Source: Candidatus Nomurabacteria bacterium (GTDB lineage: Bacteria > Patescibacteriota > Minisyncoccia > Phycocordibacterales > UBA9973). Taken from it: 62,813 bases of DNA. This document shows positions 1-62,813 of the stretch, piece by piece. The position numbers and the translations under genes were made by a program. The DNA lies in the NCBI GenBank assembly GCA_943359365.1, contig CALRHG010000001.1:1-62813 (forward strand), written 5' to 3'. Numbering within the stretch: position 1 is the stretch's first letter; the number at the start of each line of letters is the position of its first letter. The notes under the pieces were generated by a model. It saw only the letters and a list, made by a program, of their open reading frames with translations. It did no database searches and was not told the DNA's origin.

Positions 1-123
1 TCCATCGAACGCGGGCTCGAAGTGATGAATGCCGACGAATATCTGGAAATTACCCCGAAATCAGTCCGTCTTCGCAAGAAATATTTAACCGAGCTTGATA
101 GAAAAAAACATTTTAGTCAATAA
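1..123 (+). CDS. typA: 3' end of translational GTPase TypA/BipA (partial, start outside window)
   Basis: Frame 1 is open from base 1 to TAA 121-123. The tail ..ADEYLEITPKSVRLRKKYL.. matches the conserved BipA C-terminus as I remember it. Confidence 0.6.
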   Translation, partial: SIERGLEVMNADEYLEITPKSVRLRKKYLTELDRKKHFSQ

Positions 124-128
124 AAATT

Positions 129-1157
129 ATGTCAACAATATCATTCAAACCGCAAAAAGTAACCAAGAGAATAACCTCGCAATTGGCTACGCGCGCGTCT
201 GATGTCATCATGAACCGCTTTGGGCTCACGACTGACGGCAAAAGGAAGACTCTCGAAGAAATCGGCAAGAAATACAACATCACAAGGGAGCGTGTTCGCC
301 AAGTTGAAGATGTGGCTCTGAATTCTATTAAAAAGTCTGATGTCTACAAGGGAGAACAGGCGGTTTTTGACGAGTTGAAAGTGTTAGTAAATAAGCTGGG
401 CTCTATTGTCGCCGAACACGAGCTTTTGGCCCACATTTCCAAAGACAAAGCGACTCAGAACCATATTCATTTTTTCTTGGTGCTGTCCGACGCTTTTAAA
501 AAGCACCGCGAGGACGATCATTTTCATGCTCGATGGAGTGTGGACGACCAGATTACCGAAAAAGTGCATGAAACTCTCAAAAAACTTTATGCCGGTTTGA
601 ATGATGAAGACCTTGTAACTGAGGCGGAAATGATCAAGAAATTTTTTGAACACATGAAGGAAGTGTCGGAGGAATACAAAAATGAAGAAATAGCGCGAAG
701 GTGGCTTTCTATGTCTAAAACTGTTTCCAAAAATCCTCTCGGCGAATGGGGCAAGGCATCGTCTCCAAATATTCGTACTCGCGGGGTCAAAGACTACGCG
801 TACCTAGTTATGAGAAAGAGCGGCTCGCCGATGCATTTCAAAGAAGTAGCAGACGCCATTTCCAAAACTTTCGATAAAAAAATTCACTATGCTACCTGCC
901 ACAACGAACTGATCAAAGATCCTAGATTCGTGCTAGTGGGCAGGGGGATGTACGCTCTCGCCGAATGGGGTTACAAGAAAGGCATCGCCCGCGAAGTTAT
1001 CGCGGACATTTTAAAGCGCGAAGGCCCGCTTTCGAAAGATGAGGTAATCAAAAGAGTTAACAAAGAAAGATATTTCAAAACTAATACTATTTTAGTTAAT
1101 CTAGTAAATCCAAAGTACTTCAAGAAAAACAAAACCGGACAATATAGTACGGTGTAG
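129..1157 (+). CDS. DNA-binding protein with a sigma-70 region-4-like HTH and a C-terminal HARE-HTH-like domain
   Basis: TLEEIGKKYNITRERVRQVEDVALNSIKK resembles sigma-70 region 4. SPMHFKEVADAI...DPRFVLVGRGMYALAEWGY resembles the HARE-HTH of RpoE-delta type proteins. Confidence 0.5.
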   Translation: MSTISFKPQKVTKRITSQLATRASDVIMNRFGLTTDGKRKTLEEIGKKYNITRERVRQVEDVALNSIKKSDVYKGEQAVFDELKVLVNKLGSIVAEHELLAHISKDKATQNHIHFFLVLSDAFKKHREDDHFHARWSVDDQITEKVHETLKKLYAGLNDEDLVTEAEMIKKFFEHMKEVSEEYKNEEIARRWLSMSKTVSKNPLGEWGKASSPNIRTRGVKDYAYLVMRKSGSPMHFKEVADAISKTFDKKIHYATCHNELIKDPRFVLVGRGMYALAEWGYKKGIAREVIADILKREGPLSKDEVIKRVNKERYFKTNTILVNLVNPKYFKKNKTGQYSTV

Positions 1158-1166
1158 CATAATTTT

Positions 1167-1250
1167 CTCCTCACCCCGTCTGCTGCTGCATCCACCCCTC
1201 TCCATAAAATTTTTATGGAGAGGGGGAAAAGGGGTGAGGGAGGGGTCTCG
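1167..1250 (+). terminator. GC-rich nested palindromic element acting as a probable intrinsic terminator
   Basis: Outer arms CCTCACCCC (1169-1177) / GGGGTGAGG (1231-1239). Inner arms CCCCTCTCCATAAAA (1195-1209) / TTTTATGGAGAGGGG (1211-1225). A T-rich tract follows. Confidence 0.6.
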
Positions 1251-1286
1251 CTTTGTTTTTTGGTGTTTTTGTATTAAAATGGAAGC

Positions 1287-2585
1287 ATGCTGGAAGATTT
1301 CATTTTTTCTATCTACAAAATTTTCATGTGGCTTTTGCCGCTTTTTGCAATCATACTTCTCGGCCGCGTTGCTTGGATCTGGTGGATTCATTATATTCAG
1401 GAGGATTTCATTTCCGGCATTGATTTCGTCTTGCTGGAAATAATCCCTCCGAGGGAAGTTTTGCGCAGTCCGAAAGCCATGGAACTTTTTATATCCAATT
1501 CCATGTATCTGCACAGCTGGAAAGGCGGACTGGAGGAATACTGGCAGGGAGCGGTCTGGTTTTGGTTTTCCTTGGAGATCGTTTCCATTGACGGACAGGT
1601 GCATTTTTATATTCGCACGCCGACTCGTGTCCGGAGCCTGATCGAGACGCAGATGTATGCGCAGTATCCGCAGTCACAAGTCAAAGCCGTGGAAGACTAC
1701 ACTTTGGCAGTCGACGAAATAACTCCAAAAAGCGATTGGAATGCCTGGGGATGTGAACTTCAATTGGATAAACATGAAGCATTTCCCTTAAAAACTTATG
1801 TTGATTTTGGACTGGATAAAGACCCGAAAGAAGAATTTAAAGTTGACCCCATTTCTCCGGTGGTGGAGCTTTTCGCTTCCATGAAAAAAGGCGAGCAAAT
1901 GTGGATGCAGATTATTATTACGCCAATGAAGCGAGAGTACCGCACCAAGGGCACTTGGTTTAAGACCCATGATTGGATAACGGAAGCGAGATTACAAATA
2001 GAGAAATTGCTTAAGCCTTATACTATCATGAGGGAAGACACCTCACATAAGGGAACATACGGTCGTGAAATCCGCGCTCCGGGATTTTTGGAAGGTACTG
2101 TCAAAGGAGTAGCCGCCAAAACCGCCAAATTGGGTTTTGATACAGGCATCAGGCTGATGTATGTCGCTAAAAAAGAAGTGTTCAACCGAAACCAAGCCCG
2201 TGATTTGCGTACCGTCTGGCGCCAATATGCGAAGCCTGACTGCAACCAGCTGGAACGTAAAAACAATACTCAAGCCGATGCTTACGGCGGAGTGTTTTTG
2301 ATTTCGCCAAAGACAGTCATGCAGTTGGCCAACAGAATGTTCCATGAATACAGAGAGCGGTCTTTTTTTCATACCACCATGCGCCGACATGTTCTTTCCA
2401 TAGATAACATTCCTTGGCCGTTCACATCAGCGTTCTATCCTTTATACAAACCTCACAAGACTTACTGTTTAAATGTGGAGGAGCTCGCAACTCTCTGGCA
2501 CTTCCCAGGTCTGATTTTGAAAGTGCCTACGCTCGAGCGCATCGAGTCCAAAGAAGCTTCTCCGCCTAATAATTTGCCGATGTAG
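1287..2585 (+). CDS. membrane-anchored protein of unknown function
   Basis: 432-aa ORF with a hydrophobic N-terminal segment (IFMWLLPLFAIILLGRVAWIWWI). I recognised no catalytic motif. Confidence 0.6.
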   Translation: MLEDFIFSIYKIFMWLLPLFAIILLGRVAWIWWIHYIQEDFISGIDFVLLEIIPPREVLRSPKAMELFISNSMYLHSWKGGLEEYWQGAVWFWFSLEIVSIDGQVHFYIRTPTRVRSLIETQMYAQYPQSQVKAVEDYTLAVDEITPKSDWNAWGCELQLDKHEAFPLKTYVDFGLDKDPKEEFKVDPISPVVELFASMKKGEQMWMQIIITPMKREYRTKGTWFKTHDWITEARLQIEKLLKPYTIMREDTSHKGTYGREIRAPGFLEGTVKGVAAKTAKLGFDTGIRLMYVAKKEVFNRNQARDLRTVWRQYAKPDCNQLERKNNTQADAYGGVFLISPKTVMQLANRMFHEYRERSFFHTTMRRHVLSIDNIPWPFTSAFYPLYKPHKTYCLNVEELATLWHFPGLILKVPTLERIESKEASPPNNLPM

Positions 2586-2589
2586 CTAT

Positions 2590-3483
2590 ATGATGCAGAA
2601 AAGAAAAATTTTTTACGCGCTTCGCATACTTACTTTTTTATTTCTTTTTTACTCTTTCTTTTTAAGTACGCCGGCAGATTTTCCCGCTGAAACTATCTTT
2701 CAGATAAAGCAGGGAGACAGCTTGCGCGGAGTATCTTTAAGGCTGAAAAATGCTCATATTATACGCTCTCGTCTGGCATTTGAGGCTTTTGTCATACTCT
2801 TTGGCAGGGAGAAAGGCGTGGTGTCGGCGGATTATTATTTTGAAAATAAGCTATCGGTCTGGAACGTCGCCAAGCGCATTTCAAAAGGCGAACATCATAT
2901 GGCGCCGATCGCAGTCACTATTCCGGAAGGTTTTGATACGCTAGAAATTGCGGACACTTTTACTTCCAAATTGATAAATTTTAATAAAAGTAAATTTTTG
3001 CTGAAGGCGTCTGATCTAGAAGGTAGCCTTTTTCCGGACACTTATTTTTTCTTTAGGACGGATACCGAAGAGAGCGTGCTTGCCTCCATGAAAGAAAATT
3101 TCAATAAGAAAATGAAAATTCTTCGTCCTCTGATTGAAGCGCAAGCCTTGACCACCAAGAGAACAGAGAAAGAAATTCTAGTTATGGCGTCGATTATTGA
3201 AAAAGAAGCAAAAGGAGATGCTGACAGAGAATTTATTTCCGGAATTTTATGGAAAAGGCGCGATATCGGCATGCCTCTTCAGGCGGACGCTGCGCCGGAG
3301 ACTTACAAAGTAAAAGGTTTGCCTAAAAGCCCGATTTGTAATCCGGGCCTGGCTGCTATAAAAGCGGCTATTCATCCGCAAAAGTCATCTTATCTTTATT
3401 ATTTGCACGACAAGAAAGGCGGCATTCATTATGCTAAAAGTTTTACTGAACACTTGCAGAATATACAAAAGTACCTAAGATAA
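2590..3483 (+). CDS. mltG: endolytic murein transglycosylase MltG (YceG family)
   Basis: N-terminal TM segment, LVMASIIEKEA motif, and a C-terminal ...KGLPKSPICNPG... region typical of YceG/MltG. Confidence 0.85.
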   Translation: MMQKRKIFYALRILTFLFLFYSFFLSTPADFPAETIFQIKQGDSLRGVSLRLKNAHIIRSRLAFEAFVILFGREKGVVSADYYFENKLSVWNVAKRISKGEHHMAPIAVTIPEGFDTLEIADTFTSKLINFNKSKFLLKASDLEGSLFPDTYFFFRTDTEESVLASMKENFNKKMKILRPLIEAQALTTKRTEKEILVMASIIEKEAKGDADREFISGILWKRRDIGMPLQADAAPETYKVKGLPKSPICNPGLAAIKAAIHPQKSSYLYYLHDKKGGIHYAKSFTEHLQNIQKYLR

Positions 3484-3487
3484 GTTT

Positions 3488-4591
3488 ATGCGAGGCAAAA
3501 TATCAAAAGTTGTATTTGTGGGTCTCTCCGGGGGCGTAGACAGCGCTGTCTCCGCGGCGTTACTTCAAAAAGCCGGCTACGACGTCGTCGGGGTTTTTAT
3601 CAAGACCTGGCATCCGGACTTTTTGGAGTGCAATGAGGAAGAAGAGCGGCATGATGCCATGCGTGTGGCCGCGCATTTGGATATCCCATTTCTTACTTTC
3701 GACCTCGAAGATGTTTACAAAAAAGAAGTGGCGGATTATATGATTCGCGAATACAAAGCGGGCCGGACGCCGAATCCGGATGTGATGTGCAACAAGGAAG
3801 TAAAGTTCGGAGCGTTCCTAAAAAAAGCTCTCGTTATGGATGCGGATTATGTCGCGACGGGACACTACACAAACCTCACCCCTAGCCCCTCTCCTCTTCA
3901 GGAGAGGGTGGCAGAAGGCCGGGTGAGGTTGAGTAAAGGCGTCGATCTCTCAAAAGATCAAACTTACTTCTTGTGGACTCTCACACAAAAACAATTAAGC
4001 AAGATTTTGTTTCCTGTCGGGCATCTGAAAAAGACTGAAGTCCGCAAGCTCGCGAAAAAATTTAATCTGCCGGTCGCGCAAAAAAAAGACAGTCAGGGTA
4101 TCTGCTTTCTGGGTGCAGTAGATTTGAAGGAATTTCTGAAGCACTATATTAAAGAAAAAAGGGGAAAAGTTTTAAATACTGAGGGAGAACAAATCGGCTA
4201 TCACTCCGGCGTGGTTTTTCACACGCTTGGGGAACGGCATGGTTTTACGATTACCAAGAAGAACCCAAATGATGGAGCTTATTATGTTGTTAAGAAAGAT
4301 TTAAAGAAAAATATTTTGATAGTGTCGCAGAATTCTCTCCCCCCTGATAAGGGGGGGTTAAGGGGGGTTGAATTAAAAAACACCAACTGGATTTCCCAAA
4401 CCCCAGATCCAAATAAAACCTACACCGCCCAAATCCGTTACCACGGGGAGTTTTTACCCTGCAAGATAAAATGTTCAACCCTCAGGGTTGCACAGGTTAT
4501 TTTTACCAAGCCTGTCGTGGTCGCCCCGGGGCAGTCTTGCGTCATATATGATAGAGACATTTGTCTCGGCGGGGGAGTTGTTGTACAATAG
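3488..4591 (+). CDS. mnmA: tRNA-specific 2-thiouridylase MnmA
   Basis: PP-loop VGLSGGVDSAVSA, plus ATGHY and KDQTYFLW motifs. Confidence 0.9.
   Translation: MRGKISKVVFVGLSGGVDSAVSAALLQKAGYDVVGVFIKTWHPDFLECNEEEERHDAMRVAAHLDIPFLTFDLEDVYKKEVADYMIREYKAGRTPNPDVMCNKEVKFGAFLKKALVMDADYVATGHYTNLTPSPSPLQERVAEGRVRLSKGVDLSKDQTYFLWTLTQKQLSKILFPVGHLKKTEVRKLAKKFNLPVAQKKDSQGICFLGAVDLKEFLKHYIKEKRGKVLNTEGEQIGYHSGVVFHTLGERHGFTITKKNPNDGAYYVVKKDLKKNILIVSQNSLPPDKGGLRGVELKNTNWISQTPDPNKTYTAQIRYHGEFLPCKIKCSTLRVAQVIFTKPVVVAPGQSCVIYDRDICLGGGVVVQ
3874..3928 (+). repeat. GC-rich nested palindromic element inserted in-frame in mnmA
   Basis: CCTCACCCC-TAG-CCCCTCTCC-TCTTCA-GGAGAGGG-...-GGGTGAGG has the same arm sequences as the intergenic element at 1167-1245. 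It is translated as LTPSPSPLQERVAEGRVR in a variable loop after ATGHY. Confidence 0.6.
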
Positions 4592-4594
4592 GGC

Positions 4595-5062
4595 ATGTCT
4601 CAATTTTTAGCGGAAAATAGCGATTTAATTTTAAAATTAATAGTGGCAGTAGGTCTTGGAATGCTAATAGGCGCGGAGAGGCTTTTTGTACACAAGGAGG
4701 CTGGTATGAAGACGCATGCGTTGGTGGCTCTTGGTTCAGCCGTTTTTGTGATTATTTCGGAAATGATAGCCGTAAAATATTCTAATATCGAAGGATTCGA
4801 TCCCACCAGAATCGCTTCGCAAGTAATCGTCGGCATCGGATTTTTGGGCGCCGGTTCGATTATGCTTCAGGGTTCTCGCCTGAAAGGGCTTTCTACAGCG
4901 GGTGGACTTTGGGTTACGGCTGGCATCGGTCTCGCCGCCGGATTTGGATTTTTTGGGCTTGCGCTCGTCGCCACTATTTTAGTACTTATGATTTTCATGC
5001 TTCTAAATATTATCGAAAAGCCAATCAGGAAAATTTCTGACCAGATAGACGGAGAGAGATAA
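4595..5062 (+). CDS. MgtC/SapB family membrane protein
   Basis: GAERLFVHKEAGMKTHALVALGSAVF motif and 4-5 hydrophobic helices. Confidence 0.75.
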   Translation: MSQFLAENSDLILKLIVAVGLGMLIGAERLFVHKEAGMKTHALVALGSAVFVIISEMIAVKYSNIEGFDPTRIASQVIVGIGFLGAGSIMLQGSRLKGLSTAGGLWVTAGIGLAAGFGFFGLALVATILVLMIFMLLNIIEKPIRKISDQIDGER

Positions 5063-5093
5063 GAGAGATAAAAATAACTAACCGAAAAAATCT

Positions 5094-6734
5094 ATGCAGT
5101 CAGACGAAATAAGATCAAGATTCTTAAAGTTTTTCGAAAAGCGGGGGCACAAGGTGATTCCTTCTTCTTCGCTTGTGCCGGGGGATCCGACGGTTTTATT
5201 TACGACCGCCGGCATGCAGCAATTCAAGCCTTACTATACTGCTCCGGACAATGCCATTCGCGATTTCGGCACAAAAAATACAACCTCTTCGCAAAAATGC
5301 GTCCGTACCGTAGACATAGACGAAGTCGGCGACTCGACGCACCTGACTTTTTTTGAGATGCTCGGAAATTTTTCTTTTGGCGGCTATGGACGGAAGGAAG
5401 CTATTACATATGCACATGAATTTATCACCAAAGAATTAGGGCTCGAAATTTCCTACGTCACTTTTTACAAAGGCGAAGGGGTTGTGCCGAGAGACGAAGC
5501 ATCTAGGGACATCTGGGCTGGGCTCGGAGTGAAAGAAATTCGAGAAGACGGACCGGATGTTTTTTGGGGACCGACGGGGGACTCGGGTCCGTGCGGTCCG
5601 ACCACGGAAATTTATTGCAAAAATGCCGCAGGGCAGGATGTGGAAATTTGGAATATAGTTTTCAATGAATATTTCTGTGAAGGCTCTCGCGAGAAGTTGG
5701 ACAAAGGCGAGGCGAAGTTGAAAAAACTCGATGTGCTGGGCATTGATACGGGAATGGGTTTGGAGCGTCTGCTCGCGACCGTGCAAAAAAAGAAAAATGT
5801 CTACGAGACGGATGTTTTTGACAATGAAGCTACAAAAGAAGAGCGCATCGTGGCTGACCATATCAAGACCTCTCTTTTTATGATTACGGACGGCGTGCTG
5901 CCGGCCAACACCGGGCGGGGGTATATCTTGCGCAGATTAATCAGGCGGGCAGTCAGATTTTCCAAGCAGCCTTTGGCAAAACAAATTGAAAAAGTAAAAA
6001 AAGTTTATAAAAATGTATACGTTCTCGATGATAAAGGAGAAATTTCGAAAGAAGAAAATAAATTCAGGCAGACTTTGGAACATGGATTGAAGGAGATGGA
6101 GAAAGGTACGGACCCGTTTGTACTTTTTACTACATACGGATTTCCGATAGAGCTTACTCTAGAACTCGCAAAAGAGAAGGGAAAGAAAATAGACCTAGAA
6201 GATTTCAATAAAAAAATGGTGGAACATCAGAAACTTTCGCAGACTTCTTCTGCCGGCATGTTCAAGGGAGGACTCGCGAATCATAATGAAAAAACTGTTC
6301 GGCTGCACACAGCGCATCACTTGTTACTTGCCGGATTACAGGCGATTGTCGATAAAAATATAAAGCAAAGAGGAAGTAATATCACTGAAGAAAGATTGCG
6401 TATAGATTTTCTTTGCGATCACAAGCTGACCGATGAAGAGAAAAAAAGAACAGAAGACTGGGTCAATGATAAAATAAAATCAGGACTCAATGTCGTGCGG
6501 AAAGAAATGCCTCTCATGGAGGCGCAGATGCTCGGCGCAGAGATGGAATTCGGCGCGAAGTATCCGGAGACGGTTTCTGTTTACTTTATCGAGGACAAAG
6601 ACAGCAACCCTATTTCTAAAGAATTCTGTGGAGGGCCGCATATTTCAAATACCAAAGAACTAGGCCAATTCAAAATCCAAAAAGAAGAAGCCGTAGCGCA
6701 GGGGATTCGACGTATCAAAGCGGTGCTTTTGTGA
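5094..6734 (+). CDS. alaS: alanine--tRNA ligase, compact form (546 aa)
   Basis: FLKFFEKRGHKVIPSSSLVP..DPTVLFTTAGMQQFKP, GMGLERL, and the editing motifs HTAHHLL and CGGPH. The ORF ends directly after the editing core. Confidence 0.9.
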   Translation: MQSDEIRSRFLKFFEKRGHKVIPSSSLVPGDPTVLFTTAGMQQFKPYYTAPDNAIRDFGTKNTTSSQKCVRTVDIDEVGDSTHLTFFEMLGNFSFGGYGRKEAITYAHEFITKELGLEISYVTFYKGEGVVPRDEASRDIWAGLGVKEIREDGPDVFWGPTGDSGPCGPTTEIYCKNAAGQDVEIWNIVFNEYFCEGSREKLDKGEAKLKKLDVLGIDTGMGLERLLATVQKKKNVYETDVFDNEATKEERIVADHIKTSLFMITDGVLPANTGRGYILRRLIRRAVRFSKQPLAKQIEKVKKVYKNVYVLDDKGEISKEENKFRQTLEHGLKEMEKGTDPFVLFTTYGFPIELTLELAKEKGKKIDLEDFNKKMVEHQKLSQTSSAGMFKGGLANHNEKTVRLHTAHHLLLAGLQAIVDKNIKQRGSNITEERLRIDFLCDHKLTDEEKKRTEDWVNDKIKSGLNVVRKEMPLMEAQMLGAEMEFGAKYPETVSVYFIEDKDSNPISKEFCGGPHISNTKELGQFKIQKEEAVAQGIRRIKAVLL

Positions 6735-6749
6735 TACAATAAATAGGTA

Positions 6750-7952
6750 ATGAGTATTTTTTCGTGGAACAAAAAGAAAGATAAACTAGTGCTGGTTTTT
6801 GACATTAAATCTTCTTCTGTCGGGGCGGCGCTTTTTTGGACACAGGCGAATGGAGTTCCTAAAATAGTTTTTTCCGTTCGCGAGCAGATAGCCGTGCCCG
6901 AAGTTATCGAAGCCAATCAATTCCTGACTGCGGCGCTCAAATCTCTAGAAGTTGTCGCCGCTAGGGCGCATCGCTCGGGTATCGGCGCTCCGTCGAAAAT
7001 CTTTTGCATTCTGTCTCCGCTCCTGTATGTTTCTCAAACTAGAATTATAGAACTTAAAAAAAATACACCTTTTTTGTTTACGAGCAAGCTGGCGGACAGC
7101 TTGATTCAAAAAGAAATAGATCTCTTCAAAGAGGAGCATTTAGAAAAATATATGCGTTCCGGGTCGCCGGTTAGATTGATTGAGTTAAAAAATATTAAGA
7201 CGATGTTGAATGGATATGAGACATCTGATCCTCTAAATCAAAAGACAGAGGAGCTGGAGATGACCATCTTTTTGTCAATGAGCGCAGAACAGATATTAGG
7301 AAAAATAGAAGAGGCGATCAGAAGGGGGCATTTTCATTCTGAAGCTATACAATTTTCTTCTTTTGCTCTGTCTTCTTTTGCAGTAGTGCGTGATATATAC
7401 ACGCACAGCGAAAGTTTTCTTTTGATTAATATTGGCGGAGAAATGACGGATATCTCGATGGTCAAGAAAAACATTTTGCGCGAGTCTGTTTCTTTTCCTC
7501 TGGGTTTTAATTTTATGATACGAGGAATAGCATCTGCTTCCCGTTCATCGCTCGGCGAAGCGAAGTCCATGATTTCTCTATTAAAAGACGGACATGCCAC
7601 AGAATCCGTGGAAAATAATCTGGGACCCGCGTTAGATAAAGTGAAAAAGGAGTGGCTTTCTAAATTTCAGGAGTCTTTATCTAATCTTTCAAATGACATT
7701 TCTGTCCCCGCAACTATTTACTTGGTTGTAGAAAAAGAAATGGAGGCTTTTTTTGCGGAAACAATTAAAACCGAACAATTTAATCAGTACACGCTGACCG
7801 AATCAAAATTCGAAATTATCTCTTTAGGGGCGGAAGTTTTTCACGGCATGGCGTCTTTTGGCGACGGCGTGGCTCGGGACCCCGGGGTAATCATTGATTC
7901 TGTTTTTATCAACCGTTTTTTGATTAATAGAACGGAAAAGAATAAAATATAA
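6750..7952 (+). CDS. actin-like ATPase fold protein (FtsA/PilM-like)
   Basis: Phosphate-1-like LVFDIKSSSVGAA and phosphate-2-like LINIGGEMTDISMV motifs at the spacing expected for FtsA/PilM proteins. Confidence 0.45.
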   Translation: MSIFSWNKKKDKLVLVFDIKSSSVGAALFWTQANGVPKIVFSVREQIAVPEVIEANQFLTAALKSLEVVAARAHRSGIGAPSKIFCILSPLLYVSQTRIIELKKNTPFLFTSKLADSLIQKEIDLFKEEHLEKYMRSGSPVRLIELKNIKTMLNGYETSDPLNQKTEELEMTIFLSMSAEQILGKIEEAIRRGHFHSEAIQFSSFALSSFAVVRDIYTHSESFLLINIGGEMTDISMVKKNILRESVSFPLGFNFMIRGIASASRSSLGEAKSMISLLKDGHATESVENNLGPALDKVKKEWLSKFQESLSNLSNDISVPATIYLVVEKEMEAFFAETIKTEQFNQYTLTESKFEIISLGAEVFHGMASFGDGVARDPGVIIDSVFINRFLINRTEKNKI

Positions 7953-7956
7953 AATT

Positions 7957-9231
7957 ATGCCGAAAAATTTATTACAAGATGTGAAAGTAATAAAACACAA
8001 ACCAGATAGAGCCTTAGACTCTATCCAGATAGAGCGTGTGCCGGAGATGCGAGAAAAAGAAACTTTTCCAAAGAGGGCGCGGCAGAGAGATCATGGCCAC
8101 CGAAGAAGATATATGCTTTGGCTGGTGGCTATTGTTGCTATCATATTTTTCCTTTTCGCTCTTTCCCATTTCTTTTTGAAAGTAGTTATTACCGTCAATC
8201 CAAAAATAGAGGCGGCGGTTCTCGATGAAAATTTGTCTGCGAGCAAGGGTGCGGAAGGAGAGGTGCCTTCTTTTGATTTAATAGTTATTTCCGGAGAAGA
8301 AAGTAAAACAGTGCAGGCTACCGAAGAAAAAGATGTGGCCGAGCGCGCGGAAGGGGTGGCAGTGATTTATAATACTTTTAGTTCAGCTTCCCAGCTGCTG
8401 TCCATTGATACTCGTCTCGAAGGCTCAAACGGCAAGATTTACAAAACCAAGAAGGCTTTAGTTGTGCCGGGAATGAAAGGCAATACTCCGGGGTCTGTCG
8501 AAGTGGGCATTTATGCGGCGGAGCCGGGTATTGAATACAATAGCATTCCGCTTGATTTTACTATTTTTGGTTTTAGGGGAACACCTAAATATTCTAAATT
8601 CTACGCAAGGTCCAAGGGTCCGATAGCCGGCGGCTTTAAAGGGAAATCTCCTTTTATTTCTGATGTTCAAAAAGCTGAGGTGTTAAATGAACTGAAAACA
8701 GCTCTGCAGTCCAAGCTCTTTAAAAAAGCTGCGGATCAGATCCCAAGCGGATTTGTTTTATTCGAAGGAGCGGTTTTTCTGAAGATGGACGATAATTCCG
8801 TTGATTTGACTTCCCCGGAAGACAAAGTACTGCCTTTTAAGCTGAAAGGTACGCTCTATGGAATTCTTTTTGATGGGAATAAGCTCGCGAAAAAAATCGC
8901 AGGAAGTAAAATTAAAGATTATGACGGCAGCCCTGTCTCCATATCGAATGTCCAAGATTTATCCTTTACGCTTGCGGGAGGAGACAACATTTCTTTCGGA
9001 GATGTAAAAAATATAAATTTCAATTTAAAAGGGAGCGCGAAAATTGTTTACACTCTGGACGAAGCAAAATTTAAATCCGATCTTTTAGGAAAATCTAAAA
9101 AAGATTTCGGTAAAATTTTACTGCAGTATCCAAACATTGATTCTGCCGACTTGGACATCAGTCCTTTTTGGAAAATGTCTTTGCCGGACAAATCGAAAGA
9201 CATAAGAGTGATTGTGAATTATCCTAAGTAG
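7957..9231 (+). CDS. bitopic membrane protein, unknown function
   Basis: Basic N-terminal tail, a single TM (YMLWLVAIVAIIFFLFALSHFF) and a large extracytoplasmic domain. It starts 5 nt after the preceding ORF. Confidence 0.5.
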   Translation: MPKNLLQDVKVIKHKPDRALDSIQIERVPEMREKETFPKRARQRDHGHRRRYMLWLVAIVAIIFFLFALSHFFLKVVITVNPKIEAAVLDENLSASKGAEGEVPSFDLIVISGEESKTVQATEEKDVAERAEGVAVIYNTFSSASQLLSIDTRLEGSNGKIYKTKKALVVPGMKGNTPGSVEVGIYAAEPGIEYNSIPLDFTIFGFRGTPKYSKFYARSKGPIAGGFKGKSPFISDVQKAEVLNELKTALQSKLFKKAADQIPSGFVLFEGAVFLKMDDNSVDLTSPEDKVLPFKLKGTLYGILFDGNKLAKKIAGSKIKDYDGSPVSISNVQDLSFTLAGGDNISFGDVKNINFNLKGSAKIVYTLDEAKFKSDLLGKSKKDFGKILLQYPNIDSADLDISPFWKMSLPDKSKDIRVIVNYPK

Positions 9232-9256
9232 TTTTCCACACTTATCGTATTTTTTT

Positions 9257-11746
9257 GTGTTTTCATCAACCAAAATAGGTTATAATAAGGAAGTGAAGAA
9301 AATATTTTTTCTCGTGCTGGTTTTGTTTACTCTCGCTTCTTTTTCTGTATCTGCGCAAATTACCACTTCCACTATCACATTAAAAGATGTTCCGCCTAAA
9401 GTTAAAATTATTTTAGAGGAATATCAAAAAGTAAAGAAAGAGACTTATTCTTGCAAGAATGGTACTCAAGATTGCCTTAACTCTGTTGGTGCTGGCGATA
9501 AGGTTTCTTCTGAAGACGATATTTCCTTTTATTATCCCTATTCAAGCAAGGATAATGTCTTCGAAACAAAGACATACACCTATACAGATAGTTTTACAGA
9601 GATTTACCGCAGGAGTGGTTGTGTTATAAATACGCGCTTTAATCAATTGGCTAAGAAAGGGCGTTCAGTAATGAAATGCAATGATCAGGAAAATCCAATT
9701 TATGATGTGGAAACTGGCATGGGTGATCCCGTTTTTGTGTACACCTCTCCTCAATTTGTAGTTGGTGGCGGGAAAACTTTGATACACAAAATCTCTGGTT
9801 ACGATGTTACGCAAGAGATGGCCGAAAGTAGTAAAACCTATCTGGTCCTTGAAGGAGGAAGGTCTGATACTTTTTATCGTATTCTCCTGACCGTATCTGC
9901 GTCGTCAATTTTGCCCGAGAACCGATTTAACGAAGCGGAAGTGGGCACGACGGCAAGAGACGGCTGGTTTTATCGTCCTATCCTGTGCAGCAAAATCAAA
10001 GTCAACGATCATGCAGTAAAAGGCAATTGCACCGTCGACCTTATTGTACGAGGACAAAGTAAAACATATATCACTCCGGTTATCGCTAATGTTCCGTATT
10101 ACACTTACGGTTTTGATATTCTTGTTAACGGAGGCAATCCCTACACGCGCTTCAAAATGGGAGAGAAGTATTTTGATGGTTTTGAACCCGCGGTGGTGCC
10201 GCTCGATAAAGTCCCTAAATCAGCGCGCGAACAAGGGTTCACTCCTTCCGTATCTGTCGCCGAACCGTACCAAGGCAACGCCGCATCTTCAGCAACACAA
10301 CCGGTAGAAATTAAAGAATGTCTACCTGGCCACTTATATAACGCTCGAACCGGCCAGCCTTGCAGCACTGCGCCAATCATTGCGCCTATCATTACTGCTG
10401 CACCAACTATATATAATCTCACCACTACGGTATCCGGCGCTGGAAGTGTCTCGGGCGACGGGGTGAGCTGTGGATATGGCGTGGGCTCTTCTTGTGTAAA
10501 AAGTTTAAACTCCGGTACGGAAGTTACGCTTTCCGCAAGTCCATATTCCGGATATACATTCAGCGGCTGGAGCGGCGCTTGTTCGGGTACGGGTTCATGT
10601 TCAATCAAGCTTGATTCCAATAAATCAGTTTCCGCGGTGTTTGCCCCGCAAGTGATAATACCAATACAGACCACAACGACTCCAATTTATTCATCCTGCG
10701 CCTCAACCACCATAAGTGGCTACTCTGTTCCTGCCAAATCAAACGGAGAGAGCGTGGGTTCCACTAAGTTAACTGCAATATCAAACGGTACTAGTTCTTA
10801 TTCCAGAACTTTTACCTGCAACAGCGGCACATTTACTGCCGGTGCTGAAACTTCAAAGATTACCTGCAATAGCGGGTACTATTCTTCGGACAGACAGTGT
10901 GTTGCAAATGCAGTTTCGGTTACTGCCGTTCCTGTTGCTTGCTCCGCAAGTAGCGTGAACGGATACTCGGTTCCCGCTAGGAACAGCGGAGAGAGCGCGT
11001 CGGTACCTAAATTAACTTCAATATCGAATGGAACCAGAAACTTCTCCGTAGTTTTCTCTTGCAGCAACGGCGCTTTTACCGCTGGTACGGAAACTGAATA
11101 TGTTGATTGCAACACCGGATATTATGCTTCGGGATCGCAGTGTCTGGCCAATCCTGTAACTCCCGCGCCACAAACTTCTTCCGGCCAAATTTCTCTTTCG
11201 AGCATCATACTTGGCGGGGGATTAATCAAAGCGTATTACTCCAATAACACCGGCTATAGCGCTCATCTGGTCAGCGAAGCGACCGGACAAATCATTGGAT
11301 CAGTTGCCTTTGGATCCCAGGGAAACAATCTGGAAGGTTCTTATCCAAGCGCGGGCGTGAATATAAAAATAGGAGATCGAGTAAAAATCTGCCACGGGAA
11401 TAACTACGGAATATGTAGTAGTGTTGTGATAGTTACCGGTTCTTCCGCAAAGCTTAATACTGGGTCGCTGACAGCGAGTGCGATAAATGCAGGAAGTACT
11501 TCTACAACTGAAAATAAAATTGTTGCAAAAAAATTCCGCTTCACAAAATTTCTAGAACAAGGCTCTTACGGAAATGAAGTCAGAGAACTTCAGAAATTCT
11601 TGAGCAACGCCGGATACTACGGCGGAGCTATCGACAGCAATTTCGGTTCAAAAACTAAGGAAGCTTTGATTAAATTTCAGTCGGACAACAAGCTAAAAGC
11701 TGACGGCATATTGGGCTACGAGGTTAGAACTTTTTTGAATAGATAA
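9257..11746 (+). CDS. secreted cell-surface repeat protein with a C-terminal peptidoglycan-binding domain
   Basis: Signal peptide KKIFFLVLVLFTLASFSVSAQ. An InlB-B-repeat-like segment (YTFSGWSGACSGTGSC), two tandem 71-aa Cys modules, and a PG_binding_1-like tail (GNEVRELQKFLSNAGYYGGAIDSNFGSKTKEALIKFQ). The start is more likely GTG 9293, preceded by TAAGGAA. Confidence 0.7.
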   Translation: MFSSTKIGYNKEVKKIFFLVLVLFTLASFSVSAQITTSTITLKDVPPKVKIILEEYQKVKKETYSCKNGTQDCLNSVGAGDKVSSEDDISFYYPYSSKDNVFETKTYTYTDSFTEIYRRSGCVINTRFNQLAKKGRSVMKCNDQENPIYDVETGMGDPVFVYTSPQFVVGGGKTLIHKISGYDVTQEMAESSKTYLVLEGGRSDTFYRILLTVSASSILPENRFNEAEVGTTARDGWFYRPILCSKIKVNDHAVKGNCTVDLIVRGQSKTYITPVIANVPYYTYGFDILVNGGNPYTRFKMGEKYFDGFEPAVVPLDKVPKSAREQGFTPSVSVAEPYQGNAASSATQPVEIKECLPGHLYNARTGQPCSTAPIIAPIITAAPTIYNLTTTVSGAGSVSGDGVSCGYGVGSSCVKSLNSGTEVTLSASPYSGYTFSGWSGACSGTGSCSIKLDSNKSVSAVFAPQVIIPIQTTTTPIYSSCASTTISGYSVPAKSNGESVGSTKLTAISNGTSSYSRTFTCNSGTFTAGAETSKITCNSGYYSSDRQCVANAVSVTAVPVACSASSVNGYSVPARNSGESASVPKLTSISNGTRNFSVVFSCSNGAFTAGTETEYVDCNTGYYASGSQCLANPVTPAPQTSSGQISLSSIILGGGLIKAYYSNNTGYSAHLVSEATGQIIGSVAFGSQGNNLEGSYPSAGVNIKIGDRVKICHGNNYGICSSVVIVTGSSAKLNTGSLTASAINAGSTSTTENKIVAKKFRFTKFLEQGSYGNEVRELQKFLSNAGYYGGAIDSNFGSKTKEALIKFQSDNKLKADGILGYEVRTFLNR

Positions 11747-11806
11747 ATTAGTCGGACAAGACATATTGCAAATTTTATTTGCGCTCAATTCGGGTTGTGA
11801 TACAAT

Positions 11807-12040
11807 GTGAGAGTGAGTACTTCATCATTAAAAAATCGAACAAAAACAATAAATTACGAGAAAAATCTCCGAAAGCTTTTGGGTTGGGAGGATTGGGAAA
11901 CTAAAGTTCTGAGAAAATCATCAGGTATACTAAAAGGCAAGTTAAAAATTTCGCCTGTAGCTTGGCAAAGGAAAATCCGTAAAGAGTGGGACGCTAGACT
12001 AAAAAGGCAATATAAAATTGGGGCACAAAAGTTGGTTTAA
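11807..12040 (+). CDS. putative VapB-like antitoxin
   Basis: Small basic ORF that abuts the PIN-domain gene. The start codon is uncertain (GTG 11807 or 11813). Confidence 0.4.
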   Translation: MRVSTSSLKNRTKTINYEKNLRKLLGWEDWETKVLRKSSGILKGKLKISPVAWQRKIRKEWDARLKRQYKIGAQKLV

Positions 12041-12421
12041 TTGAAGGTGATGTACATTTTAGATTCAAATATTTTAATAGGACATCTGAATGGCAATAAT
12101 TCTATAAAAGATTGGATAAAAGAAAAGGTAACTACAGATTCCTTGTGCATATCGACAATTAGTAAAATAGAACTTTTAAGTTTTCCAGGTCTAGAGGGAA
12201 ATGATTTGTATGAAGCAGAAAAATTTGTAAGTCTGTTTCAAGAAATAGGTATTTGGGGCAGTGTCGCTTCGCTTTCAGCAGATTTAAAAAGGAATTCAAA
12301 TTTTTCTTTAGCTGATGCAATCATTCTCGCTACTGCCATATCAAGGAGGATGACTTTAGTCACGAACGATAAGGCACTAATAACAAAAGCAAAAAATTTA
12401 GTGGAAACATTATCAATTTGA
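12041..12421 (+). CDS. vapC: PIN-domain ribonuclease toxin VapC
   Basis: YILDSNILI (first acidic residue) and DAIILATAISRRMTLVTNDKAL motifs. The start is probably ATG 12050, after GAAGGTG. Confidence 0.8.
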   Translation: MKVMYILDSNILIGHLNGNNSIKDWIKEKVTTDSLCISTISKIELLSFPGLEGNDLYEAEKFVSLFQEIGIWGSVASLSADLKRNSNFSLADAIILATAISRRMTLVTNDKALITKAKNLVETLSI

Positions 12422-12464
12422 GTTTGACTTTAGAACGTAATACTAATATAGTTGTACCATATAC

Positions 12465-12710
12465 ATGAGTGACCTCAAAAATGAAAAAATGTTGATTGTG
12501 AAGGGGGTTGTCACCGAAGCTCTGCCCTCGACCTTGTTTCGCGTGGAAATAGCGGACAAAACACCGGAAAATAGTGAAGGCAAAAAAGAAATTCTGGCAT
12601 ATCTGGGGGGAAAGATGCGCATGCATAGGATAAAAGTTTTAATCGGAGACGGGGTCGAAGTCGTGCTCGATCCCTATGGGGGAAAGGGGAGAATAGTCAA
12701 GAGGCTGTAA
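12465..12710 (+). CDS. infA: translation initiation factor IF-1
   Basis: S1-like fold sequence VKGVVTEALPSTLFRVE...ILAYLGGKMRMHRIKVLIGDGVEVVLDPY. Confidence 0.9.
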   Translation: MSDLKNEKMLIVKGVVTEALPSTLFRVEIADKTPENSEGKKEILAYLGGKMRMHRIKVLIGDGVEVVLDPYGGKGRIVKRL

Positions 12711-12842
12711 CAGCTTGTAATTTTTTCAATAATGGTGTATTATAACGCTTACAGTTCTAATGATGGTTTTTAGAAAATAATAGCTTGAAAAATAAGGGTA
12801 TTTTCCTTGTTTTTCGTTTTTATTTGTTTGCTCGAAAATTTT

Positions 12843-12953
12843 ATGAAAATCAGATCAGCCGTAAAAAAAATTTGTGATAATTGCAAAATGGTTAGACGCC
12901 AAAGGCATTTAAGAATAACTTGCTCGAATCCCAAGCATAAGCAAAAACAATAA
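12843..12953 (+). CDS. rpmJ: 50S ribosomal protein L36 (not in the ORF track, 36 aa)
   Basis: Manual translation gives [36 protein letters not shown]. It sits in the canonical position between infA and rpsM. Confidence 0.9.
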
Positions 12954-12955
12954 TT

Positions 12956-13336
12956 ATGAGAATTCTCGGTATCACGGTGCCAAATGAAAAAAGATTGGAA
13001 ATTGGGCTTACCTGCTTTTATGGTATTGGCGTTTCCAAAGCTCGTAAAATTTTAGACCAAGTTGGAATTGATCGAGGCAAGAAGGCCAAAGATTTAACTT
13101 TAGACGAAGAGAATAAAATTCGTGTCGTAGTCGAAAGTATTCCAATAGAAGGAAATCTAAAGAGAGAGATATCAGCCAACATCAAAAGAATCAAGGACAT
13201 AAAAAGTTACAGGGGCATTCGCCACACAAAGAGATTGCCGGTTCGCGGACAGAGAACGAAAACTAATTCCCGAACGGTCCGAGGCAATGTCAGAAAGACG
13301 ATGGCGTCCGGCAAGAGAAAGGAGACTAAGACATAA
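12956..13336 (+). CDS. rpsM: 30S ribosomal protein S13
   Basis: MRILGITVPNEKRLEIGLTCFYGIG..., YRGIRHTKRLPVRGQRTKTN. Confidence 0.95.
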   Translation: MRILGITVPNEKRLEIGLTCFYGIGVSKARKILDQVGIDRGKKAKDLTLDEENKIRVVVESIPIEGNLKREISANIKRIKDIKSYRGIRHTKRLPVRGQRTKTNSRTVRGNVRKTMASGKRKETKT

Positions 13337-13338
13337 AA

Positions 13339-13776
13339 ATGACGAAAGCTAAAACCACAACCGAAGAAGTGAAGAAGCCTGAAGGAGAAGAAGTCCTGAA
13401 GAAGGAAGCTCCCAAGACGCCTAAAAAGAAAGTAGTTTCCGGAATTCTTTCTATTGATGCCACTTTCAACAACACCAAAGTGCTTTTCGCGGACAAAGGA
13501 GGCAACACCTTATTTTGGTCTAGCGCGGGGAGCTTAGGATTTAGGGGTGCGAAAAAGGGAACTCCTTTTGCGGCTTCCAAGGTTGGTGATGTGATCGGGA
13601 GCAAGGCGGCGATGCTAGGAGTAAAAGACGCTGATGTAGTAGTCTTAGGAGTCGGTTCCGGTCGGGAGCCGGCGATCAGAGCATTCATGGCTCACGGGAT
13701 TGAGATCACGGGTGTTGCCGATGCGACGCCGGTGCCGCACAACGGACCGAAGGCCAAGAAGCCGCGAAGAGTTTAG
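13339..13776 (+). CDS. rpsK: 30S ribosomal protein S11
   Basis: ATFNNTKVLFADKGGNTLFWSSAGSLGFRGAKKGTPFAA; operon position. Confidence 0.95.
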   Translation: MTKAKTTTEEVKKPEGEEVLKKEAPKTPKKKVVSGILSIDATFNNTKVLFADKGGNTLFWSSAGSLGFRGAKKGTPFAASKVGDVIGSKAAMLGVKDADVVVLGVGSGREPAIRAFMAHGIEITGVADATPVPHNGPKAKKPRRV

Positions 13777-13815
13777 TAAAACTCTTCAAGATTTAAATAT
13801 TTAAATATAAAAATT

Positions 13816-14421
13816 ATGATACAAAAACCAAAATTTAAAATCTGCAGAAGGCTCGGTCCGGGAGTATATGACAAATGTCAGACTGCCAAGTTTTCGGCTA
13901 CGACAGGCAAGATGGCTCTTGCCGGAGCCCGCCGCCCGAAGGCTCCTACAGAATACGGAGCGCAGCTCATTGAAAAACAAAAAATCCGCTTCTCTTATGG
14001 CATAACTGAACGCCAACTCTCTAATTACGTCAAAAAAGCTTCTCTCGCAAAAGGCACCAACAGCGCTGAAGGCCTCTATGAAGGACTCGAGACTCGACTT
14101 GATAACGTAATCTACCGAATGGGTTTGGGTGCGAGCCGCCGAGCTTGCCGCCAAATGGTTTCTCACGGGCATTTTATCGTAAATAACAAAAGAGTCACTA
14201 TTCCTTCATACGAAGTGAAGTCCGGAGATATCATAAAGATACGCGAAGGTTCCAAGGCAAAGAAAATTTTTAATAACATAGCCGATAAGTTAAAAGAATA
14301 CAATCCGCCGGTCTGGGTAAGTTTTGACACAGGTACTCTGGAGGGGAAAATTTTAAATAAACCAAAAAATACAGAAAGCTTTATTGACCTTAACGCCGTA
14401 TTGGAGTTTTATAGTAGATAA
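13816..14421 (+). CDS. rpsD: 30S ribosomal protein S4
   Basis: CRRLG..., YGAQLIEKQKIRFSYGITERQ, and an S4 domain (RLDNVIYRMGLGASRRACRQMVSHGHFIVNNKRV). Confidence 0.95.
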   Translation: MIQKPKFKICRRLGPGVYDKCQTAKFSATTGKMALAGARRPKAPTEYGAQLIEKQKIRFSYGITERQLSNYVKKASLAKGTNSAEGLYEGLETRLDNVIYRMGLGASRRACRQMVSHGHFIVNNKRVTIPSYEVKSGDIIKIREGSKAKKIFNNIADKLKEYNPPVWVSFDTGTLEGKILNKPKNTESFIDLNAVLEFYSR

Positions 14422-14468
14422 ATAAGTTAATTTTTAATAATTGATTATTAGTATAAAAAAATATTATT

Positions 14469-15449
14469 ATGCCTGAATATAAAATTGTTATGCCTTCGAA
14501 GCCTAGAGTCGTAGTGGAAGAGGGAAATAAGGGAGTGTTTGAAATAGATGGTCTCTATCCGGGGTATGGTCATACTCTGGGAAACAGTTTGCGAAGAATT
14601 ATTCTCTCTTCGCTTCCGGGCGCCTCTATCACCTCCATAAAAATTGACGGCGTCAGCCACGAATTCCAAACTCTCGATGGAATCAAAGAAGATGTGATTG
14701 TGATGATTTTAAATTTGAAAAAGACCCGTTTCAAGATGCTCTCAGATGAGCCTCAGACAGTCACCCTTTCAGTCAAAGGTCCGAAGGAAGTTACTGCGGA
14801 AAATATAAAAACCGGCGGACAGGTGGAAATTTTGAATCCTGAGCTTCATATCGCGGAAGTTACCGGCAAAGTGAATTTAAATATTGAAATGAGGATTGAG
14901 AAAGGACTAGGCTTTATTTCCAAAGAGGCTTTTCAAAAAGAAAAAGTTGATGTCGGCACTATCGCCGTCGATGCTATTTTCACGCCTATCCGTCGAGTTT
15001 CCTACGAAGTTGAAAACATGCGTGTCGGCGACAAGACCAACCACAATCGTCTTCGCATCTCTATCGAGACAGACGGCACCCTCTCTCCGCGCGAAGCGCT
15101 TTCAAATTCTATCGCCATCATGATCAATCAGCTGAAAGCGGTGATTGATTTTAAAGAGCCGGAAGAGGAAGTGAAAGTTGAAAAAGAAAAGAAGGGCGAA
15201 GAAAAAGCTGAAGAGGCAGATGATGCCAAGAAGGGAGATGCTTTTGCAGATGTTTTGAAAACTCGAACTGACGGCCTTGATCTTTCCACGAGAACTCTCA
15301 ACGCTTTGACTGGCGCGAATATTCGCACATTGGGCGGGCTTGCACGAAAGAAGAGAGAAGATTTGCTCGAAGTCGAAGGCATCGGCGAGAAGGGAATTTC
15401 TGAAATCAAAAAAGTGTTAAGCAAGTTTGGCCTTAATTTAAAAGACTAA
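14469..15449 (+). CDS. rpoA: DNA-directed RNA polymerase alpha subunit
   Basis: GHTLGNSLRRILLSSLPGASITS and a C-terminal domain (LDLSTRTLNALTGANIRTLGGL). Confidence 0.95.
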   Translation: MPEYKIVMPSKPRVVVEEGNKGVFEIDGLYPGYGHTLGNSLRRIILSSLPGASITSIKIDGVSHEFQTLDGIKEDVIVMILNLKKTRFKMLSDEPQTVTLSVKGPKEVTAENIKTGGQVEILNPELHIAEVTGKVNLNIEMRIEKGLGFISKEAFQKEKVDVGTIAVDAIFTPIRRVSYEVENMRVGDKTNHNRLRISIETDGTLSPREALSNSIAIMINQLKAVIDFKEPEEEVKVEKEKKGEEKAEEADDAKKGDAFADVLKTRTDGLDLSTRTLNALTGANIRTLGGLARKKREDLLEVEGIGEKGISEIKKVLSKFGLNLKD

Positions 15450-15455
15450 TATTTT

Positions 15456-15809
15456 ATGAGACACGGAAATAACAAAAGAAAATTCGGCAGAGTCAGGAAA
15501 GTTCGCAAGGCGCTCATCAATATTCTCGCACTCAATTTAATCATACGCGGAAAAATCAAGACCACCGAGCCCAAAGCCAAAGAGCTTCGCCCTTTCATCG
15601 AGAAATTGGTGACCGGCGCGAAAAAGGGAGACGCGGCGACGAGGAGAAATATAATTTCCAAGCTGGCAAACCGCCGACCGGAAGTCAAAAAGCTTTTTGA
15701 TGTCATTGCTCCGAAATACAAAGACCGAAAAGGCGGATATACCCGAGTCATAAAATTGGGTTCGAGAAAATCCGACGGCGCGCCTATGGCGATAATCGAA
15801 TTTGTGTAA
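15456..15809 (+). CDS. rplQ: 50S ribosomal protein L17
   Basis: MRHGNNKRKFGR..., GGYTRVIKLGSRKSDGAPMAIIEFV. Confidence 0.95.
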   Translation: MRHGNNKRKFGRVRKVRKALINILALNLIIRGKIKTTEPKAKELRPFIEKLVTGAKKGDAATRRNIISKLANRRPEVKKLFDVIAPKYKDRKGGYTRVIKLGSRKSDGAPMAIIEFV

Positions 15810-15839
15810 TTTAGATAAATGATTTAGTATCAGAATACA

Positions 15840-16202
15840 ATGACAAAAACAGCAACAACAATTAAAACCATAGACGCAAGCGGACGAACTCTCGGCAGGG
15901 TAGCCACAGAAGTGGCAGTTTCTCTCATGGGTAAGACCAAGGCTTCTTTCGAGCGTAATCACTATTCCGGTTCTCCGGTCAAAGTCGTCAATGCTTCCAA
16001 GCTTCGCATAACGCCTAAAAAGTTGGAGCACATTTACCACACTCGATATTCAGGCATTCCAGGCGGGCTTCGCACCATCAAAGGCACAGAAACAGCCGAG
16101 AAGATGGGCTTGAAAGAGCTTATCAGGCTTTCAGTTCACCAGATGCTTCCGGGAAATAAATTGCGCCGAACAATGCTGAAGAATTTAAAAATAGAAGATT
16201 AA
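15840..16202 (+). CDS. rplM: 50S ribosomal protein L13
   Basis: DASGRTLGRVATEVAVSLMGK..., YHTRYSGIPGGLR, MLPGNKL. Confidence 0.9.
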   Translation: MTKTATTIKTIDASGRTLGRVATEVAVSLMGKTKASFERNHYSGSPVKVVNASKLRITPKKLEHIYHTRYSGIPGGLRTIKGTETAEKMGLKELIRLSVHQMLPGNKLRRTMLKNLKIED

Positions 16203-16220
16203 TTTTAAAAAGAAAACAGA

Positions 16221-16637
16221 ATGGATAAAGAAACAAAAGAAAAATACATAGAGGCTGTGGGACGAAGAAAGACTTCGACTGCGCGCGTGCGAATAACGGA
16301 GGCGAGCAAGGCGAATTTTGTCGTGAACGGCAAAGAAGCGAAAGAATATTTCAAAACAGAAGGCGAACGCCGACTGATTCTAGATCCGATGGTCAAAGGT
16401 TTGCCGACTGGCTCTACCAAAAAGTGGAGCGTGGAAGTTCATGTCATGGGCGGCGGAGTGCACAGCCAAGCCGAAGCGATCCGTCATGGTCTCTCCCGAG
16501 CGCTCGTCCTCTCCGATATAGAATTACGCGGAAGTTTGAAAACTCTAGGATTCCTAAAACGCGACCCAAGAGCGAAAGAAAGACGCAAATTCGGACTCAA
16601 AAAAGCTCGCAAGGCGCCACAATGGTCAAAGAGATAA
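16221..16637 (+). CDS. rpsI: 30S ribosomal protein S9
   Basis: GRRKTSTARVRI..., GGGVHSQAEAIRHGLSRAL, RDPRAKERRKFGLKKARKAPQWSKR. Confidence 0.95.
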   Translation: MDKETKEKYIEAVGRRKTSTARVRITEASKANFVVNGKEAKEYFKTEGERRLILDPMVKGLPTGSTKKWSVEVHVMGGGVHSQAEAIRHGLSRALVLSDIELRGSLKTLGFLKRDPRAKERRKFGLKKARKAPQWSKR

Positions 16638-16639
16638 CA

Positions 16640-16670
16640 AAAAATCCCTCTTTCAAGAGGGATTTTTTTA
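16640..16670 (+). terminator. intrinsic terminator after rpsI
   Basis: AAAAATCCCTCTT-TCAA-GAGGGATTTTTTT hairpin followed by a T-run. Confidence 0.75.
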
Positions 16671-16685
16671 TGTTAATATGAATTT

Positions 16686-17267
16686 ATGTCTGATGAAGAA
16701 ATTAAAAAAGAACCTGAAAATATAGCTTCGGAAGAGGAAGTTGTTGAATTCGAATTCAACGAAGACGGCGAGGAGGACTTGAAGAAGACTCTCAAGAAAT
16801 TGCGGGAGGATTTGAAGACGGCTAAAAAGGAGAAGGAAGAATATTTGACCGGCTGGCAGAAAGAGCGGGCGGATTTTGCTAATTACAAAAAAAATGAGGA
16901 GGACAGAAAGGCAATGGTTTCGGAAGCCATGCGCGAGCGGATACTTGCGAAATTTTTAGGAGTTATCGACAGTTTCAACATGGCTTTTGCCAACAAAGAG
17001 TCTTGGGAGAAAGTAGACGAAAATTGGCGGAAGGGTGTGGAATACATTTACGGGCAGATGAATACCATCTTCGAAGAATACGGAGTCAAAGGTGTGGGCG
17101 TTGTCGGCGAACGATTTGATCCGAATATTCACGAGCCGGTGGAAATGGTTGTGACAGACAAAAAAGAACTCGACCACACAGTCGCTAGCGTCATTCAAAA
17201 AGGCTACAAGCTCGGCGAGCGTATTCTGCGTCCGGCGAGGGTGAATGTTTACGAGCTTAAAGAGTAA
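16686..17267 (+). CDS. grpE: nucleotide exchange factor GrpE
   Basis: Acidic N-terminus, coiled-coil region (RERADFANYKK) and a C-terminal FDPNIHEPV...GYKLGERILRPARV. Confidence 0.9.
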   Translation: MSDEEIKKEPENIASEEEVVEFEFNEDGEEDLKKTLKKLREDLKTAKKEKEEYLTGWQKERADFANYKKNEEDRKAMVSEAMRERILAKFLGVIDSFNMAFANKESWEKVDENWRKGVEYIYGQMNTIFEEYGVKGVGVVGERFDPNIHEPVEMVVTDKKELDHTVASVIQKGYKLGERILRPARVNVYELKE

Positions 17268-17273
17268 AAGTCT

Positions 17274-17301
17274 ATTCTAATATTCTATAGAATTATAGAA
17301 T
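17274..17301 (+). promoter_or_regulatory. 28-bp four-hexamer palindrome (promoter/operator), copy 1
   Basis: ATTCTA-AT-ATTCTATAGAAT-TA-TAGAAT. The TAGAAT at 17288-17293 ends 6 nt before ATG 17300. Confidence 0.6.
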
Positions 17302-18976
17302 GAAAAAAGAAACCAAAAATTGTCAGAATTGCAAACAAGACTTCACAATCGAAGCTGAAGATTTCAATTTCTATGAAAAAATAAAAGTACCGGCTCCAAT
17401 CCTATGCTTTAAGTGCCGCCAGCATCGCCGATATGCTTGGCGAAACGAGCGGAATTTGTATCGGAGGAATTGCGATTTGTGCGGGAAGTCCACAGTAACT
17501 ATTTACTCTCCAAATAAGCCTTACAAAGTCTATTGTCACGATTGCTGGTGGGGCGACGGCTGGGATTTTACTTCTTACGGAAGAGATTTTGATTTTTCTA
17601 GACCGTTTTTTGAACAGTTCTCAGAGTTACAACATGAGGTTCCCCGCATGGCTCTATTAAATAAAAATAGCGTAAATTCCGAATACACAAACCACTCCGG
17701 AAATAATAAAAATGTTTATCTTTCTTTCTCCACTTTTGACGGGGAAAACATTATGTACAGTACTTGGATTATGGAAAATTCTCGGGATTGCATGGATTGC
17801 AGTTTTATTTATGAAAAAGGGGAACGTTTATATGAGGTTACTGACTCCCGAACATCCTATCAATGCCAGTACGGCATCTTTCTAAAAGATTGCTCTAATT
17901 GTTTATATTGCTACGATTGCCGCGGCTGCAACAACTGTTTTATGTCGACTAATTTGCGCAATAAAAGTTATGTTTTTAAAAATAAACAATATTCTCGAGA
18001 AGAATATCTAATTAAGATGAAAGAATACGAAATGTCTTCTTTTGCAACCCGGCAAGGCCTAGAAAAAGAATTTCAGGATATGATAGAGCAAAATGCTATC
18101 CATCGTTATGTCATAAGCGAGAGGAATGTGGATTCTCTTGGCAACCTTCTTTATGACTGCAAAAATGTAAAACAATCTTTTGAGGTTACAAGGGTAGAAG
18201 ACAGCAAGTACATATATGGAGCCATCGATGCTAAAAACTGTATGGATCTTTACCATGTGGGGCTAAATACTACTGAACTTTGCTATGAGCTGCAGGGTTG
18301 TACGAGAGTGAGCAACTGTCAATTTTGTCATCTATGTTATGACAACATGAATGTGCAATATTCCGACACCTGCCAAAACAGCCAAAATCTTTTCGGCTGT
18401 GTCTCGGTGAAAAAAGGCGAGTATCTTATTTTCAATAAAAAATATAGCAAAGCCGACTATGAATCTCTGAGGGAAAAAATTATCGAGCACATGAAAAAAA
18501 CAGGGGAGTATGGAGAATTTTTCCCTCCAGAAATCGCGCCGGTGTATTACAACGAGACGCAAGGCAATTTGTATATGCCCCTGACTAAAGAAGAAGTTTT
18601 AGCCAAAGGCTGGCATTGGGAGAATAATGTTCTGGGAACTTTTAGCAGAGAAACTATTTCTGCTGCAAAAATTCCGGACAAAATAGAAGATGTGCCGGAC
18701 TCTTATTTAAGCGAAATCTTTGCCTGCGCAAGCTGCTCCAAAAATTACAATATCACTAAGAATGAGCTATTGTTTTACAAAAAAGAAAATATTTCTCTTC
18801 CGCGAAAGTGCCCCAATTGTCGCTATAAACGCCGTTTCGACCTGCGACCAAAGAGGGAACTATGGCACAGAAAATGCATGAAGGCTGAATGCAAAAATGA
18901 ATTCGAAACTTGCTATCCGCCGGAATTCGCTGGGAAAGTTTACTGCGAGAAGTGTTATAACCAAGAAGTGTACTAA
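17300..18976 (+). CDS. Cys-rich multi-zinc-ribbon protein, family member 1
   Basis: 558-aa ORF. The N-terminal module (CQNCKQDF..FYEKIKVPAPILCFKCR..NCDLCGKS..VYCHDCWW) and the C-terminal module (CASCSKNY..LPRKCPNCR..VYCEKCYNQEVY) are related. The centre is rich in CxxC. Confidence 0.85.
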   Translation: MKKETKNCQNCKQDFTIEAEDFNFYEKIKVPAPILCFKCRQHRRYAWRNERNLYRRNCDLCGKSTVTIYSPNKPYKVYCHDCWWGDGWDFTSYGRDFDFSRPFFEQFSELQHEVPRMALLNKNSVNSEYTNHSGNNKNVYLSFSTFDGENIMYSTWIMENSRDCMDCSFIYEKGERLYEVTDSRTSYQCQYGIFLKDCSNCLYCYDCRGCNNCFMSTNLRNKSYVFKNKQYSREEYLIKMKEYEMSSFATRQGLEKEFQDMIEQNAIHRYVISERNVDSLGNLLYDCKNVKQSFEVTRVEDSKYIYGAIDAKNCMDLYHVGLNTTELCYELQGCTRVSNCQFCHLCYDNMNVQYSDTCQNSQNLFGCVSVKKGEYLIFNKKYSKADYESLREKIIEHMKKTGEYGEFFPPEIAPVYYNETQGNLYMPLTKEEVLAKGWHWENNVLGTFSRETISAAKIPDKIEDVPDSYLSEIFACASCSKNYNITKNELLFYKKENISLPRKCPNCRYKRRFDLRPKRELWHRKCMKAECKNEFETCYPPEFAGKVYCEKCYNQEVY

Positions 18977-18980
18977 GTCT

Positions 18981-19008
18981 ATTCTATAATTCTATAGAAT
19001 ATTAGAAT
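18981..19008 (+). promoter_or_regulatory. 28-bp four-hexamer palindrome, copy 2
   Basis: ATTCTA-TA-ATTCTATAGAAT-AT-TAGAAT. The TAGAAT at 19003-19008 ends 6 nt before ATG 19015. Confidence 0.6.
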
Positions 19009-19014
19009 GAAATT

Positions 19015-20706
19015 ATGAAAACCGAAATAAAAAACTGCCAAAATTGTAAAAAAGATTTCGTAATAGAACCGGACGATTTTGGATTTTACGAAAAAATCAA
19101 AGTACCTCCGCCGACTTGGTGCCCGCAATGCAGAATGCTGCGCCGGTTAAACTGGCAGGGGTACCGCATATTTTACAAAAGAAAATGTGATTTTAGCGGA
19201 GACTCAATTTTGAGTACATATCACCCGGATTCCCCGTACAAAGTCTACCGCCAGGATATATGGTGGAGCGACAAGTGGGATCCGAAAACTTACGGTAGGG
19301 ATATAGATTGGAACAAGCCTTTCTTAGAGCAATTTAGGGAATTAATGATCGAAATTCCGCACGCTTCTTTGGCTACGGAATACTCCACGATGCTTCGCAG
19401 TGACTATTGCAATGCGGCATCGGAATGCAAAGACTGTTATCTTTGTTTTCGCATTACCACAGGAGAGAATAGTGCTTATCTGAACACCGTTGTTGATGCC
19501 AAGCAATGCTTTGATTGTTCCTTTTTAAATCACTCAGAACTTTGTTATAGCTCCGTAAATATCAACAAATGCTACCAAGTATTTTTTTCACAAGACTGCA
19601 CCGAATGCCATGGTGTTTGGTTTTCGCGTGATTTAGTCGGGTGTTCGGATTGCGTAGGCTGTATCAATTTGCGAATGAAACAATACTGCATTTTCAATAA
19701 ACAGTACACAAAAGAAGAATATCAGAAAAAGTTGAAAGAATTTGATTTTGGCATACTGGCAAATGTGCAAGCTTTCAAGCTGCAGGTGGAAGAATTTATG
19801 AAGAAGGAGCCTAGAAAGCATTTTCATGGATTAAAAAATGTAAATGTTTCTGGAGAATATATTTCTAATTCCAAAAATGTACACGATTCGCACATGCTCG
19901 CAAACGGGCTAGATTTGCGTTACTGCCAATTTTTGAAAAACGGGCCTGCGTCTTCTTCGTATGATTGGACGCTGTTTGGTGATAATTCCGAGTTGATGTA
20001 CGAATGCGGCTGGTGCGGACTCGATTCGAGTAGCGTTAAATTCAGCGCGTGGAATTATTTTAATCTCAATATTGAATACTGTTTCGGTTGCCATCATTCT
20101 AGGAATTCGTTCGGCTGTACCAACCTGATAAAATCCGAATATTGTATTTTAAACAAACAATACACCAAAGAGGAATACGAGAAGCTAATTCCAAAAATAA
20201 AGCAGCACATGGTAGATATGCCTTTCAAAGACAACAAGGGAAGAATATATAAATATGGGGAAATGCTGCCGGCAGAATTTTCGCCTTGGTGTTACAACGA
20301 ATCGACAGCTTATGAATGGTTTCCGAAGACTAAAGAGGAAGCGGTTCTTCAGGGTTTGAAATGGCGCGAACAGGATTCTCATGAATACAAAGAGGCGACT
20401 ATGGAAATACCTATCCATATCAAAGATGTCAAAGACGATATTTTAAATGCGATTTTAAGATGCTCAGGTTGCGTAAAAAATTACCAAATTATACAAAAGG
20501 AGCTAGACTTTTTGCGGCAAATGAATTTGCCGATTCCGCGACAGTGCCCTTTGTGCCGAGACCGTGCGCGCCTGAAATTATTGAACCCTATTGCTGTTTA
20601 TGACAGAAAGTGTGCAAAATGTGATAAAGAAATTAAAACTTCGTATGCTCCAGACCGACCAGAAATCGTTTATTGTGAAAAGTGTTATCAACAAGAGGTT
20701 TATTGA
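19015..20706 (+). CDS. Cys-rich multi-zinc-ribbon protein, family member 2
   Basis: 563-aa paralog that ends ..IVYCEKCYQQEVY. The second N-terminal zinc knuckle is degenerate (KCDFSGDS, VYRQDIWW). Confidence 0.85.
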   Translation: MKTEIKNCQNCKKDFVIEPDDFGFYEKIKVPPPTWCPQCRMLRRLNWQGYRIFYKRKCDFSGDSILSTYHPDSPYKVYRQDIWWSDKWDPKTYGRDIDWNKPFLEQFRELMIEIPHASLATEYSTMLRSDYCNAASECKDCYLCFRITTGENSAYLNTVVDAKQCFDCSFLNHSELCYSSVNINKCYQVFFSQDCTECHGVWFSRDLVGCSDCVGCINLRMKQYCIFNKQYTKEEYQKKLKEFDFGILANVQAFKLQVEEFMKKEPRKHFHGLKNVNVSGEYISNSKNVHDSHMLANGLDLRYCQFLKNGPASSSYDWTLFGDNSELMYECGWCGLDSSSVKFSAWNYFNLNIEYCFGCHHSRNSFGCTNLIKSEYCILNKQYTKEEYEKLIPKIKQHMVDMPFKDNKGRIYKYGEMLPAEFSPWCYNESTAYEWFPKTKEEAVLQGLKWREQDSHEYKEATMEIPIHIKDVKDDILNAILRCSGCVKNYQIIQKELDFLRQMNLPIPRQCPLCRDRARLKLLNPIAVYDRKCAKCDKEIKTSYAPDRPEIVYCEKCYQQEVY

Positions 20707-20712
20707 TTGGCT

Positions 20713-20743
20713 AATTCGTACGAATGGGTAAATAGAGAAATTA
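20713..20743. repeat. conserved ~30-nt element containing the palindrome ATTCGTACGAAT, copy A
   Basis: TAATTCGTACGAATGGGTAAATAGAGAAATTA recurs almost unchanged at 51641-51671. Confidence 0.7.
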
Positions 20744-20775
20744 CCTAACTCTAACGGTCGTAAAAATTAGGTAAT

Positions 20776-21324
20776 TTACTTTCCAAAAGTCTCAAATAAA
20801 AACTTTTTCGTTTCTTCGTCTACGAATTCGGTGACTATGATCATCATCTCGGTGGTGAGACCGAGATCTTTTTTTATATTCGTGAACAGATGTTCAAAAG
20901 GGAAAGGGGAGATCCACGCGGAATTTTTCAGGCAGACGAAACCGGCTTTCTTTAGTAGGTAGCGTAGGCTCTCGCGCTCGCTTTTTCTGTTCTCCGGCAG
21001 ATCGAGCAAAATAATTCTCCAAAATCCGTCCCAAGTGGTGTTTACGAGTGTTGTATCGCTATCTAATTTTAAACTATGTACTTTTTTTCTGCCTTCTTTG
21101 GTCAGGCGGGCGTATTCATTTTGCGGAGAGGAGACATGCTCTATCAATCCTGCTTCTTTGAGGCCTTTTAGAGAGCGAGTTACGGCATATGAATTTTTGC
21201 TCCCCTCCTTGTGGAGGAGGGGGCTGGGGGTGGTGATTTGTTCTTTAATTTCCGGCAAAGAAACAGCACTTTTTTCGCCTAAAATCTTTAAAATTTTGTT
21301 CGAATAGTCTTTCCTGCTTGACAT
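20776..21324 (-). CDS. winged-helix transcriptional regulator, PaaX-like
   Basis: N-terminal wHTH (AVTRSLKGLKEAGLIEH), then WDGFWRIILLDLPENRKSERESLRYLLKKAGFVCLKNSAWISP, which resembles the PaaX middle domain. Confidence 0.55.
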   Translation of the reverse strand: MSSRKDYSNKILKILGEKSAVSLPEIKEQITTPSPLLHKEGSKNSYAVTRSLKGLKEAGLIEHVSSPQNEYARLTKEGRKKVHSLKLDSDTTLVNTTWDGFWRIILLDLPENRKSERESLRYLLKKAGFVCLKNSAWISPFPFEHLFTNIKKDLGLTTEMMIIVTEFVDEETKKFLFETFGK

Positions 21325-21411
21325 GTTTATAGGCTATCATATATACTCTAATTATACAAGTTTTTAGTGGTCACGAAATATAAGTAAATTATTAAATTAA
21401 CCAATAAACAT

Positions 21412-23331
21412 ATGGCAAAAATTATAGGTATAGACTTGGGTACGACGAATTCGGCGGTAGCTATCATTGAAGGAGGGGTTCCGAAAATTGTGGAAAATAT
21501 CGAGGGCAACCGGACCACTCCTTCGGTGGTGGCGACGGCGAAAAATGGCGACCGTATTGTCGGGCTTTTGGCTCGCAGACAAGCTATTACTAATCCGGAA
21601 AATACTATTGCGGAAATTAAAAGATTCATGGGTCATCGTTTTGATGATCCGGAAGTGCAGAAAGATCGCGGAACAGCGGCATTTAAAATCGAACAGGGCG
21701 ATGGCGGCGGAGTGAAAGTAAAAATGCTGGATAAATTTTATCGACCAGAAGAAGTTTCGGCGATGATTTTGCAGAAAATAAAAGCGGATGTGGAAGCAAA
21801 GCTTGGAGAAAAAATTACTGAGGCTGTCATCACCGTGCCGGCGTACTTCAACGACTCGCAGCGTAAAGCAACCAAGGACGCGGGAGCTATCGCGGGGCTG
21901 GATGTAAAGCGAATCATCAACGAGCCGACAGCAGCTGCGCTTGCCTACGGTTTTGATAAAAAGAAAAATGAAAAAATAGTGGTCTATGACTTCGGCGGGG
22001 GAACTTTCGACGTGTCTGTGCTGGAAATCGGCAGTGATGTTATCGAAGTGAAGTCTATAGATGGAGACAGCCACTTAGGTGGAGGCGACATAGACCGAAT
22101 AATCGTGAAGTGGATTGCAGAGCAATACAAAAAAGAGTCAGGCATAGATGTGACCAAAGACCCGCTCGCGCATCAGAGGCTTCGCGAGGCGGCAGAAAAA
22201 GCCAAGCATGAACTTTCGACGACGATGGAGGCAGAAATAAATATTCCGTTTATCACTTCCGATGCCGGCGGTCCGAAGCATTTGCTCATGAAAATGTCCC
22301 GCGCTACTTTGGAATCTTTGACTAAAGAATTAATTGATCGCTCTATTGAAATTACCAAAAGAGCTCTCGCGGCTTCGCCTTTCAAGATGAACGAAATAAA
22401 TGAAATCATCATGGTCGGCGGGCAGACCAGAATGCCGAGGATTGTGCAGGCAGTAAAGGAACTTTTTGGCAAGGAGCCGAACATGTCCATCAATCCGGAC
22501 GAAGTGGTGGCGCTCGGCGCGGCGGTGCAGGCCGGCGTGCTGGCTGGAGATGTGCGTGATGTTCTCTTGCTCGATGTTATTCCGCTTTCCTTGGGTATTG
22601 AAACTTTGGGAGGCGTTGCGACAAAATTGGTTGAAAGAAATACAACAATTCCTTCCAGTAAGTCGCAGACATTTTCTACCGCGGCTGATAATCAGACTTC
22701 AGTGGAAATTCATATTGTGCAAGGCGAGCGCCCGATGGCTTCGGACAACCGTTCCCTCGGACGATTTATCTTGGATGGCGTTCCGCCAGCTCCTCGCGGT
22801 ATGCCGCAAATTGAAGTTTCCTTCGATGTGGACGCGAACGGCATCTTGAATGTCGCGGCGAAAGATAAGGCTTCCGGCAAATCGCAGTCGATTAAAATAG
22901 AAGCAAGCTCCGGCCTGAAAGACGAAGACATCAAAAAAATGCAGCAGGACGCGGAGCTACATGCGACGGAAGACAAAAAGAAAAAAGAAGGTATAGATAT
23001 TAGAAATACCGCCGAAATGATCATTTACACCGCAGAGAAAGCATTGAAGGATAACGAAGCAAAAATTCCGGCGGAGTTAAAAGAAAGTGTTAATTTGAAA
23101 ATTGCTGCGCTTCGGGGCGCGAAAGATTTGCCAGCCGGTGCGGGTGGCAATGACATAGAAACAATCAAAAAAGCGACGGAAGAGCTTTCTGCTGAAATGT
23201 CTAAAATAGGTGAAGCGATGGCGAAAGCCGGAGCCACGCCCCAATCCCCAAAACCACCGGAAGAACAGCCAGCGGAAGTAAAAGACGCGGAATTCAAAGA
23301 GGGAGATAAGCCAAAGGACGAAACAAAATAA
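21412..23331 (+). CDS. dnaK: molecular chaperone DnaK (Hsp70)
   Basis: [28 protein letters not shown] and a C-terminal substrate-binding domain. Confidence 0.97.
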
Positions 23332-23355
23332 ATTATTAATACAAATAAAATTATT

Positions 23356-23622
23356 ATGATTGACCCAACGAAAGTAGACATGAACCAGCTGCCAAAGAAG
23401 TTTATTGACGGAGCTATTGGCGGCTATGGCAAAGAAATTTTTTCTTTTGCTCTAACCTCAGGAAACAATTTGGATTCTTTTGCGACTACTCCTCAAGTAA
23501 TGAAAAGCATCTCAACTTGGCTAAATGTACAAGTGCAAAATTACGAGAAGCAATTTGGCGCGATTGACATGACCCCGCCATCAATACAGAGCCCTCTGCA
23601 GAGATCAGATTTGGGAAAATAA
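23356..23622 (+). CDS. small conserved hypothetical protein (possibly DUF3467-like)
   Basis: 88-aa ORF. The pattern ..TTPQVMKSISTWLNVQVQNYEKQFGAI.. resembles DUF3467 as I remember it. Confidence 0.4.
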   Translation: MIDPTKVDMNQLPKKFIDGAIGGYGKEIFSFALTSGNNLDSFATTPQVMKSISTWLNVQVQNYEKQFGAIDMTPPSIQSPLQRSDLGK

Positions 23623-23664
23623 GATTATTATCCCAAAACTCCATTTTCTTGTTATAATACCCAA

Positions 23665-23955
23665 ATGAACGAACAAGACAAAAAAGAAATACACGTAGAT
23701 ATATTGAAGCATGTCGAGGGGTTATCGCAGAAAATAAACAACATGATGGCGCCGAGAACGCAGGCGGTTTTGGCTAGGTATCCCATTACCTTTGGGGTTT
23801 TGATACTTTTCGGCGTTATATCTTTGCACGAAGGCTTGAAAGGGCTCATGAAAGAGTTTGGATTTCTAGATATCAATCCTTGGTATCCATTTATAATCGG
23901 GCTAGTGATTTTGATTATTACCGGCACTTTGTATAAAAAATTGGACGATAAATAG
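23665..23955 (+). CDS. small membrane protein, unknown function
   Basis: 96 aa with two hydrophobic helices (ITFGVLILFGVISL, FIIGLVILIITGTL). Confidence 0.5.
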   Translation: MNEQDKKEIHVDILKHVEGLSQKINNMMAPRTQAVLARYPITFGVLILFGVISLHEGLKGLMKEFGFLDINPWYPFIIGLVILIITGTLYKKLDDK

Positions 23956-24031
23956 ATTTATCTTCAAAGGGCTAGTGGACTATTCTTGAGGGGCTTTTAG
24001 TTTCGGCTATTTTATTGTAAAATAGTGTTGT

Positions 24032-26179
24032 ATGGAATTACCCGAAATACCTTTCAATAAAGACCTGACATATATTGGGATTACGACATATCGGGACAAG
24101 AATCAGCTTTTTGGCATCAAGCGCAAAGACAGGCGCCAGCATGTTTACATGCTCGGAAAGTCCGGTACCGGTAAATCCGTGCTGATGTTTAATATGATTA
24201 TCCAGAACATTCGAAACGGCGACGGAGTCTGCATGGTGGACCCGCACGGAGAAAATGTCGAAGCGGTTCTCTCGGCTATTCCACCGGAACGCATCAAGGA
24301 CGTCGTTTATTTCAACCCCGCTGACGCCGAGCACCATATTGGATTCAATGTTCTCGAATTGATCGATCCTCAGTACAAGCATTTGGTGGCGTCCGGCCTC
24401 ATGGGAATTTTCACGAAAATTTGGGCGAACGCTTGGAGCGCCCGCATGGAATATATTTTGAACAATGCAATTCTCGCCCTTCTGGACACTCCGGGCACCA
24501 CACTCCTCGGCATTCCGCGCATGCTTGTGGACAAAGATTATCGCCAGAAAATAATTTCCAATTTGAAAGACCCTGTCATCAAAGCTTTCTGGGTGCACGA
24601 GTATGAAGCTTGGCAGGATAAATTCCGAAACGAAGCCATCGCGCCGATTCAAAACAAAGTCGGGCAGTTTCTCTCTACAAGCATAATTCGAAATGTCGTC
24701 GGCCAGTCGAAGAGCACGATAAATATTTTCGACATGATGAACGACGGCAAGATTTTCTTGGTAAACGTTTCCAAGGGGCGCATCGGCGAAGACAACTCTG
24801 GACTGCTCGGAGGCATGATCATCACTAAAATTCAGCTGGCGGCCATGGAGCGTGTGCGTATTCCGGAAGAACAGCGCCGAGACTTTTATCTTTTCGTCGA
24901 CGAATTCCAAAATTTCGTGACGGACGCTTTTGCTGGCATTCTTTCGGAGGCTCGTAAATACAGATTGAACCTGACGGTGGCGCACCAATATACAGCCCAG
25001 CTGGTGGTGGACAAAAGTTCGGCGGTGCGCGACGCAGTTTTCGGCAACGTGGGCACGACGATAGTTTTCAGAGTTGGCGCCGACGATGCGGAATTTTTGG
25101 AAAGTGAATTCGAGCCGGAATTTACTCCGCTAGACATATTAAACCTGCCAAACTACAAGATTTATATAAAACTAATGATAGACGGCGTGACCTCCCGCCC
25201 TTTTTCCTGTAAAACTTTGCCTCAGCTGGTAAAGTCCGGCGATAAAAAAGTTGAAGATGAAGTTATCCGCTCTTCACGCGCGCTTTATTGCCGGCCGAGG
25301 GAAGTGGTAGAAAGGGAAATCAACGACTGGAGCGGAATGTCTCTCGGTGATGACACCTCGAGCGGATCCGGAGCCCTGGAGAAATTTCCCACAGTATGCT
25401 CGCTCTGTAAAAAAGAAACGACGGTGCCGTTCAAGCCGGAGCCGGGGCGCCCAGTGTACTGTAAAGAATGCATTGCGAAAATAAAATCCGGCGAAGTAAA
25501 AGTTGAAAAGGGAAGAGAAGACCAGATCAAGTACGATGAGTCTACTTTTTTCAAACCATTGGCTGATCTGGGCATAGAATTCGAACGAAAAGATCAAGGC
25601 AAAGATGCGAAAAGCGAAACAGCAAATCGCTTTCCGGAAAGAGTAAATAAGCCTAGTATCGTCGGAGCTATTAAAAAAGTCTTCAAGTCCGCTAAACCAG
25701 CAGGTTCGCTTGGTGGTTTGGTCGTCAAGCCCGCTCCCGCGCCGATTATAGCCAAAGCAAATATCGCTACCCCTCCACCAATTCCGCCAAAAGTAGTTAT
25801 CCCTAAAAAGCCCCCAGCAAAAGACAATATAGCCTTAAGAGAAATTTTAAATGAAACACTGAAAGCCGAGGTAGAAAAGCCTATCCCGGTGCCGGAACCA
25901 AAAAAAGAAATTGTGCCGCCTGTACCCCCAGTAAAAGCGCCGGAGCCGATTTCACTTGATGCTCTCAAAAATAAAATCAAAGAACCTACGCAATCAAAAG
26001 ACCGCGCTGCGAGCCATGAGGACATGAATAAATTGAAGAATTTGATTGCGGAGAAAATCACCACTCCAGCTAAAGCCACTCCTCCTCCAAAAGGAGGGGA
26101 AGAGACTCCTGCGCCAACCCCAGTTCCTAAAAAGCCAAAAGAAGTTCCGGAAGACGTCTTAAGAAAAATTTTAGAGTAA
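24032..26179 (+). CDS. T4CP/TraD-VirD4-like P-loop ATPase with a C-terminal zinc ribbon and a Pro/Lys-rich tail
   Basis: Walker A LGKSGTGKS, Walker B FYLFVDEFQNF, ARKYRLNLTVAHQY. Zinc ribbon CSLCKKETTVPFKPEPGRPVYCKEC (25397-25471). No N-terminal TM segment. Confidence 0.75.
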   Translation: MELPEIPFNKDLTYIGITTYRDKNQLFGIKRKDRRQHVYMLGKSGTGKSVLMFNMIIQNIRNGDGVCMVDPHGENVEAVLSAIPPERIKDVVYFNPADAEHHIGFNVLELIDPQYKHLVASGLMGIFTKIWANAWSARMEYILNNAILALLDTPGTTLLGIPRMLVDKDYRQKIISNLKDPVIKAFWVHEYEAWQDKFRNEAIAPIQNKVGQFLSTSIIRNVVGQSKSTINIFDMMNDGKIFLVNVSKGRIGEDNSGLLGGMIITKIQLAAMERVRIPEEQRRDFYLFVDEFQNFVTDAFAGILSEARKYRLNLTVAHQYTAQLVVDKSSAVRDAVFGNVGTTIVFRVGADDAEFLESEFEPEFTPLDILNLPNYKIYIKLMIDGVTSRPFSCKTLPQLVKSGDKKVEDEVIRSSRALYCRPREVVEREINDWSGMSLGDDTSSGSGALEKFPTVCSLCKKETTVPFKPEPGRPVYCKECIAKIKSGEVKVEKGREDQIKYDESTFFKPLADLGIEFERKDQGKDAKSETANRFPERVNKPSIVGAIKKVFKSAKPAGSLGGLVVKPAPAPIIAKANIATPPPIPPKVVIPKKPPAKDNIALREILNETLKAEVEKPIPVPEPKKEIVPPVPPVKAPEPISLDALKNKIKEPTQSKDRAASHEDMNKLKNLIAEKITTPAKATPPPKGGEETPAPTPVPKKPKEVPEDVLRKILE

Positions 26180-26184
26180 AATCT

Positions 26185-26212
26185 ATTCTAAAATTCTATA
26201 GAATTATAGAAT
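26185..26212 (+). promoter_or_regulatory. 28-bp four-hexamer palindrome, copy 3
   Basis: ATTCTA-AA-ATTCTATAGAAT-TA-TAGAAT. The TAGAAT at 26199-26204 ends 6 nt before ATG 26211. Confidence 0.6.
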
Positions 26213-27998
26213 GAAAAAAGAAACAAAAACAAAAAACTTTTCGTGGCTGGATACGATAAAGGCCTTTTGGTATTTTTTAGATAAAGATAAGCCGAAATTT
26301 ATTTTCGCATTCTTTATTCTTTTGGTAATTTTCTTTTATGATTTTATACCAGTATTTGTTTTAGGAAAAATTTTAGATTTCTTTAATTCGTATAAAGACG
26401 GACAGTCGCTTTCAATTTTTTATTCTTATGTCATTTTTCTAAGCGTTACATACATAATAGCTTCGCTCATTCGATTAAAAAGCAAAAATATTTTAAATAG
26501 AACAGGATTTCATACTCGCACCAGAGCCAGAGTCTGGGGATTTGAGCGGTTGACTGAATTTTCTTTGGAATGGCACAACAAAGAAAATACCGGCAACAAG
26601 CTTCAGAGGATTTTTACCGGCGCGGATGGGGTACGAAATCTGCTCAAGTTGTTCAGCAAGGATTTATTAAAAACCTTTGTCAACATTGCCGGCGCAATCA
26701 TATTTTTTTTATTCACAGATATAAAATTTGTCGCGCTTATTTTGATTTACGGCGCACTCTTTTTCTATATAGAATTTACTTTTAGCAAGAAAGTTTTTGC
26801 TTTCAGCAATGAATTTAATGAGATGAATCAAAAGGCCAGCGGCGCATATATGGAAGGGGCAAGTAACATGCTTTCTATAAAAGCTCTTGGCGGGGAGGAG
26901 GCGATAGCGGGGCGTGTTCTAGATAAAGAAACTCTTTCGCGCGATATTGCAATAAAAAAGACAAATGCTACTAATTTAAAATGGCGCTTTTTTCAGATTT
27001 TAAACGGCGTCAGTCTAGGAATTTTCCTTCTTTTACTTGGTTCCTCAGTAATTTCTCACACAATAACTCTCGGAATGATGCTTGTACTGTATAGTTACTA
27101 TAATGATAAATTCCGAAAGTCACTGGAAGAGATTACTGATTTGCATTCTGATATGATAGATTTTCGGTCAGATATTAGCCAGATGATGCCCATATTCAAA
27201 GAAACTGAATTCATAAAAACAGGCAACGAAAGTTTCCCGAAAGACTGGAACAAGATTGAAATAAAAAATGCGGTGATGGATTATGGCTCAGGGCAAAAAG
27301 GCCTCAATAATTTTAATTTAATACTAAACAGAAATACTAAGACAGGTATTGCCGGAATATCCGGTTCGGGCAAATCCACGCTCGCAAAAATTATCTTGGG
27401 ATTGTATGCGCTCAAGGAAGGAGAATTTAAAATAGGGAAAGAAAATAATATGAAGAATTATTATTCAATTTCTCATAATGAAACGCTAGGCAATATTACA
27501 GTCGTTCTGCAAGAGACGGAGCTTTTCAATCTTTCTTTGCGGGAAAATATTACGATGATGCGTCCCGAAAATAAAGACCTTTTAGATATGGCAGTAAAAA
27601 TTTCTGAACTAGATAAAGTAATTAATAAACTTCCCGAAGGCCTTGACGCTCTGATAGGCGAAAAAGGATATATGCTTTCCGGCGGCGAACGCCAGCGCCT
27701 TGGGATTGCCCGCGCGATTTACAAAAATGCGCCGATTATTATTTTAGATGAAGCGACTTCCTCGCTTGATTCGGAGACTGAAGGCAAAATAATGGAGAAG
27801 CTCCTGGGCGAATACGGCAAAGATAAAACTTTCTTAATTATCGCCCACCGCTTGGGAACTTTGAAGTATACTGACAATATCGCCGTGATGGAGAGAGGAC
27901 AAGCGGTCGAAGAGGGAAGCTACGAAACGCTGATGAACGATAAAAAATCAGTTTTTTATAGATTAAATAAAGAAAAGAAAAATGAATCAAGAATGTAA
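26211..27998 (+). CDS. ABC exporter, fused permease/ATPase
   Basis: Six-helix TMD, Walker A GISGSGKST, signature LSGGERQRLGIARA, Walker B IIILDEATSSLD. Confidence 0.9.
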   Translation: MKKETKTKNFSWLDTIKAFWYFLDKDKPKFIFAFFILLVIFFYDFIPVFVLGKILDFFNSYKDGQSLSIFYSYVIFLSVTYIIASLIRLKSKNILNRTGFHTRTRARVWGFERLTEFSLEWHNKENTGNKLQRIFTGADGVRNLLKLFSKDLLKTFVNIAGAIIFFLFTDIKFVALILIYGALFFYIEFTFSKKVFAFSNEFNEMNQKASGAYMEGASNMLSIKALGGEEAIAGRVLDKETLSRDIAIKKTNATNLKWRFFQILNGVSLGIFLLLLGSSVISHTITLGMMLVLYSYYNDKFRKSLEEITDLHSDMIDFRSDISQMMPIFKETEFIKTGNESFPKDWNKIEIKNAVMDYGSGQKGLNNFNLILNRNTKTGIAGISGSGKSTLAKIILGLYALKEGEFKIGKENNMKNYYSISHNETLGNITVVLQETELFNLSLRENITMMRPENKDLLDMAVKISELDKVINKLPEGLDALIGEKGYMLSGGERQRLGIARAIYKNAPIIILDEATSSLDSETEGKIMEKLLGEYGKDKTFLIIAHRLGTLKYTDNIAVMERGQAVEEGSYETLMNDKKSVFYRLNKEKKNESRM

Positions 27999-29643
27999 AA
28001 AATGCAAACAGGGTTTCACTTTAGATAAAGACGATCTAGGTTTTTACGAAAAGATGAAAGTTCCGCCGCCCAAAGTCTGCCCGGATTGTCGCTTTAAAAT
28101 GCGCGCGATGTTTCGCAATGAAACGACGCTTTATTCCGGGCGCAAATGCGCTCTTTGTGAAAAGAGTATTGTTTCCATGTTCAACCCCAAAGCCCCTTAC
28201 ACTGTTTATTGTTACGATTGTTTTTATTCTGAAAAATGGGATCCGAAAGAATATGCTATGGATTATGACGAAAACAGACCTTTTTTAGAACAATTTGGCG
28301 AGTTATTAAAAAAGGTTCCTAAGATCACATTGTATCTCAACGCGGCGGACGGAAAAAATTTAAATAGTGAATATGTAAATATGGCTGGCGGTCTGAAAAA
28401 TTGCTATCTGGTTTTTAATACAAGCCCATCGGAAGATTTGTTATATTCGAGAGGCGTCAGGCACGGAAAAGATGCTTCGGATATATATTTCGGTACCCAT
28501 CTTGAGCGGTGCTACGAATGCGTAAATGTGCAACAGTCCGCAGGGATACTTTTTGGCAAGAATGTCACCGGCTCAGTGGATTCAGCTTTTCTTGTGAATT
28601 GCCGGGGCGTAATAAATTGTTTCGGTTGCGTTAACTTAAACACCAAGTCGTATTATTTTTTAAATCAGCCGATACCGCCGGACGAGTACAAGAAAAAAGT
28701 GAACGAAATTCTGGGGTCTTACGAAAAAATTCAGGAATTCAAAAAAGAATTTGAAAAATTTGTTCTTAATTTTCCGATGCGGGAGAACAACAACCTCAAG
28801 ACTGTCAACTCAACCGGGGATTATCTGTTTGAATGCAAGAATGTCAAGGATTCTTTTGAAGTTACAGGAGCGGAAGATTGCCGTTATCTTTTTTCTTCAA
28901 AAGAGGCCAAAGATTCTATTGGCACCATAGGTTATGGCACAAAGTCGGAGCGAATGCTCGAAGTAGTGGCTACCGGCCTTTCGAGTAATATTATAGGCAC
29001 ATACGGTGCGGAAAATTGCAGCGATATTTTGTACGGATTTTTTATCAAAAATTGCAAGAGTTGCATTGCTTGCGACGGGCTAAAGAATGCGCAATATTAT
29101 ATTTTTAACAAACAATATACAAAAGAAGAGTACGAAAGACTGCGCGCAAAAATTATCGAAGAGTTAAAAGAAAAAGACTTATACGGATTGATCATCCCGG
29201 TAGAGCTTGCCCCTTTTGCTTACAATGAAACTATTGCAGAGGACAGGTTTCCACTTGCGAAAGAAGAAGCGCTAGCACAAGGTTTTCGCTGGGAAGATGA
29301 TATACAAAAGACGGAAGGAAAGGAGACAATGACACCGGAAAATATTCCGGATAATATAAAAGATATTCAGGATTCGATTACCAGCGAAATTTTAAGGTGT
29401 ATAGATTGCAATAGGAATTATAAAATAATCGCTCAGGAACTTTTATTTTACCGCAAAATGAATATTCCAATACCGCGAAAATGTTTCTATTGCCGTCACC
29501 AAGACCGTATCCTCCGCCGAGGGCCGTATAAATTCTGGAATCGCAATTGCGCGAAGTGCAAAAAGGAGATTATAACCAATTATTCCCCAGATAGAATGGA
29601 GATCGTGTATTGTGAGAAATGTTATCAGCAGGAGGTTTATTAA
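27982..29643 (+). CDS. Cys-rich multi-zinc-ribbon protein, family member 3
   Basis: 553-aa paralog that ends ..IVYCEKCYQQEVY. It overlaps the end of the ABC gene by 17 nt. Confidence 0.85.
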   Translation: MNQECKKCKQGFTLDKDDLGFYEKMKVPPPKVCPDCRFKMRAMFRNETTLYSGRKCALCEKSIVSMFNPKAPYTVYCYDCFYSEKWDPKEYAMDYDENRPFLEQFGELLKKVPKITLYLNAADGKNLNSEYVNMAGGLKNCYLVFNTSPSEDLLYSRGVRHGKDASDIYFGTHLERCYECVNVQQSAGILFGKNVTGSVDSAFLVNCRGVINCFGCVNLNTKSYYFLNQPIPPDEYKKKVNEILGSYEKIQEFKKEFEKFVLNFPMRENNNLKTVNSTGDYLFECKNVKDSFEVTGAEDCRYLFSSKEAKDSIGTIGYGTKSERMLEVVATGLSSNIIGTYGAENCSDILYGFFIKNCKSCIACDGLKNAQYYIFNKQYTKEEYERLRAKIIEELKEKDLYGLIIPVELAPFAYNETIAEDRFPLAKEEALAQGFRWEDDIQKTEGKETMTPENIPDNIKDIQDSITSEILRCIDCNRNYKIIAQELLFYRKMNIPIPRKCFYCRHQDRILRRGPYKFWNRNCAKCKKEIITNYSPDRMEIVYCEKCYQQEVY

Positions 29644-29668
29644 CCCCAGAGGCAAGACCTATGGGGTA

Positions 29669-30364
29669 CTAAATCCCATGCACTGCTCTATAAGTTCCCA
29701 CGATCGCTGCAGTTTCGCCGCGAAGAGTAAGTGCACCTAGGGAGGCTACAGTGAAGCTGGAATCTTTCGCTAATTTTATTTCATTCTCTGTGAACCCGCC
29801 TTCCGGCCCGACAAAAATGCTGATTTCTTTAGCATTTTTGTCGGGCGCATATTCTTTTCCACCCAAGTGAAAAATAATTTTTTCGCCTTCTGCACCAAAA
29901 ATCGCATCTTTGAAATCCAAAATAGGGGAGAGTGTGGGCACAATGCTTCGCCCGCATTGCTCGCTTGCTTCTAGAATTATTTTTTCCAAGCGAGGAATAT
30001 TTAATCCGGTTTTTATCGTGCGTTCGGTAATTACCGGAATAATTTTAGATACTCCGCATTCTACAGCTTTCTGCACTGCCAGTTCAAAATTTTCCTTTTT
30101 CAGAATCGCTAAATAAAGATTGACTATTTTTCCAGCAAGGGTAGTCCTTGCTCGAAAGTTTTTAACTACTGTGCCTGTAATTTTTTCTGAAGATAAAAAT
30201 TCCAAAGTTACTTCTGCTTCTTGACCCTTCCCGTCTGAAAGTATAATTTTATCACCAATTTCTAGCCTCAAAACAGCCCGTATTTGCTTGATTGTTTTTG
30301 GGTCTATGATTTCTATCTCATTTTTCGACAAGTCGTATTTTCCAATAAATCTATTTAAGCGCAT
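29669..30364 (-). CDS. rsmE: 16S rRNA (uracil1498-N3)-methyltransferase RsmE
   Basis: MRLNRF start, PUA-like N-terminus, and IFVGPEGGFTENEI with LGALTLRGETAAI motifs. Confidence 0.85.
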   Translation of the reverse strand: MRLNRFIGKYDLSKNEIEIIDPKTIKQIRAVLRLEIGDKIILSDGKGQEAEVTLEFLSSEKITGTVVKNFRARTTLAGKIVNLYLAILKKENFELAVQKAVECGVSKIIPVITERTIKTGLNIPRLEKIILEASEQCGRSIVPTLSPILDFKDAIFGAEGEKIIFHLGGKEYAPDKNAKEISIFVGPEGGFTENEIKLAKDSSFTVASLGALTLRGETAAIVGTYRAVHGI

Positions 30365-30402
30365 GCTTTTATGATATACTTTATATACTAATTTTCAAGC
30401 AT

Positions 30403-31896
30403 ATGCCCAAGCCGAATCGAGTGCAAATAATCAAATACGGGCCTCCACCTCCGGAACTCCCGGTTTTTGGAAAGGTTAAACCGGAGGAAGTTTCTTTTAT
30501 CGGGCGGACGAATTACGTTGCTTCTCTCGAAGAAAAAAAATTCATTTTCGGCATCAAGCGCGTAGACCGCAGGCGCCACCTGTATATCATCGGAAAGTCC
30601 GGAGTCGGCAAGACAAAGCTTCTAGAATTGATGCTCCGACAAGATATTTCATACAAACACGGACTCTGTCTAATTGATCCGCACGGCGATGTCATCGAAG
30701 CGATGCTGGAATACATTCCAAAAGAGCGCATCGAAGATGTCTGTATTATTGACCCTACCGATCTTGATTTTCCGGCATCTTTCAATCCGCTCTCCAACGT
30801 CGACCCATTATTTAAATTCCAACTAACTCAGGGTCTCATCGAAGTTTTTCAAAAACAATTCGGAGCGAACTGGACGCCCCGCCTCGAACACGTCTTTCGT
30901 TTTACTTGTCTAGCGCTTCTCGACTATCCGCATGCGACCATGCGCGGCATGATCTCGATGCTGACAGACAGAAATTACAGGCAGAAAGTAGTGGAATACA
31001 TTACGGACGACATGGTGAAAAGATTCTTTGCAATCGAATTCGCTGACTGGTCGGAGAAATTCGACACCGACGCCATCATTCCGCTCGTCAACAAACTCGG
31101 GCAATTTCTCTCTGACCCGCTCTTAAGAAATATTTTCGGTCAGAAGCAAAACAAGATTGATATTAGCAAGCTCATGAACGAACAGAAAATTATTCTGATT
31201 AATCTTTCAAAGGGTCGCCTCGGCGAAGAAAATTCTTCATTCTTGGGGTCCATATTTCTCACGAAGATCAAGCAGGCGGGCATGGAGCGCGCCGCCATGC
31301 CGGAGTCAGCGCGAAAGGATTTCTATATATATGTCGACGAGTTCCAAAACGTAGTGACGCAGACTTTCGAAAACATTTTGTCGGAGGCGCGAAAATACGG
31401 TCTTAACCTCACCATGGCGCACCAATATGTCGGGCAGATTATTACCAAAGTGCATCAAGCGGTGCTCGGTAACTGCGGTAGTATTATTACCTTCCGTATC
31501 GGCGGTGAGGATGCGGTGAAATTAAAGCCGGAATTCGCTCCACTCTTCGATGTGAAAGATATGATTAACCTCGCGGTCACCGAATTTTATATCAAGATGA
31601 CGATTGACGGCGAATCTTACGATCCGTTTTCCGCCGAGACGCTCCGCGTGCTTCCGCCGAATCATCCTTCGTACCGACAAGAAATTATCGACGCTTCGCA
31701 CCGAAAATATTCCATACCAAAAGGCGACGCGCAGAAACTTATTCTCGAAGAAGAAGCGACGATTATCCGCAGTTCAGAAGAAAAAGCTATTATTGAAGGG
31801 AAGGGAAAGGGAAAAACCGGAGACGAAACAACTCCGACGCCCGAGGGGTCGGAGTCCCGACCAAAAGCGTCGGGAGAAGCTGAGCCGATGATCTAA
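30403..31896 (+). CDS. T4CP/TraD-VirD4-like P-loop ATPase, paralog 2
   Basis: Walker A IGKSGVGKT, Walker B FYIYVDEFQNV, ARKYGLNLTMAHQY. Collinear with 24032-26179 and has no TM segment. Confidence 0.75.
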   Translation: MPKPNRVQIIKYGPPPPELPVFGKVKPEEVSFIGRTNYVASLEEKKFIFGIKRVDRRRHLYIIGKSGVGKTKLLELMLRQDISYKHGLCLIDPHGDVIEAMLEYIPKERIEDVCIIDPTDLDFPASFNPLSNVDPLFKFQLTQGLIEVFQKQFGANWTPRLEHVFRFTCLALLDYPHATMRGMISMLTDRNYRQKVVEYITDDMVKRFFAIEFADWSEKFDTDAIIPLVNKLGQFLSDPLLRNIFGQKQNKIDISKLMNEQKIILINLSKGRLGEENSSFLGSIFLTKIKQAGMERAAMPESARKDFYIYVDEFQNVVTQTFENILSEARKYGLNLTMAHQYVGQIITKVHQAVLGNCGSIITFRIGGEDAVKLKPEFAPLFDVKDMINLAVTEFYIKMTIDGESYDPFSAETLRVLPPNHPSYRQEIIDASHRKYSIPKGDAQKLILEEEATIIRSSEEKAIIEGKGKGKTGDETTPTPEGSESRPKASGEAEPMI

Positions 31897-31936
31897 ATTT
31901 TTTGATTTTTTTTAAAAAATTTGATAATATAAAAAT

Positions 31937-33031
31937 ATGAGCAAAGATTACTACGAAACATTAGGAGTAAATAAAGGCGCGTCAAAAGACGAGATAAAGA
32001 AGGCTTTTTACAAGTTGGCGCACAAGTATCACCCTGACAAAAAAGAAGGCGATGAGAAGAAATTCAAGCAGGTAAACGAGGCCTATCAGGTGCTTTCAGA
32101 CGACTCTAAACGCTCAAAATATGACCAATTTGGGTCGGGTTTTGAAAACATGGGGGCTGGCGGAGGCTACGGTCAGCAGCAAGGAGGCTTTGGCGGATTC
32201 GACTTTTCTGGCTTTCAGAATGGCGGCGGTGCGGAGTTTGATTTTGGAAACTTAAATGATATTTTCAGTGATTTCTTCGGCGGCGGGGGAGGAGGCAGAA
32301 GGGAAGCACGCCGAGGCCGAGACATTTCGACAGAGATTTCCATTTCTTTCTCAGATTCCATTTTCGGTATAAATAGAAAAATTTTAATTACTAAAACTTC
32401 TAGCTGTATGACTTGCCATGGCTCCGGCGCGAAAGCGGGAACAAAAATGGAGACTTGCAAGACCTGCAACGGGCAGGGCAAAATCCGCGAATCCAAAAGA
32501 ACAATTTTTGGAAATATTGCGAGCACAAAAGTCTGCGAACACTGCCTCGGCGCGGGCGAAGTGCCGAAAGAAATTTGCGACACATGCAAAGGCAAGGGCG
32601 TAATGCGCCGAGAGGAAGAAGTCTCCATAGTCATTCCAGCTGGTATACGCGACGGCGAAATGATCCGCATGACAGGCTTTGGTGAAGCGGTGTCCAAGGG
32701 CACTACGGGGGACTTATATATAAAAATAAATGTGGCTCCGCATCCGGTTTTCAAGCGCGATGGGCATGACCTGGTGATGAATTTGAATTTGAAACTTTCT
32801 GATGCACTTCTCGGCACGGAATATCCGATAGAGACTCTTGACGGACAAATTGAAGTGACGATTCCGGAAGGCGTGGGCATAAATGAAATTCTCCGTGTAC
32901 GCGGCAAGGGCGTTCCAGTTTCTAAATCTAAACGCGGCGATCTTCTGATCAAACTCAACATCAAACTTCCATCAAAACTTTCTCGAAAATCACGCGAAAT
33001 AATAGAAGAACTCAAAAAAGAGGGGATATAA
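31937..33031 (+). CDS. dnaJ: molecular chaperone DnaJ
   Basis: J-domain with HPD (KYHPDKK), a G/F-rich region and four CxxCxGxG repeats. Confidence 0.95.
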
Positions 33032-33032
33032 T

Positions 33033-33635
33033 ATGTTGCCTGAAGAAATTGTTTTGGTGGGAGTCGCTATAAATCTATTTTATTCTATTTGGTATATTAG
33101 GACTATTTTTCGAGGCGGCACCAGGCCGAATTTAATTTCTTGGTCCATATGGACAATTGCCCCCTTTCTTGGTTTCTTTTTTATGATTCGAGCCGGAGCC
33201 GGATTAGCCGCAACTCCGATTTTTATGGCGGGGTTCGGATCTCTTTTGGTTATCATTTTTTCGATATTTAAGAGAAACGCTTTTTGGAAAATTCAGCGGT
33301 TTGATCTAGTGTGCGGTTTGTTATCATTAGTTGCGTTGATTGTTTACGTTACCAGCCAAAATTTACCAGTATCTATTTTCTTCGCGCTTGCGAGCGATTT
33401 GCTCGCTTTTATTCCAACATTTGTTAAAACATGGAAATTTCCCGAGACAGAATCAAGTACGACATATTTTGGCGGTATAGTAAACAATTTTTTGGCTTTG
33501 CTCATAATCAAAAACTGGACTTTCTCCATTTACGCATTTCCGCTTTACTTAATGCTTGCAAATTTAGCAGAAGTTTACTTGATCTACCGCAAGAAAATTT
33601 TTAAACGACACAAGGTTGACAGCATTTCTGCATAA
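33033..33635 (+). CDS. polytopic membrane protein, unknown function
   Basis: 200 aa with about 6 hydrophobic helices. It starts 1 nt after the dnaJ stop. Confidence 0.5.
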   Translation: MLPEEIVLVGVAINLFYSIWYIRTIFRGGTRPNLISWSIWTIAPFLGFFFMIRAGAGLAATPIFMAGFGSLLVIIFSIFKRNAFWKIQRFDLVCGLLSLVALIVYVTSQNLPVSIFFALASDLLAFIPTFVKTWKFPETESSTTYFGGIVNNFLALLIIKNWTFSIYAFPLYLMLANLAEVYLIYRKKIFKRHKVDSISA

Positions 33636-33829
33636 GTATATACTTAAAAGACAGTCATGAACACAAAATTTTTCAAATTTTACACAGTTTCTCCCGCACC
33701 GATGCCTAAATAGCAGTCGGGGTATATTAAATTTCTTATTCAATACATTCAAGCGGCCCCGACGAAGAAGGGGCTTTTTATTTCTTAACTAGTCTCTCAA
33801 AGCTGAATGTCTAATAAACTAATTAATAT

Positions 33830-34918
33830 ATGAAAATAATAACTGAAGAAATATTGACCGAACTAATCAAAACGCATGGAGGAATAGAAAATTATCTAAA
33901 AGATCTAATGAAAGTTTTAAAAGAAGACTTTTCCCGATGGCAGGAGTTTAACAAAATTCCTCGCCCTTCGATGCAGGTGCCGGGCGGAGTGCTGGAGCTG
34001 ATGCCAATATGCGATAGCAAGTATTACACATTCAAGTACGTAAACTGCCACCCAAAAAATCCACAAACTGGGCTCATGACCGTAGTCGCTACCGGCCAGC
34101 TTAGTCGCATAGATACCGGGTATCCATTGATGTTTTCGGAAATGACAATATTAACAGCTTTGCGCACCGCAGCGACGACGGCTTTGGCGACGGATTCAAT
34201 GGCAAAGAAGAACGCCAAAGTGCACGCAATTATAGGCACGGGCGCGCAGAGTGAGTTTTTGGTTGCCGCGCTAAAATTGGTGCGAGATATAAAAGAAGTC
34301 AGGTATTTCGACGTTGATTCTCGCGCGATGGATAAATTTGAAAAGAATATGAAAAATAGTTCTTTTAAATTGACGCGCTGTGCAGATGTCGAGGCGGCGG
34401 TTAAAGGAGCGGACATAATAACGACTTGCACGGCCTGCAAGGCGCAAGTGGATGTGCTGAAAAATGACTGGATAAAATCCGGCGTACATATCAATGCGCT
34501 CGGAGGCGATACTGTCGGCAAGACGGAACTAGAATTCTCGATATTGTCTCGAGGTAAAATAGCGGTAGAATATTTCGACCAGTGCATCATAGAGGGTGAA
34601 ATTCAGCGATTCAGTAAAAAAGAAGGCAAGAAAAAAGTGTATGCCGAGCTGCATGAACTTTTCACGGGCAAAAAAAACGGACGCGACAGCGATACAGAAA
34701 TTACCCTATATGACTCCGTCGGAGTGGCAATTGAAGATTATTCCGCTCTTCGGCTTACCTATGAATTAGCGAACAAGTATAATCTGGGGGGCGAACTAAA
34801 TTTTACCCCGGCATTGTCCGATCCTAAAAATTTAATTTCGCTGCTAGAGTCGAATTATCAAACTAAAAAAATAAAATTATATGGCAACCATCGAAGACTT
34901 TCAGAAGCTCGACATTAG
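33830..34918 (+). CDS. ornithine cyclodeaminase / mu-crystallin family protein
   Basis: Rossmann motif HAIIGTGAQSEF, and length and overall pattern typical of the OCD family. Confidence 0.65.
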   Translation: MKIITEEILTELIKTHGGIENYLKDLMKVLKEDFSRWQEFNKIPRPSMQVPGGVLELMPICDSKYYTFKYVNCHPKNPQTGLMTVVATGQLSRIDTGYPLMFSEMTILTALRTAATTALATDSMAKKNAKVHAIIGTGAQSEFLVAALKLVRDIKEVRYFDVDSRAMDKFEKNMKNSSFKLTRCADVEAAVKGADIITTCTACKAQVDVLKNDWIKSGVHINALGGDTVGKTELEFSILSRGKIAVEYFDQCIIEGEIQRFSKKEGKKKVYAELHELFTGKKNGRDSDTEITLYDSVGVAIEDYSALRLTYELANKYNLGGELNFTPALSDPKNLISLLESNYQTKKIKLYGNHRRLSEARH

Positions 34919-35216
34919 AGTAGGGAAAATAATCGAAGTGAATGATTTTCCGGAAGCGAAAAAGCCCGCGTACAAACTCAAAATAGATTTCGGATCAGAA
35001 GTCGGCATAAAAAATTCCTCCGCGCAGATAGTGGCGTTGTATCAAAAAGAAGAATTGTTGGGAAAAATAGTTCTAGGCGTGGTAAATTTCCCGCCGAGGC
35101 GGATCGGCCCGTTTGATTCCGAAGTGCTGACCCTTGGCGTACCCGATAGCGAAGGAAGAGTTATATTAATCCGGCCGGACAAAGATAGTGCTATTATAGG
35201 CGGAAAGTTATTCTAA
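34881..35216 (+). CDS. tRNA-binding domain protein (CsaA/YgjH type)
   Basis: FQKLDIRVGKIIEVNDFPEAKKPAYKLKIDFG..., an OB-fold tRNA-binding domain. Confidence 0.75.
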   Translation: MATIEDFQKLDIRVGKIIEVNDFPEAKKPAYKLKIDFGSEVGIKNSSAQIVALYQKEELLGKIVLGVVNFPPRRIGPFDSEVLTLGVPDSEGRVILIRPDKDSAIIGGKLF

Positions 35217-35217
35217 T

Positions 35218-35251
35218 TAAAAATGAGCAAGGGAGTCCTTGCTCATTTTTG
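35218..35251. terminator. bidirectional intrinsic terminator between convergent genes
   Basis: AAAAATGAGCAAGG-GAGT-CCTTGCTCATTTTT is a perfect 10-bp stem flanked by an A-run and a T-run. Confidence 0.8.
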
Positions 35252-35311
35252 TATCTAAAATTCTAGCATATGCGGAAATCTTAGATAACGATTTCTTGTG
35301 CTAGGTCTTGC

Positions 35312-36697
35312 CTAGATTTTATAAATTCTTTGTCCTTCTTCTGTGTCTTTTACTTCATAACCCAAAGTGTTGATTTTTTTTCTTAGTTCGTCAGATGTTT
35401 TAAAGTCTCTATTTTGGCGTGCGGCCTCTCGTTCTCTAGATAGTTTCTTCAATTCTTCCGGCATTTTTTCTACCTTGATATTCTCGAAGCCTAGTCCTAG
35501 CACTTTATCAAAATCCAGCACAGTGGCTTTTTTATCGGCTTTGGAAATATTTTCATCTTTGATGACATCCCACAAAAGAGCTAGCGCTCTTGGCGTGTCT
35601 AGATCATCATTTATAAAATCTTTGAATTTTTGCTGGTATTCTAGGTTTACTCTGCCTGTATCTGCGCCCAATTCTAGGTATAGATTATAAAGGCGTTTTA
35701 GGGCCGTTTCTGCGCCCTCCAGGGCTTCCAGGACGAAGTTTACGCGGGTGCGGTAGTTTGCCATAAGTAGCCAAAATCTATAGGCTACGGGGTCTATGCC
35801 TTTATCCAAGAGGTCTCTAAGGGTATAAAAATTCTTGTCTGACTTCGACATTTTTTTCTGATCCACCAGCACCCATTCGTTATGCATCCAGTATTTCACG
35901 AATTGCTTGCCGGTCGCGGCTTCGGACTGAGCTATTTCGTTTTCGTGGTGGGGGAATATGTTGTCCACGCCTCCGGTATGGATGTCTATTTGCTTGCCCA
36001 AAGTCGCCATAGACATCGCCGAACACTCTATATGCCAGCCGGGGCGTCCTTTGCCAAGTTCCGTTTCCCAAAAGACATCTCCGTCGGCTTCATCCCACGC
36101 CTTCCACAGCGCGAAGTCTTGCGCATTGTCCTTGCCGTATTCGTCTTTTTTTATTCTGCCCATTCTTCCTTGGGCATTTTCTTTTTGATTTTCCAAAATC
36201 AAGCCGGAGAGCTTGCCATAATTTTCGAATTTTTTGATATTAAAATAAACCGATCCATCATCGCTCTTGTAAGCCAAGCCTTTCTTTAAAAGTTTTTTTG
36301 TCATATCCACCATCTCGTCTACGTAGTCAGTGGCCTTGGTGAATTTCTTAGGCTCTATGATATTGAGATATTTTATATCTTTTAAAAATTCTTTGGTGTA
36401 GAACTCGGTAAAATCTTTAAGCGTCTGGTTATTTTTCTGCGAATCGCGGATTGTTTTATCATCGACATCCGTCAAGTTCATTATGTGCTTTACTTTATAG
36501 CCTTCGTATAGCAAAACCCGCTTCAAAGTGTCGGCGAAAATGTACGCGCGATAATTGCCGATGTGCGGATAGTTGTACACGGTCGGTCCGCAACTATAAA
36601 ACAAAACTTCTTTTTTGCTGATAGGGGAGAAGGTTTCTTTTTTCCGCGTGAGGGTATTATACAGTGATATTTTATTGTGTATTTTGCCTGAATTCAT
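35312..36697 (-). CDS. cysS: cysteine--tRNA ligase
   Basis: HIGN (HIGH) motif, KMSKS motif and the WHIECS zinc-site region. Confidence 0.95.
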   Translation of the reverse strand: MNSGKIHNKISLYNTLTRKKETFSPISKKEVLFYSCGPTVYNYPHIGNYRAYIFADTLKRVLLYEGYKVKHIMNLTDVDDKTIRDSQKNNQTLKDFTEFYTKEFLKDIKYLNIIEPKKFTKATDYVDEMVDMTKKLLKKGLAYKSDDGSVYFNIKKFENYGKLSGLILENQKENAQGRMGRIKKDEYGKDNAQDFALWKAWDEADGDVFWETELGKGRPGWHIECSAMSMATLGKQIDIHTGGVDNIFPHHENEIAQSEAATGKQFVKYWMHNEWVLVDQKKMSKSDKNFYTLRDLLDKGIDPVAYRFWLLMANYRTRVNFVLEALEGAETALKRLYNLYLELGADTGRVNLEYQQKFKDFINDDLDTPRALALLWDVIKDENISKADKKATVLDFDKVLGLGFENIKVEKMPEELKKLSREREAARQNRDFKTSDELRKKINTLGYEVKDTEEGQRIYKI

Positions 36698-37694
36698 TTC
36701 TGTAAATGGAGAGAAGGGTATAGAGCAAGCTTATGGCTAAAGGTCCTACCAAAACACCAACTGGGCCTAAAAGCGCAATTCCGCCGAGCACTGAAAAAAG
36801 AATCAGAAGCGAGGATATATTTATTTTTTTGCCGACGACGTAAGGACCCAGTAAATTGTCGATCATTCCCACCATAACGCCCGCCCAGATCAGGAGGCCG
36901 ACAGCAGCCCCAGTCTGTCCTGTGGCAAAAAGGAAAATAATCGCCGGAACTGAGACCAAGGAAGTTCCCAAAGTTGGTATGAGAGATGTGATAGCCGCTA
37001 CCACACCCCAAAGGGCGGCATTTTGAATACCAAACATCCATAAACCAAGCCCCATCAAGGCACCCTGAATCAGAGCTATAAAAAGGGATCCTTTAATGAC
37101 TCCGTTTACAGCTTGTGCCAGCCTATGAATTATTTTTTCGTCGTCTTTGTCTCCGAGCGGGGAAAGCGCAATAATGGCTTTTCTCCAATGTGCTCCGTCT
37201 TTTAGGACATAGAAGATTATTAAGAGCATCAGTACGAAGGAAACGAAAGCAGTGACTGTGGTGGTGAATATGCTAGCTATGTTGTTTGAAAAGTAAGAAA
37301 CAAATTCCGTCATTTTTTCATTAATGTCGAAATTTAGACCATCCGGCAAGATATTGTTTATTTGAGTTTCTATAGAACTCATGAGCGGACCGGTGCCTTT
37401 ATTATCTATGACTATCTGGTTGTAAAGATTTTGGCTTTGTTTGAAAACTATCGTACCGATGCCTAAAAGCGGACCGCAAAGTACTATTATAAAAAGAAGC
37501 ACGGTTATAAACGATGAAAGCCAGTTTGGCAAACCCTTTTTCTCGAACCATTCATATATGGGAAAGAGGACGATAGAAAAACAAGTTCCCAGCACGAGGA
37601 CTACCCAAAAAGGGCGGAAAATTAAGAAAGTGAAAACAAAGGTCGCCGCTAGCAGTCCGAAGAAAAAATACCTCTCTATGATTTTTGATTGCAT
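36672..37694 (-). CDS. AI-2E family transporter (PerM/UPF0118)
   Basis: Polytopic membrane protein with a family-typical pattern. I trimmed the start to ATG 37694 (MQSKIIERYFFFG), because the longer track ORF runs into the rplU start and a TGcTATAAT lies 6 nt upstream of 37694. Confidence 0.7.
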   Translation of the reverse strand: MQSKIIERYFFFGLLAATFVFTFLIFRPFWVVLVLGTCFSIVLFPIYEWFEKKGLPNWLSSFITVLLFIIVLCGPLLGIGTIVFKQSQNLYNQIVIDNKGTGPLMSSIETQINNILPDGLNFDINEKMTEFVSYFSNNIASIFTTTVTAFVSFVLMLLIIFYVLKDGAHWRKAIIALSPLGDKDDEKIIHRLAQAVNGVIKGSLFIALIQGALMGLGLWMFGIQNAALWGVVAAITSLIPTLGTSLVSVPAIIFLFATGQTGAAVGLLIWAGVMVGMIDNLLGPYVVGKKINISSLLILFSVLGGIALLGPVGVLVGPLAISLLYTLLSIYRNEFRQNTQ

Positions 37695-37784
37695 ATAGGT
37701 ATTATAGCAGAGACCTTGCCCCGTACCAAGCTGGCTTTGGTGCGGGGTTGCCTTTTTGTGAAATTTCATATAGTATACAACAAT

Positions 37785-38111
37785 ATGAATACAGCGGAAT
37801 TCGCAGTTATACAAACAGGCGGCAAGCAATACAAAGTCTCCGAAGGGAGCCTTGTTTCTATTGAGAAAATAACCGGAGAATATCAGAAGGGGGATAAGAT
37901 TGCTTTCGATAAAGTCCTGCTCGTCGATGACGGTAAAAACACTACTATTGGCACTCCGTATATCACTGGCGCCAAGGTGGACGCAGAAATTGTGGAAATA
38001 GGCCGCGCAAGAAAAATCCTAGTTGTAAAATACAAGCAAAAGTCTCGCTATTTGCGCCGCAACGGCCACCGCCAGCCTTTCTTTAAGGTTAAGATTACTT
38101 CTATAAAATAA
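37785..38111 (+). CDS. rplU: 50S ribosomal protein L21
   Basis: MNTAEFAVIQTGGKQYKVSEG... I trimmed the start from the track ORF (37689) to the conserved N-terminus. Confidence 0.9.
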   Translation: MNTAEFAVIQTGGKQYKVSEGSLVSIEKITGEYQKGDKIAFDKVLLVDDGKNTTIGTPYITGAKVDAEIVEIGRARKILVVKYKQKSRYLRRNGHRQPFFKVKITSIK

Positions 38112-38112
38112 A

Positions 38113-38724
38113 CTACTGCCTATTTTTTAACGCATTTTTGAGAGTGTCGTTGTCTGAATATTCGAGCTCGGTTCCGGTAGAGAGGCCTTTGCCTAGTGAG
38201 GAAATTTTTATGCTGGATTTTTCGGCTATGCTTTTTAGCTGTTCGCGGACATAGGTGTCAGTATGGTCGCCCTGCGGGCTTAGGGAAAATGCCAGGATTA
38301 TTTCTTTTAGTCCTTCTGCTTTCGATATTTTTTGTTTTAACTCCTCGATTCTAATTCTACTTTTGGTATTTTTCTCGACAATCGGCACCAGTCCACCCAG
38401 AACAAAATATTTACCGTGATATACTCGGCTTTTTTTCACCGATTCTAAATCAGAATCTTTTTCGACAATCATCAGGATGGAGGAGTCTGTGTTTGCGTTT
38501 GCGCATATGTCGCACAACTTTTCTTTTTGTCTGTCCAAAATAAAAAATCTGAAACATTCTCGGCATTGTGCTATTTCCTTTTTTAAATCAGACATCAGGC
38601 CGGACAAATTTTCCGCATACGCCGGGCTTTTGTGCATCAAAAAGTAGACGAAGCGCCGAGCCTGCCGTTCGCCAATGCCGGGAAATTCTTTAAAAACTTC
38701 TGTCAATTTGTCTATAATGTCCAT
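38113..38724 (-). CDS. recR: recombination protein RecR
   Basis: FPGIGERQARRFVYFL HhH motif, C4 zinc finger (CRECFRF...CDIC) and a Toprim domain. Confidence 0.9.
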   Translation of the reverse strand: MDIIDKLTEVFKEFPGIGERQARRFVYFLMHKSPAYAENLSGLMSDLKKEIAQCRECFRFFILDRQKEKLCDICANANTDSSILMIVEKDSDLESVKKSRVYHGKYFVLGGLVPIVEKNTKSRIRIEELKQKISKAEGLKEIILAFSLSPQGDHTDTYVREQLKSIAEKSSIKISSLGKGLSTGTELEYSDNDTLKNALKNRQ

Positions 38725-38741
38725 GCCCTCATTCTAACACA

Positions 38742-40157
38742 TTAGAATTCATCCAAATCTCCCTTGACTCTAGCTGGAGCAAAATCACTGATGTTGCTTT
38801 TCTCTAGATTTTGGAAAGTTGTAGTTTTCTCATCAAAATAAAGATCAATTTTTCCGGTCGGTCCATTGCGGTGTTTTTCAATCAAAATTTCAACAATGTT
38901 GGTTTTTTCTGATTCGTCTTTTCCTTTGTCGTCTCGGTGCAGGAACATCACCACATCCGCATCCTGCTCGATGGAGCCGGAGTCGCGCAGGTCAGAGAGT
39001 CTTGGCTTGCCGCCGCGAGATTCGACTGCGCGGGAGAGCTGGGAAAGGGCGAGCACCGGCACATCGAGCTCTTTGGCGAGACTTTTTAATGATCTGGAAA
39101 TTTCCGTCACTTGGTTGACCATCGAATCATAATTTTTAGAAGTCGTCATGAGCTGCAAGTAGTCGACGACGATCAGGTCGAGACCTTTTTCCGCTTTCAG
39201 ACGGCGAGAGAGCGCTTTCATTCTGACTATGGAATTTCCGGGCTGGTCGTCAATATAAATTTTCGCCTTGGCGAGTTTATCAAGCGAATCACGAAGCTGG
39301 GCGAATTCTTTATCCGAAGAAAGCCGGCCTGTGCGAAGGTTCCAAGCGTTCACTCGGCTTTCAGCTGAAAGCATTCTGTCCACCAATTGCTGGGAAGACA
39401 TTTCCAGGGAGAATATGACAACTGATTTATCATGAGTCGTCGCGGACATGCGAGCGATGTCGAGCGCCATGGTGGTTTTACCCATACTCGGCCTTGCCGC
39501 GAGAATAACTAAATCGGACTTTTGCAAACCGGAGAGCATGTTGTCCAAGTCTTTGAATCCCGTCGGCAGTCCGCGAAGCATGCCTTTGTTTTCGTGCAAT
39601 TTTTCTAATCGCTCATAGGCTTCCGGCAGAGCGTCCTTCAAGTTTACAAATTTTTGATTTTTTGGAGAGGATACTACGGAAAAAACTTTTTTCTCCGCCA
39701 TGTCTAAAATGTCATCCATATGATCATCACCTTCTTCAAATGCTAGTTCTGAGACGAAGTCTGCTGCCTCGATCAAGCTTCGCAGAACATATTTTTTCTG
39801 TACGATATCCGCATAGTGCTTGATGTTGGTCGAAGAGGGAACTACATTTACGATCTCCGCGAGGTACACATTGCCTCCTATGTTATCAAGTATTTTTTTC
39901 TCGCCAAGCTTGGTGGAGAGTGAAAGCATGTCTATCGGCTCGTTTTTATTTGCGAGGTCGAGCATTGCCTGAAAAATCATTTTGTGTTTTTCCACGTAAA
40001 AAGAATCCGGAGTGACCATGTCTTCAACTTCGTGCATCGCGTCCTTGCGGAGCATGATTGAGCCCAAGACCGCCTGCTCAGACTCGATGCTTTGCGGCGG
40101 GATACGCAAGTTACTTACTTTATTTTTTTTAACTACTTTTGTGTCCGGTTTTGCCAT
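38742..40157 (-). CDS. dnaB: replicative DNA helicase DnaB
   Basis: PPQSIESEQAVLGSIM, Walker A ARPSMGKTT, IVVDYLQLM. I prefer ATG 40157 (MAKPD..) because TTGACA-N15-TGcTAGAAT ends 7 nt upstream. The track start 40166 lies inside that -10 element. Confidence 0.9.
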   Translation of the reverse strand: MAKPDTKVVKKNKVSNLRIPPQSIESEQAVLGSIMLRKDAMHEVEDMVTPDSFYVEKHKMIFQAMLDLANKNEPIDMLSLSTKLGEKKILDNIGGNVYLAEIVNVVPSSTNIKHYADIVQKKYVLRSLIEAADFVSELAFEEGDDHMDDILDMAEKKVFSVVSSPKNQKFVNLKDALPEAYERLEKLHENKGMLRGLPTGFKDLDNMLSGLQKSDLVILAARPSMGKTTMALDIARMSATTHDKSVVIFSLEMSSQQLVDRMLSAESRVNAWNLRTGRLSSDKEFAQLRDSLDKLAKAKIYIDDQPGNSIVRMKALSRRLKAEKGLDLIVVDYLQLMTTSKNYDSMVNQVTEISRSLKSLAKELDVPVLALSQLSRAVESRGGKPRLSDLRDSGSIEQDADVVMFLHRDDKGKDESEKTNIVEILIEKHRNGPTGKIDLYFDEKTTTFQNLEKSNISDFAPARVKGDLDEF

Positions 40158-40250
40158 AGTGCCCATTCTAGCATAGTGAAAAAATTGTCAAACTCACTAA
40201 GTGCGTAAAACTGTTACTAAAATGGGGACAAATATGCTAATATATTCCGT

Positions 40251-41210
40251 ATGAGTAAAAAAGTAATATTGTCAGGCATCCAATCTTCCGGAAGAGCTCA
40301 TATCGGCAACTATTTTGGGGCAATGAAGCAGTTTGTTGATTTATCCGAAACCTACGATTGTTATATTTTTATAGCCGACTATCACGCATTGCATTCTCTG
40401 CAAAATCCGAAAGAAATGAAAGAAAATATTACTAACCTGCTTTTAGATTATCTTGCCGTTGGCCTTGATCCCAAAAAAGTAACCCTTTTTAAGCAGAGCG
40501 ATGTTTCAGAGCATACAGAGCTCTGCTGGATTTTTGACACTATCACAACGATGCCATATCTGATGCGGGCACACGCTTTCAAAGATGCCGAGGCAAAGAA
40601 TAAAGAAATAGTTGTGGGAACTTTCAATTACCCAATGCTTCAAGCGGCTGATATTTTATTGTATAGTCCGGATGTCGTGCCGGTGGGGCAGGATCAAAGG
40701 CAGCATGTGGAAATTTCCCGCGATACAGCGGAAAAATTTAATAGAATTTACGGCCAAGGAGGTCAGACTTTCAAAATACCAGAGCCCTTGATTATGGATG
40801 CTGTAGCAGTAGTGCCGGGAACTGACGGGCGCAAAATGAGCAAGAGCTACGGCAACACCATTCCGCTTTTCGCCGAATATGAAGAAATAAAAAAAGCGGT
40901 GATGAGTATTGTCACGGATTCTAGCGAAGGAGTCCCAAAGAATGTTTACGCGATACATAGCCTGATTCGTTCTGCGGTAGAACTCGATCCGATTTATAAA
41001 AGTAAAACAGGAAAATATAAAGAACTAAAAGAGCTTCTTATCGAAGATTTGGAAAAATTCATCGCGCCGCTGCGAGAAAAGCGAAAAGCATTCGAAAAAG
41101 ATATTCCCAAAGCGCTAGCAATACTCAAAGCTGGCGGAGAAAAAGCTAAAAAAGTCGCTTCAGCGAAAATGGCTGAAGTGCGGGAGAAAATCGGGGTTCA
41201 AGTGTACTAG
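40251..41210 (+). CDS. trpS: tryptophan--tRNA ligase
   Basis: GIQSSGRAHIGNYFG (HIGH-type motif) and KMSKS. Confidence 0.95.
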   Translation: MSKKVILSGIQSSGRAHIGNYFGAMKQFVDLSETYDCYIFIADYHALHSLQNPKEMKENITNLLLDYLAVGLDPKKVTLFKQSDVSEHTELCWIFDTITTMPYLMRAHAFKDAEAKNKEIVVGTFNYPMLQAADILLYSPDVVPVGQDQRQHVEISRDTAEKFNRIYGQGGQTFKIPEPLIMDAVAVVPGTDGRKMSKSYGNTIPLFAEYEEIKKAVMSIVTDSSEGVPKNVYAIHSLIRSAVELDPIYKSKTGKYKELKELLIEDLEKFIAPLREKRKAFEKDIPKALAILKAGGEKAKKVASAKMAEVREKIGVQVY

Positions 41211-41212
41211 CC

Positions 41213-41512
41213 ATGAAACACAAAAATAAAAAAATTCCGGAATATAAGCATGAGCTGGTAGAAATTTTCTCCAAAATTCACGGAGATAAAAATTTTATGG
41301 CGGAATTTCTAAAGGATATTCTGACTCCGGCGGAATTCGAGACTATGGCTTTGCGCTGGCAAATAGTAAAAAAGATAGATAAGGGCGAGACTCACAGGTC
41401 CATAGCAGGGGATTTAGGTCTAGGAATAAGCACAGTCACCCGCGGTTCTCGCGAACTTCGCAACAAAAACGGCGGGTTTCATCTGATGTTGAAGAAACTC
41501 GGAAATAAATAG
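41213..41512 (+). CDS. Trp-repressor-like protein (TrpR / YerC-YecD family)
   Basis: LTPAEFETMALRWQIVKKIDKGETHRSIAGDLGLGISTVTRGSRELRN. It starts 2 nt after the trpS stop. Confidence 0.7.
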   Translation: MKHKNKKIPEYKHELVEIFSKIHGDKNFMAEFLKDILTPAEFETMALRWQIVKKIDKGETHRSIAGDLGLGISTVTRGSRELRNKNGGFHLMLKKLGNK

Positions 41513-41542
41513 CAGGAAATCAAAACGAAGAGTTGTCCACAG

Positions 41543-41589
41543 ATGCAATTTGCATTATTTTTTTGTCCTGTTATCATGTACTAGTACAT
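41543..41589 (+). promoter_or_regulatory. promoter with two palindromes, including a TrpR-type operator candidate
   Basis: -35 TTGCAT (41550-41555) lies inside the palindrome ATGCAAtTTGCAT. After a 16-nt spacer comes TGt-TATCAT (41569-41577). The perfect 14-bp palindrome ATGTACTAGTACAT (41576-41589) overlaps the -10 and the start site. Confidence 0.6.
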
Positions 41590-41625
41590 AGATACAAGAG
41601 ATTTGATGTTCTTTAGAAAGGATTT

Positions 41626-41793
41626 ATGGCAGAGATTCAAGTTTCCGATGATGAAATTAGGGCTCATATAAGAAAAAGGGGTCCTGTGGGTGTGGCCGAT
41701 TGGGGGCCAAGAAGAACTCTTGACTGGGAAGTAGCTAAGAGAGAACTAATTGCGCTCAAGGCAAAGAGCGCAGAAAGAAAGGAGATAAAATAA
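41626..41793 (+). CDS. 55-aa hypothetical ORF in the trp leader region (not in the ORF track)
   Basis: Manual translation gives MAEIQVSDDEIRAHIRKRGPVGVADWGPRRTLDWEVAKRELIALKAKSAERKEIK*. A weak AAAGGA precedes it and a 9-bp hairpin (41803-41831) follows. Confidence 0.3.
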   Translation: MAEIQVSDDEIRAHIRKRGPVGVADWGPRRTLDWEVAKRELIALKAKSAERKEIK

Positions 41794-41857
41794 TTTTTTG
41801 GTGGGTGTCGATTGTTATGCAGTCGGCACCCATCCATTATTAAAATTAAACAAAACA

Positions 41858-41929
41858 ATGAAAACAAAATTTAAATTAAAAAAATCTTGGTGGAGCGCAG
41901 AAAATATAGTTCTTGCGCTGTTTTGTTGA
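41858..41929 (+). CDS. trpL: trp leader peptide candidate with tandem Trp codons (23 aa)
   Basis: Manual translation gives MKTKFKLKKSWWSAENIVLALFC*, with TGG TGG at 41888-41893. Compare E. coli TrpL, [14 protein letters not shown]. Confidence 0.6.
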   Translation: MKTKFKLKKSWWSAENIVLALFC

Positions 41930-41965
41930 TTTCTTTTTACCTATATAAATAAGGAATCTATTAAG

Positions 41966-41987
41966 AAGCGCGAGAGCGCTTTTTTTG
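41966..41987 (+). terminator. attenuator terminator (segments 3:4) upstream of the trp genes
   Basis: AAGCGC-GAGA-GCGCTT followed by seven T. Segment 3 can alternatively pair with 41910-41919. Confidence 0.65.
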
Positions 41988-42112
41988 TCTGTCATGGGCA
42001 AAAAAAGTTTGTGAAAACTCATACAAAAATTCTCAGGTGCCGGAGTCTACCTTATCTAGTGATTCTGAAATATGGTTCCTTGAAAATTAAATAGGAAGAA
42101 CGAAGGAGTAAG

Positions 42113-42679
42113 ATGTACAACGACACAATGATAATCGCTGAGGTTAAACCAAAATCACCGAATTTCGTCTCAGAAAAGAGTTGGGATGAACTTTTCGAGA
42201 TTGCAGTTTCCGTCGGCGATTGGATATCTATTCACACGCACGAATGGTGGGGAGGATCGTTTGAACTAATTGCAAAAGCCCGTTCTCGCACAAAGAAACC
42301 AATTCTAGCAAAAGGTTTTCACGAGACCGATGAAGATGTAAAACGCGCTCTTTTAATGGGCGCAGATTACGTCTTAATGGTTGGACGAATGCCGAACATT
42401 CATCAAGACAAATGTCTCATCGAACCATACACCGTAGAAGAATTACTCAAAATTCCCGATGGTCTTAAATGTGTATGGAATTCACGAGATATGCGTGCGC
42501 TTATCTCTGGCAGAAAAGAAAGTCCACGAAAATCTTTTGAAGATGTTCGAGTTCTCTGTCCTGATGTTTGGCTCTGCCAAGCGAGCAATCTCAAAACAGC
42601 ACAAGATATTAGCAAAGGGGCAGATGCGGTCTTGGTTGGCACAAACCTCGAAACATTCGCTCAGTCTCTTTGCTCTTAG
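42113..42679 (+). CDS. short, divergent indole-3-glycerol-phosphate-synthase-like protein
   Basis: IIAEVKPKSPN, ISIHTHEWWGGSFE, KPILAKGF, GADYVLMV, LIEPYT, VWNSRDM and GADAVLVGTNL align by eye with TrpC motifs. It is only 188 aa, and the SESG site reads QASN. Strong SD: GAAGGAG. Confidence 0.5.
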   Translation: MYNDTMIIAEVKPKSPNFVSEKSWDELFEIAVSVGDWISIHTHEWWGGSFELIAKARSRTKKPILAKGFHETDEDVKRALLMGADYVLMVGRMPNIHQDKCLIEPYTVEELLKIPDGLKCVWNSRDMRALISGRKESPRKSFEDVRVLCPDVWLCQASNLKTAQDISKGADAVLVGTNLETFAQSLCS

Positions 42680-42709
42680 AAATATTCTGTAAACAATGAA
42701 AGGAAAAAG

Positions 42710-44155
42710 ATGCAAAACTCAAAATTAGAAATATTCAGCAAAAACCGCGAGGCAGCAATCAAGGACAATCGCGCAGTCGCGACACTCATTAGTACTGTCT
42801 CGGGTAAAAAGCTTCCTGATCCGCTCTTGGTTTACAATGCGGTACTTCAAAAAAGTGCGCTTCCAGCCTGTTTGCTCGAAAGCGCAATTCACGACGGCAA
42901 GAAAGGACGATATTCTTTTCTCTGCCCTTACGGTCGGCCGTTTGTCACCATGCGGGAAAAAGAAAGCTTGTCTCCAGTCAAGGAAATGCTTCGAAATAAT
43001 TGCCCGCTTACGCACGAATATCTGCCATTCATTGGTGGAGCTATCGGTCCCATCAACTATGAAGTTACCAGCTTTATAGAAGATACGGTGAAGCCACATT
43101 CGATAGATCCATTCGGTTTGCCGGTCGTTGCATTGTATTTTTTTGATTGTGTCATCGTTTTTGATCATCAAGAAAATCAATTGCATTACGTTGTGAACGT
43201 TCCGACGGCGCTCAGTGCTGAGGAAGGTTACAAGAAGGGATGTTGTATTATCAAAGAGATGAAGCAGTTTGTCTCTGATTCTTCTACAATCCCTATTCCT
43301 TCTGATACAGCTGATCTTGATTCTATCAAGTCCACTCTGTCGGAAGATGAATTCAAAGAAATGGTTGTGAAAGCGAAACGACATATCCTCGCGGGGGATA
43401 TCTTCCAAGTGGTACTGTCACGTCGCCTTTCGGTTCCATTTCAAGGTAACGGGCTCTCGTTCTATAGAGCTTTGCGCAGAAACAATCCTTCGCCGTATTT
43501 ATTCCATATGCGTCTTGATGAAAATTGCAAAAACGCAGTTCTCATCGGAGCGTCTCCGGAAATTATGGTGAACATTCATCATCGAAAGATGACCATTCGG
43601 CCTCTCGCGGGGACGAAAAAACGCGGAGCAACTCCGGAAGAAGACAATCAAATCGAAAAAGCCATGCTCTGCGACGAAAAAGAAACAGCCGAACATCGCA
43701 TGCTTGTCGATCTAGCACGCAACGACATGGGTAAATTTTGTGAAGCAAATTCGATTGAGGTTACTAAGCTTATGCAGGCGGAGTATTTCAAATATATCAT
43801 GCATATCGGGTCAGAAGTTCAGGGTGAGCTTCGTCCAGAGGTCCATCCGCTTGATGCTCTTTTTGGCGTATCGCCAGCAGGGACATTATCTGGATGTCCG
43901 AAAGTTCGGGCACAGCAGATCATCTCGGAGTTTGAGTCTTCACAGAGAGGAGTGTATGGCGGGACTTTCGGTTGGTTAACCGATCAGTCGCTCTATACAT
44001 GCATCTTCATCCGAAGCGCTCTGCTTCTGGAAGATACATTGCATTGGCAAGTCGGCGCCGGAATCGTTTACGATTCTGACCCGCAGTCAGAATATCGGGA
44101 AACTGAAATCAAAGCGATGGGTATTGAAAAATCTCTTCGCGATATGAAAGGTTAA
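42710..44155 (+). CDS. trpE: anthranilate synthase component I
   Basis: LLES..GRYSF N-terminal motif, GDIFQVVLSRR, NPSPYLFH, IRPLAGTKKRG, EHRMLVDLARND, GVYGGTFGW. Confidence 0.85.
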   Translation: MQNSKLEIFSKNREAAIKDNRAVATLISTVSGKKLPDPLLVYNAVLQKSALPACLLESAIHDGKKGRYSFLCPYGRPFVTMREKESLSPVKEMLRNNCPLTHEYLPFIGGAIGPINYEVTSFIEDTVKPHSIDPFGLPVVALYFFDCVIVFDHQENQLHYVVNVPTALSAEEGYKKGCCIIKEMKQFVSDSSTIPIPSDTADLDSIKSTLSEDEFKEMVVKAKRHILAGDIFQVVLSRRLSVPFQGNGLSFYRALRRNNPSPYLFHMRLDENCKNAVLIGASPEIMVNIHHRKMTIRPLAGTKKRGATPEEDNQIEKAMLCDEKETAEHRMLVDLARNDMGKFCEANSIEVTKLMQAEYFKYIMHIGSEVQGELRPEVHPLDALFGVSPAGTLSGCPKVRAQQIISEFESSQRGVYGGTFGWLTDQSLYTCIFIRSALLLEDTLHWQVGAGIVYDSDPQSEYRETEIKAMGIEKSLRDMKG

Positions 44156-44157
44156 TT

Positions 44158-44760
44158 ATGTATAAAAGAAATCAAATGCGGGTTGTGGTGTTGGATCATT
44201 ATGATTCTTTTACTTACAACCTTGTGGTGTTCTTAGAAAAACTTGGCGCTTCAGTTATAGTTTTGAGAACTGACGCTAGTTTGGACGAGATAAAACGGTA
44301 TAACCCAACTCATATTGTCCTTTCGCCTGGACCGGGGCATCCGAAAGATGTTCCGCTCTTTCAGGAAGTGATTGAATACTTCAAGATACATATTCCCATT
44401 CTGGGAGTGTGTCTCGGACATCAAGCGATAGGGCTTAATTGTGGAGCGGAAGTTGAAAAAAGCAGCGCAATCATGCACGGCAAGGTTTCCTCGGTAACCC
44501 ATAATGGTGTGGGAATTTTTCAGGGAATCCTAAGTCCGATCAAAGTTTGCCGATATCACTCTTTGGCGATTGTGGAAAAAAGTATTCCGCGAGGAACACT
44601 TATCATAACTGCTCGGAGTGAAGACGGCACAATCATGAGTGTCGAAAGCAAAAAACACTCAAATGTTATAGGGGTGCAGTTTCATCCCGAATCACTCTTT
44701 ACTGAGCATGGTTCGGCTTTACTTCAAAACTTCCTGAAAATGGAAGTGCGTCCGGCGTAA
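44158..44760 (+). CDS. trpG: anthranilate synthase component II (glutamine amidotransferase)
   Basis: VLDHYDSFTYNLV, GVCLGHQAIG (catalytic Cys), GVQFHPES. Confidence 0.85.
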   Translation: MYKRNQMRVVVLDHYDSFTYNLVVFLEKLGASVIVLRTDASLDEIKRYNPTHIVLSPGPGHPKDVPLFQEVIEYFKIHIPILGVCLGHQAIGLNCGAEVEKSSAIMHGKVSSVTHNGVGIFQGILSPIKVCRYHSLAIVEKSIPRGTLIITARSEDGTIMSVESKKHSNVIGVQFHPESLFTEHGSALLQNFLKMEVRPA

Positions 44761-44795
44761 TCCGGCAACAGATTGGGAAATCTGATTAAATTCTC

Positions 44796-44846
44796 AAAAA
44801 CCAGCAACACCCGAAAAGGAGGAAAAAGTTGCTGGTTTTTTTATTT
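44796..44846 (+). terminator. intrinsic terminator after trpG
   Basis: AAAAACCAGCAAC ... GTTGCTGGTTTTT forms a 13-bp stem, followed by a T-run. Confidence 0.8.
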
Positions 44847-44850
44847 TCGC

Positions 44851-44878
44851 TTGCATTTTTTTGGGGCTTTGATATACT
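44851..44878 (+). promoter_or_regulatory. orphan sigma-70-type promoter
   Basis: TTGCAT (44851-44856), a 16-nt spacer ending in TGa, then TATACT (44873-44878). This is the same layout as the trp promoter. Confidence 0.55.
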
Positions 44879-44994
44879 CTTCTCGTGAATAAAAATATAC
44901 AAGCAAATAGATATTTCTTTTTCAGCTTTAGTCCAAGTCTTGGAAGGCTGATATTTGCGCTGTAAAAACTCTCGAAACAAACTTTACAACCTAA

Positions 44995-45025
44995 ACACCA
45001 GCCTTTCGAAAGACTGGTGTTTTTC
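44995..45025 (+). terminator. intrinsic terminator closing the orphan unit
   Basis: ACACCAG-CCTTTCGAAAGA-CTGGTGT followed by TTTT. Confidence 0.7.
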
Positions 45026-45326
45026 GTTAAAGGGTGTGGAAATGTTCCCAAGCAATTGTTCGTTGAAAAATTATGCCAAACCCAGACGGTACTCGTACAC
45101 CGGCGGAAGAAGCTTTCTTCCGAGATCATATGGCACAATGCCATAAAGAACATTTGGAGGTTGCTTTCAGAATCAGCCCCAGATGGAAAAAAAAGAAAGG
45201 AGTAAAAAGAAAAAAAGAAAATCAAGCAAAACTATAAACAATAACCATCAACAAATCGAAAGGAGGTGAGCGAGGTGAGACTCAGAATTAAACTTCTCAT
45301 CTCTCCCTTTCCGAAGAAGTGAGAAG

Positions 45327-45373
45327 TAGCCAGCGCGCGTTCCGAATGGGACCCGCTGGCTATTTTTATTTTT
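45327..45373 (+). terminator. terminator-like hairpin immediately upstream of aspS
   Basis: TAGCCAGCG ... CGCTGGCTA stem followed by TTTTTATTTTT. It ends 25 nt before the aspS ATG. Confidence 0.65.
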
Positions 45374-45397
45374 AATTTATGCTAGAATAAATCCACT

Positions 45398-46738
45398 ATG
45401 CGAAACAGAATATATATCAAAGATTTAAAGGATAATGTCGGAAAAGAGGTGATTATTGCCGGCTGGGTGGATGTGCGGCGGGATCAGGGGAAAATGGTTT
45501 TTTTTGATATGCGGGATATGACCGGAAAGGTGCAGTGCGTGGCTCTGCCTTCTCATGCAGATGTAATTGAAAAAGTAAAAGAAGTTCGTCTGGAATGGGT
45601 TTTGAAAATTACTGGCAAGGTGAATGCTCGTCCGCCGAAAAATGTGAAAGCGGGAGCGATGAACGGGGACATAGAGCTCGAAATTACCGGCGTGGAAGTT
45701 TTGGCGCCGGCGGAGCCTTTGCCTTTCGATATGTCTTTGGACGGATATAATTTGGAATTGACGACCGAGCTTGATAATCGCGCTCTGGTTTTGCGCCATC
45801 CGAAAGTACAGGCGGTTTTCAAAGTGCAGGAGACTATTATCGATGCTTTCCGGGAATTTATGAAGAAAAATATGTTTTTTGAATTCCAGGCGCCGTCTAT
45901 CACACCCGCAGTTGCCGAAGGGGGAAGCGAAGTTTTTCAAGTTAATTATTTTGATAAAAAAGCTTTTTTGACGCAGTCTCCTCAGCTCTACAAGCAAATA
46001 GTCATGAGCGCCTTTGAGAGAGTTTTCTCTGTGAACAAAATTTTTCGCGCAGAGCCAAGCGCGACTACGCGGCATTTGACAGAAGTCGTCTCGCTCGACG
46101 CTGAAATGGCATTCATTGACGGCTGGGAAGATGTGAAAGACATGGCGGAAGGCACGGTGAAATTTATTTTAGAAGAAGTAACAAAAAGAAACGGAGCGGA
46201 GCTTAAGCTTCTCAAAGCCGAACTTCCGGTCATGATAGAAAAAACGCCAACTTTTTCCTTGACGGAAGCGCAAGAGAAAATTTTCAAAGAATACAAGCGC
46301 GATGTGCGGGGCGAGAAAGATTTAAATCCGCAGGACGAGCGGGAACTATGCGAAATCGTCAAAAAAGAAACCGGTTCGGACTTTGTGTTCGTTTACGGCT
46401 ATCCGACGCGCAAAAAGCCTTTTTATGTATATCCAAATCCTGAAGTTCCGGAATTCAACCACGGCATGGACTTACTTTGCCGAGGTCTTGAATGGCTCTC
46501 CGGCGGCCGCAGGATAAACAAATACGACCAGCTGATGGAACATGTAAAAATCTGGAACATGGATCCGAAGAAAATAAAAATGTTCTTGGAGGCCTTCAAG
46601 TACGGGGTGCCACCCGAAGGCGGATTTGCCTTTGGCGCCGAGCGTATAACGATGCAGCTTTTGGGACTAAAAAATATTCGCGAGGCCTGCATGTTTCCTA
46701 GAGACATGGAAAGAATTGATGAAAGACTCTCTGAATAA
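45398..46738 (+). CDS. aspS: aspartate--tRNA ligase, short archaeal/eukaryal type
   Basis: OB-fold N-terminus, QSPQLYKQ, FRAEPSATTRHLTEVVSLDAEMAF, GGFAFGAERITM; 446 aa. Confidence 0.85.
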   Translation: MRNRIYIKDLKDNVGKEVIIAGWVDVRRDQGKMVFFDMRDMTGKVQCVALPSHADVIEKVKEVRLEWVLKITGKVNARPPKNVKAGAMNGDIELEITGVEVLAPAEPLPFDMSLDGYNLELTTELDNRALVLRHPKVQAVFKVQETIIDAFREFMKKNMFFEFQAPSITPAVAEGGSEVFQVNYFDKKAFLTQSPQLYKQIVMSAFERVFSVNKIFRAEPSATTRHLTEVVSLDAEMAFIDGWEDVKDMAEGTVKFILEEVTKRNGAELKLLKAELPVMIEKTPTFSLTEAQEKIFKEYKRDVRGEKDLNPQDERELCEIVKKETGSDFVFVYGYPTRKKPFYVYPNPEVPEFNHGMDLLCRGLEWLSGGRRINKYDQLMEHVKIWNMDPKKIKMFLEAFKYGVPPEGGFAFGAERITMQLLGLKNIREACMFPRDMERIDERLSE

Positions 46739-47069
46739 TTTAATTGCTGGGAAAGTAGTAAAAGGCGACGGGTACGGCAGGAAATTGGGTTTTCCGACTG
46801 TAAACTTGGAAACCGGAGGCGCAAAACTGCCTACGGCTGGGGTGTATTCCGGCACTGCAATTTTAGATAAAAAAAAATATAAATCTGGTATTCTTATCAA
46901 CCCAAGCGGCAAAGTAGAAGCGCATCTTTTGGAATACGCGGGAGACGCTTATGGGCGCGAAGTCACTCTCGAAATAAATAAATTTCTGCGAGAATATAAA
47001 AAATTCGATTCTGAAGAAGAATTAATCGCGCAGATTAAAAAAGATTTAATTATATGTTCACAGGCATAA
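46716..47069 (+). CDS. monofunctional riboflavin kinase (RibF C-terminal-type domain only)
   Basis: GKVVKGDGYGRKLGFPTVNLE, GVYSGTA, VEAHLLEYAGDAYGREVTLEINKFLREYKKFDSEEELIAQIKKD. It overlaps the aspS end by 23 nt. Confidence 0.75.
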   Translation: MMKDSLNNLIAGKVVKGDGYGRKLGFPTVNLETGGAKLPTAGVYSGTAILDKKKYKSGILINPSGKVEAHLLEYAGDAYGREVTLEINKFLREYKKFDSEEELIAQIKKDLIICSQA

Positions 47070-47632
47070 TAAAAAAAACTTCAAAAATAAAAAATATCAA
47101 GACGCAGGGCGGCAGCTTTGTGGTTGAAATTCAGAATAATTTAGGAAAAATAAAATTGGGCGAAAGCATCACGGTCAATGGTGTTTGCTCAACTGTCAAA
47201 AAAACAGGCAAAAATATTTCTTTCGAATACATTCCGGAAACATTAAAGCTCTCGAATCTGGGCTCTTTGAAGAAAGGTGATATAGTGAACTTAGAGCAGT
47301 CAATGCGAATGAATGACAAGCTCGACGGGCACATAGTTTTGGGGCATATAGACGGTAAGGGAGAAATTCTTGATATAAAAAAAGAAGGGAATTCGCGGGT
47401 GTTTAGCATTAAAATTCCCGCAAAACAGTTAATGAAACTTCTTGTTTATAAGGGTTCAGTTGCAGTAGAAGGCATCAGCTTGACTGTGGCAAAAGTTTTG
47501 CGAAATTCTTTTATCGTGAAAATTATTCCATACACACTCGCGCATACGAATTTGAAATATAAAAATAAAGGAGAAGAAGTAAATTTAGAATTTGATATAC
47601 TGGCTAAATACGCGTATGCAAATAAAAAATAA
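47054..47632 (+). CDS. ribE: riboflavin synthase
   Basis: MFTGII start and duplicated lumazine-binding repeats (SITVNGVCSTV / SVAVEGISLTV). Confidence 0.9.
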   Translation: MFTGIIKKTSKIKNIKTQGGSFVVEIQNNLGKIKLGESITVNGVCSTVKKTGKNISFEYIPETLKLSNLGSLKKGDIVNLEQSMRMNDKLDGHIVLGHIDGKGEILDIKKEGNSRVFSIKIPAKQLMKLLVYKGSVAVEGISLTVAKVLRNSFIVKIIPYTLAHTNLKYKNKGEEVNLEFDILAKYAYANKK

Positions 47633-48062
47633 AAAAATTATATATCTGAATGGATCCAGGCTCAAAGTTTGCATTGTTGTCGCAAGATGGAATGGTGAAA
47701 TCACTAGCAAGCTTTTGGAAAGCGCACTGGCGGCTTTGAAAAAATGCAAAATGCTAGATAAAAATATAAGAGTGGTTCATGTTGCTGGAGCTGTTGAAAT
47801 TCCTTTTGCGCTTCATAAATTGGCCCAGTCAGGCAAATATGATTTTCTGGTGGCGATTGGGTGCGTGATTCGCGGGGAGACTCCGCATTTTGATTATGTC
47901 TGCAAAATGGCGCAGGAAGGAGTTTTGGAAGTAATGCTCGAAGATGATATTCCCGTTGGTTTCGGTATTCTAACCATGAACAATCTCGCGCAGGCAAAAA
48001 AAAGATTTCATGTCGGCGGTGAAGCGGCGTTGGCGGCGTTAGAACTTGCTTTAATAAAGTAG
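47592..48062 (+). CDS. ribH: 6,7-dimethyl-8-ribityllumazine synthase
   Basis: [36 protein letters not shown]. The start may be ATG 47616. Confidence 0.9.
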
Positions 48063-48066
48063 AATT

Positions 48067-49305
48067 ATGAAGAAAATTAAAAAAACCGAATACAAGTTAA
48101 ATTCTATACAAGATGCTATTGCTGATATAAAATCTGGAAAAGTTGTAATTGTGGTAGACGATGCCAATCGCGAGAACGAAGGAGATTTTATCACGGCGGC
48201 ACAAAATGCGACTCCAGAGATAATAAATTTTATGGCAATCCACGGCCGCGGACTTGTGTGTGCCGCTCTTCCACCCGAGCGATGCGAAGAGCTTGAGCTT
48301 CCGATGATGTCTTCTAAAAATACTTCTCTTCAGTCCACTTCCTTTACTGTTTCGGTGGATTTGCTGGGTCATGGCTGCACCACCGGTATTTCTGCGCACG
48401 ACCGAGCGAAGACGATACAGGCCTTGATTGATCCTTCCATAAAGCCTCAAGATCTCGGACGTCCAGGGCACATTTTTCCTATTCAGGCGAAAGGCGGCGG
48501 AGTGCTCCGCAGAGCCGGGCATACTGAAGCGGCTGTTGACCTTTCAAATTTGGCGGGCATGGAACCGGCGGGGATTCTCGTAGAGATTATGAACAAAGAC
48601 GGCACGATGGCGCGGCTTCCAGAATTATTTAAAATTGCGCAAAAGTTTAAATTAAAAATAATCAGCATTGAAGATTTAATTCGCTACAGACTTCAAAAAG
48701 AGACTCTCGTAAAAAAAGAAGTGCAGGTAAAACTGCCGACCAAATGGGGAGACTTTGATTTGTATGCTTATAGTCGCAAAGACAACGGCGAAGAAAATTT
48801 GGCTTTAGTAAAAGGCAAATGGAAAAAAGACGAGCCTGTATTGGTACGCGTGCATTCTTCCTGCATTACCGGAGATGTTTTCGGATCTTTCAGGTGTGAT
48901 TGCGGACCGCAGCTCCATGTGGCTATGGAGAAAATTTCTCGTGAAGGCAAAGGCGTGATTGTATATATGAATCAGGAGGGCAGGGGAATCGGCTTGTTGA
49001 ATAAATTGAAAGCTTACAAGCTCCAAGAGCAGGGCCTCGACACCGTGGAAGCAAATTTGAAACTTGGTTTCAAGATGGACGAACGGGATTATGGCATAGG
49101 AGCGCAGATCTTGCGGGATTTGGGCGTCTCTAAGATAAGACTTTTGACGAACAATCCTAAAAAACGAGCCGGACTCGTGGGCTACGGGCTAGAAATCGTG
49201 GAAAATGTTCCGATAGAAATAAAATCAAACGAATACAACAAAGATTACCTTTTGACCAAGCGCAACAAAATGGGGCATGTGCTGCTCGATTTAGACAAGC
49301 TTTAG
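48067..49305 (+). CDS. ribBA: bifunctional 3,4-dihydroxy-2-butanone-4-phosphate synthase / GTP cyclohydrolase II
   Basis: [21 protein letters not shown], then [24 protein letters not shown] and EGRGIGL. Confidence 0.9.
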
Positions 49306-49848
49306 AACCGGCGCTTTGACGCCGTCTTTAATTTTCTTTTTTGATGTAAAGACTTGTGTTTCGTCATATAAATTATTTTTAATAAAGCTGTTTAGAAGCT
49401 CCGCTCCGCCTTCTACGAGGAGTGACTGGATATTTCTTTTGTAAAGCTCTTTCAGAATCTGCGAAAGTGTGTTTTTTTTGAAATTTATTTTTACGAATTC
49501 CAAATTTCGCTCAGAGCGTGTGCTTTTGGCGGTGAAAATTATTGTGGGCGTACTTTTATCCAGCAAATTAAAATTTTTAGGTATTTTTAAATTTCGGTCG
49601 ATGGTTATTCGAAGGGGATTTTTACCTTTTACCTCGCGCGTCGTCAGGCGCGGATTGTCGAGGAGCGCAGTATTAGTGCCTACCATGATGGCATCCACTT
49701 CGCTTCTCAATTTATGCGTCGCTATTTTGTCCTTCTTGTCGCTTATTTGCAGAGCTTTTTCCAAACTGCCGAAAACTCGTTTTCGGTCAATAAAGCCGTC
49801 AGCCGTTTGCGCCCATCTTAAAATAATATAAGGGCGTTTTTTAACCAT
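49291..49848 (-). CDS. RibD C-terminal-type reductase domain protein (no deaminase domain)
   Basis: [47 protein letters not shown]; only 185 aa. Confidence 0.7.
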
Positions 49849-50730
49849 TTAATTATTTGGAATCTCGAGGACTTCCACCTGCGTATCAAAAGATGCATCT
49901 TTGATCAGGATTGCGTTGGTGATGAAAAGTTTGTTGCAGGAATTATTTAGTATTTTATCCGCGATTCTGTGGCCGGCGAAGACTCCGTGCGTCGCTCCGA
50001 CGATTATTTTCTTCGCTCCGCGAGCTTTCAAATGGTCTATCGCGCGGACAATCGTCCCACCGGTAGAAATAATGTCGTCCAAGATGCAGACATTTTTTCC
50101 TTCAACATCTATTTCTCCTTCCATCGTGGCTATCTCGGCGTGGATTCCGGTATCTGTGCCATTTTCTTTGCTATCGCCGCGCACTTTTTTAAGTGAATGG
50201 CTCAGCTGTCCTTTGGCATTTTCCGTAAAATATGAAGAACCTTCGTCGGGCGACACTACGACAAATTCATCATTTTTTTTACCGAACCATTTTTTTGCGT
50301 AAGCGTAAAGCTCCGGTCCGGCGGATCTGTTTTCTATCGCGAGCCCTTCTCGCTCGAAATCTCCCGGCTTGGACAAGAAGTGGCAATCGTAAGTGATTAA
50401 TTTTTTCACGCCGAAAGATTTCAAAAGTCCGCAAAGCAAATCCGCGCTGACGGCTTCTCCGGCTTTTTTTTCTTTGTCTTGGCGGGCATAGGGGAGGTAA
50501 GGCGCGAAAAGCTCGATATCTTTTGTTTCTTTCTGCAGGCGAGATAAAATGAGCATTAACTCAAATATTCTCTTGTCTTGCTCAGGGTAGAGCCTGTGAT
50601 ATATTCGGACAGGTTCGCCTTTCAGCTTCTCAATCTCAGGAATTAAAACATAAGACTCATTGTCCGGAAAATGCTTGATAATAATGTTTGGTTTCCCAAA
50701 ATCCGCACAATAAGGGGTGATTAATTTCAT
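49849..50730 (-). CDS. prs: ribose-phosphate pyrophosphokinase
   Basis: ARQDK motif and PRPP-binding loop ILDDIISTGGT. I trimmed the start to ATG 50730 (MKLITPY..). Confidence 0.85.
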   Translation of the reverse strand: MKLITPYCADFGKPNIIIKHFPDNESYVLIPEIEKLKGEPVRIYHRLYPEQDKRIFELMLILSRLQKETKDIELFAPYLPYARQDKEKKAGEAVSADLLCGLLKSFGVKKLITYDCHFLSKPGDFEREGLAIENRSAGPELYAYAKKWFGKKNDEFVVVSPDEGSSYFTENAKGQLSHSLKKVRGDSKENGTDTGIHAEIATMEGEIDVEGKNVCILDDIISTGGTIVRAIDHLKARGAKKIIVGATHGVFAGHRIADKILNNSCNKLFITNAILIKDASFDTQVEVLEIPNN

Positions 50731-50831
50731 GCACAGATTGTATATTATTTTAAGGAAATTTACAAATAAAAAAGGCGGGTCGTTCTTCCGAACAAACACC
50801 GCTCTAATTTTTTGCGTTGGCAAGACGTGAT

Positions 50832-51002
50832 TCAGATTTCGTCTAGACGTTTTCCTGTGCGCCTATTTATTTCGCAGTGTTTGCAATAATCTCCGGGGAC
50901 GCATCCCCAGTCACCCCTAGGCCAAGTGATACGATCTTCTTCAACTCTTTCCCACTCGTGTTTTCCTGTGGGCGATTTTTCGCATTCAGGTTTTTCAGTC
51001 AT
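50832..51002 (-). CDS. 56-aa Cys-containing hypothetical protein (not in the ORF track)
   Basis: Manual translation gives MTEKPECEKSPTGKHEWERVEEDRITWPRGDWGCVPGDYCKHCEINRRTGKRLDEI*. GGAAGGA lies upstream. A hairpin with a GGAA loop plus a T6 run lies downstream on the minus strand (about 50774-50803). Confidence 0.45.
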   Translation of the reverse strand: MTEKPECEKSPTGKHEWERVEEDRITWPRGDWGCVPGDYCKHCEINRRTGKRLDEI

Positions 51003-51076
51003 AACTTTTTCCTTCCAAAGAACTAACTACACTCTTTTGGTGAGTGTCGGCCAAGCATTGTCTCGGTACAACGCAA

Positions 51077-51108
51077 AACCCCTTCCTAAACAAACTTAGG
51101 AAGGGGTT
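51077..51108 (-). terminator. intrinsic terminator after the second TrpR-like gene
   Basis: AACCCCTTCCTAA / TTAGGAAGGGGTT forms a 13-bp stem, followed on the minus strand by TTTTGCGTTG. Confidence 0.75.
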
Positions 51109-51131
51109 AGTTTCGAAAAATAATTAAAAAA

Positions 51132-51530
51132 TTACGAGCTCAAAAGCAACCCTTTGCTAAGTTTGGAAGAGTTACTATGATGGCTTGCTAATCTATTCAA
51201 AATCAAACGGTATCCGCCAAGCGAACCTTTGAGCCACTTAGCTATGCGGGCGATAGTGGCGGAAGAAAGACCAGTACTTTCGCTGATGGCGTTGTATTGC
51301 ACATCTTTGGAAAGGAGTGTTGCAGCTTCGAGACGATTGGCGAATTCTTTGATTTCGGCTTCGGTCATTAGGTCACGCAGAAAAAGCTTTGCCTCGTCGG
51401 GGCTTTTCAATTCTAAAATACCGGCAACAAATTGCTTGTTTATTCTCGCATTCCAGTCAATAACAGGTCCAATCTGCTGGACCATTTTGACTGTCTTTAC
51501 TCTTGTTTTGTCATTCATTCCTTTACTCAT
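51132..51530 (-). CDS. Trp-repressor-like protein (TrpR / YerC-YecD family), second copy
   Basis: FLRDLMTEAEIKEFANRLEAATLLSKDVQYNAISESTGLSSATIARIAKWLKGSLGGY. Confidence 0.65.
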   Translation of the reverse strand: MSKGMNDKTRVKTVKMVQQIGPVIDWNARINKQFVAGILELKSPDEAKLFLRDLMTEAEIKEFANRLEAATLLSKDVQYNAISESTGLSSATIARIAKWLKGSLGGYRLILNRLASHHSNSSKLSKGLLLSS

Positions 51531-51536
51531 TCCGAT

Positions 51537-51565
51537 ACTTTAGCAAACTAAAGTACTTTAGTCAA
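51537..51565 (-). promoter_or_regulatory. promoter with an embedded 14-bp palindrome for the second TrpR-like gene
   Basis: On the minus strand: TTGACT-N17-TAAAGT, then 6 nt, then ATG 51530. The spacer contains the perfect palindrome CTAAAGTACTTTAG (51548-51561). Confidence 0.55.
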
Positions 51566-51640
51566 GTAAAGTAACTGCCGAGGTGTGGATAACCCCGAAC
51601 CAGAGCAAGCTCGGTACGGGGCAGGCTTTTTCTATTGTCT

Positions 51641-51671
51641 TATTCGTACGAATGGGTAAATAGCGAAATTA
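51641..51671. repeat. conserved ~30-nt element containing the palindrome ATTCGTACGAAT, copy B
   Basis: TTATTCGTACGAATGGGTAAATAGCGAAATTA matches 20713-20743. Confidence 0.7.
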
Positions 51672-51683
51672 GGTCTAATTTAT

Positions 51684-52382
51684 TTAATATTGCGCAAGTT
51701 TAGCTCTGCCGGGAAAATTTTTTAGCTGAAATTGCGAGTTTTTATTGTCGCGTTTTAATTTTTTAAATTTGAGCACCATGCGCTCGAGTTCGGTCGAGGC
51801 TTTGTTTATGTAATTTTTCATAATTTTTTGCATCTGTTCTTTCATAAAAAGGTAATGAACTCTGTCGAGCTCTTTAAATCCCCAGTTTTCTTTATATAAA
51901 ATGTCATGCTCGATCTCCGCCCAGGCATGCTCTAATATCAGGCAAAGCTGCACTTCGCATTCCAAGCCATCAAACGCATTATACTCGGATAGTTTCAGTC
52001 TTTCTTTTCCTAAATATAAGACTGCGTGGATAGCTTGATATCCGGATACTTTTTTAGTCTTCTCTATCTTAAGCGAGTTTTTAAATTCTTTTTGCAGTCT
52101 TCCGATAAATTTTCTTCTGTCGTTTCCCGTGTAAAAGATCACTCTTACCCCGGCGATATCTTTTATGTCTTCCAGTTTTATATATATTTTCCCTTTTAAA
52201 AGTTTCCGCTCGATCTTTTCCCTCAGGCTTTCGGCTTGTTTCAGTCGGGAGTACATATAACATTTATATCCTCCCTTTTTCAGTATGTCCTCCAAAAGAA
52301 AATTTACCGCACTGGTGAATTCTTTGTATAAACCTGCTTTAGTTTTATATTCTTTCAGAATTTTTTTTGCGTGGTGGTTCAT
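51684..52382 (-). CDS. small RelA/SpoT-domain (p)ppGpp/ppApp synthetase-like protein (SAS; possible toxSAS)
   Basis: YSRLKQAESLREKIERK, DIAGVRVIFY, SGYQAIHAVL, ECEVQLCLILEHAWAEIEHDILYK. This is a synthetase-domain pattern with no hydrolase domain. Confidence 0.75.
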   Translation of the reverse strand: MNHHAKKILKEYKTKAGLYKEFTSAVNFLLEDILKKGGYKCYMYSRLKQAESLREKIERKLLKGKIYIKLEDIKDIAGVRVIFYTGNDRRKFIGRLQKEFKNSLKIEKTKKVSGYQAIHAVLYLGKERLKLSEYNAFDGLECEVQLCLILEHAWAEIEHDILYKENWGFKELDRVHYLFMKEQMQKIMKNYINKASTELERMVLKFKKLKRDNKNSQFQLKNFPGRAKLAQY

Positions 52383-52387
52383 CCGGT

Positions 52388-52579
52388 TTATATATACTCC
52401 ATGTCGTATATTGCAAGAGCTTCTTCAATACAAGCGGAGCACTGAGAGAACCGCACAGGGATCCTTTCATCCGGATCTCTATCTCGCAGATGTTCCGGCT
52501 TCTCGAAATGCCACTTGTTGTCATACTTAAACACATAACATCTCCTGCACATTTCTAATACTTCTCTTGTTTTTAACAT
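52388..52579 (-). CDS. 63-aa zinc-ribbon protein (candidate cognate antitoxin)
   Basis: CRRC ... CSAC pairs. It ends 5 nt before the SAS start codon. Confidence 0.5.
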   Translation of the reverse strand: MLKTREVLEMCRRCYVFKYDNKWHFEKPEHLRDRDPDERIPVRFSQCSACIEEALAIYDMEYI

Positions 52580-52840
52580 TTTTTATTTTATTAGTTAATT
52601 TGAGAATGTATCAAGCGACTTTGTTATAGAAATTTTCCTATAAACTTAATACAATTTTAATAATAACTTAATAATAACTTTTTTTGAATATTCTTGTCAA
52701 TATTTTTTAGCCCCTTTTATTACTTTTTTGTTAATAAACTGTGTATAACTTTTAATATAAATTTAATATATGATAATGTCATTTTAATATGGGGTAGGAG
52801 GGGCTTGAAAAAATATCAAAAAAGTATTAGTATACTAACT

Positions 52841-53509
52841 ATGAATATTTTAGTCATAGAGGACGAGCAGAAGCTCGTAGATATATTAAAAAAAGCTCTT
52901 ACGAAACAGGGCTATACTGTGGACACAGCCTTGGACGGGAAAAAGGGGCTAGAGAAAGCTCTAAAGAACAGCTACGGGCTTATTATCCTCGATCTGATGC
53001 TTCCTAAAAAAGACGGCAAGGAAGTTTGCCGAGAATTGCGCAACCGCCAGATCCATACTCCCATTATCATGCTGACAGCTTTAGGTCTTCTCGAAGACAA
53101 AATTCACGGGCTGGATGTGGGAGCGGACGACTATCTGTTGAAGCCATTCGAGATGAATGAGCTTTTTGCGCGGATTCGAGCGTTGCTCCGAAGGCCTAAA
53201 GTAACCGATACTCTTATATACAAAGTAGGAGACCTGGTTATGGATACAAAGGCGCACGAGGTCACTAGGGCAGGGAAAAGAATCGCTCTGACTCCAAAGG
53301 AGTATAGGATTCTAGACACCTTGCTGCGGCAGAAAGGGGGAGCGATAACCAGAGACGAGCTTATCCGCGAGGCCTGGGGTCAGGATTTCAAAGAAGAGAA
53401 TCATGAACTGAATGTGCATATACGCTACTTGAGAAATAAGATCGACAAAGGGCAGAAGAAGGCGCTTGTTCATACTGTGCGCGGCGTTGGGTACACTATC
53501 AAAGAATAG
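52841..53509 (+). CDS. OmpR-family response regulator
   Basis: MNILVIEDE, LIILDLMLP receiver aspartate, and a winged-helix output (LTPKEYRILDTLL, VHTVRGVGY). I trimmed the start to ATG 52841, preceded by TTGAAA-N17-TAGTAT-N7. Confidence 0.9.
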   Translation: MNILVIEDEQKLVDILKKALTKQGYTVDTALDGKKGLEKALKNSYGLIILDLMLPKKDGKEVCRELRNRQIHTPIIMLTALGLLEDKIHGLDVGADDYLLKPFEMNELFARIRALLRRPKVTDTLIYKVGDLVMDTKAHEVTRAGKRIALTPKEYRILDTLLRQKGGAITRDELIREAWGQDFKEENHELNVHIRYLRNKIDKGQKKALVHTVRGVGYTIKE

Positions 53510-53681
53510 AAACTAGCTTAAATATTAAATCTATATTAAGTTTTCCACAGGTTATACACCAAAAAGGGCTTTTCAGCTTGACTTATTTTGGGATAGGGAT
53601 TACTATAGGACTACAATATTAAATTTATATTAAAGTTTTATACAAAGGTCGATTTATTAATTTTTTAACATTTTAATTAAT

Positions 53682-53873
53682 ATGAATGAAAATCTACTAT
53701 GGAGTTTGATAATAATATTCGCTTTGCCCTTTCTTTATCTTACTTTGGGCTATGGAAATAATGTAAGGGACGTAGAGCCAAAGGTGGAGGTGAGCCAGGC
53801 GATAGATTCTAGCGCGTATCTTTATGATCCTAATAATAGGATAGTTGACAATACGGCATTAAGAGCTCATTAG
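53682..53873 (+). CDS. small membrane-anchored hypothetical protein
   Basis: 63 aa with an N-terminal hydrophobic helix (LLWSLIIIFALPFLYLTL). A promoter-like TTGACT-N17-TACTAT lies upstream. Confidence 0.4.
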   Translation: MNENLLWSLIIIFALPFLYLTLGYGNNVRDVEPKVEVSQAIDSSAYLYDPNNRIVDNTALRAH

Positions 53874-55114
53874 TTTTTTAGTCTTGGCAGCGTTACGGTG
53901 AAAGTGCTACTTTTACCAAAAACGCTCTCTGCTTCTATCGTCCCGCCGTGTATTTCGGCAGCCCATTTTGATATTGCGAGTCCCAGTCCGGAATGGTTCC
54001 CATCAGATCTGTGAGTGTGGGCCTTGTCGCCCCTGTAAAATCGATCGAATATTTTCGGCAAATCTTCTTTTGATATTCCTATGCCGTCATCAGTTATTTT
54101 TATTTTTACAGATTTTTTCTCCTGATAAAGTTCAATAGTTATATTTCCGTTCTTCTTTCCGTAGGTAATGGCGTTTTTTATAAGATTCAGGAATAATTTC
54201 TCCAGATATTTCTCTTCTCCGGCGACGAACAAATCTCTAGCTTTTTCATTCTTTAGTTTAATTTTTATGTTTTTCTCTCCCGCAATGCTTTTGAGCCTTC
54301 GAGCCAAGTCGTTCACTAGCTCCGCTATATCTATCCGCACCGGCTTTATTACATGTTCCACATTTTCGCTTGCAGCGGTCAGCAGAGCCATATCCTTCAG
54401 AATCTCTGACAAAATATTTATTTCAGTATTTACGTCTTTTAAAGTTTTTTCCGCTAATTTCAAATTTCTTTTCTCCATGAGTGCCAGGTCCACGTTGCCT
54501 TTCATGATGGCGAGCGGAGTCCGCAGCTCGTGTGTCGCGTTGGCGATGAATTCTGTTTTTAGTTTCTCTTGTGACAAAAGGATCTCCGTGGCTTTTTGTT
54601 TTTCCGCCAAGGCTAGGGACTTTTGTTCCTTTTCTATGAGCCAATTAGTATTGACGGCGCAAGACGCCATGTTTTCTATCGTTTCCGCCAAGACCAATTC
54701 TTCTTCCGTAAAATCATGCCGATTTTTATAGCACAAGACGATGCTGCCGAAGGTGTGCTCGCCGTAGCGGACGGGGATTATGATGTAACTTTTAAAATGG
54801 TTCGTGATATTTGATTCATAATTCTCATTCTTTACACTACGGTCAAACAAGATGTCTCCTCTTTTGTCTGTTGCAGAATACCCGCCCTTTTTTTGGGGCA
54901 TGAACGGATTAAAAGGAATATCCCGGCTTTGATATACGATTTCGAATTTGTTACTGCCTTTCGATTTGCCGAAAGCGAAGACGAAATCAGCATTTAAAAT
55001 CTTTACGCTTTCTTCCGCGAATTTCTTGATAATCGATGTATTGTTTTCATCCTTTAAGGCTCGCATACTGACCTCATTCAATACGGCGATTTTTTTTAAA
55101 ATTAATTTTTCCAT
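53870..55114 (-). CDS. cytoplasmic sensor histidine kinase with an N-terminal GAF-like domain
   Basis: H-box ATHELRTPLAIM, N-box LIKNAITYG, G-boxes DDGIGIS and GLGLAIS. No TM segment. Confidence 0.85.
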   Translation of the reverse strand: MEKLILKKIAVLNEVSMRALKDENNTSIIKKFAEESVKILNADFVFAFGKSKGSNKFEIVYQSRDIPFNPFMPQKKGGYSATDKRGDILFDRSVKNENYESNITNHFKSYIIIPVRYGEHTFGSIVLCYKNRHDFTEEELVLAETIENMASCAVNTNWLIEKEQKSLALAEKQKATEILLSQEKLKTEFIANATHELRTPLAIMKGNVDLALMEKRNLKLAEKTLKDVNTEINILSEILKDMALLTAASENVEHVIKPVRIDIAELVNDLARRLKSIAGEKNIKIKLKNEKARDLFVAGEEKYLEKLFLNLIKNAITYGKKNGNITIELYQEKKSVKIKITDDGIGISKEDLPKIFDRFYRGDKAHTHRSDGNHSGLGLAISKWAAEIHGGTIEAESVFGKSSTFTVTLPRLKN

Positions 55115-55677
55115 GTTCTTAAATAGCCTAAAACTTCTGGAACTTCTTTAGTTAACATGAAATTTATAATCATTTTCTTGTGCTCCTTTGGGACATTGCA
55201 CAAAAAATCATAGGATAATTTTTGAAATCCGCCGCCAGGTATTCCAATCTCTTTTTTGATTTCTTGCTCCTTGATTGGTTTTTTATATATGTATACTGAG
55301 GTGATAAAGTTGTTAATCGTGCTTCCTAGGCCGTCTCCTACGCGGTCTGAGACTTTGAATTTTTGCAGGAATATCAAGTCCGAAGGCGATACGGAAATGC
55401 CTGTTTCTTCCTTGGTTTCACGAACCGCCGCCTCCAGATACGACTCATATTTATCTACATGTCCGCCGACAGTGGCGTCTAAAAGACCGGCGGATTTTTT
55501 ATGCAGACCCATTTTTTGGAAGAAAACATTTTTATTTTCATCGAACATCCATACCTGTATTTCTCTGTGGAGCAGGCCAAGACGGTGGATTTCGACTCTG
55601 GACCTGGAGTCCACAATCTCATCATTTTCATTTACTATATCTAGAATTTTCTTTTTTTCGTAATTTAAATCGGTCAT
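55102..55677 (-). CDS. NUDIX hydrolase
   Basis: Nudix box GGHVDKYESYLEAAVRETKEETGI. It overlaps the kinase gene start by 13 nt. Confidence 0.8.
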   Translation of the reverse strand: MTDLNYEKKKILDIVNENDEIVDSRSRVEIHRLGLLHREIQVWMFDENKNVFFQKMGLHKKSAGLLDATVGGHVDKYESYLEAAVRETKEETGISVSPSDLIFLQKFKVSDRVGDGLGSTINNFITSVYIYKKPIKEQEIKKEIGIPGGGFQKLSYDFLCNVPKEHKKMIINFMLTKEVPEVLGYLRTWKN

Positions 55678-55810
55678 ATATTATTTAAGTTTTTGCTCTT
55701 TGCCTGCCCGTCCGAAGTTTCAGACGGAGGCGGGAGCTCATCAGCCAGGACGCACATCCTGGGAACTTTTGACCTACCAACCTTGATAGAATCAAGAGTT
55801 TTGTAGGTCA

Positions 55811-56500
55811 CTAAACAGCCATGGATAATTCGGACATTTCCCGTTCCGCCAAGGCTATGATTTCTTCAACACACTTTCTTGGTGTTGTGCCGTCGTTGTA
55901 CACGACGTGGTCATATTTCGTCCAGATTTCCTGTTGGTACCAGCGATTAATCTGGCGCCACTTGGCATAGAACTTTTTTCCATGCCTCCGACAGCGTTCG
56001 GCGACCCGCATCTTGATTTCAGTCAAGCCGCTCTTGATGCTGTGATGCGAGATGAAGACTAGTTTCATCTCCGGGGTATACCTTCGTATGAGGAAGGCGC
56101 TCCTTCCGAAAAAGGAGACTATCAGCTGGGTGCCCTCGGGGGGTTCCGGCCAGAAAATCTTCTTTATAATCGCCGTGAAGTGAAATTTGCCATCTTCTGA
56201 TTCCACACGGCGAATTGTCCTTTTTATAAAGAATCCCCCTTTTCTTAGTACAGCGAATTCATTTTCGCTGACGAATCTGTATTCCGGCGAGTCTTCCTCG
56301 CCGGGACGCCTCTCCCGAGTAGTGTATCTCGGGATGAAGTGAACCCTTAATCTTGATGTTAAAAGCCCTATCAGTATTTCGGTTTTTCCCACCCCTGGGA
56401 ATCCGTTGATACTGAAGTGCAAAATCTTTTTCTTTTTCACAATGTAAATGTACTCCTTGGTCGACTCGAAGAAGGGGAAGTGAGCCGATTCGCTTTGCAC
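55811..56500 (-). CDS. P-loop protein, guanylate-kinase-like
   Basis: Walker A GFPGVGKT, and IPRYTTRERRPGEEDSPEYRFVSENEF, which resembles the GK motif TTRxPRxGExxGxxYxFVS. Confidence 0.5.
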   Translation of the reverse strand: MQSESAHFPFFESTKEYIYIVKKKKILHFSINGFPGVGKTEILIGLLTSRLRVHFIPRYTTRERRPGEEDSPEYRFVSENEFAVLRKGGFFIKRTIRRVESEDGKFHFTAIIKKIFWPEPPEGTQLIVSFFGRSAFLIRRYTPEMKLVFISHHSIKSGLTEIKMRVAERCRRHGKKFYAKWRQINRWYQQEIWTKYDHVVYNDGTTPRKCVEEIIALAEREMSELSMAV

Positions 56501-56541
56501 TATATCATGAAAATTAGCTTATGGCAATAGTAAAAGGGAAA

Positions 56542-57138
56542 TTACTTATTCCCAAATTTCCCTTTAAAAATAGTCTCTTCGAGGGGTCTACGATCATTTG
56601 GCGTCTCCATTGCTCGGAGTCCTTCCGGCAAGTTTTCTACTTTGCCGGGTCTGCCGACGGCTATCATCATTTCCACGTTGTAGTCTTCGGGTACGCCAAG
56701 CAATTCCGCAGCTTTTTTGAAATCAAAGCCGGACATGCCGTGCGCCACGAGTCCAATCTTCAAAGCTTGCAGGGCAAAATTTTCCCAGGCGGCTCCCGTG
56801 TCGAAAGAGTGGGTGACGTTTGGCTTAGTTTCGCCCTTTGGGCTCACGCTGTTTTTTGCGGAAAGAGTGACGATCAAAGCTCCCGCATTCACGCACCAAG
56901 ATTTGTTGAAGTCCACAAGGCAGGAAAAAATATTTTCGAATTCCGGCGTCTCGCGCATGGCATAAACAAATCGCCAAGGCTGGATATTGTAAGCCGAAGG
57001 CGCCCATCGCGCCGCCTCAAAAAGAGTCATGAGTTCTTCCGTCGAAACTTTTTCGCCCGACATAGCCCGAGGGGAGTGCCGCTTCAAAAACATGTCATCG
57101 ATTTCGTATTTCGTTGTTCGTCCGTTTACGGTTTTCAT
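56542..57138 (-). CDS. nitroreductase family protein
   Basis: RHSPRAM..., LFEAARWAPSAYNIQPWRFVY. Confidence 0.8.
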   Translation of the reverse strand: MKTVNGRTTKYEIDDMFLKRHSPRAMSGEKVSTEELMTLFEAARWAPSAYNIQPWRFVYAMRETPEFENIFSCLVDFNKSWCVNAGALIVTLSAKNSVSPKGETKPNVTHSFDTGAAWENFALQALKIGLVAHGMSGFDFKKAAELLGVPEDYNVEMMIAVGRPGKVENLPEGLRAMETPNDRRPLEETIFKGKFGNK

Positions 57139-57146
57139 AACCTTAA

Positions 57147-59612
57147 TTATACACTATTATTTTTCAAAAACTTTTCAATTTTCTTCCCATCTCTTTTCAG
57201 CCAAGCGACATTACCTTCGAGGTGCTCAATTACTTGCTGGACCGCTCGCTTGGCTCCGGGGGCTTCGTGAGTAGTGAAGAATTTTTTATATTGTTTGAAG
57301 TGTTTTTCTTCGGCGCTACCGGCGATGGCTTTGACTAGTCTCGCGAGCGTGTGCCCGCCATCGCCATATCTCGCGACAAGGGTTTTCCAATTTTTTTGCA
57401 CAAAGGAGAGCCAGATGTCGCGGCCTAGAGGATTTGCTCCTACGGAAGAAAGTATGCCTATCGTGTCTTGCTTGCGGACATTGTGGGAAAGCGCGAATTC
57501 GCAGGTACGCTTTAATAATTCTGGACTCCGGAAATCTCCGAGCGCTACGCCGAGCCTATTTTTCTCTTCGTGTAGTTTTTCCGCTTTGTACCTCGCCATA
57601 AAGGTTCGGTATTCTTTTTCTCCGCCGTGCGTCGCCACCGTGGCATACACTGCACCCCTGATGTCCGGATTTATTTTGCCTGCTGCAAATTTTTTCTTCG
57701 CCATAGCCAAAACTTCTGCGTGTCCAGCTCGCCCGAGCTTGGAGAGGACAAGCGAACGCAGAAGGGTGTCGGAATGCAATTCGTTTCGTTTCGGGCTCCA
57801 ACCGAGTCTTGCGAAAACAGGGGAGAAGAGTTCAAGGACAAGCTCGTCTAATTCTGATTTGATTTTCTCTTTCGATAGGATTTGTTCGAGTCTTCCCAGC
57901 CCCATCGCAAGTTCTAGCCATACGCTGTAATTGTTTTCTTTTTTATATGCAGTCAAAAATTCGAGCGCGTCCGTGGTCGGGATTGTGCCCGCCTCCGCCA
58001 ATGCAAAAAGGTCTCTGATAATTCCGAGTCTGTCGCGGGCGGAAAGCGACATCTTTTCTATCGGTGTTCTTAATTTTTTGAGGAGTTCGTGAGAATAAGC
58101 AGTCCTATAAAATCCCGCTTCGCCAAAATTTACTTTATTTTTTTTGAAAGTTATTGGGATCTCCCATTTAGTTTTATCTTTTGCCGCTTTTGCCGATATC
58201 GGGCTCGCGAAGAATCTATTTTGCGAGAAATTTATTTTTCCCTTTATTAAACTCGCTTTCACGACAGGATATCCGCCTTTGCCTGTCCAGTTACGCATCA
58301 TTTTTTCTACCGGCTTTTTGGAGACTTTCTCAAACGCTTCCCAAAGGTGAAAAGTCTCGGTGTTTTTGTAACTGTGCTTTTTCAAATAGTGGCGCAAGCC
58401 GTCGCGGAAATCTTTTTCGCCCAAATAGTCCGCCAGCATGCGGATGACAGACGCGCCTTTGGAATAGGAAACTTCATCAAAAATTTCGCCGATTTCATCA
58501 GGGTGATGTACGGGGATTTCAATCGGGTGAGTATGGAGAAGGGCGTCTAAGCGCAGAGCCGTGCCGAGTTCATTTGTGGAAAACTGCGTCCAGATGTCCC
58601 ATCTTGGAAAAAGCTTGTCGACTGCGAGGTACTCTATATATGAGGCGAAGCCTTCGTTCAGCCACAGATGCGTCCACCATTCCATCGTCACTAAGTTGCC
58701 GAACCATTGGTGCGCTATCTCATGGGCGATGACCAGCGCCACCCATTGCTTGTTGCCGATCGACGAATGATCTTCGTCCACCAAGAGCGCGGACTCGCGG
58801 TAAGTGATTGCGCCCCAATTTTCCATCGCGCCAGCCGTAAAGTCCGGAATGGCGATCATATCTAAAATTGGCAGAGGGTAGGGGATGTCAAAATAATCAT
58901 CATAGAAATCCAAAGTTTTCACCGCGCAGTCGAGGGCGAATTTCGCCTGATGCTTTTTCCCCGGCGTGGTAAAGACTCTCACTTGTACGCCATGTTTCGT
59001 TTTTGATTCGATGTATTCAAAGTCTCCGATGATAAACGCGAGGAGGTAGGTGGACATTATCGGCGTGGGAGAAAATTTTACAATTTGAAATTCTGATTCA
59101 TGCTCCGCGACTGAAACCGGCAAAGTATTTGAAATAGCCGTTTTGCCCTTTGGAACAATTAGCGAGACATGAAAGACGGCTTTTTGCGCCGGCTCGTCGA
59201 AACAGGGGAAGGCTCGGCGCGCATCGGTCGCTTCGAATTGCGTGGTCGCCATGTGGTATTCTTTTTCTCCAACTGAATATTTACTTCTATAAAACCCGCG
59301 CATTTTGTCATTTAGTATTCCTTTAAAAACAAGGTTTAACCTTGTTTTGCCTTTTTGGATATTTTTTGGAAAAGCAAACGAGACAGTTTCGGATTTTTCG
59401 TTGTAAGAAACCTTACCAAACAGCTCGCCCGAGCGAACTGTTATTACTTCTATCTCTTTCGAGTGCAGAGTAAGCACTTTAGTCGGCTTCAAAATATCGA
59501 GAGTTATGGTCTCAACTCCCTCAAAAGTGAAATTATCCAAATCAGGCTTTAGCTCTATGTCATATTCTATCGGGACGACATATTTTGATAGGCGAACCCC
59601 TCTTGATTTCAT
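57147..59612 (-). CDS. pepN: M1-family aminopeptidase N
   Basis: GAMENWG exopeptidase motif, the zinc site HEIAHQWFGN-x18-LWLNEGFA, and an ERAP1-like C-terminal domain. Confidence 0.9.
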   Translation of the reverse strand: MKSRGVRLSKYVVPIEYDIELKPDLDNFTFEGVETITLDILKPTKVLTLHSKEIEVITVRSGELFGKVSYNEKSETVSFAFPKNIQKGKTRLNLVFKGILNDKMRGFYRSKYSVGEKEYHMATTQFEATDARRAFPCFDEPAQKAVFHVSLIVPKGKTAISNTLPVSVAEHESEFQIVKFSPTPIMSTYLLAFIIGDFEYIESKTKHGVQVRVFTTPGKKHQAKFALDCAVKTLDFYDDYFDIPYPLPILDMIAIPDFTAGAMENWGAITYRESALLVDEDHSSIGNKQWVALVIAHEIAHQWFGNLVTMEWWTHLWLNEGFASYIEYLAVDKLFPRWDIWTQFSTNELGTALRLDALLHTHPIEIPVHHPDEIGEIFDEVSYSKGASVIRMLADYLGEKDFRDGLRHYLKKHSYKNTETFHLWEAFEKVSKKPVEKMMRNWTGKGGYPVVKASLIKGKINFSQNRFFASPISAKAAKDKTKWEIPITFKKNKVNFGEAGFYRTAYSHELLKKLRTPIEKMSLSARDRLGIIRDLFALAEAGTIPTTDALEFLTAYKKENNYSVWLELAMGLGRLEQILSKEKIKSELDELVLELFSPVFARLGWSPKRNELHSDTLLRSLVLSKLGRAGHAEVLAMAKKKFAAGKINPDIRGAVYATVATHGGEKEYRTFMARYKAEKLHEEKNRLGVALGDFRSPELLKRTCEFALSHNVRKQDTIGILSSVGANPLGRDIWLSFVQKNWKTLVARYGDGGHTLARLVKAIAGSAEEKHFKQYKKFFTTHEAPGAKRAVQQVIEHLEGNVAWLKRDGKKIEKFLKNNSV

Positions 59613-59795
59613 ATTTTTTAGTATACCCGAACACTTAATTTATTCAAAGTTTAATGGATAGCTTTAACTTATGCTGTGTGATATAACTTTTAAAAAAGCT
59701 GCTCTTTGATTTAACTGAGTTGGAAAGATCTAACCACTTGGAACCATGGCGGTTCTAATCAAAAAGCGGCGCAACATCTGAAGAAAGAACTTACT

Positions 59796-60107
59796 ATGAA
59801 AAGTATCAGAAACATGGACGCAGTTGAAAGAGAAATTCTAATAATGCGCGGAATCCTTGTGGTTCTTGTCATTATGGGATTCACTTTCCTTCTTTCAGGA
59901 CCTTGGTGGACTGCATTAATCTTCCACGGGTTTGCGGGAGCCATCGCTGTCCTAAGTAGGTTTTTCCCTCCACAGGGAGAACACTCCGTTCGACAGGAAT
60001 CGATGACTGTCCAAGTAGCGACTCTGCTTCTAGGGCTTCTTTTTGGATTCATCTCTTTGGGGTATTTATGTCGACCCAGAGAAAAAGAAGAGATAGAAGA
60101 CGTTTAA
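59796..60107 (+). CDS. small membrane protein, unknown function
   Basis: 103 aa with three hydrophobic helices. The terminator at 60124-60155 follows. Confidence 0.5.
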   Translation: MKSIRNMDAVEREILIMRGILVVLVIMGFTFLLSGPWWTALIFHGFAGAIAVLSRFFPPQGEHSVRQESMTVQVATLLLGLLFGFISLGYLCRPREKEEIEDV

Positions 60108-60123
60108 TATCTATCTTCGACAA

Positions 60124-60155
60124 CCCCTGCTTGGCTTGCCAAGCAGGGGTTTCTT
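60124..60155 (+). terminator. intrinsic terminator
   Basis: CCCCTGCTTGG-CTTG-CCAAGCAGGGG is a perfect 11-bp stem, followed by TTTCTTCATTT. Confidence 0.8.
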
Positions 60156-60193
60156 CATTTCCAAAATCTACTACGGGGTGATAGTATATAAAG

Positions 60194-60949
60194 GTGGAAA
60201 ATAATGTTTATACTATAAAAACAACCGGTTTCGAGGGTCCGTTTGGAGTTCTTTTGGAACTGGTGGAAAAGCGCAAGCTTCATATAAATGATGTATCGCT
60301 CGCGGCGGTGACGGAAGACTATTTGAATCACATGAACAAACTCGGCGGCTTGAGCTCAGCGGAAATTGCGAGCTTTGTTCTGGTGGCTTCGACTTTGATT
60401 CTCATAAAGTCTAAATCTTTACTGCCTAATTTGAGCCTGACTTCGGAGGAAGAAGGGGATATAAAAAGCTTAGAAGAAAGATTGCGTCTATATGAATTTT
60501 TCACCAAGCTCGGAGGCAATGTGAAAAATATGTTCGGCGAAAAAATAATTTTCGCGCCACTTGAACGAAAAGCGGACACGATTGTATTTTTACCTGATGA
60601 GCAGATAACCAAAGACAGCATGATGGGTTTTGCCAAAAATGTTCTCGGCTCCATGCCCAAAAAGGTTTTCTTGCCGGAAGTCGAAGTGCGCAAGGTTATC
60701 AGCATTGAAGAAATGATAAACAACTTGACGGAGAGAATTAAAAGTTCAATCAAAATGAGCTTCAAAGATTTGCATGGCAAAATAGTCACTCGCGAAGAAA
60801 AAGTAACAGCGATAGTCGGATTTTTGGCGTTGCTGGAGCTTGTCAGACAGGGAGTTCTCGACGCTGTGCAGGAGATTGACGGGGGAGACATTATTATGGA
60901 AAAACAACAGCTTCCAGCGGTTGAACCGCTGGAAGCGACAAAAGTATGA
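60194..60949 (+). CDS. scpA: segregation and condensation protein A
   Basis: FEGPFGVLLELVEKRKLHINDVSLAAVTEDYL; GTG start. Confidence 0.85.
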   Translation: MENNVYTIKTTGFEGPFGVLLELVEKRKLHINDVSLAAVTEDYLNHMNKLGGLSSAEIASFVLVASTLILIKSKSLLPNLSLTSEEEGDIKSLEERLRLYEFFTKLGGNVKNMFGEKIIFAPLERKADTIVFLPDEQITKDSMMGFAKNVLGSMPKKVFLPEVEVRKVISIEEMINNLTERIKSSIKMSFKDLHGKIVTREEKVTAIVGFLALLELVRQGVLDAVQEIDGGDIIMEKQQLPAVEPLEATKV

Positions 60950-61497
60950 ATTTAGAATCAAAAATAGAAGCAATATTATTTTGGAAAGGAGAGCCGATGT
61001 CGCGAAAAAAACTGGCGGAAGTTTTGAAGGCGGGGGAGGAGGAAATAAATTCTGGACTGGAAAAATTAAAAGAAAATTTGAAAAGCAGGGGAATAGTGCT
61101 GATGGAAAAAGGCACAGATATAATGCTTGGCACAGCGCCAGAGCTTTCGGAATTGATTGAGAATTTACAAAAAGAAGAACTAAATAAAGAACTTTCCAAG
61201 GCAAGTCTTGAGACATTGTCCATTGTGCTGTACAAAAACGGAGCAAGCAGGGGAGAGATAGACTATATAAGAGGTGTAAATTCAAGCTTCACCTTAAGGG
61301 CGCTATCCATCCGCGGGCTGGTGGAAAAAATTACGGATCCAAAAGACAACAGGCGATATATCTACAAGCCAAGCTTTGAACTTTTATCTTACATGGGCGT
61401 AAAATCGATAGAAGAATTACCGGACTATAGCGAAGTCAGTAATTCAATAAATATCGCGGCGAAGAATTTAGAGGAGGAAAGCAAAGAGGAAAATTAA
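60946..61497 (+). CDS. scpB: segregation and condensation protein B
   Basis: IEAILFWKGEPMSRKKLAEVL and tandem winged helices. It overlaps scpA by 4 nt. Confidence 0.85.
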   Translation: MNLESKIEAILFWKGEPMSRKKLAEVLKAGEEEINSGLEKLKENLKSRGIVLMEKGTDIMLGTAPELSELIENLQKEELNKELSKASLETLSIVLYKNGASRGEIDYIRGVNSSFTLRALSIRGLVEKITDPKDNRRYIYKPSFELLSYMGVKSIEELPDYSEVSNSINIAAKNLEEESKEEN

Positions 61498-61512
61498 TTA
61501 TTTTAGTGACGC

Positions 61513-61540
61513 ATTCTACAATTCTATAGAATTATAGAAT
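61513..61540 (+). promoter_or_regulatory. 28-bp four-hexamer palindrome, copy 4
   Basis: ATTCTA-CA-ATTCTATAGAAT-TA-TAGAAT. The TAGAAT at 61535-61540 ends 8 nt before ATG 61549. Confidence 0.6.
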
Positions 61541-61548
61541 AGAAAAAT

Positions 61549-62813
61549 ATGCAAAGTGAAACTAAAAAATGCCAAAATTGTAAAAATAATTTCGTCATCG
61601 AGCCGGATGATTTTGGATTTTATGAAAAGATTAAGGTGCCGGCGCCGACTTTTTGTCCGGAATGCCGACGGCAGCGGCGGAATGCTTGGCGAAATACTTT
61701 TACTTTGTATTCCCGAAAATGCGATTCTTGCGCGAAGTCTATTGTTTCTCTTTACGCCCCAGATTCCGGCATAACTATTTACTGCAACAAATGTTGGTGG
61801 AGCGATAAATGGGACGCGAAAAGTTTCGCGGTTGACTATGATTTTTCAAAACCATTTTTTACGCAGTTTCGGGAACTAGTAGGCAAGGTGCCGGTCATGT
61901 CTGTAGTAAATGACGACGGTATTGCCAGCGTGAATTGCGAGTATACTCAAGACTGGTGGTTCGCCAAGAATTGCTATATGTGTTTTTCCGGCTGGTATGT
62001 GGAAAATGTCATGTACAGTTTTTTCATACTCGCCGGCAAGGATATGATGGACTGCATGAATATCAGGACGAAAAGCGAATGGCTTTACGAGTGTTATATC
62101 ACAAGTTCATCGTATCAAGTTAAATATGCGCGATTTTGTTTAAATTGTTTGGATTCGCAATTTGTATACGATTGCTGGGATTGTAATAATTGTTTTATGT
62201 GTATGGGGCTGCGAAATAAAAAATATCATTTCCGGAACAAAGAATATTCAAAAGAAGAATATGAGAAGATTTTAAAAAGCTATCGGCTTGATACATTTTC
62301 CGGAACAGAAAAAGCTAAAAAAGAATATGAAGATTTTATTTTAAAATATCCGCGTAAATATTTACACAATTTTCGAAACACCGACAATGTCGTCGGGGAT
62401 GTCATTTCATATTGTAAAAATGTGAAAGACTGTTTTGTCGCCAAAGCTTCTGAAAACTGCAGATATTGCGATTTTATTGCCGATGACAAAGAATGCTACG
62501 ACATCGTGATGACGGGTGAGACTTCCGAGAGCTACGAATCGGCCACTATAGATCAATCCCAGCTCAATTTTTTCGGAGTTTTTTCGGTTAAAAATCAGGA
62601 TGTCAGGTACACCCAGCACTGCCATTCTTCGAAACATCTTTTCGGATGTGTGGGATTGCGCAATGCGAGCTATTGTATTTTTAATAAGCAGTACACCAAG
62701 GAAGAATACGAAGAATTAGTGCCGAAAATTATTGAGCAGATGAACAGCATTCCTTATAAAGACAAAATGGGAAATGTTTATAAATATGGAGAATTTTATC
62801 CGATAGAACTTTC
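61549..62813 (+). CDS. Cys-rich multi-zinc-ribbon protein, family member 4 (partial, runs off the window; absent from the ORF track)
   Basis: Manual translation gives MQSETKKCQNCKNNFVIEPDDFGFYEKIKVPAPTFCPECRRQRRNAWRN...CIFNKQYTKEEYEELVPKIIEQM.... It is open to base 62813 and collinear with members 1-3. Confidence 0.85.
   Translation, partial: MQSETKKCQNCKNNFVIEPDDFGFYEKIKVPAPTFCPECRRQRRNAWRNTFTLYSRKCDSCAKSIVSLYAPDSGITIYCNKCWWSDKWDAKSFAVDYDFSKPFFTQFRELVGKVPVMSVVNDDGIASVNCEYTQDWWFAKNCYMCFSGWYVENVMYSFFILAGKDMMDCMNIRTKSEWLYECYITSSSYQVKYARFCLNCLDSQFVYDCWDCNNCFMCMGLRNKKYHFRNKEYSKEEYEKILKSYRLDTFSGTEKAKKEYEDFILKYPRKYLHNFRNTDNVVGDVISYCKNVKDCFVAKASENCRYCDFIADDKECYDIVMTGETSESYESATIDQSQLNFFGVFSVKNQDVRYTQHCHSSKHLFGCVGLRNASYCIFNKQYTKEEYEELVPKIIEQMNSIPYKDKMGNVYKYGEFYPIEL

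Follow-up and report, generated by a model that had tools for sequence, protein, structure and literature searches.

An unnamed family of Cys-rich proteins of Patescibacteria with paired treble-clef fingers around a solenoid-like core, often encoded near VirD4/TrwB-like ATPases

INTRODUCTION

Several described systems resemble parts of the protein family considered here. The LIM domain is a tandem double-finger module serving protein-protein interaction. Chaperones with zinc centres exist as well: Hsp33 and, through its Cys-rich domain, DnaJ. Among repeat folds, the left-handed beta-helix (hexapeptide-repeat) proteins, such as GlmU, LpxD and gamma-carbonic anhydrase, have an 18-residue coil of three hexapeptides, with short stacked strands every ∼6 residues; the beetle antifreeze protein TmAFP is a Cys-rich beta-helix with a 12-residue coil and a very narrow core.

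The closest sequence relatives, zf_Tbcl (PF13451) and zf_Tbcl_2 (PF23477)/TIGR04272, are fingers of ∼40 residues, with no established function for either zf_Tbcl or zf_Tbcl_2; zinc binding was shown experimentally for small proteins of M. mazei of the CxxC-x17-CxxC type (PMC12704099). A VirD4/TrwB coupling protein operates with recruited substrates or accessory proteins. Orphan T4CPs are a recognized puzzle in Patescibacteria, where T4CP genes are mostly distant from virB4 (PMC12102498).

We analyzed a window of 62 813 nt, the whole stretch taken from a Candidatus Nomurabacteria contig, in which an initial annotation made from the sequence had described a family of Cys-rich proteins.

RESULTS

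Four paralogs with a common architecture

An ORF check found four paralogs of one unnamed family, all on the + strand and at the coordinates reported initially:

17300..18976, + strand: FAM1, 558 aa, 35 Cys; complete architecture, with zinc-finger pairs N- and C-terminal to two solenoid halves and the acidic mid segment after them
19015..20706, + strand: FAM2, 563 aa; second N-terminal finger degenerate, 3/4 ligands gone
27982..29643, + strand: FAM3, 553 aa, 28 Cys; own ortholog group, 64-83% identity
61549..62813, + strand: FAM4, first 421 aa, the rest beyond the window end; scpA-scpB upstream

FAM1 is 39-45% identical to the other three copies, and the family proteins of the window contain 28-35 Cys each. 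The proposal of a four-copy family with one architecture was borne out, and all motifs quoted for it were found: those of the N- and C-terminal modules; the linker, as (R/K)PF(F/L)(E/T)QFxEL; the ...NKQY(S/T)KEEY endings of both halves; FPxExAPxxYNET; and the near-identical last 12 residues, VYCEKCY(N/Q)QEVY. Neither a TM segment nor a signal peptide is present in the family proteins, as had been claimed (the highest hydropathy over 19 residues is 1.23). These are cytoplasmic proteins of ∼555 aa, unnamed and with an unmatched core fold. Within FAM1 the parts are as follows:

17300..17599, + strand: N-terminal module of two treble-clef fingers, aa 1-100; C8/C11/C36/C39 in finger 1, C58/C61/C79/C82 in finger 2; net charge +5
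17654..17995, + strand: solenoid-like half 1, aa 119-232; 12-residue repeats; ends in FMSTNLRNKSYVFKNKQYSREEY; C213 near-invariant
18110..18451, + strand: solenoid-like half 2, aa 271-384, with near-invariant C367; homologous to half 1
18512..18709, + strand: acidic mid segment, aa 405-470; YGEFFPxExAPxxYNET and G..W motifs; pI 4.7; pLDDT >90
18710..18973, + strand: C-terminal module of two treble-clef fingers, aa 471-558; C476/C479/C504/C507 and C526/C531/C549/C552 as ligands; net charge +8

The mid segment is strongly conserved as well as acidic; the core is neutral in charge.

Terminal zinc-finger modules

Two treble-clef zinc fingers make up each end of the protein, Cx2C-x24-Cx2C followed by Cx2C-x17-Cx2C, the first of zf_Tbcl type and the second of CxxC-x17-CxxC type; with a pair at both termini, four Zn sites are predicted per protein (three in FAM2). 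The two modules had been described as the same kind of unit, and profile comparison agreed (hhalign probability 99.8, E 6.6e-29, 153-sequence alignment); a control comparison of the N-terminal module with half 1 in the same alignment showed no similarity. The zf_Tbcl pattern, CxxC...F-x-[IF]...FY-x-K...P-x-x-C-x-x-CR, occurs at both ends. The spacing C58-x2-C61-x17-C79-x2-C82 is present in FAM1, FAM3 and FAM4, the N-terminal equivalent in FAM2 being degenerate; the C-terminal finger has 17 residues between its second and third ligands in each of the three complete copies, with the first pair of FAM1 being Cx4C.

Across 80 diverse family members, PF23477 was matched by 48 and PF13451 by 35 at E <= 0.01. 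The window copies scored below the cut-offs: 21.3-24.0 bits against PF23477 (Pfam cut-off 27), 16.6-18.8 bits against TIGR04272 (NCBIfam cut-off 36) and 13.5-18.8 bits against PF13451 (cut-off 24). Judged by these profiles, the family fingers appear to be divergent relatives of PF23477/TIGR04272, individually sub-threshold. Each terminal module reads as a tandem of the two finger types; the ∼370-residue core has no counterpart in zf_Tbcl, zf_Tbcl_2 or TIGR04272, which are fingers alone.

The C-terminal module also gave weak profile matches to LIM proteins (PDB 2dar, E 1.8e-3; Pfam LIM, E 0.03). Membership in the LIM domain (PF00412) was rejected at 14.9 bits versus a cut-off of 22.9. Under the LIM pattern applied, Cx2C-x16-23-Hx2C-x2-Cx2C-x16-21-Cx2(C/H/D), the inter-finger spacer has 2 residues versus ∼18 in the family, whose ligands are all Cys, with no His or Asp. 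The resemblance is best taken as an analogy, not as membership.

In FAM2 three ligands of the second N-terminal finger are replaced (C61S, C79R, C82I). The loss was noticed correctly in the initial annotation; its reading as ongoing divergence was not upheld, as ∼50% of 153 family representatives are without those ligands. Loss of this finger is an old subfamily trait, not recent decay.

A duplicated core of 12-residue repeats

That the two Cys-dense halves are an internal duplication is statistically solid (half 1 versus half 2 in the 153-sequence alignment: hhalign probability 99.9, E 6.4e-37). The repeat unit was initially put at ∼20 residues, which is wrong; profile autocorrelation peaks at lags 3, 6, 9, 12 and 24, giving a sub-repeat of 12 residues with a Cys register of 3. 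Only C213 and C367 are near-invariant (93-95% of 153 representatives); the other core Cys are 20-88% conserved and alternate with Ser, Val and Leu, so that most are not conserved ligands. Four register Cys (207/210/213/216), 79-93% conserved, fall in a single coil of half 1; FAM1, FAM2 and FAM3 each miss one of them, and half 2 has no equivalent set.

Two AlphaFold runs reached pTM of 0.85 and 0.90, with moderate confidence for the core halves (pLDDT ∼70-80). The predicted secondary structure has short strands at ∼6-residue intervals, the sequence period being 12, and the models render both halves as putative narrow solenoid-like stacks of 12-residue repeats; 'solenoid' is based here on the strings of predicted secondary structure, on the periodicity and on the character of the weak Foldseek matches. 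A beta-solenoid-like core flanked by zinc fingers, as first suggested, agrees with both the models and the periodicity. The best Foldseek matches were all beta-helix proteins, none significant (E >= 0.16, TM <= 0.2, rmsd > 10 A). The core had no match in PDB, Pfam, NCBIfam or PADLOC; Pfam and NCBIfam profile searches returned sub-threshold treble-clef matches at the ends and nothing recurrent in the core, in line with the initial statement that no named family spans the protein. FAM1, FAM2 and FAM3 had no match in PADLOC-DB, and known anti-phage defence proteins were rejected as an assignment.

Hexapeptide-repeat proteins were the top Foldseek matches of the better model, and short stacked strands every ∼6 residues are common to both; however, their coil has 18 residues and the strongest family period is 12. 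Assignment to the PF00132-type left-handed beta-helix was rejected: a Hexapep Pfam match, the [LIV]-G-x-x-[STAV]-x signature and an acyltransferase context are all absent, and the Foldseek superposition was non-significant. TmAFP shares with the family a 12-residue coil, regularly spaced Cys and small residues packing a narrow core; however, the family is without the TCT ice-binding motif, no Foldseek or Pfam match links the two, and disulfides are unlikely in cytoplasmic proteins of anaerobes. The resemblance is convergence at most.

Distribution and conservation

The family is confined to Patescibacteria/CPR, with at least 552 loci in species genomes and >2000 clusters at 50% identity, and is essentially absent from viral contigs. 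Its genes form tandem arrays of up to 9 copies. Orthologs of FAM1 are 72-80% identical, versus 71-89% for rplQ, rplM, rpsI and grpE of the same loci. Each paralog has its own ortholog group, under housekeeping-level constraint like that of ribosomal proteins; the statement that the copies are diverging had misread an old subfamily trait. Between paralogs, identity is 0.46-0.49 in the finger modules and mid segment and 0.31-0.32 in the halves; within ortholog groups it is 0.57-0.84 across all domains. Paralogs are alike at the ends and most different in the solenoid halves.

Gene neighborhood

16686..17267, + strand: grpE, directly upstream of FAM1
21412..23331, + strand: dnaK
24032..26179, + strand: VirD4a, soluble P-loop ATPase of T4CP/TrwB-like type; carries a CxxC-x17-CxxC finger of its own (PF23477, 47.7 bits) and a tail rich in Pro and Lys
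26211..27998, + strand: ABC exporter, fused TMD-NBD; shares 17 nt at its 3′ end with the start of FAM3
30403..31896, + strand: VirD4b, soluble T4CP/TrwB-like ATPase without the finger
31937..33031, + strand: dnaJ, directly following VirD4b; codes for a J domain, a CXXCXGXG domain and a C-terminal domain

The recurrent neighbor over deep CPR lineages is a VirD4/TrwB-like ATPase, overlooked initially and more persistent than the exporter. Of 80 family loci, 21 had a T4CP-like ATPase adjacent on the same strand, with Peregrini-, Peri-, Gracili- and Abawacabacteria represented among them; the other 59 had no T4CP gene within 8 kb. The ATPase most often adjoining family arrays across CPR belongs to the VirD4b subclade. 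In the reverse test, ∼17 of 28 VirD4b-type loci had a family gene within 7 kb, many at 7-70 bp, versus 0 of 52 more distant T4CP-like loci; the adjacency is subclade-specific. The VirD4a finger aligns to the second knuckle of the family module, and a finger of this type is fused to 31 of 123 T4CP-like ORFs. This shared finger is a small, promiscuous domain, which counts against the ATPase link. The T4CP-like proteins of the window have no TM segments and no membrane anchor, and no virB-type gene is among the annotated window genes.

The local order is grpE, FAM1, FAM2, (PaaX-like), dnaK ... FAM3 ... VirD4b, dnaJ; that is, in this lineage family genes are embedded within the grpE-dnaK-dnaJ cluster, on which the initial annotation was silent. 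The adjacency of grpE to a family gene is retained in ∼11 loci, the ends often overlapping or abutting. Linkage to Hsp70 genes is restricted to Paceibacteria-type relatives; arrays of deep lineages have no dnaK, dnaJ or grpE nearby. A DnaJ-type zinc-finger co-chaperone was rejected as an identity for the family (no DnaJ or DnaJ_CXXCXGXG match, zero CxxCxGxG motifs); the sole 'HPD', in FAM2, sits in the degenerate finger, and the genuine DnaJ is the product of 31937-33031.

With the 17-nt overlap, the ABC exporter and FAM3 are presumably one operon. The linkage to an exporter that had been stressed proved weak: it recurs in only ∼4-5 related loci, at variable position. The placement of FAM4 downstream of scpA-scpB is retained in five other loci. 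Neighbors of the family also include rpoA and ribosomal protein genes besides scpA-scpB, and PemK toxin, NYN, ORF6N and Bro-N genes lie scattered among the arrays of Peri-, Gracili- and Abawacabacteria.

A 26-bp palindrome and a candidate regulator

17275..17300, no strand: palindrome copy 1; ends on the A of the FAM1 start codon, TAGAAT at -12..-7
18982..19007, no strand: copy 2, exact reverse complement of copy 1
26186..26211, no strand: copy 3, 1 mismatch; ends on the A of the start codon of the ABC gene
61514..61539, no strand: copy 4, 2 mismatches; FAM4 start 10 nt downstream
20776..21324, - strand: PaaX-like regulator of winged-helix type (PaaX_M, E 1.8e-19); gene convergent with the FAM1-FAM2 pair

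The private regulatory element reported for the family is real: the palindrome TTCTA-ATA-TTCTA/TAGAA-TTA-TAGAA has four sites in the window versus none expected by shuffling, all at starts of family transcription units. It overlaps the likely -10 box and start codon; copy 2 is followed by a 3-codon mini-ORF (19007-19018, MKL*) overlapping the FAM2 start. The exact palindrome was found solely in close relatives, and the upstream region of dnaK is without it. A PaaX-like gene occupies the equivalent position in ∼11 related loci, and we infer its product to be a candidate binder of the palindrome.

DISCUSSION

We tentatively propose that the paralogs are paralog-specific adaptors or clients of the VirD4b-type ATPase, a possible though doubtful reading. 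The conserved terminal fingers and mid segment would provide common docking elements, and the paralog-specific solenoid faces would be recognition surfaces; shared docking combined with specific recognition is what suggests a set of adaptors (or clients). The partner would be the soluble VirD4b-type T4CP-like hexameric ATPase encoded alongside, and in Paceibacteria-type lineages the adaptor-ATPase system may work with the interleaved Hsp70 (GrpE-DnaK-DnaJ) genes. A dedicated winged-helix regulator, PaaX-like here and TrmB-like in other lineages, would bind the palindrome and probably repress the family genes. The association is drawn from gene adjacency, and the gene order of close relatives may be inherited rather than selected. 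A likeness to VirD4/TrwB systems lies in the family adjoining a T4CP-like ATPase in distant CPR lineages and in the conserved termini common to paralogs; however, the ATPase has no membrane anchor here, no relaxase, toxin or secretion signal is evident, and conservation of the family is housekeeping-like.

One could also read the basic terminal finger pairs (net +5 and +8) as binding DNA or RNA, with the solenoid core as spacer or scaffold, for a role in handling the chromosome, in transcription/translation or in processing imported DNA. This reading fits the genes around the family (rpoA, ribosomal protein genes and scpA-scpB among them), the nature of T4CP/TrwB-type ATPases as DNA translocases, and the part in nucleic-acid processes often proposed for treble-clef and CxxC-x17-CxxC fingers (PMC4999995; PMC12704099). 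However, no recognized DNA- or RNA-binding domain was detected, the mid segment is acidic and the core neutral, half of the members are missing an N-terminal finger, and the housekeeping neighborhood may reflect inherited gene order; we consider this role rather unlikely. The interleaving with grpE, dnaK and dnaJ, the grpE junction kept in ∼11 loci with overlapping or abutting ends and the precedent of zinc-centre chaperones would fit zinc-dependent holdases or DnaK-system co-factors inserted in the cluster. That linkage, however, is limited to Paceibacteria-type relatives, the deep-lineage arrays being without these genes; the family has its own operator, absent upstream of dnaK, and neither a J domain nor the CXXCXGXG motif, which makes a proteostasis role unlikely.

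It is still less probable that the proteins are exported, as substrates or effectors that the T4CP-like ATPase or the ABC exporter would recruit and deliver to the cell exterior or into a host. The adjacent ATPases, translational coupling to an exporter with the same operator and a highly conserved C-terminus common to paralogs, loosely recalling the T4CP-binding domains of effector families, point that way; against it are conservation at the level of ribosomal proteins, atypical of host-directed effectors, four predicted structural zinc sites in a compact, confident fold, T4CP-like proteins without TM segments, patescibacterial T4CP genes mostly far from virB4 (PMC12102498), an ABC link in few loci and the absence of a signal peptide. 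Tandem arrays of up to nine paralogs, the PemK, NYN, ORF6N and Bro-N genes among them and weak mad8/HerA matches of the ATPases in PADLOC recall a conflict or defence module, with arrays of paralogous sensors and a HerA/T4CP-like ATPase. Those matches, however, are generic P-loop similarity, the family itself has no PADLOC match, and strong purifying selection, stable ortholog groups, a location among core housekeeping genes and near-absence from viral contigs leave such a module very improbable. Finally, the 28-35 Cys of each protein with their strict 3-residue register, the 207/210/213/216 coil with its 79-93% conservation and an exporter co-regulated through the same palindrome might suggest a metal or thiol buffer, in which the Cys-lined solenoid binds further metal ions or Fe-S clusters and the exporter handles the ligand; but with most core Cys 20-80% conserved and swapping with Ser, Val and Leu, each of FAM1, FAM2 and FAM3 short of one Cys in that coil, and no equivalent set in half 2, we hold this to be extremely improbable.

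Returning to the adaptor proposal, its widest form would cast the family as the partners so far missing for the orphan VirD4-type ATPases, which abound in Patescibacteria and are unlinked to type IV secretion genes. Together they might form a previously unknown cytoplasmic ATP-driven machine, in which interchangeable four-zinc-finger solenoid paralogs select different clients (proteins or nucleic acids), wired into Hsp70 in some lineages, and the core would be a new repeat fold; the chance that all this holds is fairly low. The family itself is large, widespread in CPR and not previously described, and the window, from a bacterium with a tiny genome, has four copies of it.

Domain architecture and terminal fingers

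Four paralogs of an unnamed family of ~555-aa proteins, FAM1 to FAM4, lie where the initial annotation had placed them, all on the plus strand.

Family members in the window
17300-18976, +, FAM1, 558 aa
19015-20706, +, FAM2, 563 aa
27982-29643, +, FAM3, 553 aa
61549 to window end, +, FAM4, 421 aa visible

The copies can be aligned over their whole length, the others being 39-45% identical to FAM1; every motif quoted in that annotation was found in them, as was the near-identical ending of 12 residues (VYCEKCY(N/Q)QEVY in all three complete copies). We also agree that there is no signal peptide or TM segment: the 19-residue Kyte-Doolittle maximum, 1.23, is under TM-like level, and polar N-termini lead directly into finger 1. 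A family-wide alignment was made of 150 representatives (50% identity clusters) and the window copies. The N- and C-terminal modules, earlier described as units of the same kind, are indeed homologous (N-terminal 100 versus C-terminal 90 residues: hhalign probability 99.8%, E 6.6e-29), and so are the Cys-rich halves, residues 115-240 and 270-392 (probability 99.9%, E 6.4e-37); a control comparison of the N module with half 1, by hhalign in the same alignment, gave no similarity.

Each terminal module is made of two predicted fingers, Cx2C-x24-Cx2C and Cx2C-x17-Cx2C, the first with the pattern F-x-I-x3-D-x2-FYEK-x2-VP-x-P-x2-CP-x-CR. The Pfam counterparts of these types are zf_Tbcl (PF13451) and zf_Tbcl_2 (PF23477; NCBIfam TIGR04272). 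Scores of the window copies against all three models were under the curated cut-offs; among 80 diverse members, matches at E <= 0.01 were seen for PF23477 in 48 and for PF13451 in 35. The family's fingers are thus divergent, individually sub-threshold members of known, functionally uncharacterised finger families. VirD4a, a gene for a soluble ATPase of the type IV coupling protein (T4CP) kind in the same window (24032-26179, +), carries an above-threshold PF23477 finger which aligns with the family's second knuckle. Small CxxC-x17-CxxC proteins of M. mazei bind zinc by ICP-MS (PMC12704099); by analogy, we infer that the four predicted fingers would bind zinc too. A full-length profile found among solved structures only weak LIM-like matches, on the C module; the double-finger module resembles LIM by analogy only.

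Over 153 representatives (FAM1 numbering), ligands of the outermost fingers are retained: C8, C11, C36 and C39 in at least 92%, C526, C531, C549 and C552 in 96-97%. Ligands of the inner fingers are frequently absent, C61, C79 and C82 being kept in 50% and C479, C504 and C507 in 69-76%. The degenerate finger reported for FAM2 is real; however, since inner-finger ligands are so often lost (C61, C79 and C82 at 50% family-wide), it is by these frequencies an old subfamily trait rather than recent decay.

Repeat core and predicted fold

The core had been described as built from ~20-residue units. Profile autocorrelation of both halves peaks at lags 3, 6, 9, 12 and 24, and core Cys are concentrated in one phase of three (frequency 0.26 versus 0.04-0.06); the repeat is therefore 12 residues long, not ~20. 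Tyr/Phe and Asn/Asp each appear once per unit, a ladder pattern typical of beta-solenoids.

Near-invariance among core Cys is limited to C213 and C367 (93-95% of the 153 representatives), which lie at equivalent positions of the motif FGC-x-(N/G)L-(R/K)-x-K-x-Y-C-I-x-NKQYSKEEY; the others are 20-88% conserved and replaced by Ser, Val or Leu. Because of this poor conservation an Fe-S or metallothionein-like core was judged unlikely. At the end of half 1, Cys 207/210/213/216 form a CxxCxxCxxC register on one 12-residue coil (window 17918-17947, FAM1 residues 207-216); these are 79-93% conserved family-wide, with one of the four absent from each of FAM1, FAM2 and FAM3, and may form an extra metal site.

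AlphaFold gave pTM 0.85 and mean pLDDT 82.9 with 98 sequences, and pTM 0.90 and mean pLDDT 87.9 with 80 more diverse ones (five of five models at least 84.7). Termini and mid segment exceed pLDDT 90; the halves stay at ~70-80, with short strands about every 6 residues. Foldseek, run twice on PDB and once on BFVD, found no neighbour at E <= 0.001, and the half-domain profile alone had zero matches in PDB and Pfam. The best Foldseek matches of the better model were all left-handed beta-helix proteins (E >= 0.16, TM <= 0.2, rmsd > 10 Å). Taken together, the string of secondary structure, the 12-residue period and the kind of fold these weak matches have point to halves that would form narrow solenoid-like stacks. 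The core is like beta-helix repeats in local geometry, yet every membership test run left it outside them.

Both terminal modules are basic, with net charges of +5 and +8; residues 385-470 are acidic (pI 4.7), and the halves neutral. A DNA mimic, considered by analogy with pentapeptide repeats, was rejected: at pI 6.9-7.9 the halves lack the charge for it, and they repeat every 12 rather than every 5 residues.

Distribution, copy number and constraint

Searches of Pfam, NCBIfam and PADLOC with all copies, 80 diverse members and the isolated half-domain returned sub-threshold finger matches only, so assignment to a named family was dropped. No source examined had a name for the exact window proteins, relatives found by word-index searches are almost all labelled 'hypothetical protein', and no paper describing the family was found in the literature searched. 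Although zinc fingers and solenoid repeats are familiar as building principles, we place the family, undescribed and with an unmatched core, outside known kinds.

Relatives are numerous: more than 5,000 in each of two word-index searches, and 5,242 representative clusters at E <= 1e-3 (2,197 at E <= 1e-30) in an exhaustive profile search, whose best 150 clusters were all full length (527-612 aa). At least 552 loci in GTDB species genomes encode relatives. All 80 loci inspected belong to Patescibacteria/CPR (Nomura-, Paceibacterota, Staskawicz-, Lipton-, Sungii-, Peregrini-, Peri-, Gracili- and Abawacabacteria, Minisyncoccia), and we regard the family as CPR-specific. One locus labelled Burkholderiales (L060, JAMPXW010000002.1) has CPR-like neighbours and four family genes, with VirD4b, dnaJ and rsmE arranged as in CPR; mis-binning of a CPR contig is the probable reason. 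Phage origin was rejected, as 2.9 M viral contigs yielded one marginal fragment and the family is essentially absent there.

The genes form tandem arrays, all copies on the same strand. Per locus (up to 18 kb) there is one copy in 29 loci, two in 23, three in 14, four in 6, five in 3, six in 2, seven in 1 and nine in 3. FAM1 and FAM3 each have their own ortholog group (64-83% identity), and constraint is strong: across syntenic genomes FAM1 is 72-80% identical, versus 71-89% for the flanking rplQ, rplM, rpsI and grpE. Between paralog groups the halves diverge most (0.31-0.32, with 0.46-0.49 for finger modules and mid segment); within groups conservation is similar across all domains. Common ends with specialised, constrained cores suggest subfunctionalised paralogs that would dock to something common.

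T4CP-like ATPases and the gene neighbourhood

The window reads rpoA-rplQ-rplM-rpsI-grpE, FAM1, FAM2, a PaaX-like winged-helix regulator gene (20776-21324, minus), dnaK, two small ORFs, VirD4a, an ABC exporter gene overlapping FAM3, rsmE (minus), VirD4b (a second T4CP-like ATPase gene, 30403-31896, +) and dnaJ; farther along, scpA-scpB precede FAM4.

A soluble T4CP-like ATPase recurs beside the family, at 21 of 80 loci, mostly directly adjacent and on the same strand, including Peregrini- (L025), Abawaca- (L044), Peri- (L065) and Gracilibacteria (L068). In the reverse test, metagenome contigs were searched starting from the T4CP-like profile. ATPases at least 50% identical to VirD4b had a family gene within 7 kb at ~17 of 28 loci, many gaps being 7-70 bp; more distant T4CP-like ATPases had a family neighbour at none of 52. 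A general T4CP linkage was accordingly replaced by a subclade-specific one; within the subclade of VirD4b the link is real. These ATPases lack a TM segment, their nearest solved structure is TrwB (E 3e-5), and in 31 of 123 the protein includes a fused finger of the type found in the family. Immediately before VirD4a, which itself has no TM segment, comes a 96-aa ORF (23665-23955) with two hydrophobic stretches; its product could be a membrane anchor split off from the ATPase. A 2025 survey of 2,918 Patescibacteria genomes counted 5,713 VirD4-type T4CP homologues, only 148 of them near virB4, and raised possible exaptation (PMC12102498).

In the window's lineage the family is embedded in the Hsp70 cluster. 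The order grpE, family, PaaX-like/dnaK recurs at ~11 of 80 loci, only in closer relatives, and scpA-scpB followed by the family at 5 of 80. With a complete dnaJ (31937-33031) right after VirD4b and rsmE nearby, grpE-dnaK-dnaJ-rsmE looks like an ancestral cluster into which T4CP-like and family genes were inserted. VirD4b adjoins dnaJ also at L048, L049, L055, L060 and L061; at L078 a dnaJ homologue adjoins a dnaK-like ORF, with no T4CP-like gene. The exporter linkage proposed initially is weak: a similar ABC exporter is found at only ~4-5 of 80 loci, and its position varies. Arrays of deep lineages (L044, L065, L068 and L070; Abawaca-, Peri- and Gracilibacteria) are flanked by TrmB-type regulators and interspersed with small ORF6N, Bro-N, PemK/MazF-toxin and NYN genes.

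A dedicated putative operator

Family transcription units of the window begin with a 26-bp palindrome, TTCTA-N3-TTCTA followed directly by TAGAA-N3-TAGAA, present at four window sites with 0-2 mismatches; none is expected by shuffling.

Sites of the 26-bp element
17275-17300, start of FAM1
18982-19007, inverted, start of FAM2
26186-26211, start of the ABC-FAM3 unit
61514-61539, start of FAM4

The element ends on the A of the start codon at both FAM1 and the ABC gene, which puts TAGAAT at -12 to -7; this would fit leaderless transcription, with the putative operator lying over the -10 box. Leaderless starts were dismissed as a family speciality: an SD-like motif precedes only 6 of 57 window genes (long ORFs), and in many a TATAAT-like box stands 6-12 nt ahead of the ATG, which suggests leaderless or very short-leader mRNAs genome-wide. 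The last base of the FAM2 operator starts a 3-codon mini-ORF (ATG AAA TTA TGA, 19007-19018) whose stop codon shares bases with the start codon of FAM2 (19015); this mini-ORF, perhaps leaderless, may serve to couple translation into FAM2.

Related loci totalling 1.9 Mb contain 6 occurrences of the element, of which 4 precede family genes by 0-19 nt. The equivalent position is taken in other lineages by different palindromes or by TAGAA repeats. Tandem copies within a locus are often near-identical upstream and differ between lineages (L008, L016, L019, L028, L065), examples being the CCTACA repeats of L065 and the GTGGTGAAT...ATTCACCAC palindrome of L028; different lineages may thus control one family through operators of their own. 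The PaaX-like gene beside FAM1-FAM2 is an obvious candidate repressor. A heat-shock regulon was rejected, the palindrome being missing upstream of dnaK and the window's other genes. A lone half-element (TTCTATAATTCTA) is found at 7040-7052, away from any family gene, in or close to the ORF at 6750-7952. The coding region of rsmE (minus strand) contains, at 29806-29846, an inverted repeat whose stem has 18 pairs (GCCCGACAAAAATGCTGA...TTAGCATTTTTGTCGGGC).

Possible roles of the family

Tentatively, we see the paralogs as adaptors or clients of the soluble T4CP-like ATPase. The conserved fingers and mid segment would be the docking parts, and the solenoid faces would provide specificity surfaces. 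Nucleic-acid binding, for which one could point to the basic terminal modules, appears a somewhat poorer candidate; the halves themselves are neutral. A proteostasis factor linked to Hsp70 is unlikely, the grpE-dnaK context being that of closer relatives and the family's palindrome being missing upstream of dnaK.

One could also speculate that the proteins are exported substrates, an ABC exporter being encoded next to FAM3; we hold this improbable, with such exporters at few loci and the proteins having no signal peptide. Slighter still are the chances of a defence module: the deep-lineage arrays do contain toxin genes, but PADLOC gave no match for FAM1, FAM2 or FAM3. A metal or thiol buffer, which the Cys-rich halves might bring to mind, is the most doubtful, as core Cys are so poorly conserved.

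The family offers a testable lead on what thousands of T4CP/VirD4 homologues away from virB4 do in these bacteria, which recent literature has asked. Patescibacteria/CPR account for a large part of bacterial diversity, and their tiny genomes are full of unannotated genes; four to nine family genes of ~1.7 kb each occupy ~1% of such a genome. Constraint is at ribosomal-protein level and more than 500 loci were seen in the scanned species-representative genomes, yet the family has been without a name, a core Pfam model or a structural relative. It offers a new repeat fold to structural study, and its putative operator and candidate regulator make a clean system in which to examine how genes are controlled, of which almost nothing is known in these organisms.

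Follow-up and report, generated by a model that had tools for sequence, protein, structure and literature searches.

A 28-bp palindrome as the probable operator of an ArsR/SmtB-type repressor at leaderless promoters in Patescibacteria

The 28-bp palindrome that stands in front of every transcription unit of a Cys-rich protein family in the window (the whole analysed DNA stretch of 62,813 nucleotides) is probably the operator of a small ArsR/SmtB-type repressor of ca. 90 amino acids, and it would overlap leaderless promoters. This reading is built on sequence comparison, i.e. on the association of the palindrome with the regulator gene, on the covariation of the two, and on the constraint upon a second palindrome copy within the regulator gene itself.

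According to the proposed mechanism, the regulator, which is conserved across Patescibacteria, would be autorepressing. The operator arms of the Nomurabacteria-like lineage read TAGAAT, which is also a good -10 hexamer in the genome of the window, and with one such arm 6-8 nt before the start codon, the operator and the core promoter of a leaderless or nearly leaderless mRNA would be one and the same piece of DNA. By physically binding to this site as a dimer or as two dimers, and by repression rather than activation, the regulator would block RNA polymerase from the -10 and so shut off three family genes together with an operon composed of an ABC gene and a further family gene. When binding is lost, all four units would be turned on.

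Palindrome copies and adjoining genes in the window

Four perfect matches to ATTCTAnnATTCTATAGAATnnTAGAAT were located in the window (Table 1). A search with ATTCTANNATTCTATAGAATNNTAGAAT, allowing up to three mismatches, returned four matches in all, each without a mismatch, and none in 100 dinucleotide-preserving shuffles of the window, which confirms the original prediction of four copies and none elsewhere in the window. Likewise, the 12-bp core ATTCTATAGAAT with at most one mismatch was present at the same four sites alone, when 0.32 matches were expected. Within the 28 bp, 12-13 of the 14 palindrome positions were paired. The flanks of the window were read from contigs identical to it, and no further copy of the motif was present in these 10 kb upstream and 3 kb downstream. 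Sequence identical to that of the window is found also under NCBI GCA_964949345.1 and ENA ERZ27280297.

Table 1. Palindrome copies, putative -10 hexamers and the genes behind them in the window.
Feature	Position	Strand	Remarks
Operator copy 1, ATTCTAATATTCTATAGAATTATAGAAT	17274..17301	.	Exact match between grpE (16686-17267) and family member 1; starts 6 nt past the grpE stop; final two bases are the AT of ATG 17300
Inner TAGAAT of copy 1, putative -10	17288..17293	+	Ends 6 nt before ATG 17300; presumed function
Family member 1	17300..18976	+	558 aa; Cys-rich; weak treble-clef zinc-finger matches
Operator copy 2, ATTCTATAATTCTATAGAATATTAGAAT	18981..19008	.	Exact match between family members 1 and 2; 4 nt past the stop of family member 1; ends 6 nt before ATG 19015
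Outer TAGAAT of copy 2, putative -10	19003..19008	+	Ends 6 nt before ATG 19015
Family member 2	19015..20706	+	563 aa
Operator copy 3, ATTCTAAAATTCTATAGAATTATAGAAT	26185..26212	.	After the TraG/VirD4-like gene (24032-26179), 5 nt past its stop; overlaps the ABC start codon, ATG 26211
Inner TAGAAT of copy 3, putative -10	26199..26204	+	Ends 6 nt before ATG 26211
Two-gene unit, ABC exporter-type permease/ATPase and family member 3	26211..29643	+	ABC gene 26211-27998; family member 3 27982-29643; 17-nt overlap of end with start
Operator copy 4, ATTCTACAATTCTATAGAATTATAGAAT	61513..61540	.	Exact match after scpB (60946-61497), 15 nt past its stop; ends 8 nt before ATG 61549
Outer TAGAAT of copy 4, putative -10	61535..61540	+	Ends 8 nt before ATG 61549
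Family member 4	61549..62813	+	Runs off the window; 564 aa in the identical contig L121

Each copy took up nearly all of the space that separates a start codon from the preceding gene of the same direction, its end being placed either 2 nt inside the ATG or 6-8 nt before it. The gene positions were also as first described, with each copy directly 5′ of a family member or of the ABC gene that overlaps member 3, and every family transcription unit in the window (4/4) carried the motif. The suggested tie between motif and family stood for these four units, but the motif does not belong to the family: it is widespread before unrelated genes, and among 74 relatives of family member 2 taken without bias only ca. 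4 had an operator of this type, with different palindromes at others. The family was accordingly rejected as the conserved core of a regulon, and on this comparison it is a lineage-variable target.

The mini-ORF pointed out earlier in copy 2 (ATG AAA TTA TGA, 19007-19018) does exist and overlaps ATG 19015. Its role is probably incidental, because the 6-nt spacing between the outer TAGAAT and ATG 19015 matches that of the other copies.

Probable leaderless promoters in the genome of the window

By its gene content, and by all of the related loci compared, the DNA belongs to a Patescibacteria (CPR) genome of the Nomurabacteria/Paceibacteria type. SD-like motifs preceded 7 of the 63 genes of the window and none of the four motif genes. 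With the latter excluded, a TAnnnT hexamer started exactly at position -12 in 12 of 59 genes, when any other offset accounted for 0-5 genes and the background was 0.018 per position; TAGAAT was the commonest of these hexamers. On account of the -12 peak and the rarity of SD-like motifs, leaderless transcription looks like the rule in this genome.

The original prediction placed the -10 of a probably leaderless promoter inside the element, with one TAGAAT hexamer ending 6-8 nt before the ATG. The distances were measured as 6, 6, 6 and 8 nt for copies 1-4, and the positional preference in the other genes of the window supports the claim. A -10-type hexamer 6-8 nt before the start, together with the missing SD-like motif, points to leaderless expression of the four motif genes, and by their position the TAGAAT arms would be the -10 elements of these promoters. 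For copy 1, transcription is predicted to begin at or near the A of ATG 17300. A scan of the window for the sigma-70 -35/-10 consensus did not call the element, because it has no -35. Outside the window, the commonest spacing between the outer hexamer and the ATG was 8-9 nt, by which the transcription start would fall 1-3 nt before the ATG.

Occurrence of the motif across Patescibacteria

In a scan of genome contigs, with one genome per species, the exact pattern was present at more than 120 loci at the least. Nearly all of the loci listed were labelled as CPR/Patescibacteria MAGs, accompanied by a few short contigs with other labels; the names among the matches listed included Nomura-, Campbell-, Wolfe-, Jorgensen- and Brennerbacteria, and 'Saccharibacteria' stood in the title of many records. 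Viral contigs gave 0 matches to the exact pattern. The motif is not private to the Cys-rich family: the exact pattern precedes many kinds of genes in many Patescibacteria lineages, and it seems to be part of a regulatory system of these lineages rather than of the family. No report of the core sequence in such a role, or of an ArsR regulon or an ArsR operator in Patescibacteria, was found in the literature.

Among the 135 exact instances listed, start codons fell preferentially at -2 (17 instances) or at 5-9 nt (31 instances) relative to the end of the motif. The genes most often directly behind the motif in these 135 instances encoded the Cys-rich family of ca. 560 amino acids (23 instances) and the ca. 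90-aa ArsR-type wHTH protein (12-13 instances). Further genes behind the motif, among the matches listed, were those of DHFR (4), IleRS-like synthetases (4), PurQ (2), M24 peptidase (2) and ABC exporters (2), with single cases of RibE, PGK, Fmt, SOD, nitroreductase, NDH-2-like, radical-SAM, MurD, EngB, RarA and other proteins. The target genes are therefore heterogeneous, and no physiological theme backs the idea of a regulon. The order grpE-motif-family was kept in several genomes (L014, L033, L093 and L113). The gene after the TraG-like gene and the motif varied, being the ABC gene with a family gene in the window, a family gene in L068 and a DUF5674 gene in L030.

The ArsR-type regulator

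The regulator from the related loci, i.e. not from the window, matched Pfam HTH_5 at 29 bits (cutoff 22), and the NCBIfam HTH_metalloreg model at 50.5 bits, which is under the cutoff of 55. Profile search against PDB gave HlyU (4k2e) as the best hit with an E-value of 2e-12 over 88 residues, followed by CadC, NolR, CzrA and SmtB, so that in the related loci the protein has the ArsR-type wHTH fold. None of the metal-site residues (Cys motif of alpha3N; His, Asp or Glu of alpha5) were conserved in the regulator alignments, and the protein therefore resembles the non-metal members HlyU, SdpR and NolR. In public data the family comprises ca. 6,300 protein clusters, which carry the source names 'ArsR family', 'MarR family', 'winged helix-turn-helix' and 'hypothetical'.

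By tblastn of ArsR-type proteins, no regulator gene was found in the window, and the gene was likewise absent from the 10 kb upstream and 3 kb downstream of it. Four close regulator homologues (P0092, P0078, P0061 and P0007) were all from samples other than that of the window genome; they shared a conserved neighbourhood of gatB, aldolase, regulator and, further on, FAD-oxidase genes, and the window has no gatB. Since its own family member 2 finds at best a match of 79% identity among the GTDB representatives, the window genome lies outside this representative set. The closest relative among the compared loci, JBBUHH01, is 82% identical at the nucleotide level within dnaK and within the TraG-like gene, and it encodes the regulator, with an operator that overlaps the regulator ATG. 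On the basis of such relatives, we assume that the window genome encodes the regulator as well.

For analysis of the sites upstream of the regulator genes, the best 80 of 301 relatives in the genome collection were used. With automatic start calling, 64 of these 80 homologues had a palindrome in the 130 nt upstream in which 11 or more of the 14 positions were paired, and ca. 77 of the 80 had one after inspection, when most of the automatic failures turned out as start-codon miscalls with the palindrome visible by eye. In nearly all homologues the palindrome was no more than about 100 nt upstream. In the control, 105 of 1600 random windows reached the same score. The related genomes thus have the arrangement typical of autoregulation, a regulator gene with its own operator upstream.

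Operator classes and the recognition helix

The 28-bp architecture was constant among these sites, when the sequence changed by lineage and both arms changed together. Class A, the type of the window, has the core TTCTATAGAA, class B the core TTCT(C/T)(A/T)(A/G)GAA, and class C the core TTTTGCAAAA, as in the site ATGCTAGTGTTTTGCAAAACACTAGCAT; the cores TTCGTACGAA and TTCCGCGGAA are rarer types. Three alignment columns only (45, 51 and 86; 76 proteins) tracked the operator class with a normalised mutual information over 0.85. Six further columns (36, 44, 46-48 and 77) reached 0.55-0.68, and most others were far lower. In classes A, B and C, respectively, residue 45 is E/D, N and G, residue 51 is A, E and D, and residue 86 is V, L and C.

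Residues 45 and 51 are located inside the helix-turn-helix, the latter just before an invariant His and aligned with the Gln in SQH, a motif of the HlyU recognition helix. A natural swap was found in L198, in which a class-B backbone carries Asp at position 51 and is accompanied by a class-C operator. In the divergent 'LERYFKG' subfamily, residue 51 is A or Q and the core is still that of class A. The operator classes and the protein classes alike run along the phylogeny, so that the argument from covariation depends on how the tracking columns are concentrated in the helix-turn-helix and on one clear swap; it is the pattern that would be expected if the ArsR-type protein reads the palindrome.

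The arms of classes B and C do not resemble a -10; a separate one, either TAGAAT or TAAAAT at ca. 6 nt from the ATG or else TGnTATAAT, is located just downstream of the palindrome. By this position, the palindrome of classes B and C would lie in the spacer or -35 zone, outside the resulting transcript, as is typical for a repressor site.

A putative second operator within the last nine regulator codons

In 75 of the 80 genes (best 80 of 301), the last 27 coding nucleotides together with the T of the stop codon matched the gene's own upstream operator in at least 20 of 28 positions, and the register of this second copy was the same in all matching genes. The C-termini are ILQFVRIIE in class A (ATTCTACAATTCGTTAGAATTATAGAAT, followed by AG), ILKFLRTLE in class B (ATTCTCAAATTCTTGAGAACATTGGAAT, followed by AG) and ILVFCKRLQ in class C (ATTCTAGTGTTTTGCAAAAGACTGCAAT, followed by AG), each directly before the stop. 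For conserved residues, the relative codon entropy was 0.70-0.88 in the gene body, as against 0.00, 0.27 and 0.24 in the last nine codons of classes A, B and C, respectively. With synonymous sites frozen to this extent, the DNA itself is therefore under selection, beyond the needs of the protein. Residue 86 tracks the operator class because its codon lies in the core of the second operator copy, and the sole class-specific Cys of the protein (position 86, class C) is dictated by that core.

In class A, the next gene begins 8-17 nt past the second copy and encodes a family member, FAD-linked oxidase, NUDIX protein or hydrolase. In view of this short distance, the second copy is probably the operator and promoter of that next gene, and it may further act together with the copy upstream. 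Genes of the 'LERYFKG' subfamily have an exact palindrome whose overlap with the coding sequence is limited to the final 5-7 nt.

Alternative explanations

The element could be a promoter only, in which an array of -10 hexamers in both directions is read by RNA polymerase and its sigma factor with no dedicated regulator. Such a reading, which we consider unlikely, agrees with TAGAAT being a common -10-type hexamer in the window genome, with the constant placement of the element next to a start codon, and with the housekeeping genes behind the motif in other genomes. Perfect two-fold symmetry and four hexamers are not needed by a promoter, however, and in other lineages the arms (e.g. of ATGCTAGTGTTTTGCAAAACACTAGCAT) do not resemble a -10, which follows separately. 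Furthermore, the palindrome covaries with the recognition helix of one protein, and a copy is kept at frozen synonymous sites in the end of the gene for that same protein. Very unlikely is also an action at the level of RNA, as a read-through hairpin that serves as processing site (e.g. for RNase III), terminator or start-codon mask. All four window copies are situated 4-15 nt behind a co-directional gene, so a read-through RNA would contain them, and in 69 of the 135 instances listed the NN spacers are complementary, the flanks are often so, and one near-copy (L055) has a compensated double change. Against this, the hairpins predicted for the window copies have AU-rich stems and little stability (-6.6 to -8.1 kcal/mol, z from -1.3 to -2.3), their NN pairs are not complementary, no T-run follows any of the copies, the terminator scan calls none, and no Rfam family was matched anywhere in the window. 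The G+C-rich stem and T-run of an intrinsic terminator were not present at the window copies, and the extended palindromes elsewhere are mostly without T-runs. Because the -10 of other lineages comes after the palindrome, their regulated transcript would not include it. Compensatory changes would moreover be tolerated in a stem, but the sites listed, over 130 of them, agree in 24 positions.

In the original prediction, the palindrome was taken for an operator read by a symmetric regulator, with the PaaX-like protein (20776-21324) and two TrpR-like proteins of the window as candidates. The element does behave as the operator of a symmetric regulator, but the candidates gained no support, and one of them as its reader is highly unlikely. 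In favour of the PaaX-like protein, its gene adjoins family member 2, with the same neighbourhood in the relative L033, and a PaaX_M protein is encoded near an ArsR-type gene in L290. The motif is nevertheless upstream of none of the PaaX-like or TrpR-like genes, one TrpR-like gene (41213-41512) lies among trpS, trpC, trpE and trpG, and the other (51132-51530) has a distinct palindrome of its own, CTAAAGTACTTTAG, 18 nt before its start. Autoregulation, covariation and the self-encoded second operator all point instead to the ArsR-type protein, encoded outside the window. The least probable of the alternatives is a spreading or recombining repeat, either a REP/MITE-like palindrome or a cassette boundary for shuffling of the family genes. 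Several copies per genome, family genes flanked on both sides, the difference among relatives in the gene behind the TraG-like gene and motif, and long perfect palindromes with variable flanks are features that fit a repeat. The fixed distance to the start codon (-2 or 5-9 nt) and the conserved order of grpE, motif and family gene in several genomes speak against it, as do the lack of matches in viral contigs, the absence of visible target-site duplications at the four window copies, and a sequence that is identical across many Patescibacteria lineages, unlike in REP/MITE families. The REP/MITE type was rejected, as neither variable position nor divergence between species was seen; the copies may recombine with one another incidentally.

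Comparison with known regulator-operator systems

Operators of the ArsR/SmtB family are 12-2-12 inverted repeats that overlie or adjoin the promoter under control (PMC8790569). In its putative role, the ca. 90-aa regulator would be comparable to the regulators of the systems SmtB-smtA, ZiaR-ziaA and AzuR-nmtA, which are of the same fold class of small dimeric winged-helix proteins, and the 28-bp palindrome is within the size of SmtB/ArsR operators, which have an inverted repeat of 26-28 bp. Cooperative binding of more than one dimer has been described for SmtB and AzuR. As compared with the known ArsR/SmtB repressor-operator pairs, several features of the predicted pair would be different. Its half-site is ATTCTA/TAGAAT, when that of the metal sensors is TGAA..TTCA, and unlike those sensors the regulator has no conserved metal-site residues of alpha3N and alpha5. 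The operator, judged by its position, coincides with the -10 of leaderless promoters, and a second operator is encoded in the last nine codons of the regulator. The targets are, as far as visible, not metal transporters or metallothioneins. The best match of solved structure, HlyU of Vibrio (4k2e), is a member of the ArsR family that does not sense metals and is of similar length. At virulence promoters, the main role of HlyU is that of an anti-silencer or activator.

A second operator within an open reading frame, which cooperates with a promoter-proximal one, is familiar from lacO2 in lacZ, galOI in galE and the internal operators of purR. In comparison to these, the predicted second operator keeps a fixed register at the end of the regulator gene itself in 75 of the 80 homologues, which come from many Patescibacteria lineages, it changes together with the DNA-binding specificity, and it also appears to serve the next gene as promoter and operator. 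Fur-type boxes consist of repeated AT-rich hexamers, direct and inverted, that resemble and overlap the -10, where repressor and polymerase compete. The protein family, hexamer sequence and spacing are different in the present case, with a period of 8 bp. CIRCE, the palindromic operator of HrcA, occurs near grpE and dnaK, where copies 1 and 2 are located; its sequence and spacing are unrelated, and a search of the window for TTAGCACTC-N9-GAGTGCTAA with up to three mismatches gave 0 matches.

A possible self-encoding regulatory module

A wider reading, which is put forward tentatively and to which we give somewhat less than an even chance, is that the regulator with its site in both the promoter and the last nine codons forms a self-encoding module, possibly a main gene-control system of Patescibacteria. 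If this were so, the DNA-binding specificity (residues 45 and 51) would have to change in step with the operator sequence and with the C-terminal helix, giving rise to lineage-specific classes. Several paralogous regulator-operator pairs would be expected per genome, each controlling different Cys-rich paralogues, and in the Nomurabacteria-like lineage the repressor and the sigma factor would compete for the same bases.

Gene control in Patescibacteria (CPR) is almost unknown: the organisms are uncultured or hard to culture, they have few regulators, and many of their abundant proteins are without known function. The present comparison offers a testable regulator-operator pair with a predicted specificity code, i.e. 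two residues against the operator core, and with a predicted set of targets for each genome. It would also link the enigmatic Cys-rich family of ca. 560 amino acids to a regulatory circuit, as a first handle on the timing of its expression. The second operator within nine codons is an unusually clean case of DNA that is both protein code and, by this reading, regulatory site.

Extended and other palindromes

In 45 of the 135 exact instances listed, the palindrome extended by 4-13 bp into the variable flanks. The 34 instances with an extension of at least 5 bp were mostly in longer intergenic regions and without T-runs; with so few T-runs, a function of the extended palindromes as bidirectional terminators was not supported. 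Protein binding alone does not explain the extensions, and a possible origin for them is template-switch symmetrisation around a long perfect palindrome. Sites of the CTAAAGTACTTTAG type, as found upstream of the second TrpR-like gene of the window, were present also before family genes in other genomes.

Probable operator copy within the regulator gene

In 75 of 80 ArsR-type regulator genes (the best 80 of 301 relatives), a second copy of the gene's own operator was identified at the very end. It comprises the final 27 coding nucleotides and the stop codon's T, and its register was identical throughout these 75. The regulator loci concerned (L numbers denote the fetched related loci) were L071 and L122–L200, and additionally L008, L050, L051, L076, L079 and L110. 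Relative codon entropy was 0.00–0.27 within the operator copy versus 0.70–0.88 elsewhere in the regulator gene, i.e. the synonymous sites of the copy are nearly frozen. The operator class, meaning the lineage-specific palindrome sequence, was mirrored by the C-terminal peptide of the regulator (ILQFVRIIE, ILKFLRTLE, ILVFCKRLQ).

Gene order around the regulator was conserved in L285, L290, L295 and L305 as gatB, fructose-bisphosphate aldolase, regulator, one to two variable genes, and FAD-linked oxidase, followed in L290 by a PaaX_M protein.

Additional palindromic elements

A second conserved element, ATTG(G/T)CT(A/T)ATTCGTACGAAT(G/A)GGTAAAT, was present in the window and in L121 and L265, with ATTCGTACGAAT as a perfect 12-bp core. 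One of the window copies overlaps the stop codon of family member 2 by a single nucleotide, starting on its last base, and the copy in L121 is placed in the same way relative to the stop codon of another family member. In L265 a family gene lies 8 nt downstream of the copy. Since the ATTCGTACGAAT core is the operator core of a different ArsR paralogue (L149), the window genome may harbour a second regulator-operator pair of the ArsR-type kind.

A perfect palindrome, CTAAAGTACTTTAG, was found 18 nt upstream of the start of a TrpR-like gene, with a partial repeat, GCTAAAGTA, close to it. Because sites of this same TACTTTAG type also precede family genes in other genomes, some family paralogues may be controlled by a TrpR-like regulator. 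Very different 28-bp palindromes, perfect or near-perfect (e.g. GTGAATTCTAGCATATGCTAGAATTCAC and ACTTGCTTATTTGGCCAAATAAGCAAGT), were located upstream of further family genes, and this divergence hints that different paralogues respond to different regulators.

Upstream of family genes in several genomes (L041, L226, L243, L266, L031), a G+C-rich hairpin was repeatedly found in conserved form, with the sequence CCCCGAAC..(loop)..GGTACGGGG and then CAGG. The window contains it once, flanked by the ATTCGTACGAAT element on one side and the TrpR-like gene on the other.

Location of the elements and motif-associated genes in the window and in related loci.
Feature	Locus	Position (nt)	Context
ATTCGTACGAAT element	window	20706–20733
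ATTCGTACGAAT element	window	51634–51661
ATTCGTACGAAT element	L121	7257
ATTCGTACGAAT element	L265	365
CTAAAGTACTTTAG palindrome	window	51548–51561	upstream of TrpR-like gene 51132–51530, minus strand
TACTTTAG-type site	L074	3190	upstream of family gene
TACTTTAG-type site	L019	1386	upstream of family gene
TACTTTAG-type site	L280		upstream of family gene
CCCCGAAC/GGTACGGGG hairpin	window	51593–51621	reverse orientation relative to family-gene cases
Divergent 28-bp palindrome	L006	3248	upstream of family gene
Divergent 28-bp palindrome	L018	7575	upstream of family gene
Divergent 28-bp palindrome	L227, L233, L239, L244		upstream of family genes
Motif after TraG/VirD4-like gene	window	26185	then ABC gene and family member 3
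Motif after TraG/VirD4-like gene	L068	2877	then family member
Motif after TraG/VirD4-like gene	L030	4018	then DUF5674 protein
IleRS-type synthetase	L088	4587–8000	His_Phos_1 insert
IleRS-type synthetase	L098	3–2474	His_Phos_1 insert
IleRS-type synthetase	L099	5984–7999	His_Phos_1 insert

Extended palindromes and genes behind the motif

At 34 of the 135 exact motif instances (including L005, L017, L021, L028, L043, L062, L067, L081, L102 and others), the palindrome was prolonged by 5–13 more complementary bases into the flanks, which brings the perfectly symmetric stretch to as much as 54 bp; the flank sequences varied from site to site. The intergenic regions around extended sites were longer (median 124 nt versus 66 nt), and T-runs were missing at most of these sites. 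Template-switch symmetrisation and cruciform formation are both possible origins of the extensions.

The arrangement of a TraG/VirD4-like gene followed by the motif was kept in relatives with different genes behind it. The motif also preceded IleRS-type class I aminoacyl-tRNA synthetases whose catalytic domain is interrupted midway by an inserted histidine-phosphatase (His_Phos_1) domain.

Probable leaderless expression and related assembly records

Only 7 of 63 window genes carried a Shine-Dalgarno-like motif. When the four motif genes were set aside, a TAnnnT hexamer beginning exactly 12 nt upstream of the start codon was found in 12 of 59 window genes, some of which are only a few bases from the upstream neighbour. 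In this genome, mRNAs thus seem as a rule to be leaderless, with approximately as many promoters as genes.

The protein encoded at 129–1157 of the window (and in L282) has an identical record in NCBI assembly GCA_964949345.1 (contig CBBQRI010000034.1) and another in ENA ERZ27280297, and the complete MAG of the window organism is therefore retrievable for a genome-wide scan.

Follow-up and report, generated by a model that had tools for sequence, protein, structure and literature searches.

An ABC half-transporter gene and the gene of a zinc-finger protein, family member 3, probably constitute a two-gene unit placed behind a shared, inherited palindrome, with the exporter as an optional add-on. 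The window in which they lie is the whole analysed stretch of 62,813 bp from a Candidatus Nomurabacteria bacterium. The exporter region provides the context for an undescribed system: a protein family that fills 1–23 gene slots in genomes of ∼0.7 Mb and is flanked by two highly conserved orphan ATPases of the VirD4 type (T4CP1 and T4CP2) in a chaperone locus. A single exporter, found only in one genus, repeatedly returns to the neighbourhood of this family. The features of the locus are:

24032..26179, + strand: T4CP1, a soluble ATPase of the VirD4/TraD type that carries a zinc ribbon (zf_Tbcl_2) and has a tail rich in Pro and Lys (Pfam TrwB_AAD_bind, T4SS-DNA_transf, zf_Tbcl_2)
26185..26212, no strand: type-A palindrome before the ABC gene, 28 bp, ATTCTAAAATTCTATAGAATTATAGAAT, four hexamers in the arrangement ATTCTA-nn-ATTCTA/TAGAAT-nn-TAGAAT
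26199..26204, + strand: −10-like hexamer TAGAAT, whose end lies 6 nt ahead of the ATG; predicts a leaderless mRNA from A26211
26211..27998, + strand: ABC half-transporter gene, 595 aa, a transmembrane domain and a nucleotide-binding domain, no Cys
27982..27998, + strand: 17-nt overlap of the ABC stop and the member 3 start, ATGAATCAAGAATGTAA
27982..29643, + strand: family member 3, soluble, 553 aa, with 28 Cys; pairs of zinc ribbons at either end flank a duplicated, solenoid-like core
29643..29667, no strand: short GC-rich hairpin between the stop codons of the convergent genes member 3 and rsmE, a tentative candidate for a bidirectional terminator
29669..30364, − strand: rsmE, 16S rRNA methyltransferase (Pfam Methyltrans_RNA and PUA_4), a housekeeping gene within the island
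30403..31896, + strand: T4CP2, a second soluble VirD4-like ATPase (NCBIfam), a core gene that closes the island
31937-33031, strand not given: dnaJ, the next gene after T4CP2

The exporter and its overlap with member 3

The exporter is an intact half-transporter of the MsbA/ABCB type, an ordinary-looking pump, presumably homodimeric and without C39 or other accessory domains. Pfam recovers PF00664 (ABC_membrane) at residues 31–297 (E = 9e-21) and PF00005 (ABC_tran) at residues 365–517 (E = 1.3e-26). All motifs of the nucleotide-binding domain are intact: Walker A GISGSGKS (382), Q-loop VVLQ (431), LSGGE (489), Walker B IIILDE (509) and H-loop IAHR (544). Hydrophobic segments lie at 33–51, 69–87, ∼153–179 and ∼263–289, and a crude hydropathy scan distinguishes four to six segments, in keeping with a six-helix domain. 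The fusion of one PF00664 to one PF00005 domain is shared with MsbA, Sav1866 and the halves of P-glycoprotein (type IV fold), as are the intact catalytic motifs and a length of ∼590 aa; the closest PDB sequence relatives are P-glycoprotein/ABCB and MsbA. However, the protein stays far under every curated equivalog cut-off, is cysteine-free, belongs to an orthogroup found in one Nomurabacteria-type genus only, and has as gene neighbours a soluble VirD4-like ATPase on one side and a zinc-finger solenoid protein on the other. The top NCBIfam match, MsbA_lipidA (TIGR02203), scores 245 bits against a cut-off of 602, and PRK11176 scores 204 against 867, so the equivalog cut-offs for the lipid A flippase are not reached.

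The ORFs of the exporter (26211–27998) and member 3 (27982–29643), both on the + strand, overlap by 17 nt as originally described, and the start at 27982 retains the first CxxC pair of the family (MNQECKKCKQGF). The same junction, ATGAATCAAGnATGTAA, is seen again in two related loci (L002 and L057), and overlaps of −17, −11 or −4 nt with other paralogues occur in L018, L025, L007, L023, L005 and L020. Inside the ABC–member 3 unit, no promoter or terminator was convincing. Together with the 17-nt overlap, and in a genome that does not use Shine–Dalgarno sites, this makes the single transcription unit with translational coupling suggested by the first-pass annotation plausible; member 3 would be translated by termination–reinitiation. 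Overlaps are common throughout the genome: 14% of same-strand neighbour pairs overlap, and the gap is ≤10 nt in 39%.

Member 3 matches the zinc ribbon model zf_Tbcl_2 (PF23477 / TIGR04272) at 24 bits, under the cut-off of 27 (E = 3.2e-5), and T4CP1 matches it at 47.7 bits, over the cut-off. The Cys pairs are invariant in an alignment of 28 family sequences. An AlphaFold2 model of member 3 (pTM 0.83, pLDDT 78.7) had no PDB match at E ≤ 0.001, the only hits being insignificant matches to left-handed beta-helices. Hydrophobicity scans found no transmembrane segment in member 3 and no hydrophobic segment in T4CP1. The hairpin after member 3 has no U-tract and was not called by the terminator scan; the fold of 29625–29690 has an energy of −23.2 kcal/mol (z = −2.4).

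One way to account for such a gene pair is secretion of the zinc-finger proteins by the exporter, with the T4CP-like ATPases perhaps delivering them to it, much as a coupling protein serves an effector array. The family is large and variable in copy number (1–23 matches per genome) and lies beside VirD4-like ATPases, as effector arrays do; its extreme C-terminus (...VYCEKCYQQEVY) is strongly conserved, and T4CP1 and the family carry one zinc-ribbon type. The exporter domains also align at ∼200–215 bits with PCAT1, HlyB and NHLP-type bacteriocin exporters, whose genes likewise adjoin those of possible cargo. Unlike these proteins, the exporter contains no C39 peptidase or C39-like domain according to Pfam and NCBIfam profile searches: its alignments to peptidase-containing exporter models start at model positions 144 (TIGR01193) and 189 (TIGR03796), and only ∼30 residues precede TM1. 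No leader-peptide genes were recognised near the exporter, no membrane-fusion protein among its window neighbours (T4CP1, member 3, rsmE, T4CP2), and no HlyD-type Pfam match among the called genes of six metagenome contigs that carry it. The neighbours are zinc proteins of 550 aa rather than small peptides, and the family proteins are soluble, with four zinc ribbons, 28–35 Cys and no signal peptide or RTX-type repeats. Moreover, most genomes rich in family copies have no pump, and the T4CP-like ATPases belong to the core gene set of an order in which the family is mostly missing. We regard secretion by the exporter as the least probable of the explanations considered.

Origin of the palindromic cassette

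The palindrome at the start of the ABC gene sits against the stop codon of the T4CP-like ATPase encoded upstream, and it ends with the first two letters (A and T) of the ABC start codon. Three further type-A palindromes precede family genes in the window:

17274..17301, no strand: before member 1, after grpE; the 28-mer is identical in at least 7 other genomes
18981..19008, no strand: before member 2; the real start codon is 7 nt past the last hexamer
61513..61540, no strand: before member 4 (start 61549)

Allowing ≤3 mismatches, the 20-nt palindrome core gives 8 strand-matches (4 sites) in the window, compared with 0.02 expected. Outside the window there are a weaker type-A copy on contig 24 and two around an ArsR-type gene on contig 15. 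Global alignment of the two cassettes before the ABC gene and member 1 (26173–26224 and 17261–17313; 52/53 nt) returned exactly one 1-nt indel and one substitution, in agreement with the earlier manual alignment. The base that follows the cassette, 26225, differs (ACA versus ACC), and, counted from the palindrome, the similarity drops to background after ∼16 nt on the downstream side and ∼12 nt on the upstream side.

The near-identity had been explained by recent recombination or gene conversion that transferred the promoter, the palindrome and the five initial codons of member 1 to the ABC gene. The cassettes are indeed 51/52 identical apart from the indel, with 15 of the 16 nt just after the palindrome matching. 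The operator class at the ABC junction has also changed between the window and the nearest relative, L002 (ABC 83% identical), where the palindrome (ATTCTGATATTCTCAAGAATATGAGAAT) is of another class and the junction is 10 nt longer; somewhere in the lineage the operator has therefore been replaced, possibly through recombination. As the palindromes before family genes differ from genome to genome too, exchange of 5′ cassettes happens on some time scale. Recent copying from member 1 is nevertheless contradicted by L055, a metagenomic orthologue (ABC 77% identical). It has the palindrome at the matching junction, at an equal offset from the ATPase stop and with the fused ATG, and it shares both private variants of the ABC copy, AAAATCT without G and the left spacer AA (junction gaataaaatctATTCTAAAATTCTATAGAATATTTAGAATGAAAACAGAAAC). 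The ABC copy is accordingly old and has been inherited vertically.

The sequences on either side of the palindrome also occur in orthologues that lack it. GAG-TAA, the last codon and stop of T4CP1, which in relatives usually lies next to the ABC gene on its upstream side, encodes the conserved C-terminus of that ATPase (...VLRKILE-stop) and is kept without the palindrome in L003, L012, L051 and L057. Likewise, M-x-x-E-T-K-N(-F-S-W) is the ABC orthologues' own N-terminus: in palindrome-free relatives the ...ILE stop abuts an ABC gene starting MNSETKNFSW, MKKEPKNFPW, MSQATKTETKNLSW or MKTETKANNFTW. A 44%-identical outgroup ABC protein has PENKRLPW at the corresponding N-terminal place. Within the 28 bp, the ABC copy is 27/28 identical to the palindrome of member 1 and equally 27/28 to that of member 4, so it is no nearer to its supposed donor. 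The 28-mer of member 1 is itself identical across several species, and purifying selection alone thus explains the near-identity. Taken together, these comparisons make recent copying highly improbable.

The likeness over 52 nt instead combines the palindrome that the units share, along with short conserved stretches on either side of it (TCT ahead, GAAA behind), the pre-existing ...ILE end of the ATPase and M-x-x-E-T-K-N start of the exporter, and a genome-wide A-rich bias in codons 2–7 (46.7% A versus 30.5% internally). The ABC copy is an old, inherited and presumably regulatory element common to several units, and the claim of copying thereby loses most of its surprise. MKKETK also opens an unrelated ORF on contig 9, and rpsI begins MDKETK.

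Genomic setting and distribution of the exporter

The exporter is found among family and/or T4CP-like genes in 23 of 30 orthologue loci: 6 of 6 metagenome contigs and 17 of 24 genome loci, the latter classified only by BLAST against the window's own genes. In most of the loci that carry it, the exporter lies inside a T4CP1–(family)n–T4CP2 island of the dnaK–dnaJ locus, and its usual slot is directly after T4CP1 and directly before a family member. The neighbourhoods vary in gene order and paralogue; the adjacent genes mostly share a strand and lie −17 to +11 nt apart. The adjacency is thus retained in many related genomes despite rearrangement, and the proposed link between the ABC gene and the family survives the comparison with relatives. 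In the remaining seven loci the exporter lies among housekeeping genes (e.g. polA, uvrB, clpB-like); in the ABC tree, "solo" copies nest among clustered copies.

Among 36 same-genus genomes, the exporter is present in 2, the family in 34 (1–23 matches per genome) and T4CP2 in all 36, at 85–93% identity in most; homologues of T4CP2 occur in 60 of 61 genomes. Orthologues of the exporter turned up solely in the genus that shows the family expansion, and are rare even within it; the best matches elsewhere in the order and class samples are 30–44% identical. One genome (G451) has the arrangement dnaK–T4CP1–M3-like–rsmE–T4CP2 with no ABC gene, the M3-like gene starting 3 nt after the T4CP1 stop. The exporter is therefore dispensable: it occurs in 2 of 36 sampled species, and a member 3 orthologue is in place without it. 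This narrows the possible roles of the family, and argues against the family as obligatory cargo of the pump.

The functional link proposed earlier thus holds in that the adjacency is kept, and appears looser than had been assumed, given the contrast in distribution between exporter and family and the frequency of gene overlaps. Adjacency alone is weak evidence of shared function, because tight packing is normal in this genome and rsmE shares the island. These same observations leave a less likely, though substantial, chance that the exporter is functionally unrelated to the family: a generic lipid- or drug-type pump in a variable, recombination-prone island that picked up a local operator by chance. 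Its absence from 34 of 36 same-genus genomes, which mostly retain the family and the ATPases, fits such a pump, as do its lack of special domains and the seven housekeeping settings. However, chance adjacency would be expected at a few per cent (∼10 family genes among several hundred), whereas in 23 of 30 loci the exporter is next to family or T4CP genes, with several arrangements and with paralogues that vary among loci. The restriction of the orthogroup to the genus with the expanded family, and the family's putative operator before the exporter in the window genome, also speak against chance. We consider the ABC–family link real but partial. The exporter would be an optional add-on alongside the T4CP and zinc-finger proteins, and neither their obligatory partner nor their secretion channel.

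A survey of Patescibacteria counted 5,713 VirD4-type homologues in 2,918 genomes, only 148 of them near virB4, and raised the possibility of exaptation (PMC12102498). T4CP1 and T4CP2 are orphans of this kind, and almost every genome sampled from the order proved to have them. They differ from the surveyed homologues in lacking a membrane anchor, in their location in the dnaK–dnaJ locus, and in bracketing zinc-finger family genes, joined in a minority of genomes by the ABC exporter. On a speculative and rather unlikely view, the dnaK–dnaJ locus of Nomurabacteria-type bacteria would encode one undescribed machine, built from the soluble VirD4-like ATPases and the zinc-ribbon solenoid proteins, plus the ABC half-transporter in genomes that have it. 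The ABC dimer would serve as an optional membrane conduit or anchor for the material handled by the ATPases and zinc-finger proteins, and interchangeable palindromic operators, doubling as leaderless promoters, would switch the entire set.

The palindrome as a putative operator

Genome-wide, −10-like hexamers ending 5–9 nt before the ATG precede 24% of ORFs against a background of 4.3%; Shine–Dalgarno motifs are not enriched (5.1% of starts, background 6.5%). The inner TAGAAT of the palindrome may thus act as a −10 box, with the mRNA starting at the ATG; the geometry fits an ABC transcript that begins with the A of its start codon. Read-through from T4CP1 into the ABC gene is also possible, because the gap is only 5 nt and has no terminator.

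A candidate repressor is encoded outside the window:

C15:4438-4725, strand not given: ArsR-type gene, ArsR_A (Pfam HTH_5)

ArsR/SmtB repressors bind imperfect 12-2-12 inverted-repeat operators that overlap the promoters they control (SmtB–smtA, CzrA–czrAB). Here, type-A-like palindromes lie at the start of the ArsR-type gene and within its last codons, a layout repeated in G003 and G454, so that a small winged-helix protein is flanked by look-alikes of the site. As in the known systems, the palindrome covers the predicted −10 box and start site of the target units, and regulator and site tend to co-occur. Counting strict type-A sites and homologues of ≥52% identity, 5 of the 36 same-genus genomes combine the two, sites without the gene occur in 4, the gene without sites in 1, and 26 lack both; no close ArsR_A homologue was found in four same-genus genomes with perfect type-A sites. 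The case differs from the classical one in that the site consists of four hexamers over 28 bp, and the targets are predicted to be leaderless, with the start codon inside the putative operator. The regulator, its sequence read by eye, has no Cys and no canonical metal-sensing (alpha3/alpha5) ligand residues. The palindrome may be the operator of this small ArsR-type repressor, overlapping the promoter; the assignment is circumstantial. A putative operator with a built-in start codon would represent a compact case of repressor control at a predicted leaderless promoter, from a phylum whose regulation is hardly studied.

Gene order and transcription at the exporter locus

The window makes up contig 1 of a genome of 664 kb (46 contigs, estimated 90.6% complete), whose relatives carry names that include Candidatus Nomurabacteria and Paceibacterota. 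Pfam and NCBIfam assignments give the following gene order:

rpsI
grpE
member 1 of the Cys-rich zinc-finger family, preceded by a palindrome
member 2 of the same family, preceded by a palindrome
PaaX-like gene, minus strand
dnaK
two small ORFs
24032..26179, T4CP1, soluble VirD4-like ATPase
26211-27998, ABC exporter, preceded by a palindrome
27982-29643, member 3 of the zinc-finger family
rsmE, minus strand
30403..31896, T4CP2, soluble VirD4-like ATPase
dnaJ

Family genes and two T4CP-like ATPases thus separate grpE, dnaK and dnaJ (16221-33031), with rsmE retaining its classical place near dnaJ. A PADLOC scan recognised no defence system and returned generic ATPase matches only (mad3, mad8, HerA).

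The 17-nt overlap of the exporter and member 3 ORFs is confirmed. The start of member 3 at 27982 keeps the first CxxC pair of the family, and the junction ATGAATCAAGnATGTAA is found again in two orthologue loci (L002 and L057). Overlapping or abutting genes are the norm in this genome, so the overlap alone says little. In a scan of 23900-30500 for sigma-70 promoters and terminators, the counts were at shuffle level: we found no credible internal promoter for member 3, and no terminator between the T4CP1 stop and the palindrome. As the T4CP1 stop lies only 5 nt before the palindrome, read-through from T4CP1 into the exporter may also occur. A TGtAAAAT box belonging to T4CP1 itself lies 7 nt upstream of the T4CP1 ATG.

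The palindrome in front of the exporter (type A, 28 bp) consists of four hexamers, ATTCTA-nn-ATTCTA followed by TAGAAT-nn-TAGAAT. From the end of the inner TAGAAT to the exporter start codon there are 6 nt, a spacing that would suit a transcript starting at the A of the ATG. Across the genome, 24% of ORFs have a -10-like hexamer whose end lies 5-9 nt upstream of the ATG, against a background of 4.3%, and GGAG/GAGG is not enriched upstream of starts (5.1% vs 6.5% background). This pattern fits an initiation that is independent of Shine-Dalgarno sequences and often leaderless, with which the A-rich codons 2-7 (46.7% A vs 30.5% internally) agree.

The exporter and the zinc-finger family across genomes

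The exporter comprises PF00664 (residues 31-297) and PF00005 (365-517) with all catalytic motifs. The profile search for a C39 peptidase or accessory domain proposed in the first-pass annotation recovered neither C39 nor any other domain. The best curated matches (MsbA, glucan exporter, NHLP, bacteriocin exporters, HlyB) all fall far below their cut-offs, the best sequence relatives in the PDB are P-glycoprotein/ABCB and MsbA, and contig 20 of the same genome encodes two other exporters of this type at 29-32% identity. As an ABC exporter it is of an ordinary kind; its neighbourhood is unusual and still unexplained. Member 3 is a soluble protein with 28 Cys. Its AlphaFold2 model is confident (pTM 0.83), with well predicted zinc-ribbon ends and two less well predicted solenoid-like cores; no PDB fold matched the model at E<=0.001. 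Our literature search found nothing published on the exporter or the zinc-finger family. The only related work found was a paper on Patescibacteria T4SS and orphan T4CPs, which counts orphan VirD4-type genes by the thousand in Patescibacteria and puts forward exaptation (PMC12102498).

We compared 24 orthologue loci of the exporter from species-representative genomes (62-83% identity). A family gene lies directly downstream on the same strand, at gaps of -17 to +11 nt, in 10/24 loci and directly upstream in 6/24; T4CP1 is directly upstream in 9/24. The downstream paralogue varies among loci (member 3-, 2- or 1-like), as does the gene order, which indicates that the association of exporter and family has outlived rearrangements. 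The exporter is also in-cluster in all six further metagenome contigs. Neither family nor T4CP genes stand beside the exporter at 7/24 loci. In the exporter tree these 'solo' copies fall into about three groups, nested among the clustered copies, and their flanks contain housekeeping genes only, which do not point to a substrate. In four metagenome contigs (L054, L055, L056 and L057) the exporter is accompanied by a DUF5674 gene (70-118 aa) and a second gene, of about 100 aa, which could be a further accessory pair. The two genes separate the exporter from the next family gene in three of these contigs and follow that family gene in the fourth.

The exporter was found in 2/36 same-genus species sampled, whereas the family is present in 34/36 (1-23 matches each) and T4CP2 in 36/36, 85-93% identical in most. 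Class- and order-level searches for the exporter yielded only paralogues of 30-44% identity; the genus-level search indicates that its patchiness is real. The family itself was found in only 1/24 genomes outside the genus, and T4CP-like ATPases in 60/61 genomes of an order-level sample. The number of family matches, 0 to 23 among same-genus genomes of 0.4-0.9 Mb, swings very widely for such small genomes. One relative, G451, has the order dnaK-T4CP1-(member 3-like, 74%)-rsmE-T4CP2, identical to that of the window except for the missing exporter, and its member 3-like gene starts 3 nt after the T4CP1 stop. The interval between T4CP1 and member 3 therefore carries an insertion/deletion polymorphism, the exporter.

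The proposed link between exporter and family is therefore not refuted by related genomes, many of which keep the exporter beside a family member. The wider idea of an operon and functional neighbourhood holds in part: adjacency to family and T4CP genes is kept through rearrangements, but the rarity of the exporter in a genus where nearly all sampled species have the family sets a limit to it. Judged from these distributions, the zinc-finger family is independent of the exporter.

Origin of the stretch shared with member 1

Alignment of 26173-26224 with 17261-17313 reveals one indel and one substitution, as the first-pass annotation had it, and the two regions are unrelated beyond ~12 nt on the upstream side of the palindrome and ~16 nt on its downstream side. 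The same annotation took this stretch for a promoter-plus-start cassette recently copied from member 1. The relatives do not support such a copying event, and the flanks of the palindrome are old. GAG-TAA is the end of T4CP1 (...VPEDVLRKILE, then stop). This end is conserved, with the exporter start immediately after it and the palindrome absent, in L003, L004, L012, L017, L021, L051 and L057, where the exporter genes start M-x-x-E-T-K-N-F-S-W; the K-E-T-K codons thus belong to the exporter. In addition, an unrelated ORF on contig 9 begins MKKETKTK and rpsI begins MDKETK: MKKETK-like N-termini are generally favoured in this genome. We also considered that the exporter N-terminus had been captured from a family gene when the orthogroup arose, and rejected this: an outgroup from another family (44% identical) reads ...PENKRLPW at this position, with E-N-K-R-L-P-W in place of the motif, and the 'solo' orthologues share the motif.

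The palindrome itself is inherited as well, and here one locus is decisive. In L055, a metagenomic contig with a 77% identical exporter, the same junction reads gaaTAAaatctATTCTAAAATTCTATAGAATATTTAGAATGAAAACAGAAACTAAAACAAAAAAC and carries the fused ATG and both private variants of the window's exporter copy, namely AAAATCT without the G of the member 1 copy and a left spacer AA, not AT. This places the ancestor of the cassette before the split of the window and L055. The exporter palindrome is 27/28 identical to the member 1 copy and likewise 27/28 to the member 4 copy; the member 1 28-mer is identical in several other species, so selection alone keeps these copies near-identical.

The 24 orthologue loci contain no exact type-A palindrome (<=5 substitutions), and a degenerate search of them recovered nothing but another class in L002 and, in L018, a single site beyond the final family gene. 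In L002, the closest relative (exporter 83% identical), the other-class palindrome ATTCTGATATTCTCAAGAATATGAGAAT lies at exactly this position, with 10 extra bases before the exporter start; no homologue of ArsR_A, an ArsR-type gene on contig 15 (C15:4438-4725), was seen in that genome. A further palindrome, ATATCAGCTATAGCGTATAT, precedes the family genes of that genome, and in L003 and L004 the same sequence spells the final codons and stop of the exporter gene. L054 has a GC-rich hairpin repeat at the T4CP1/exporter junction. Such 5' elements have thus been exchanged over evolutionary time; the exporter cassette of the window is not a recent product of such exchange. In some relatives (L037-L047 in G001), ATATCAGCTATAGCGTATAT is located right at the ATG of family genes.

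Type-A palindromes and ArsR-type regulators

The window has four type-A palindromes, one directly before each of members 1, 2 and 4 and one before the exporter, and their 20-nt core has 8 strand-matches against 0.02 expected. Weaker versions were detected on contig 24 and at both ends of the 95-aa ArsR-type gene on contig 15, while copies of a second class, ATTCCnACATTCTCAAGAATGTnGGAAT, lie around an ArsR-type paralogue on contig 8. Among 36 same-genus genomes, strict type-A sites and an ArsR_A homologue (>=52% identity) coincide in five; four have sites only, one has the gene only and 26 have neither; in G454, a type-A site lies 13 nt before the ArsR_A homologue. This co-occurrence supports, without proving, a reading of the palindrome as the operator of an ArsR-type repressor, with the four site-only genomes as a caveat. 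A metal-homeostasis reading (SmtB-like sensor, Cys-rich sink, exporter) was rejected: the ligand residues usual in such sensors are absent from the regulator, and the family members are conserved, structured proteins of 550 aa.

In the genome G223, from another family of the same order, ATTCTAGTATTCTATAGAATACTAGAAT occurs in 11 identical copies, two of which flank one of its three ArsR_A-like genes; this genome has no match to the zinc-finger family. This indicates that a regulator-palindrome module exists independently of the family. The degenerate type-A palindrome on contig 24 (C24:9976-10003, 26/28) is located within a NifS/cysteine-desulfurase-like ORF on the minus strand, some 300 nt from the 3' end of that ORF and upstream of a 406-aa gene without assigned function. 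A third 28-bp class, ATTCTGnnATTCTTGAGAATATGAGAAT, lies inside the ileS coding sequence (C2:19676-19703), and is kept at the same place in a related genome (G001:C5:33632).

The genome has about 10 family genes (C16, C5, C4, C46 and C27 besides the window), and among them the type-A palindrome is confined to the four in the window; the family genes elsewhere have plain -10-like boxes or directly follow another gene. The end of the window (62683-62813) overlaps the start of contig 27 (C27:1-576), where member 4 (61549-) runs on and a GC-rich hairpin repeat comes after it. The fifth member (C27:1527-3254) lacks the palindrome; 6 nt upstream of its ATG is a TGcTAGAAT box of its own. A conserved element with the palindrome ATTCGTACGAAT is found 3' of several family genes: at 20699-20743 and 51627-51671 in the window, after member 5 on contig 27 and at L023:7433.
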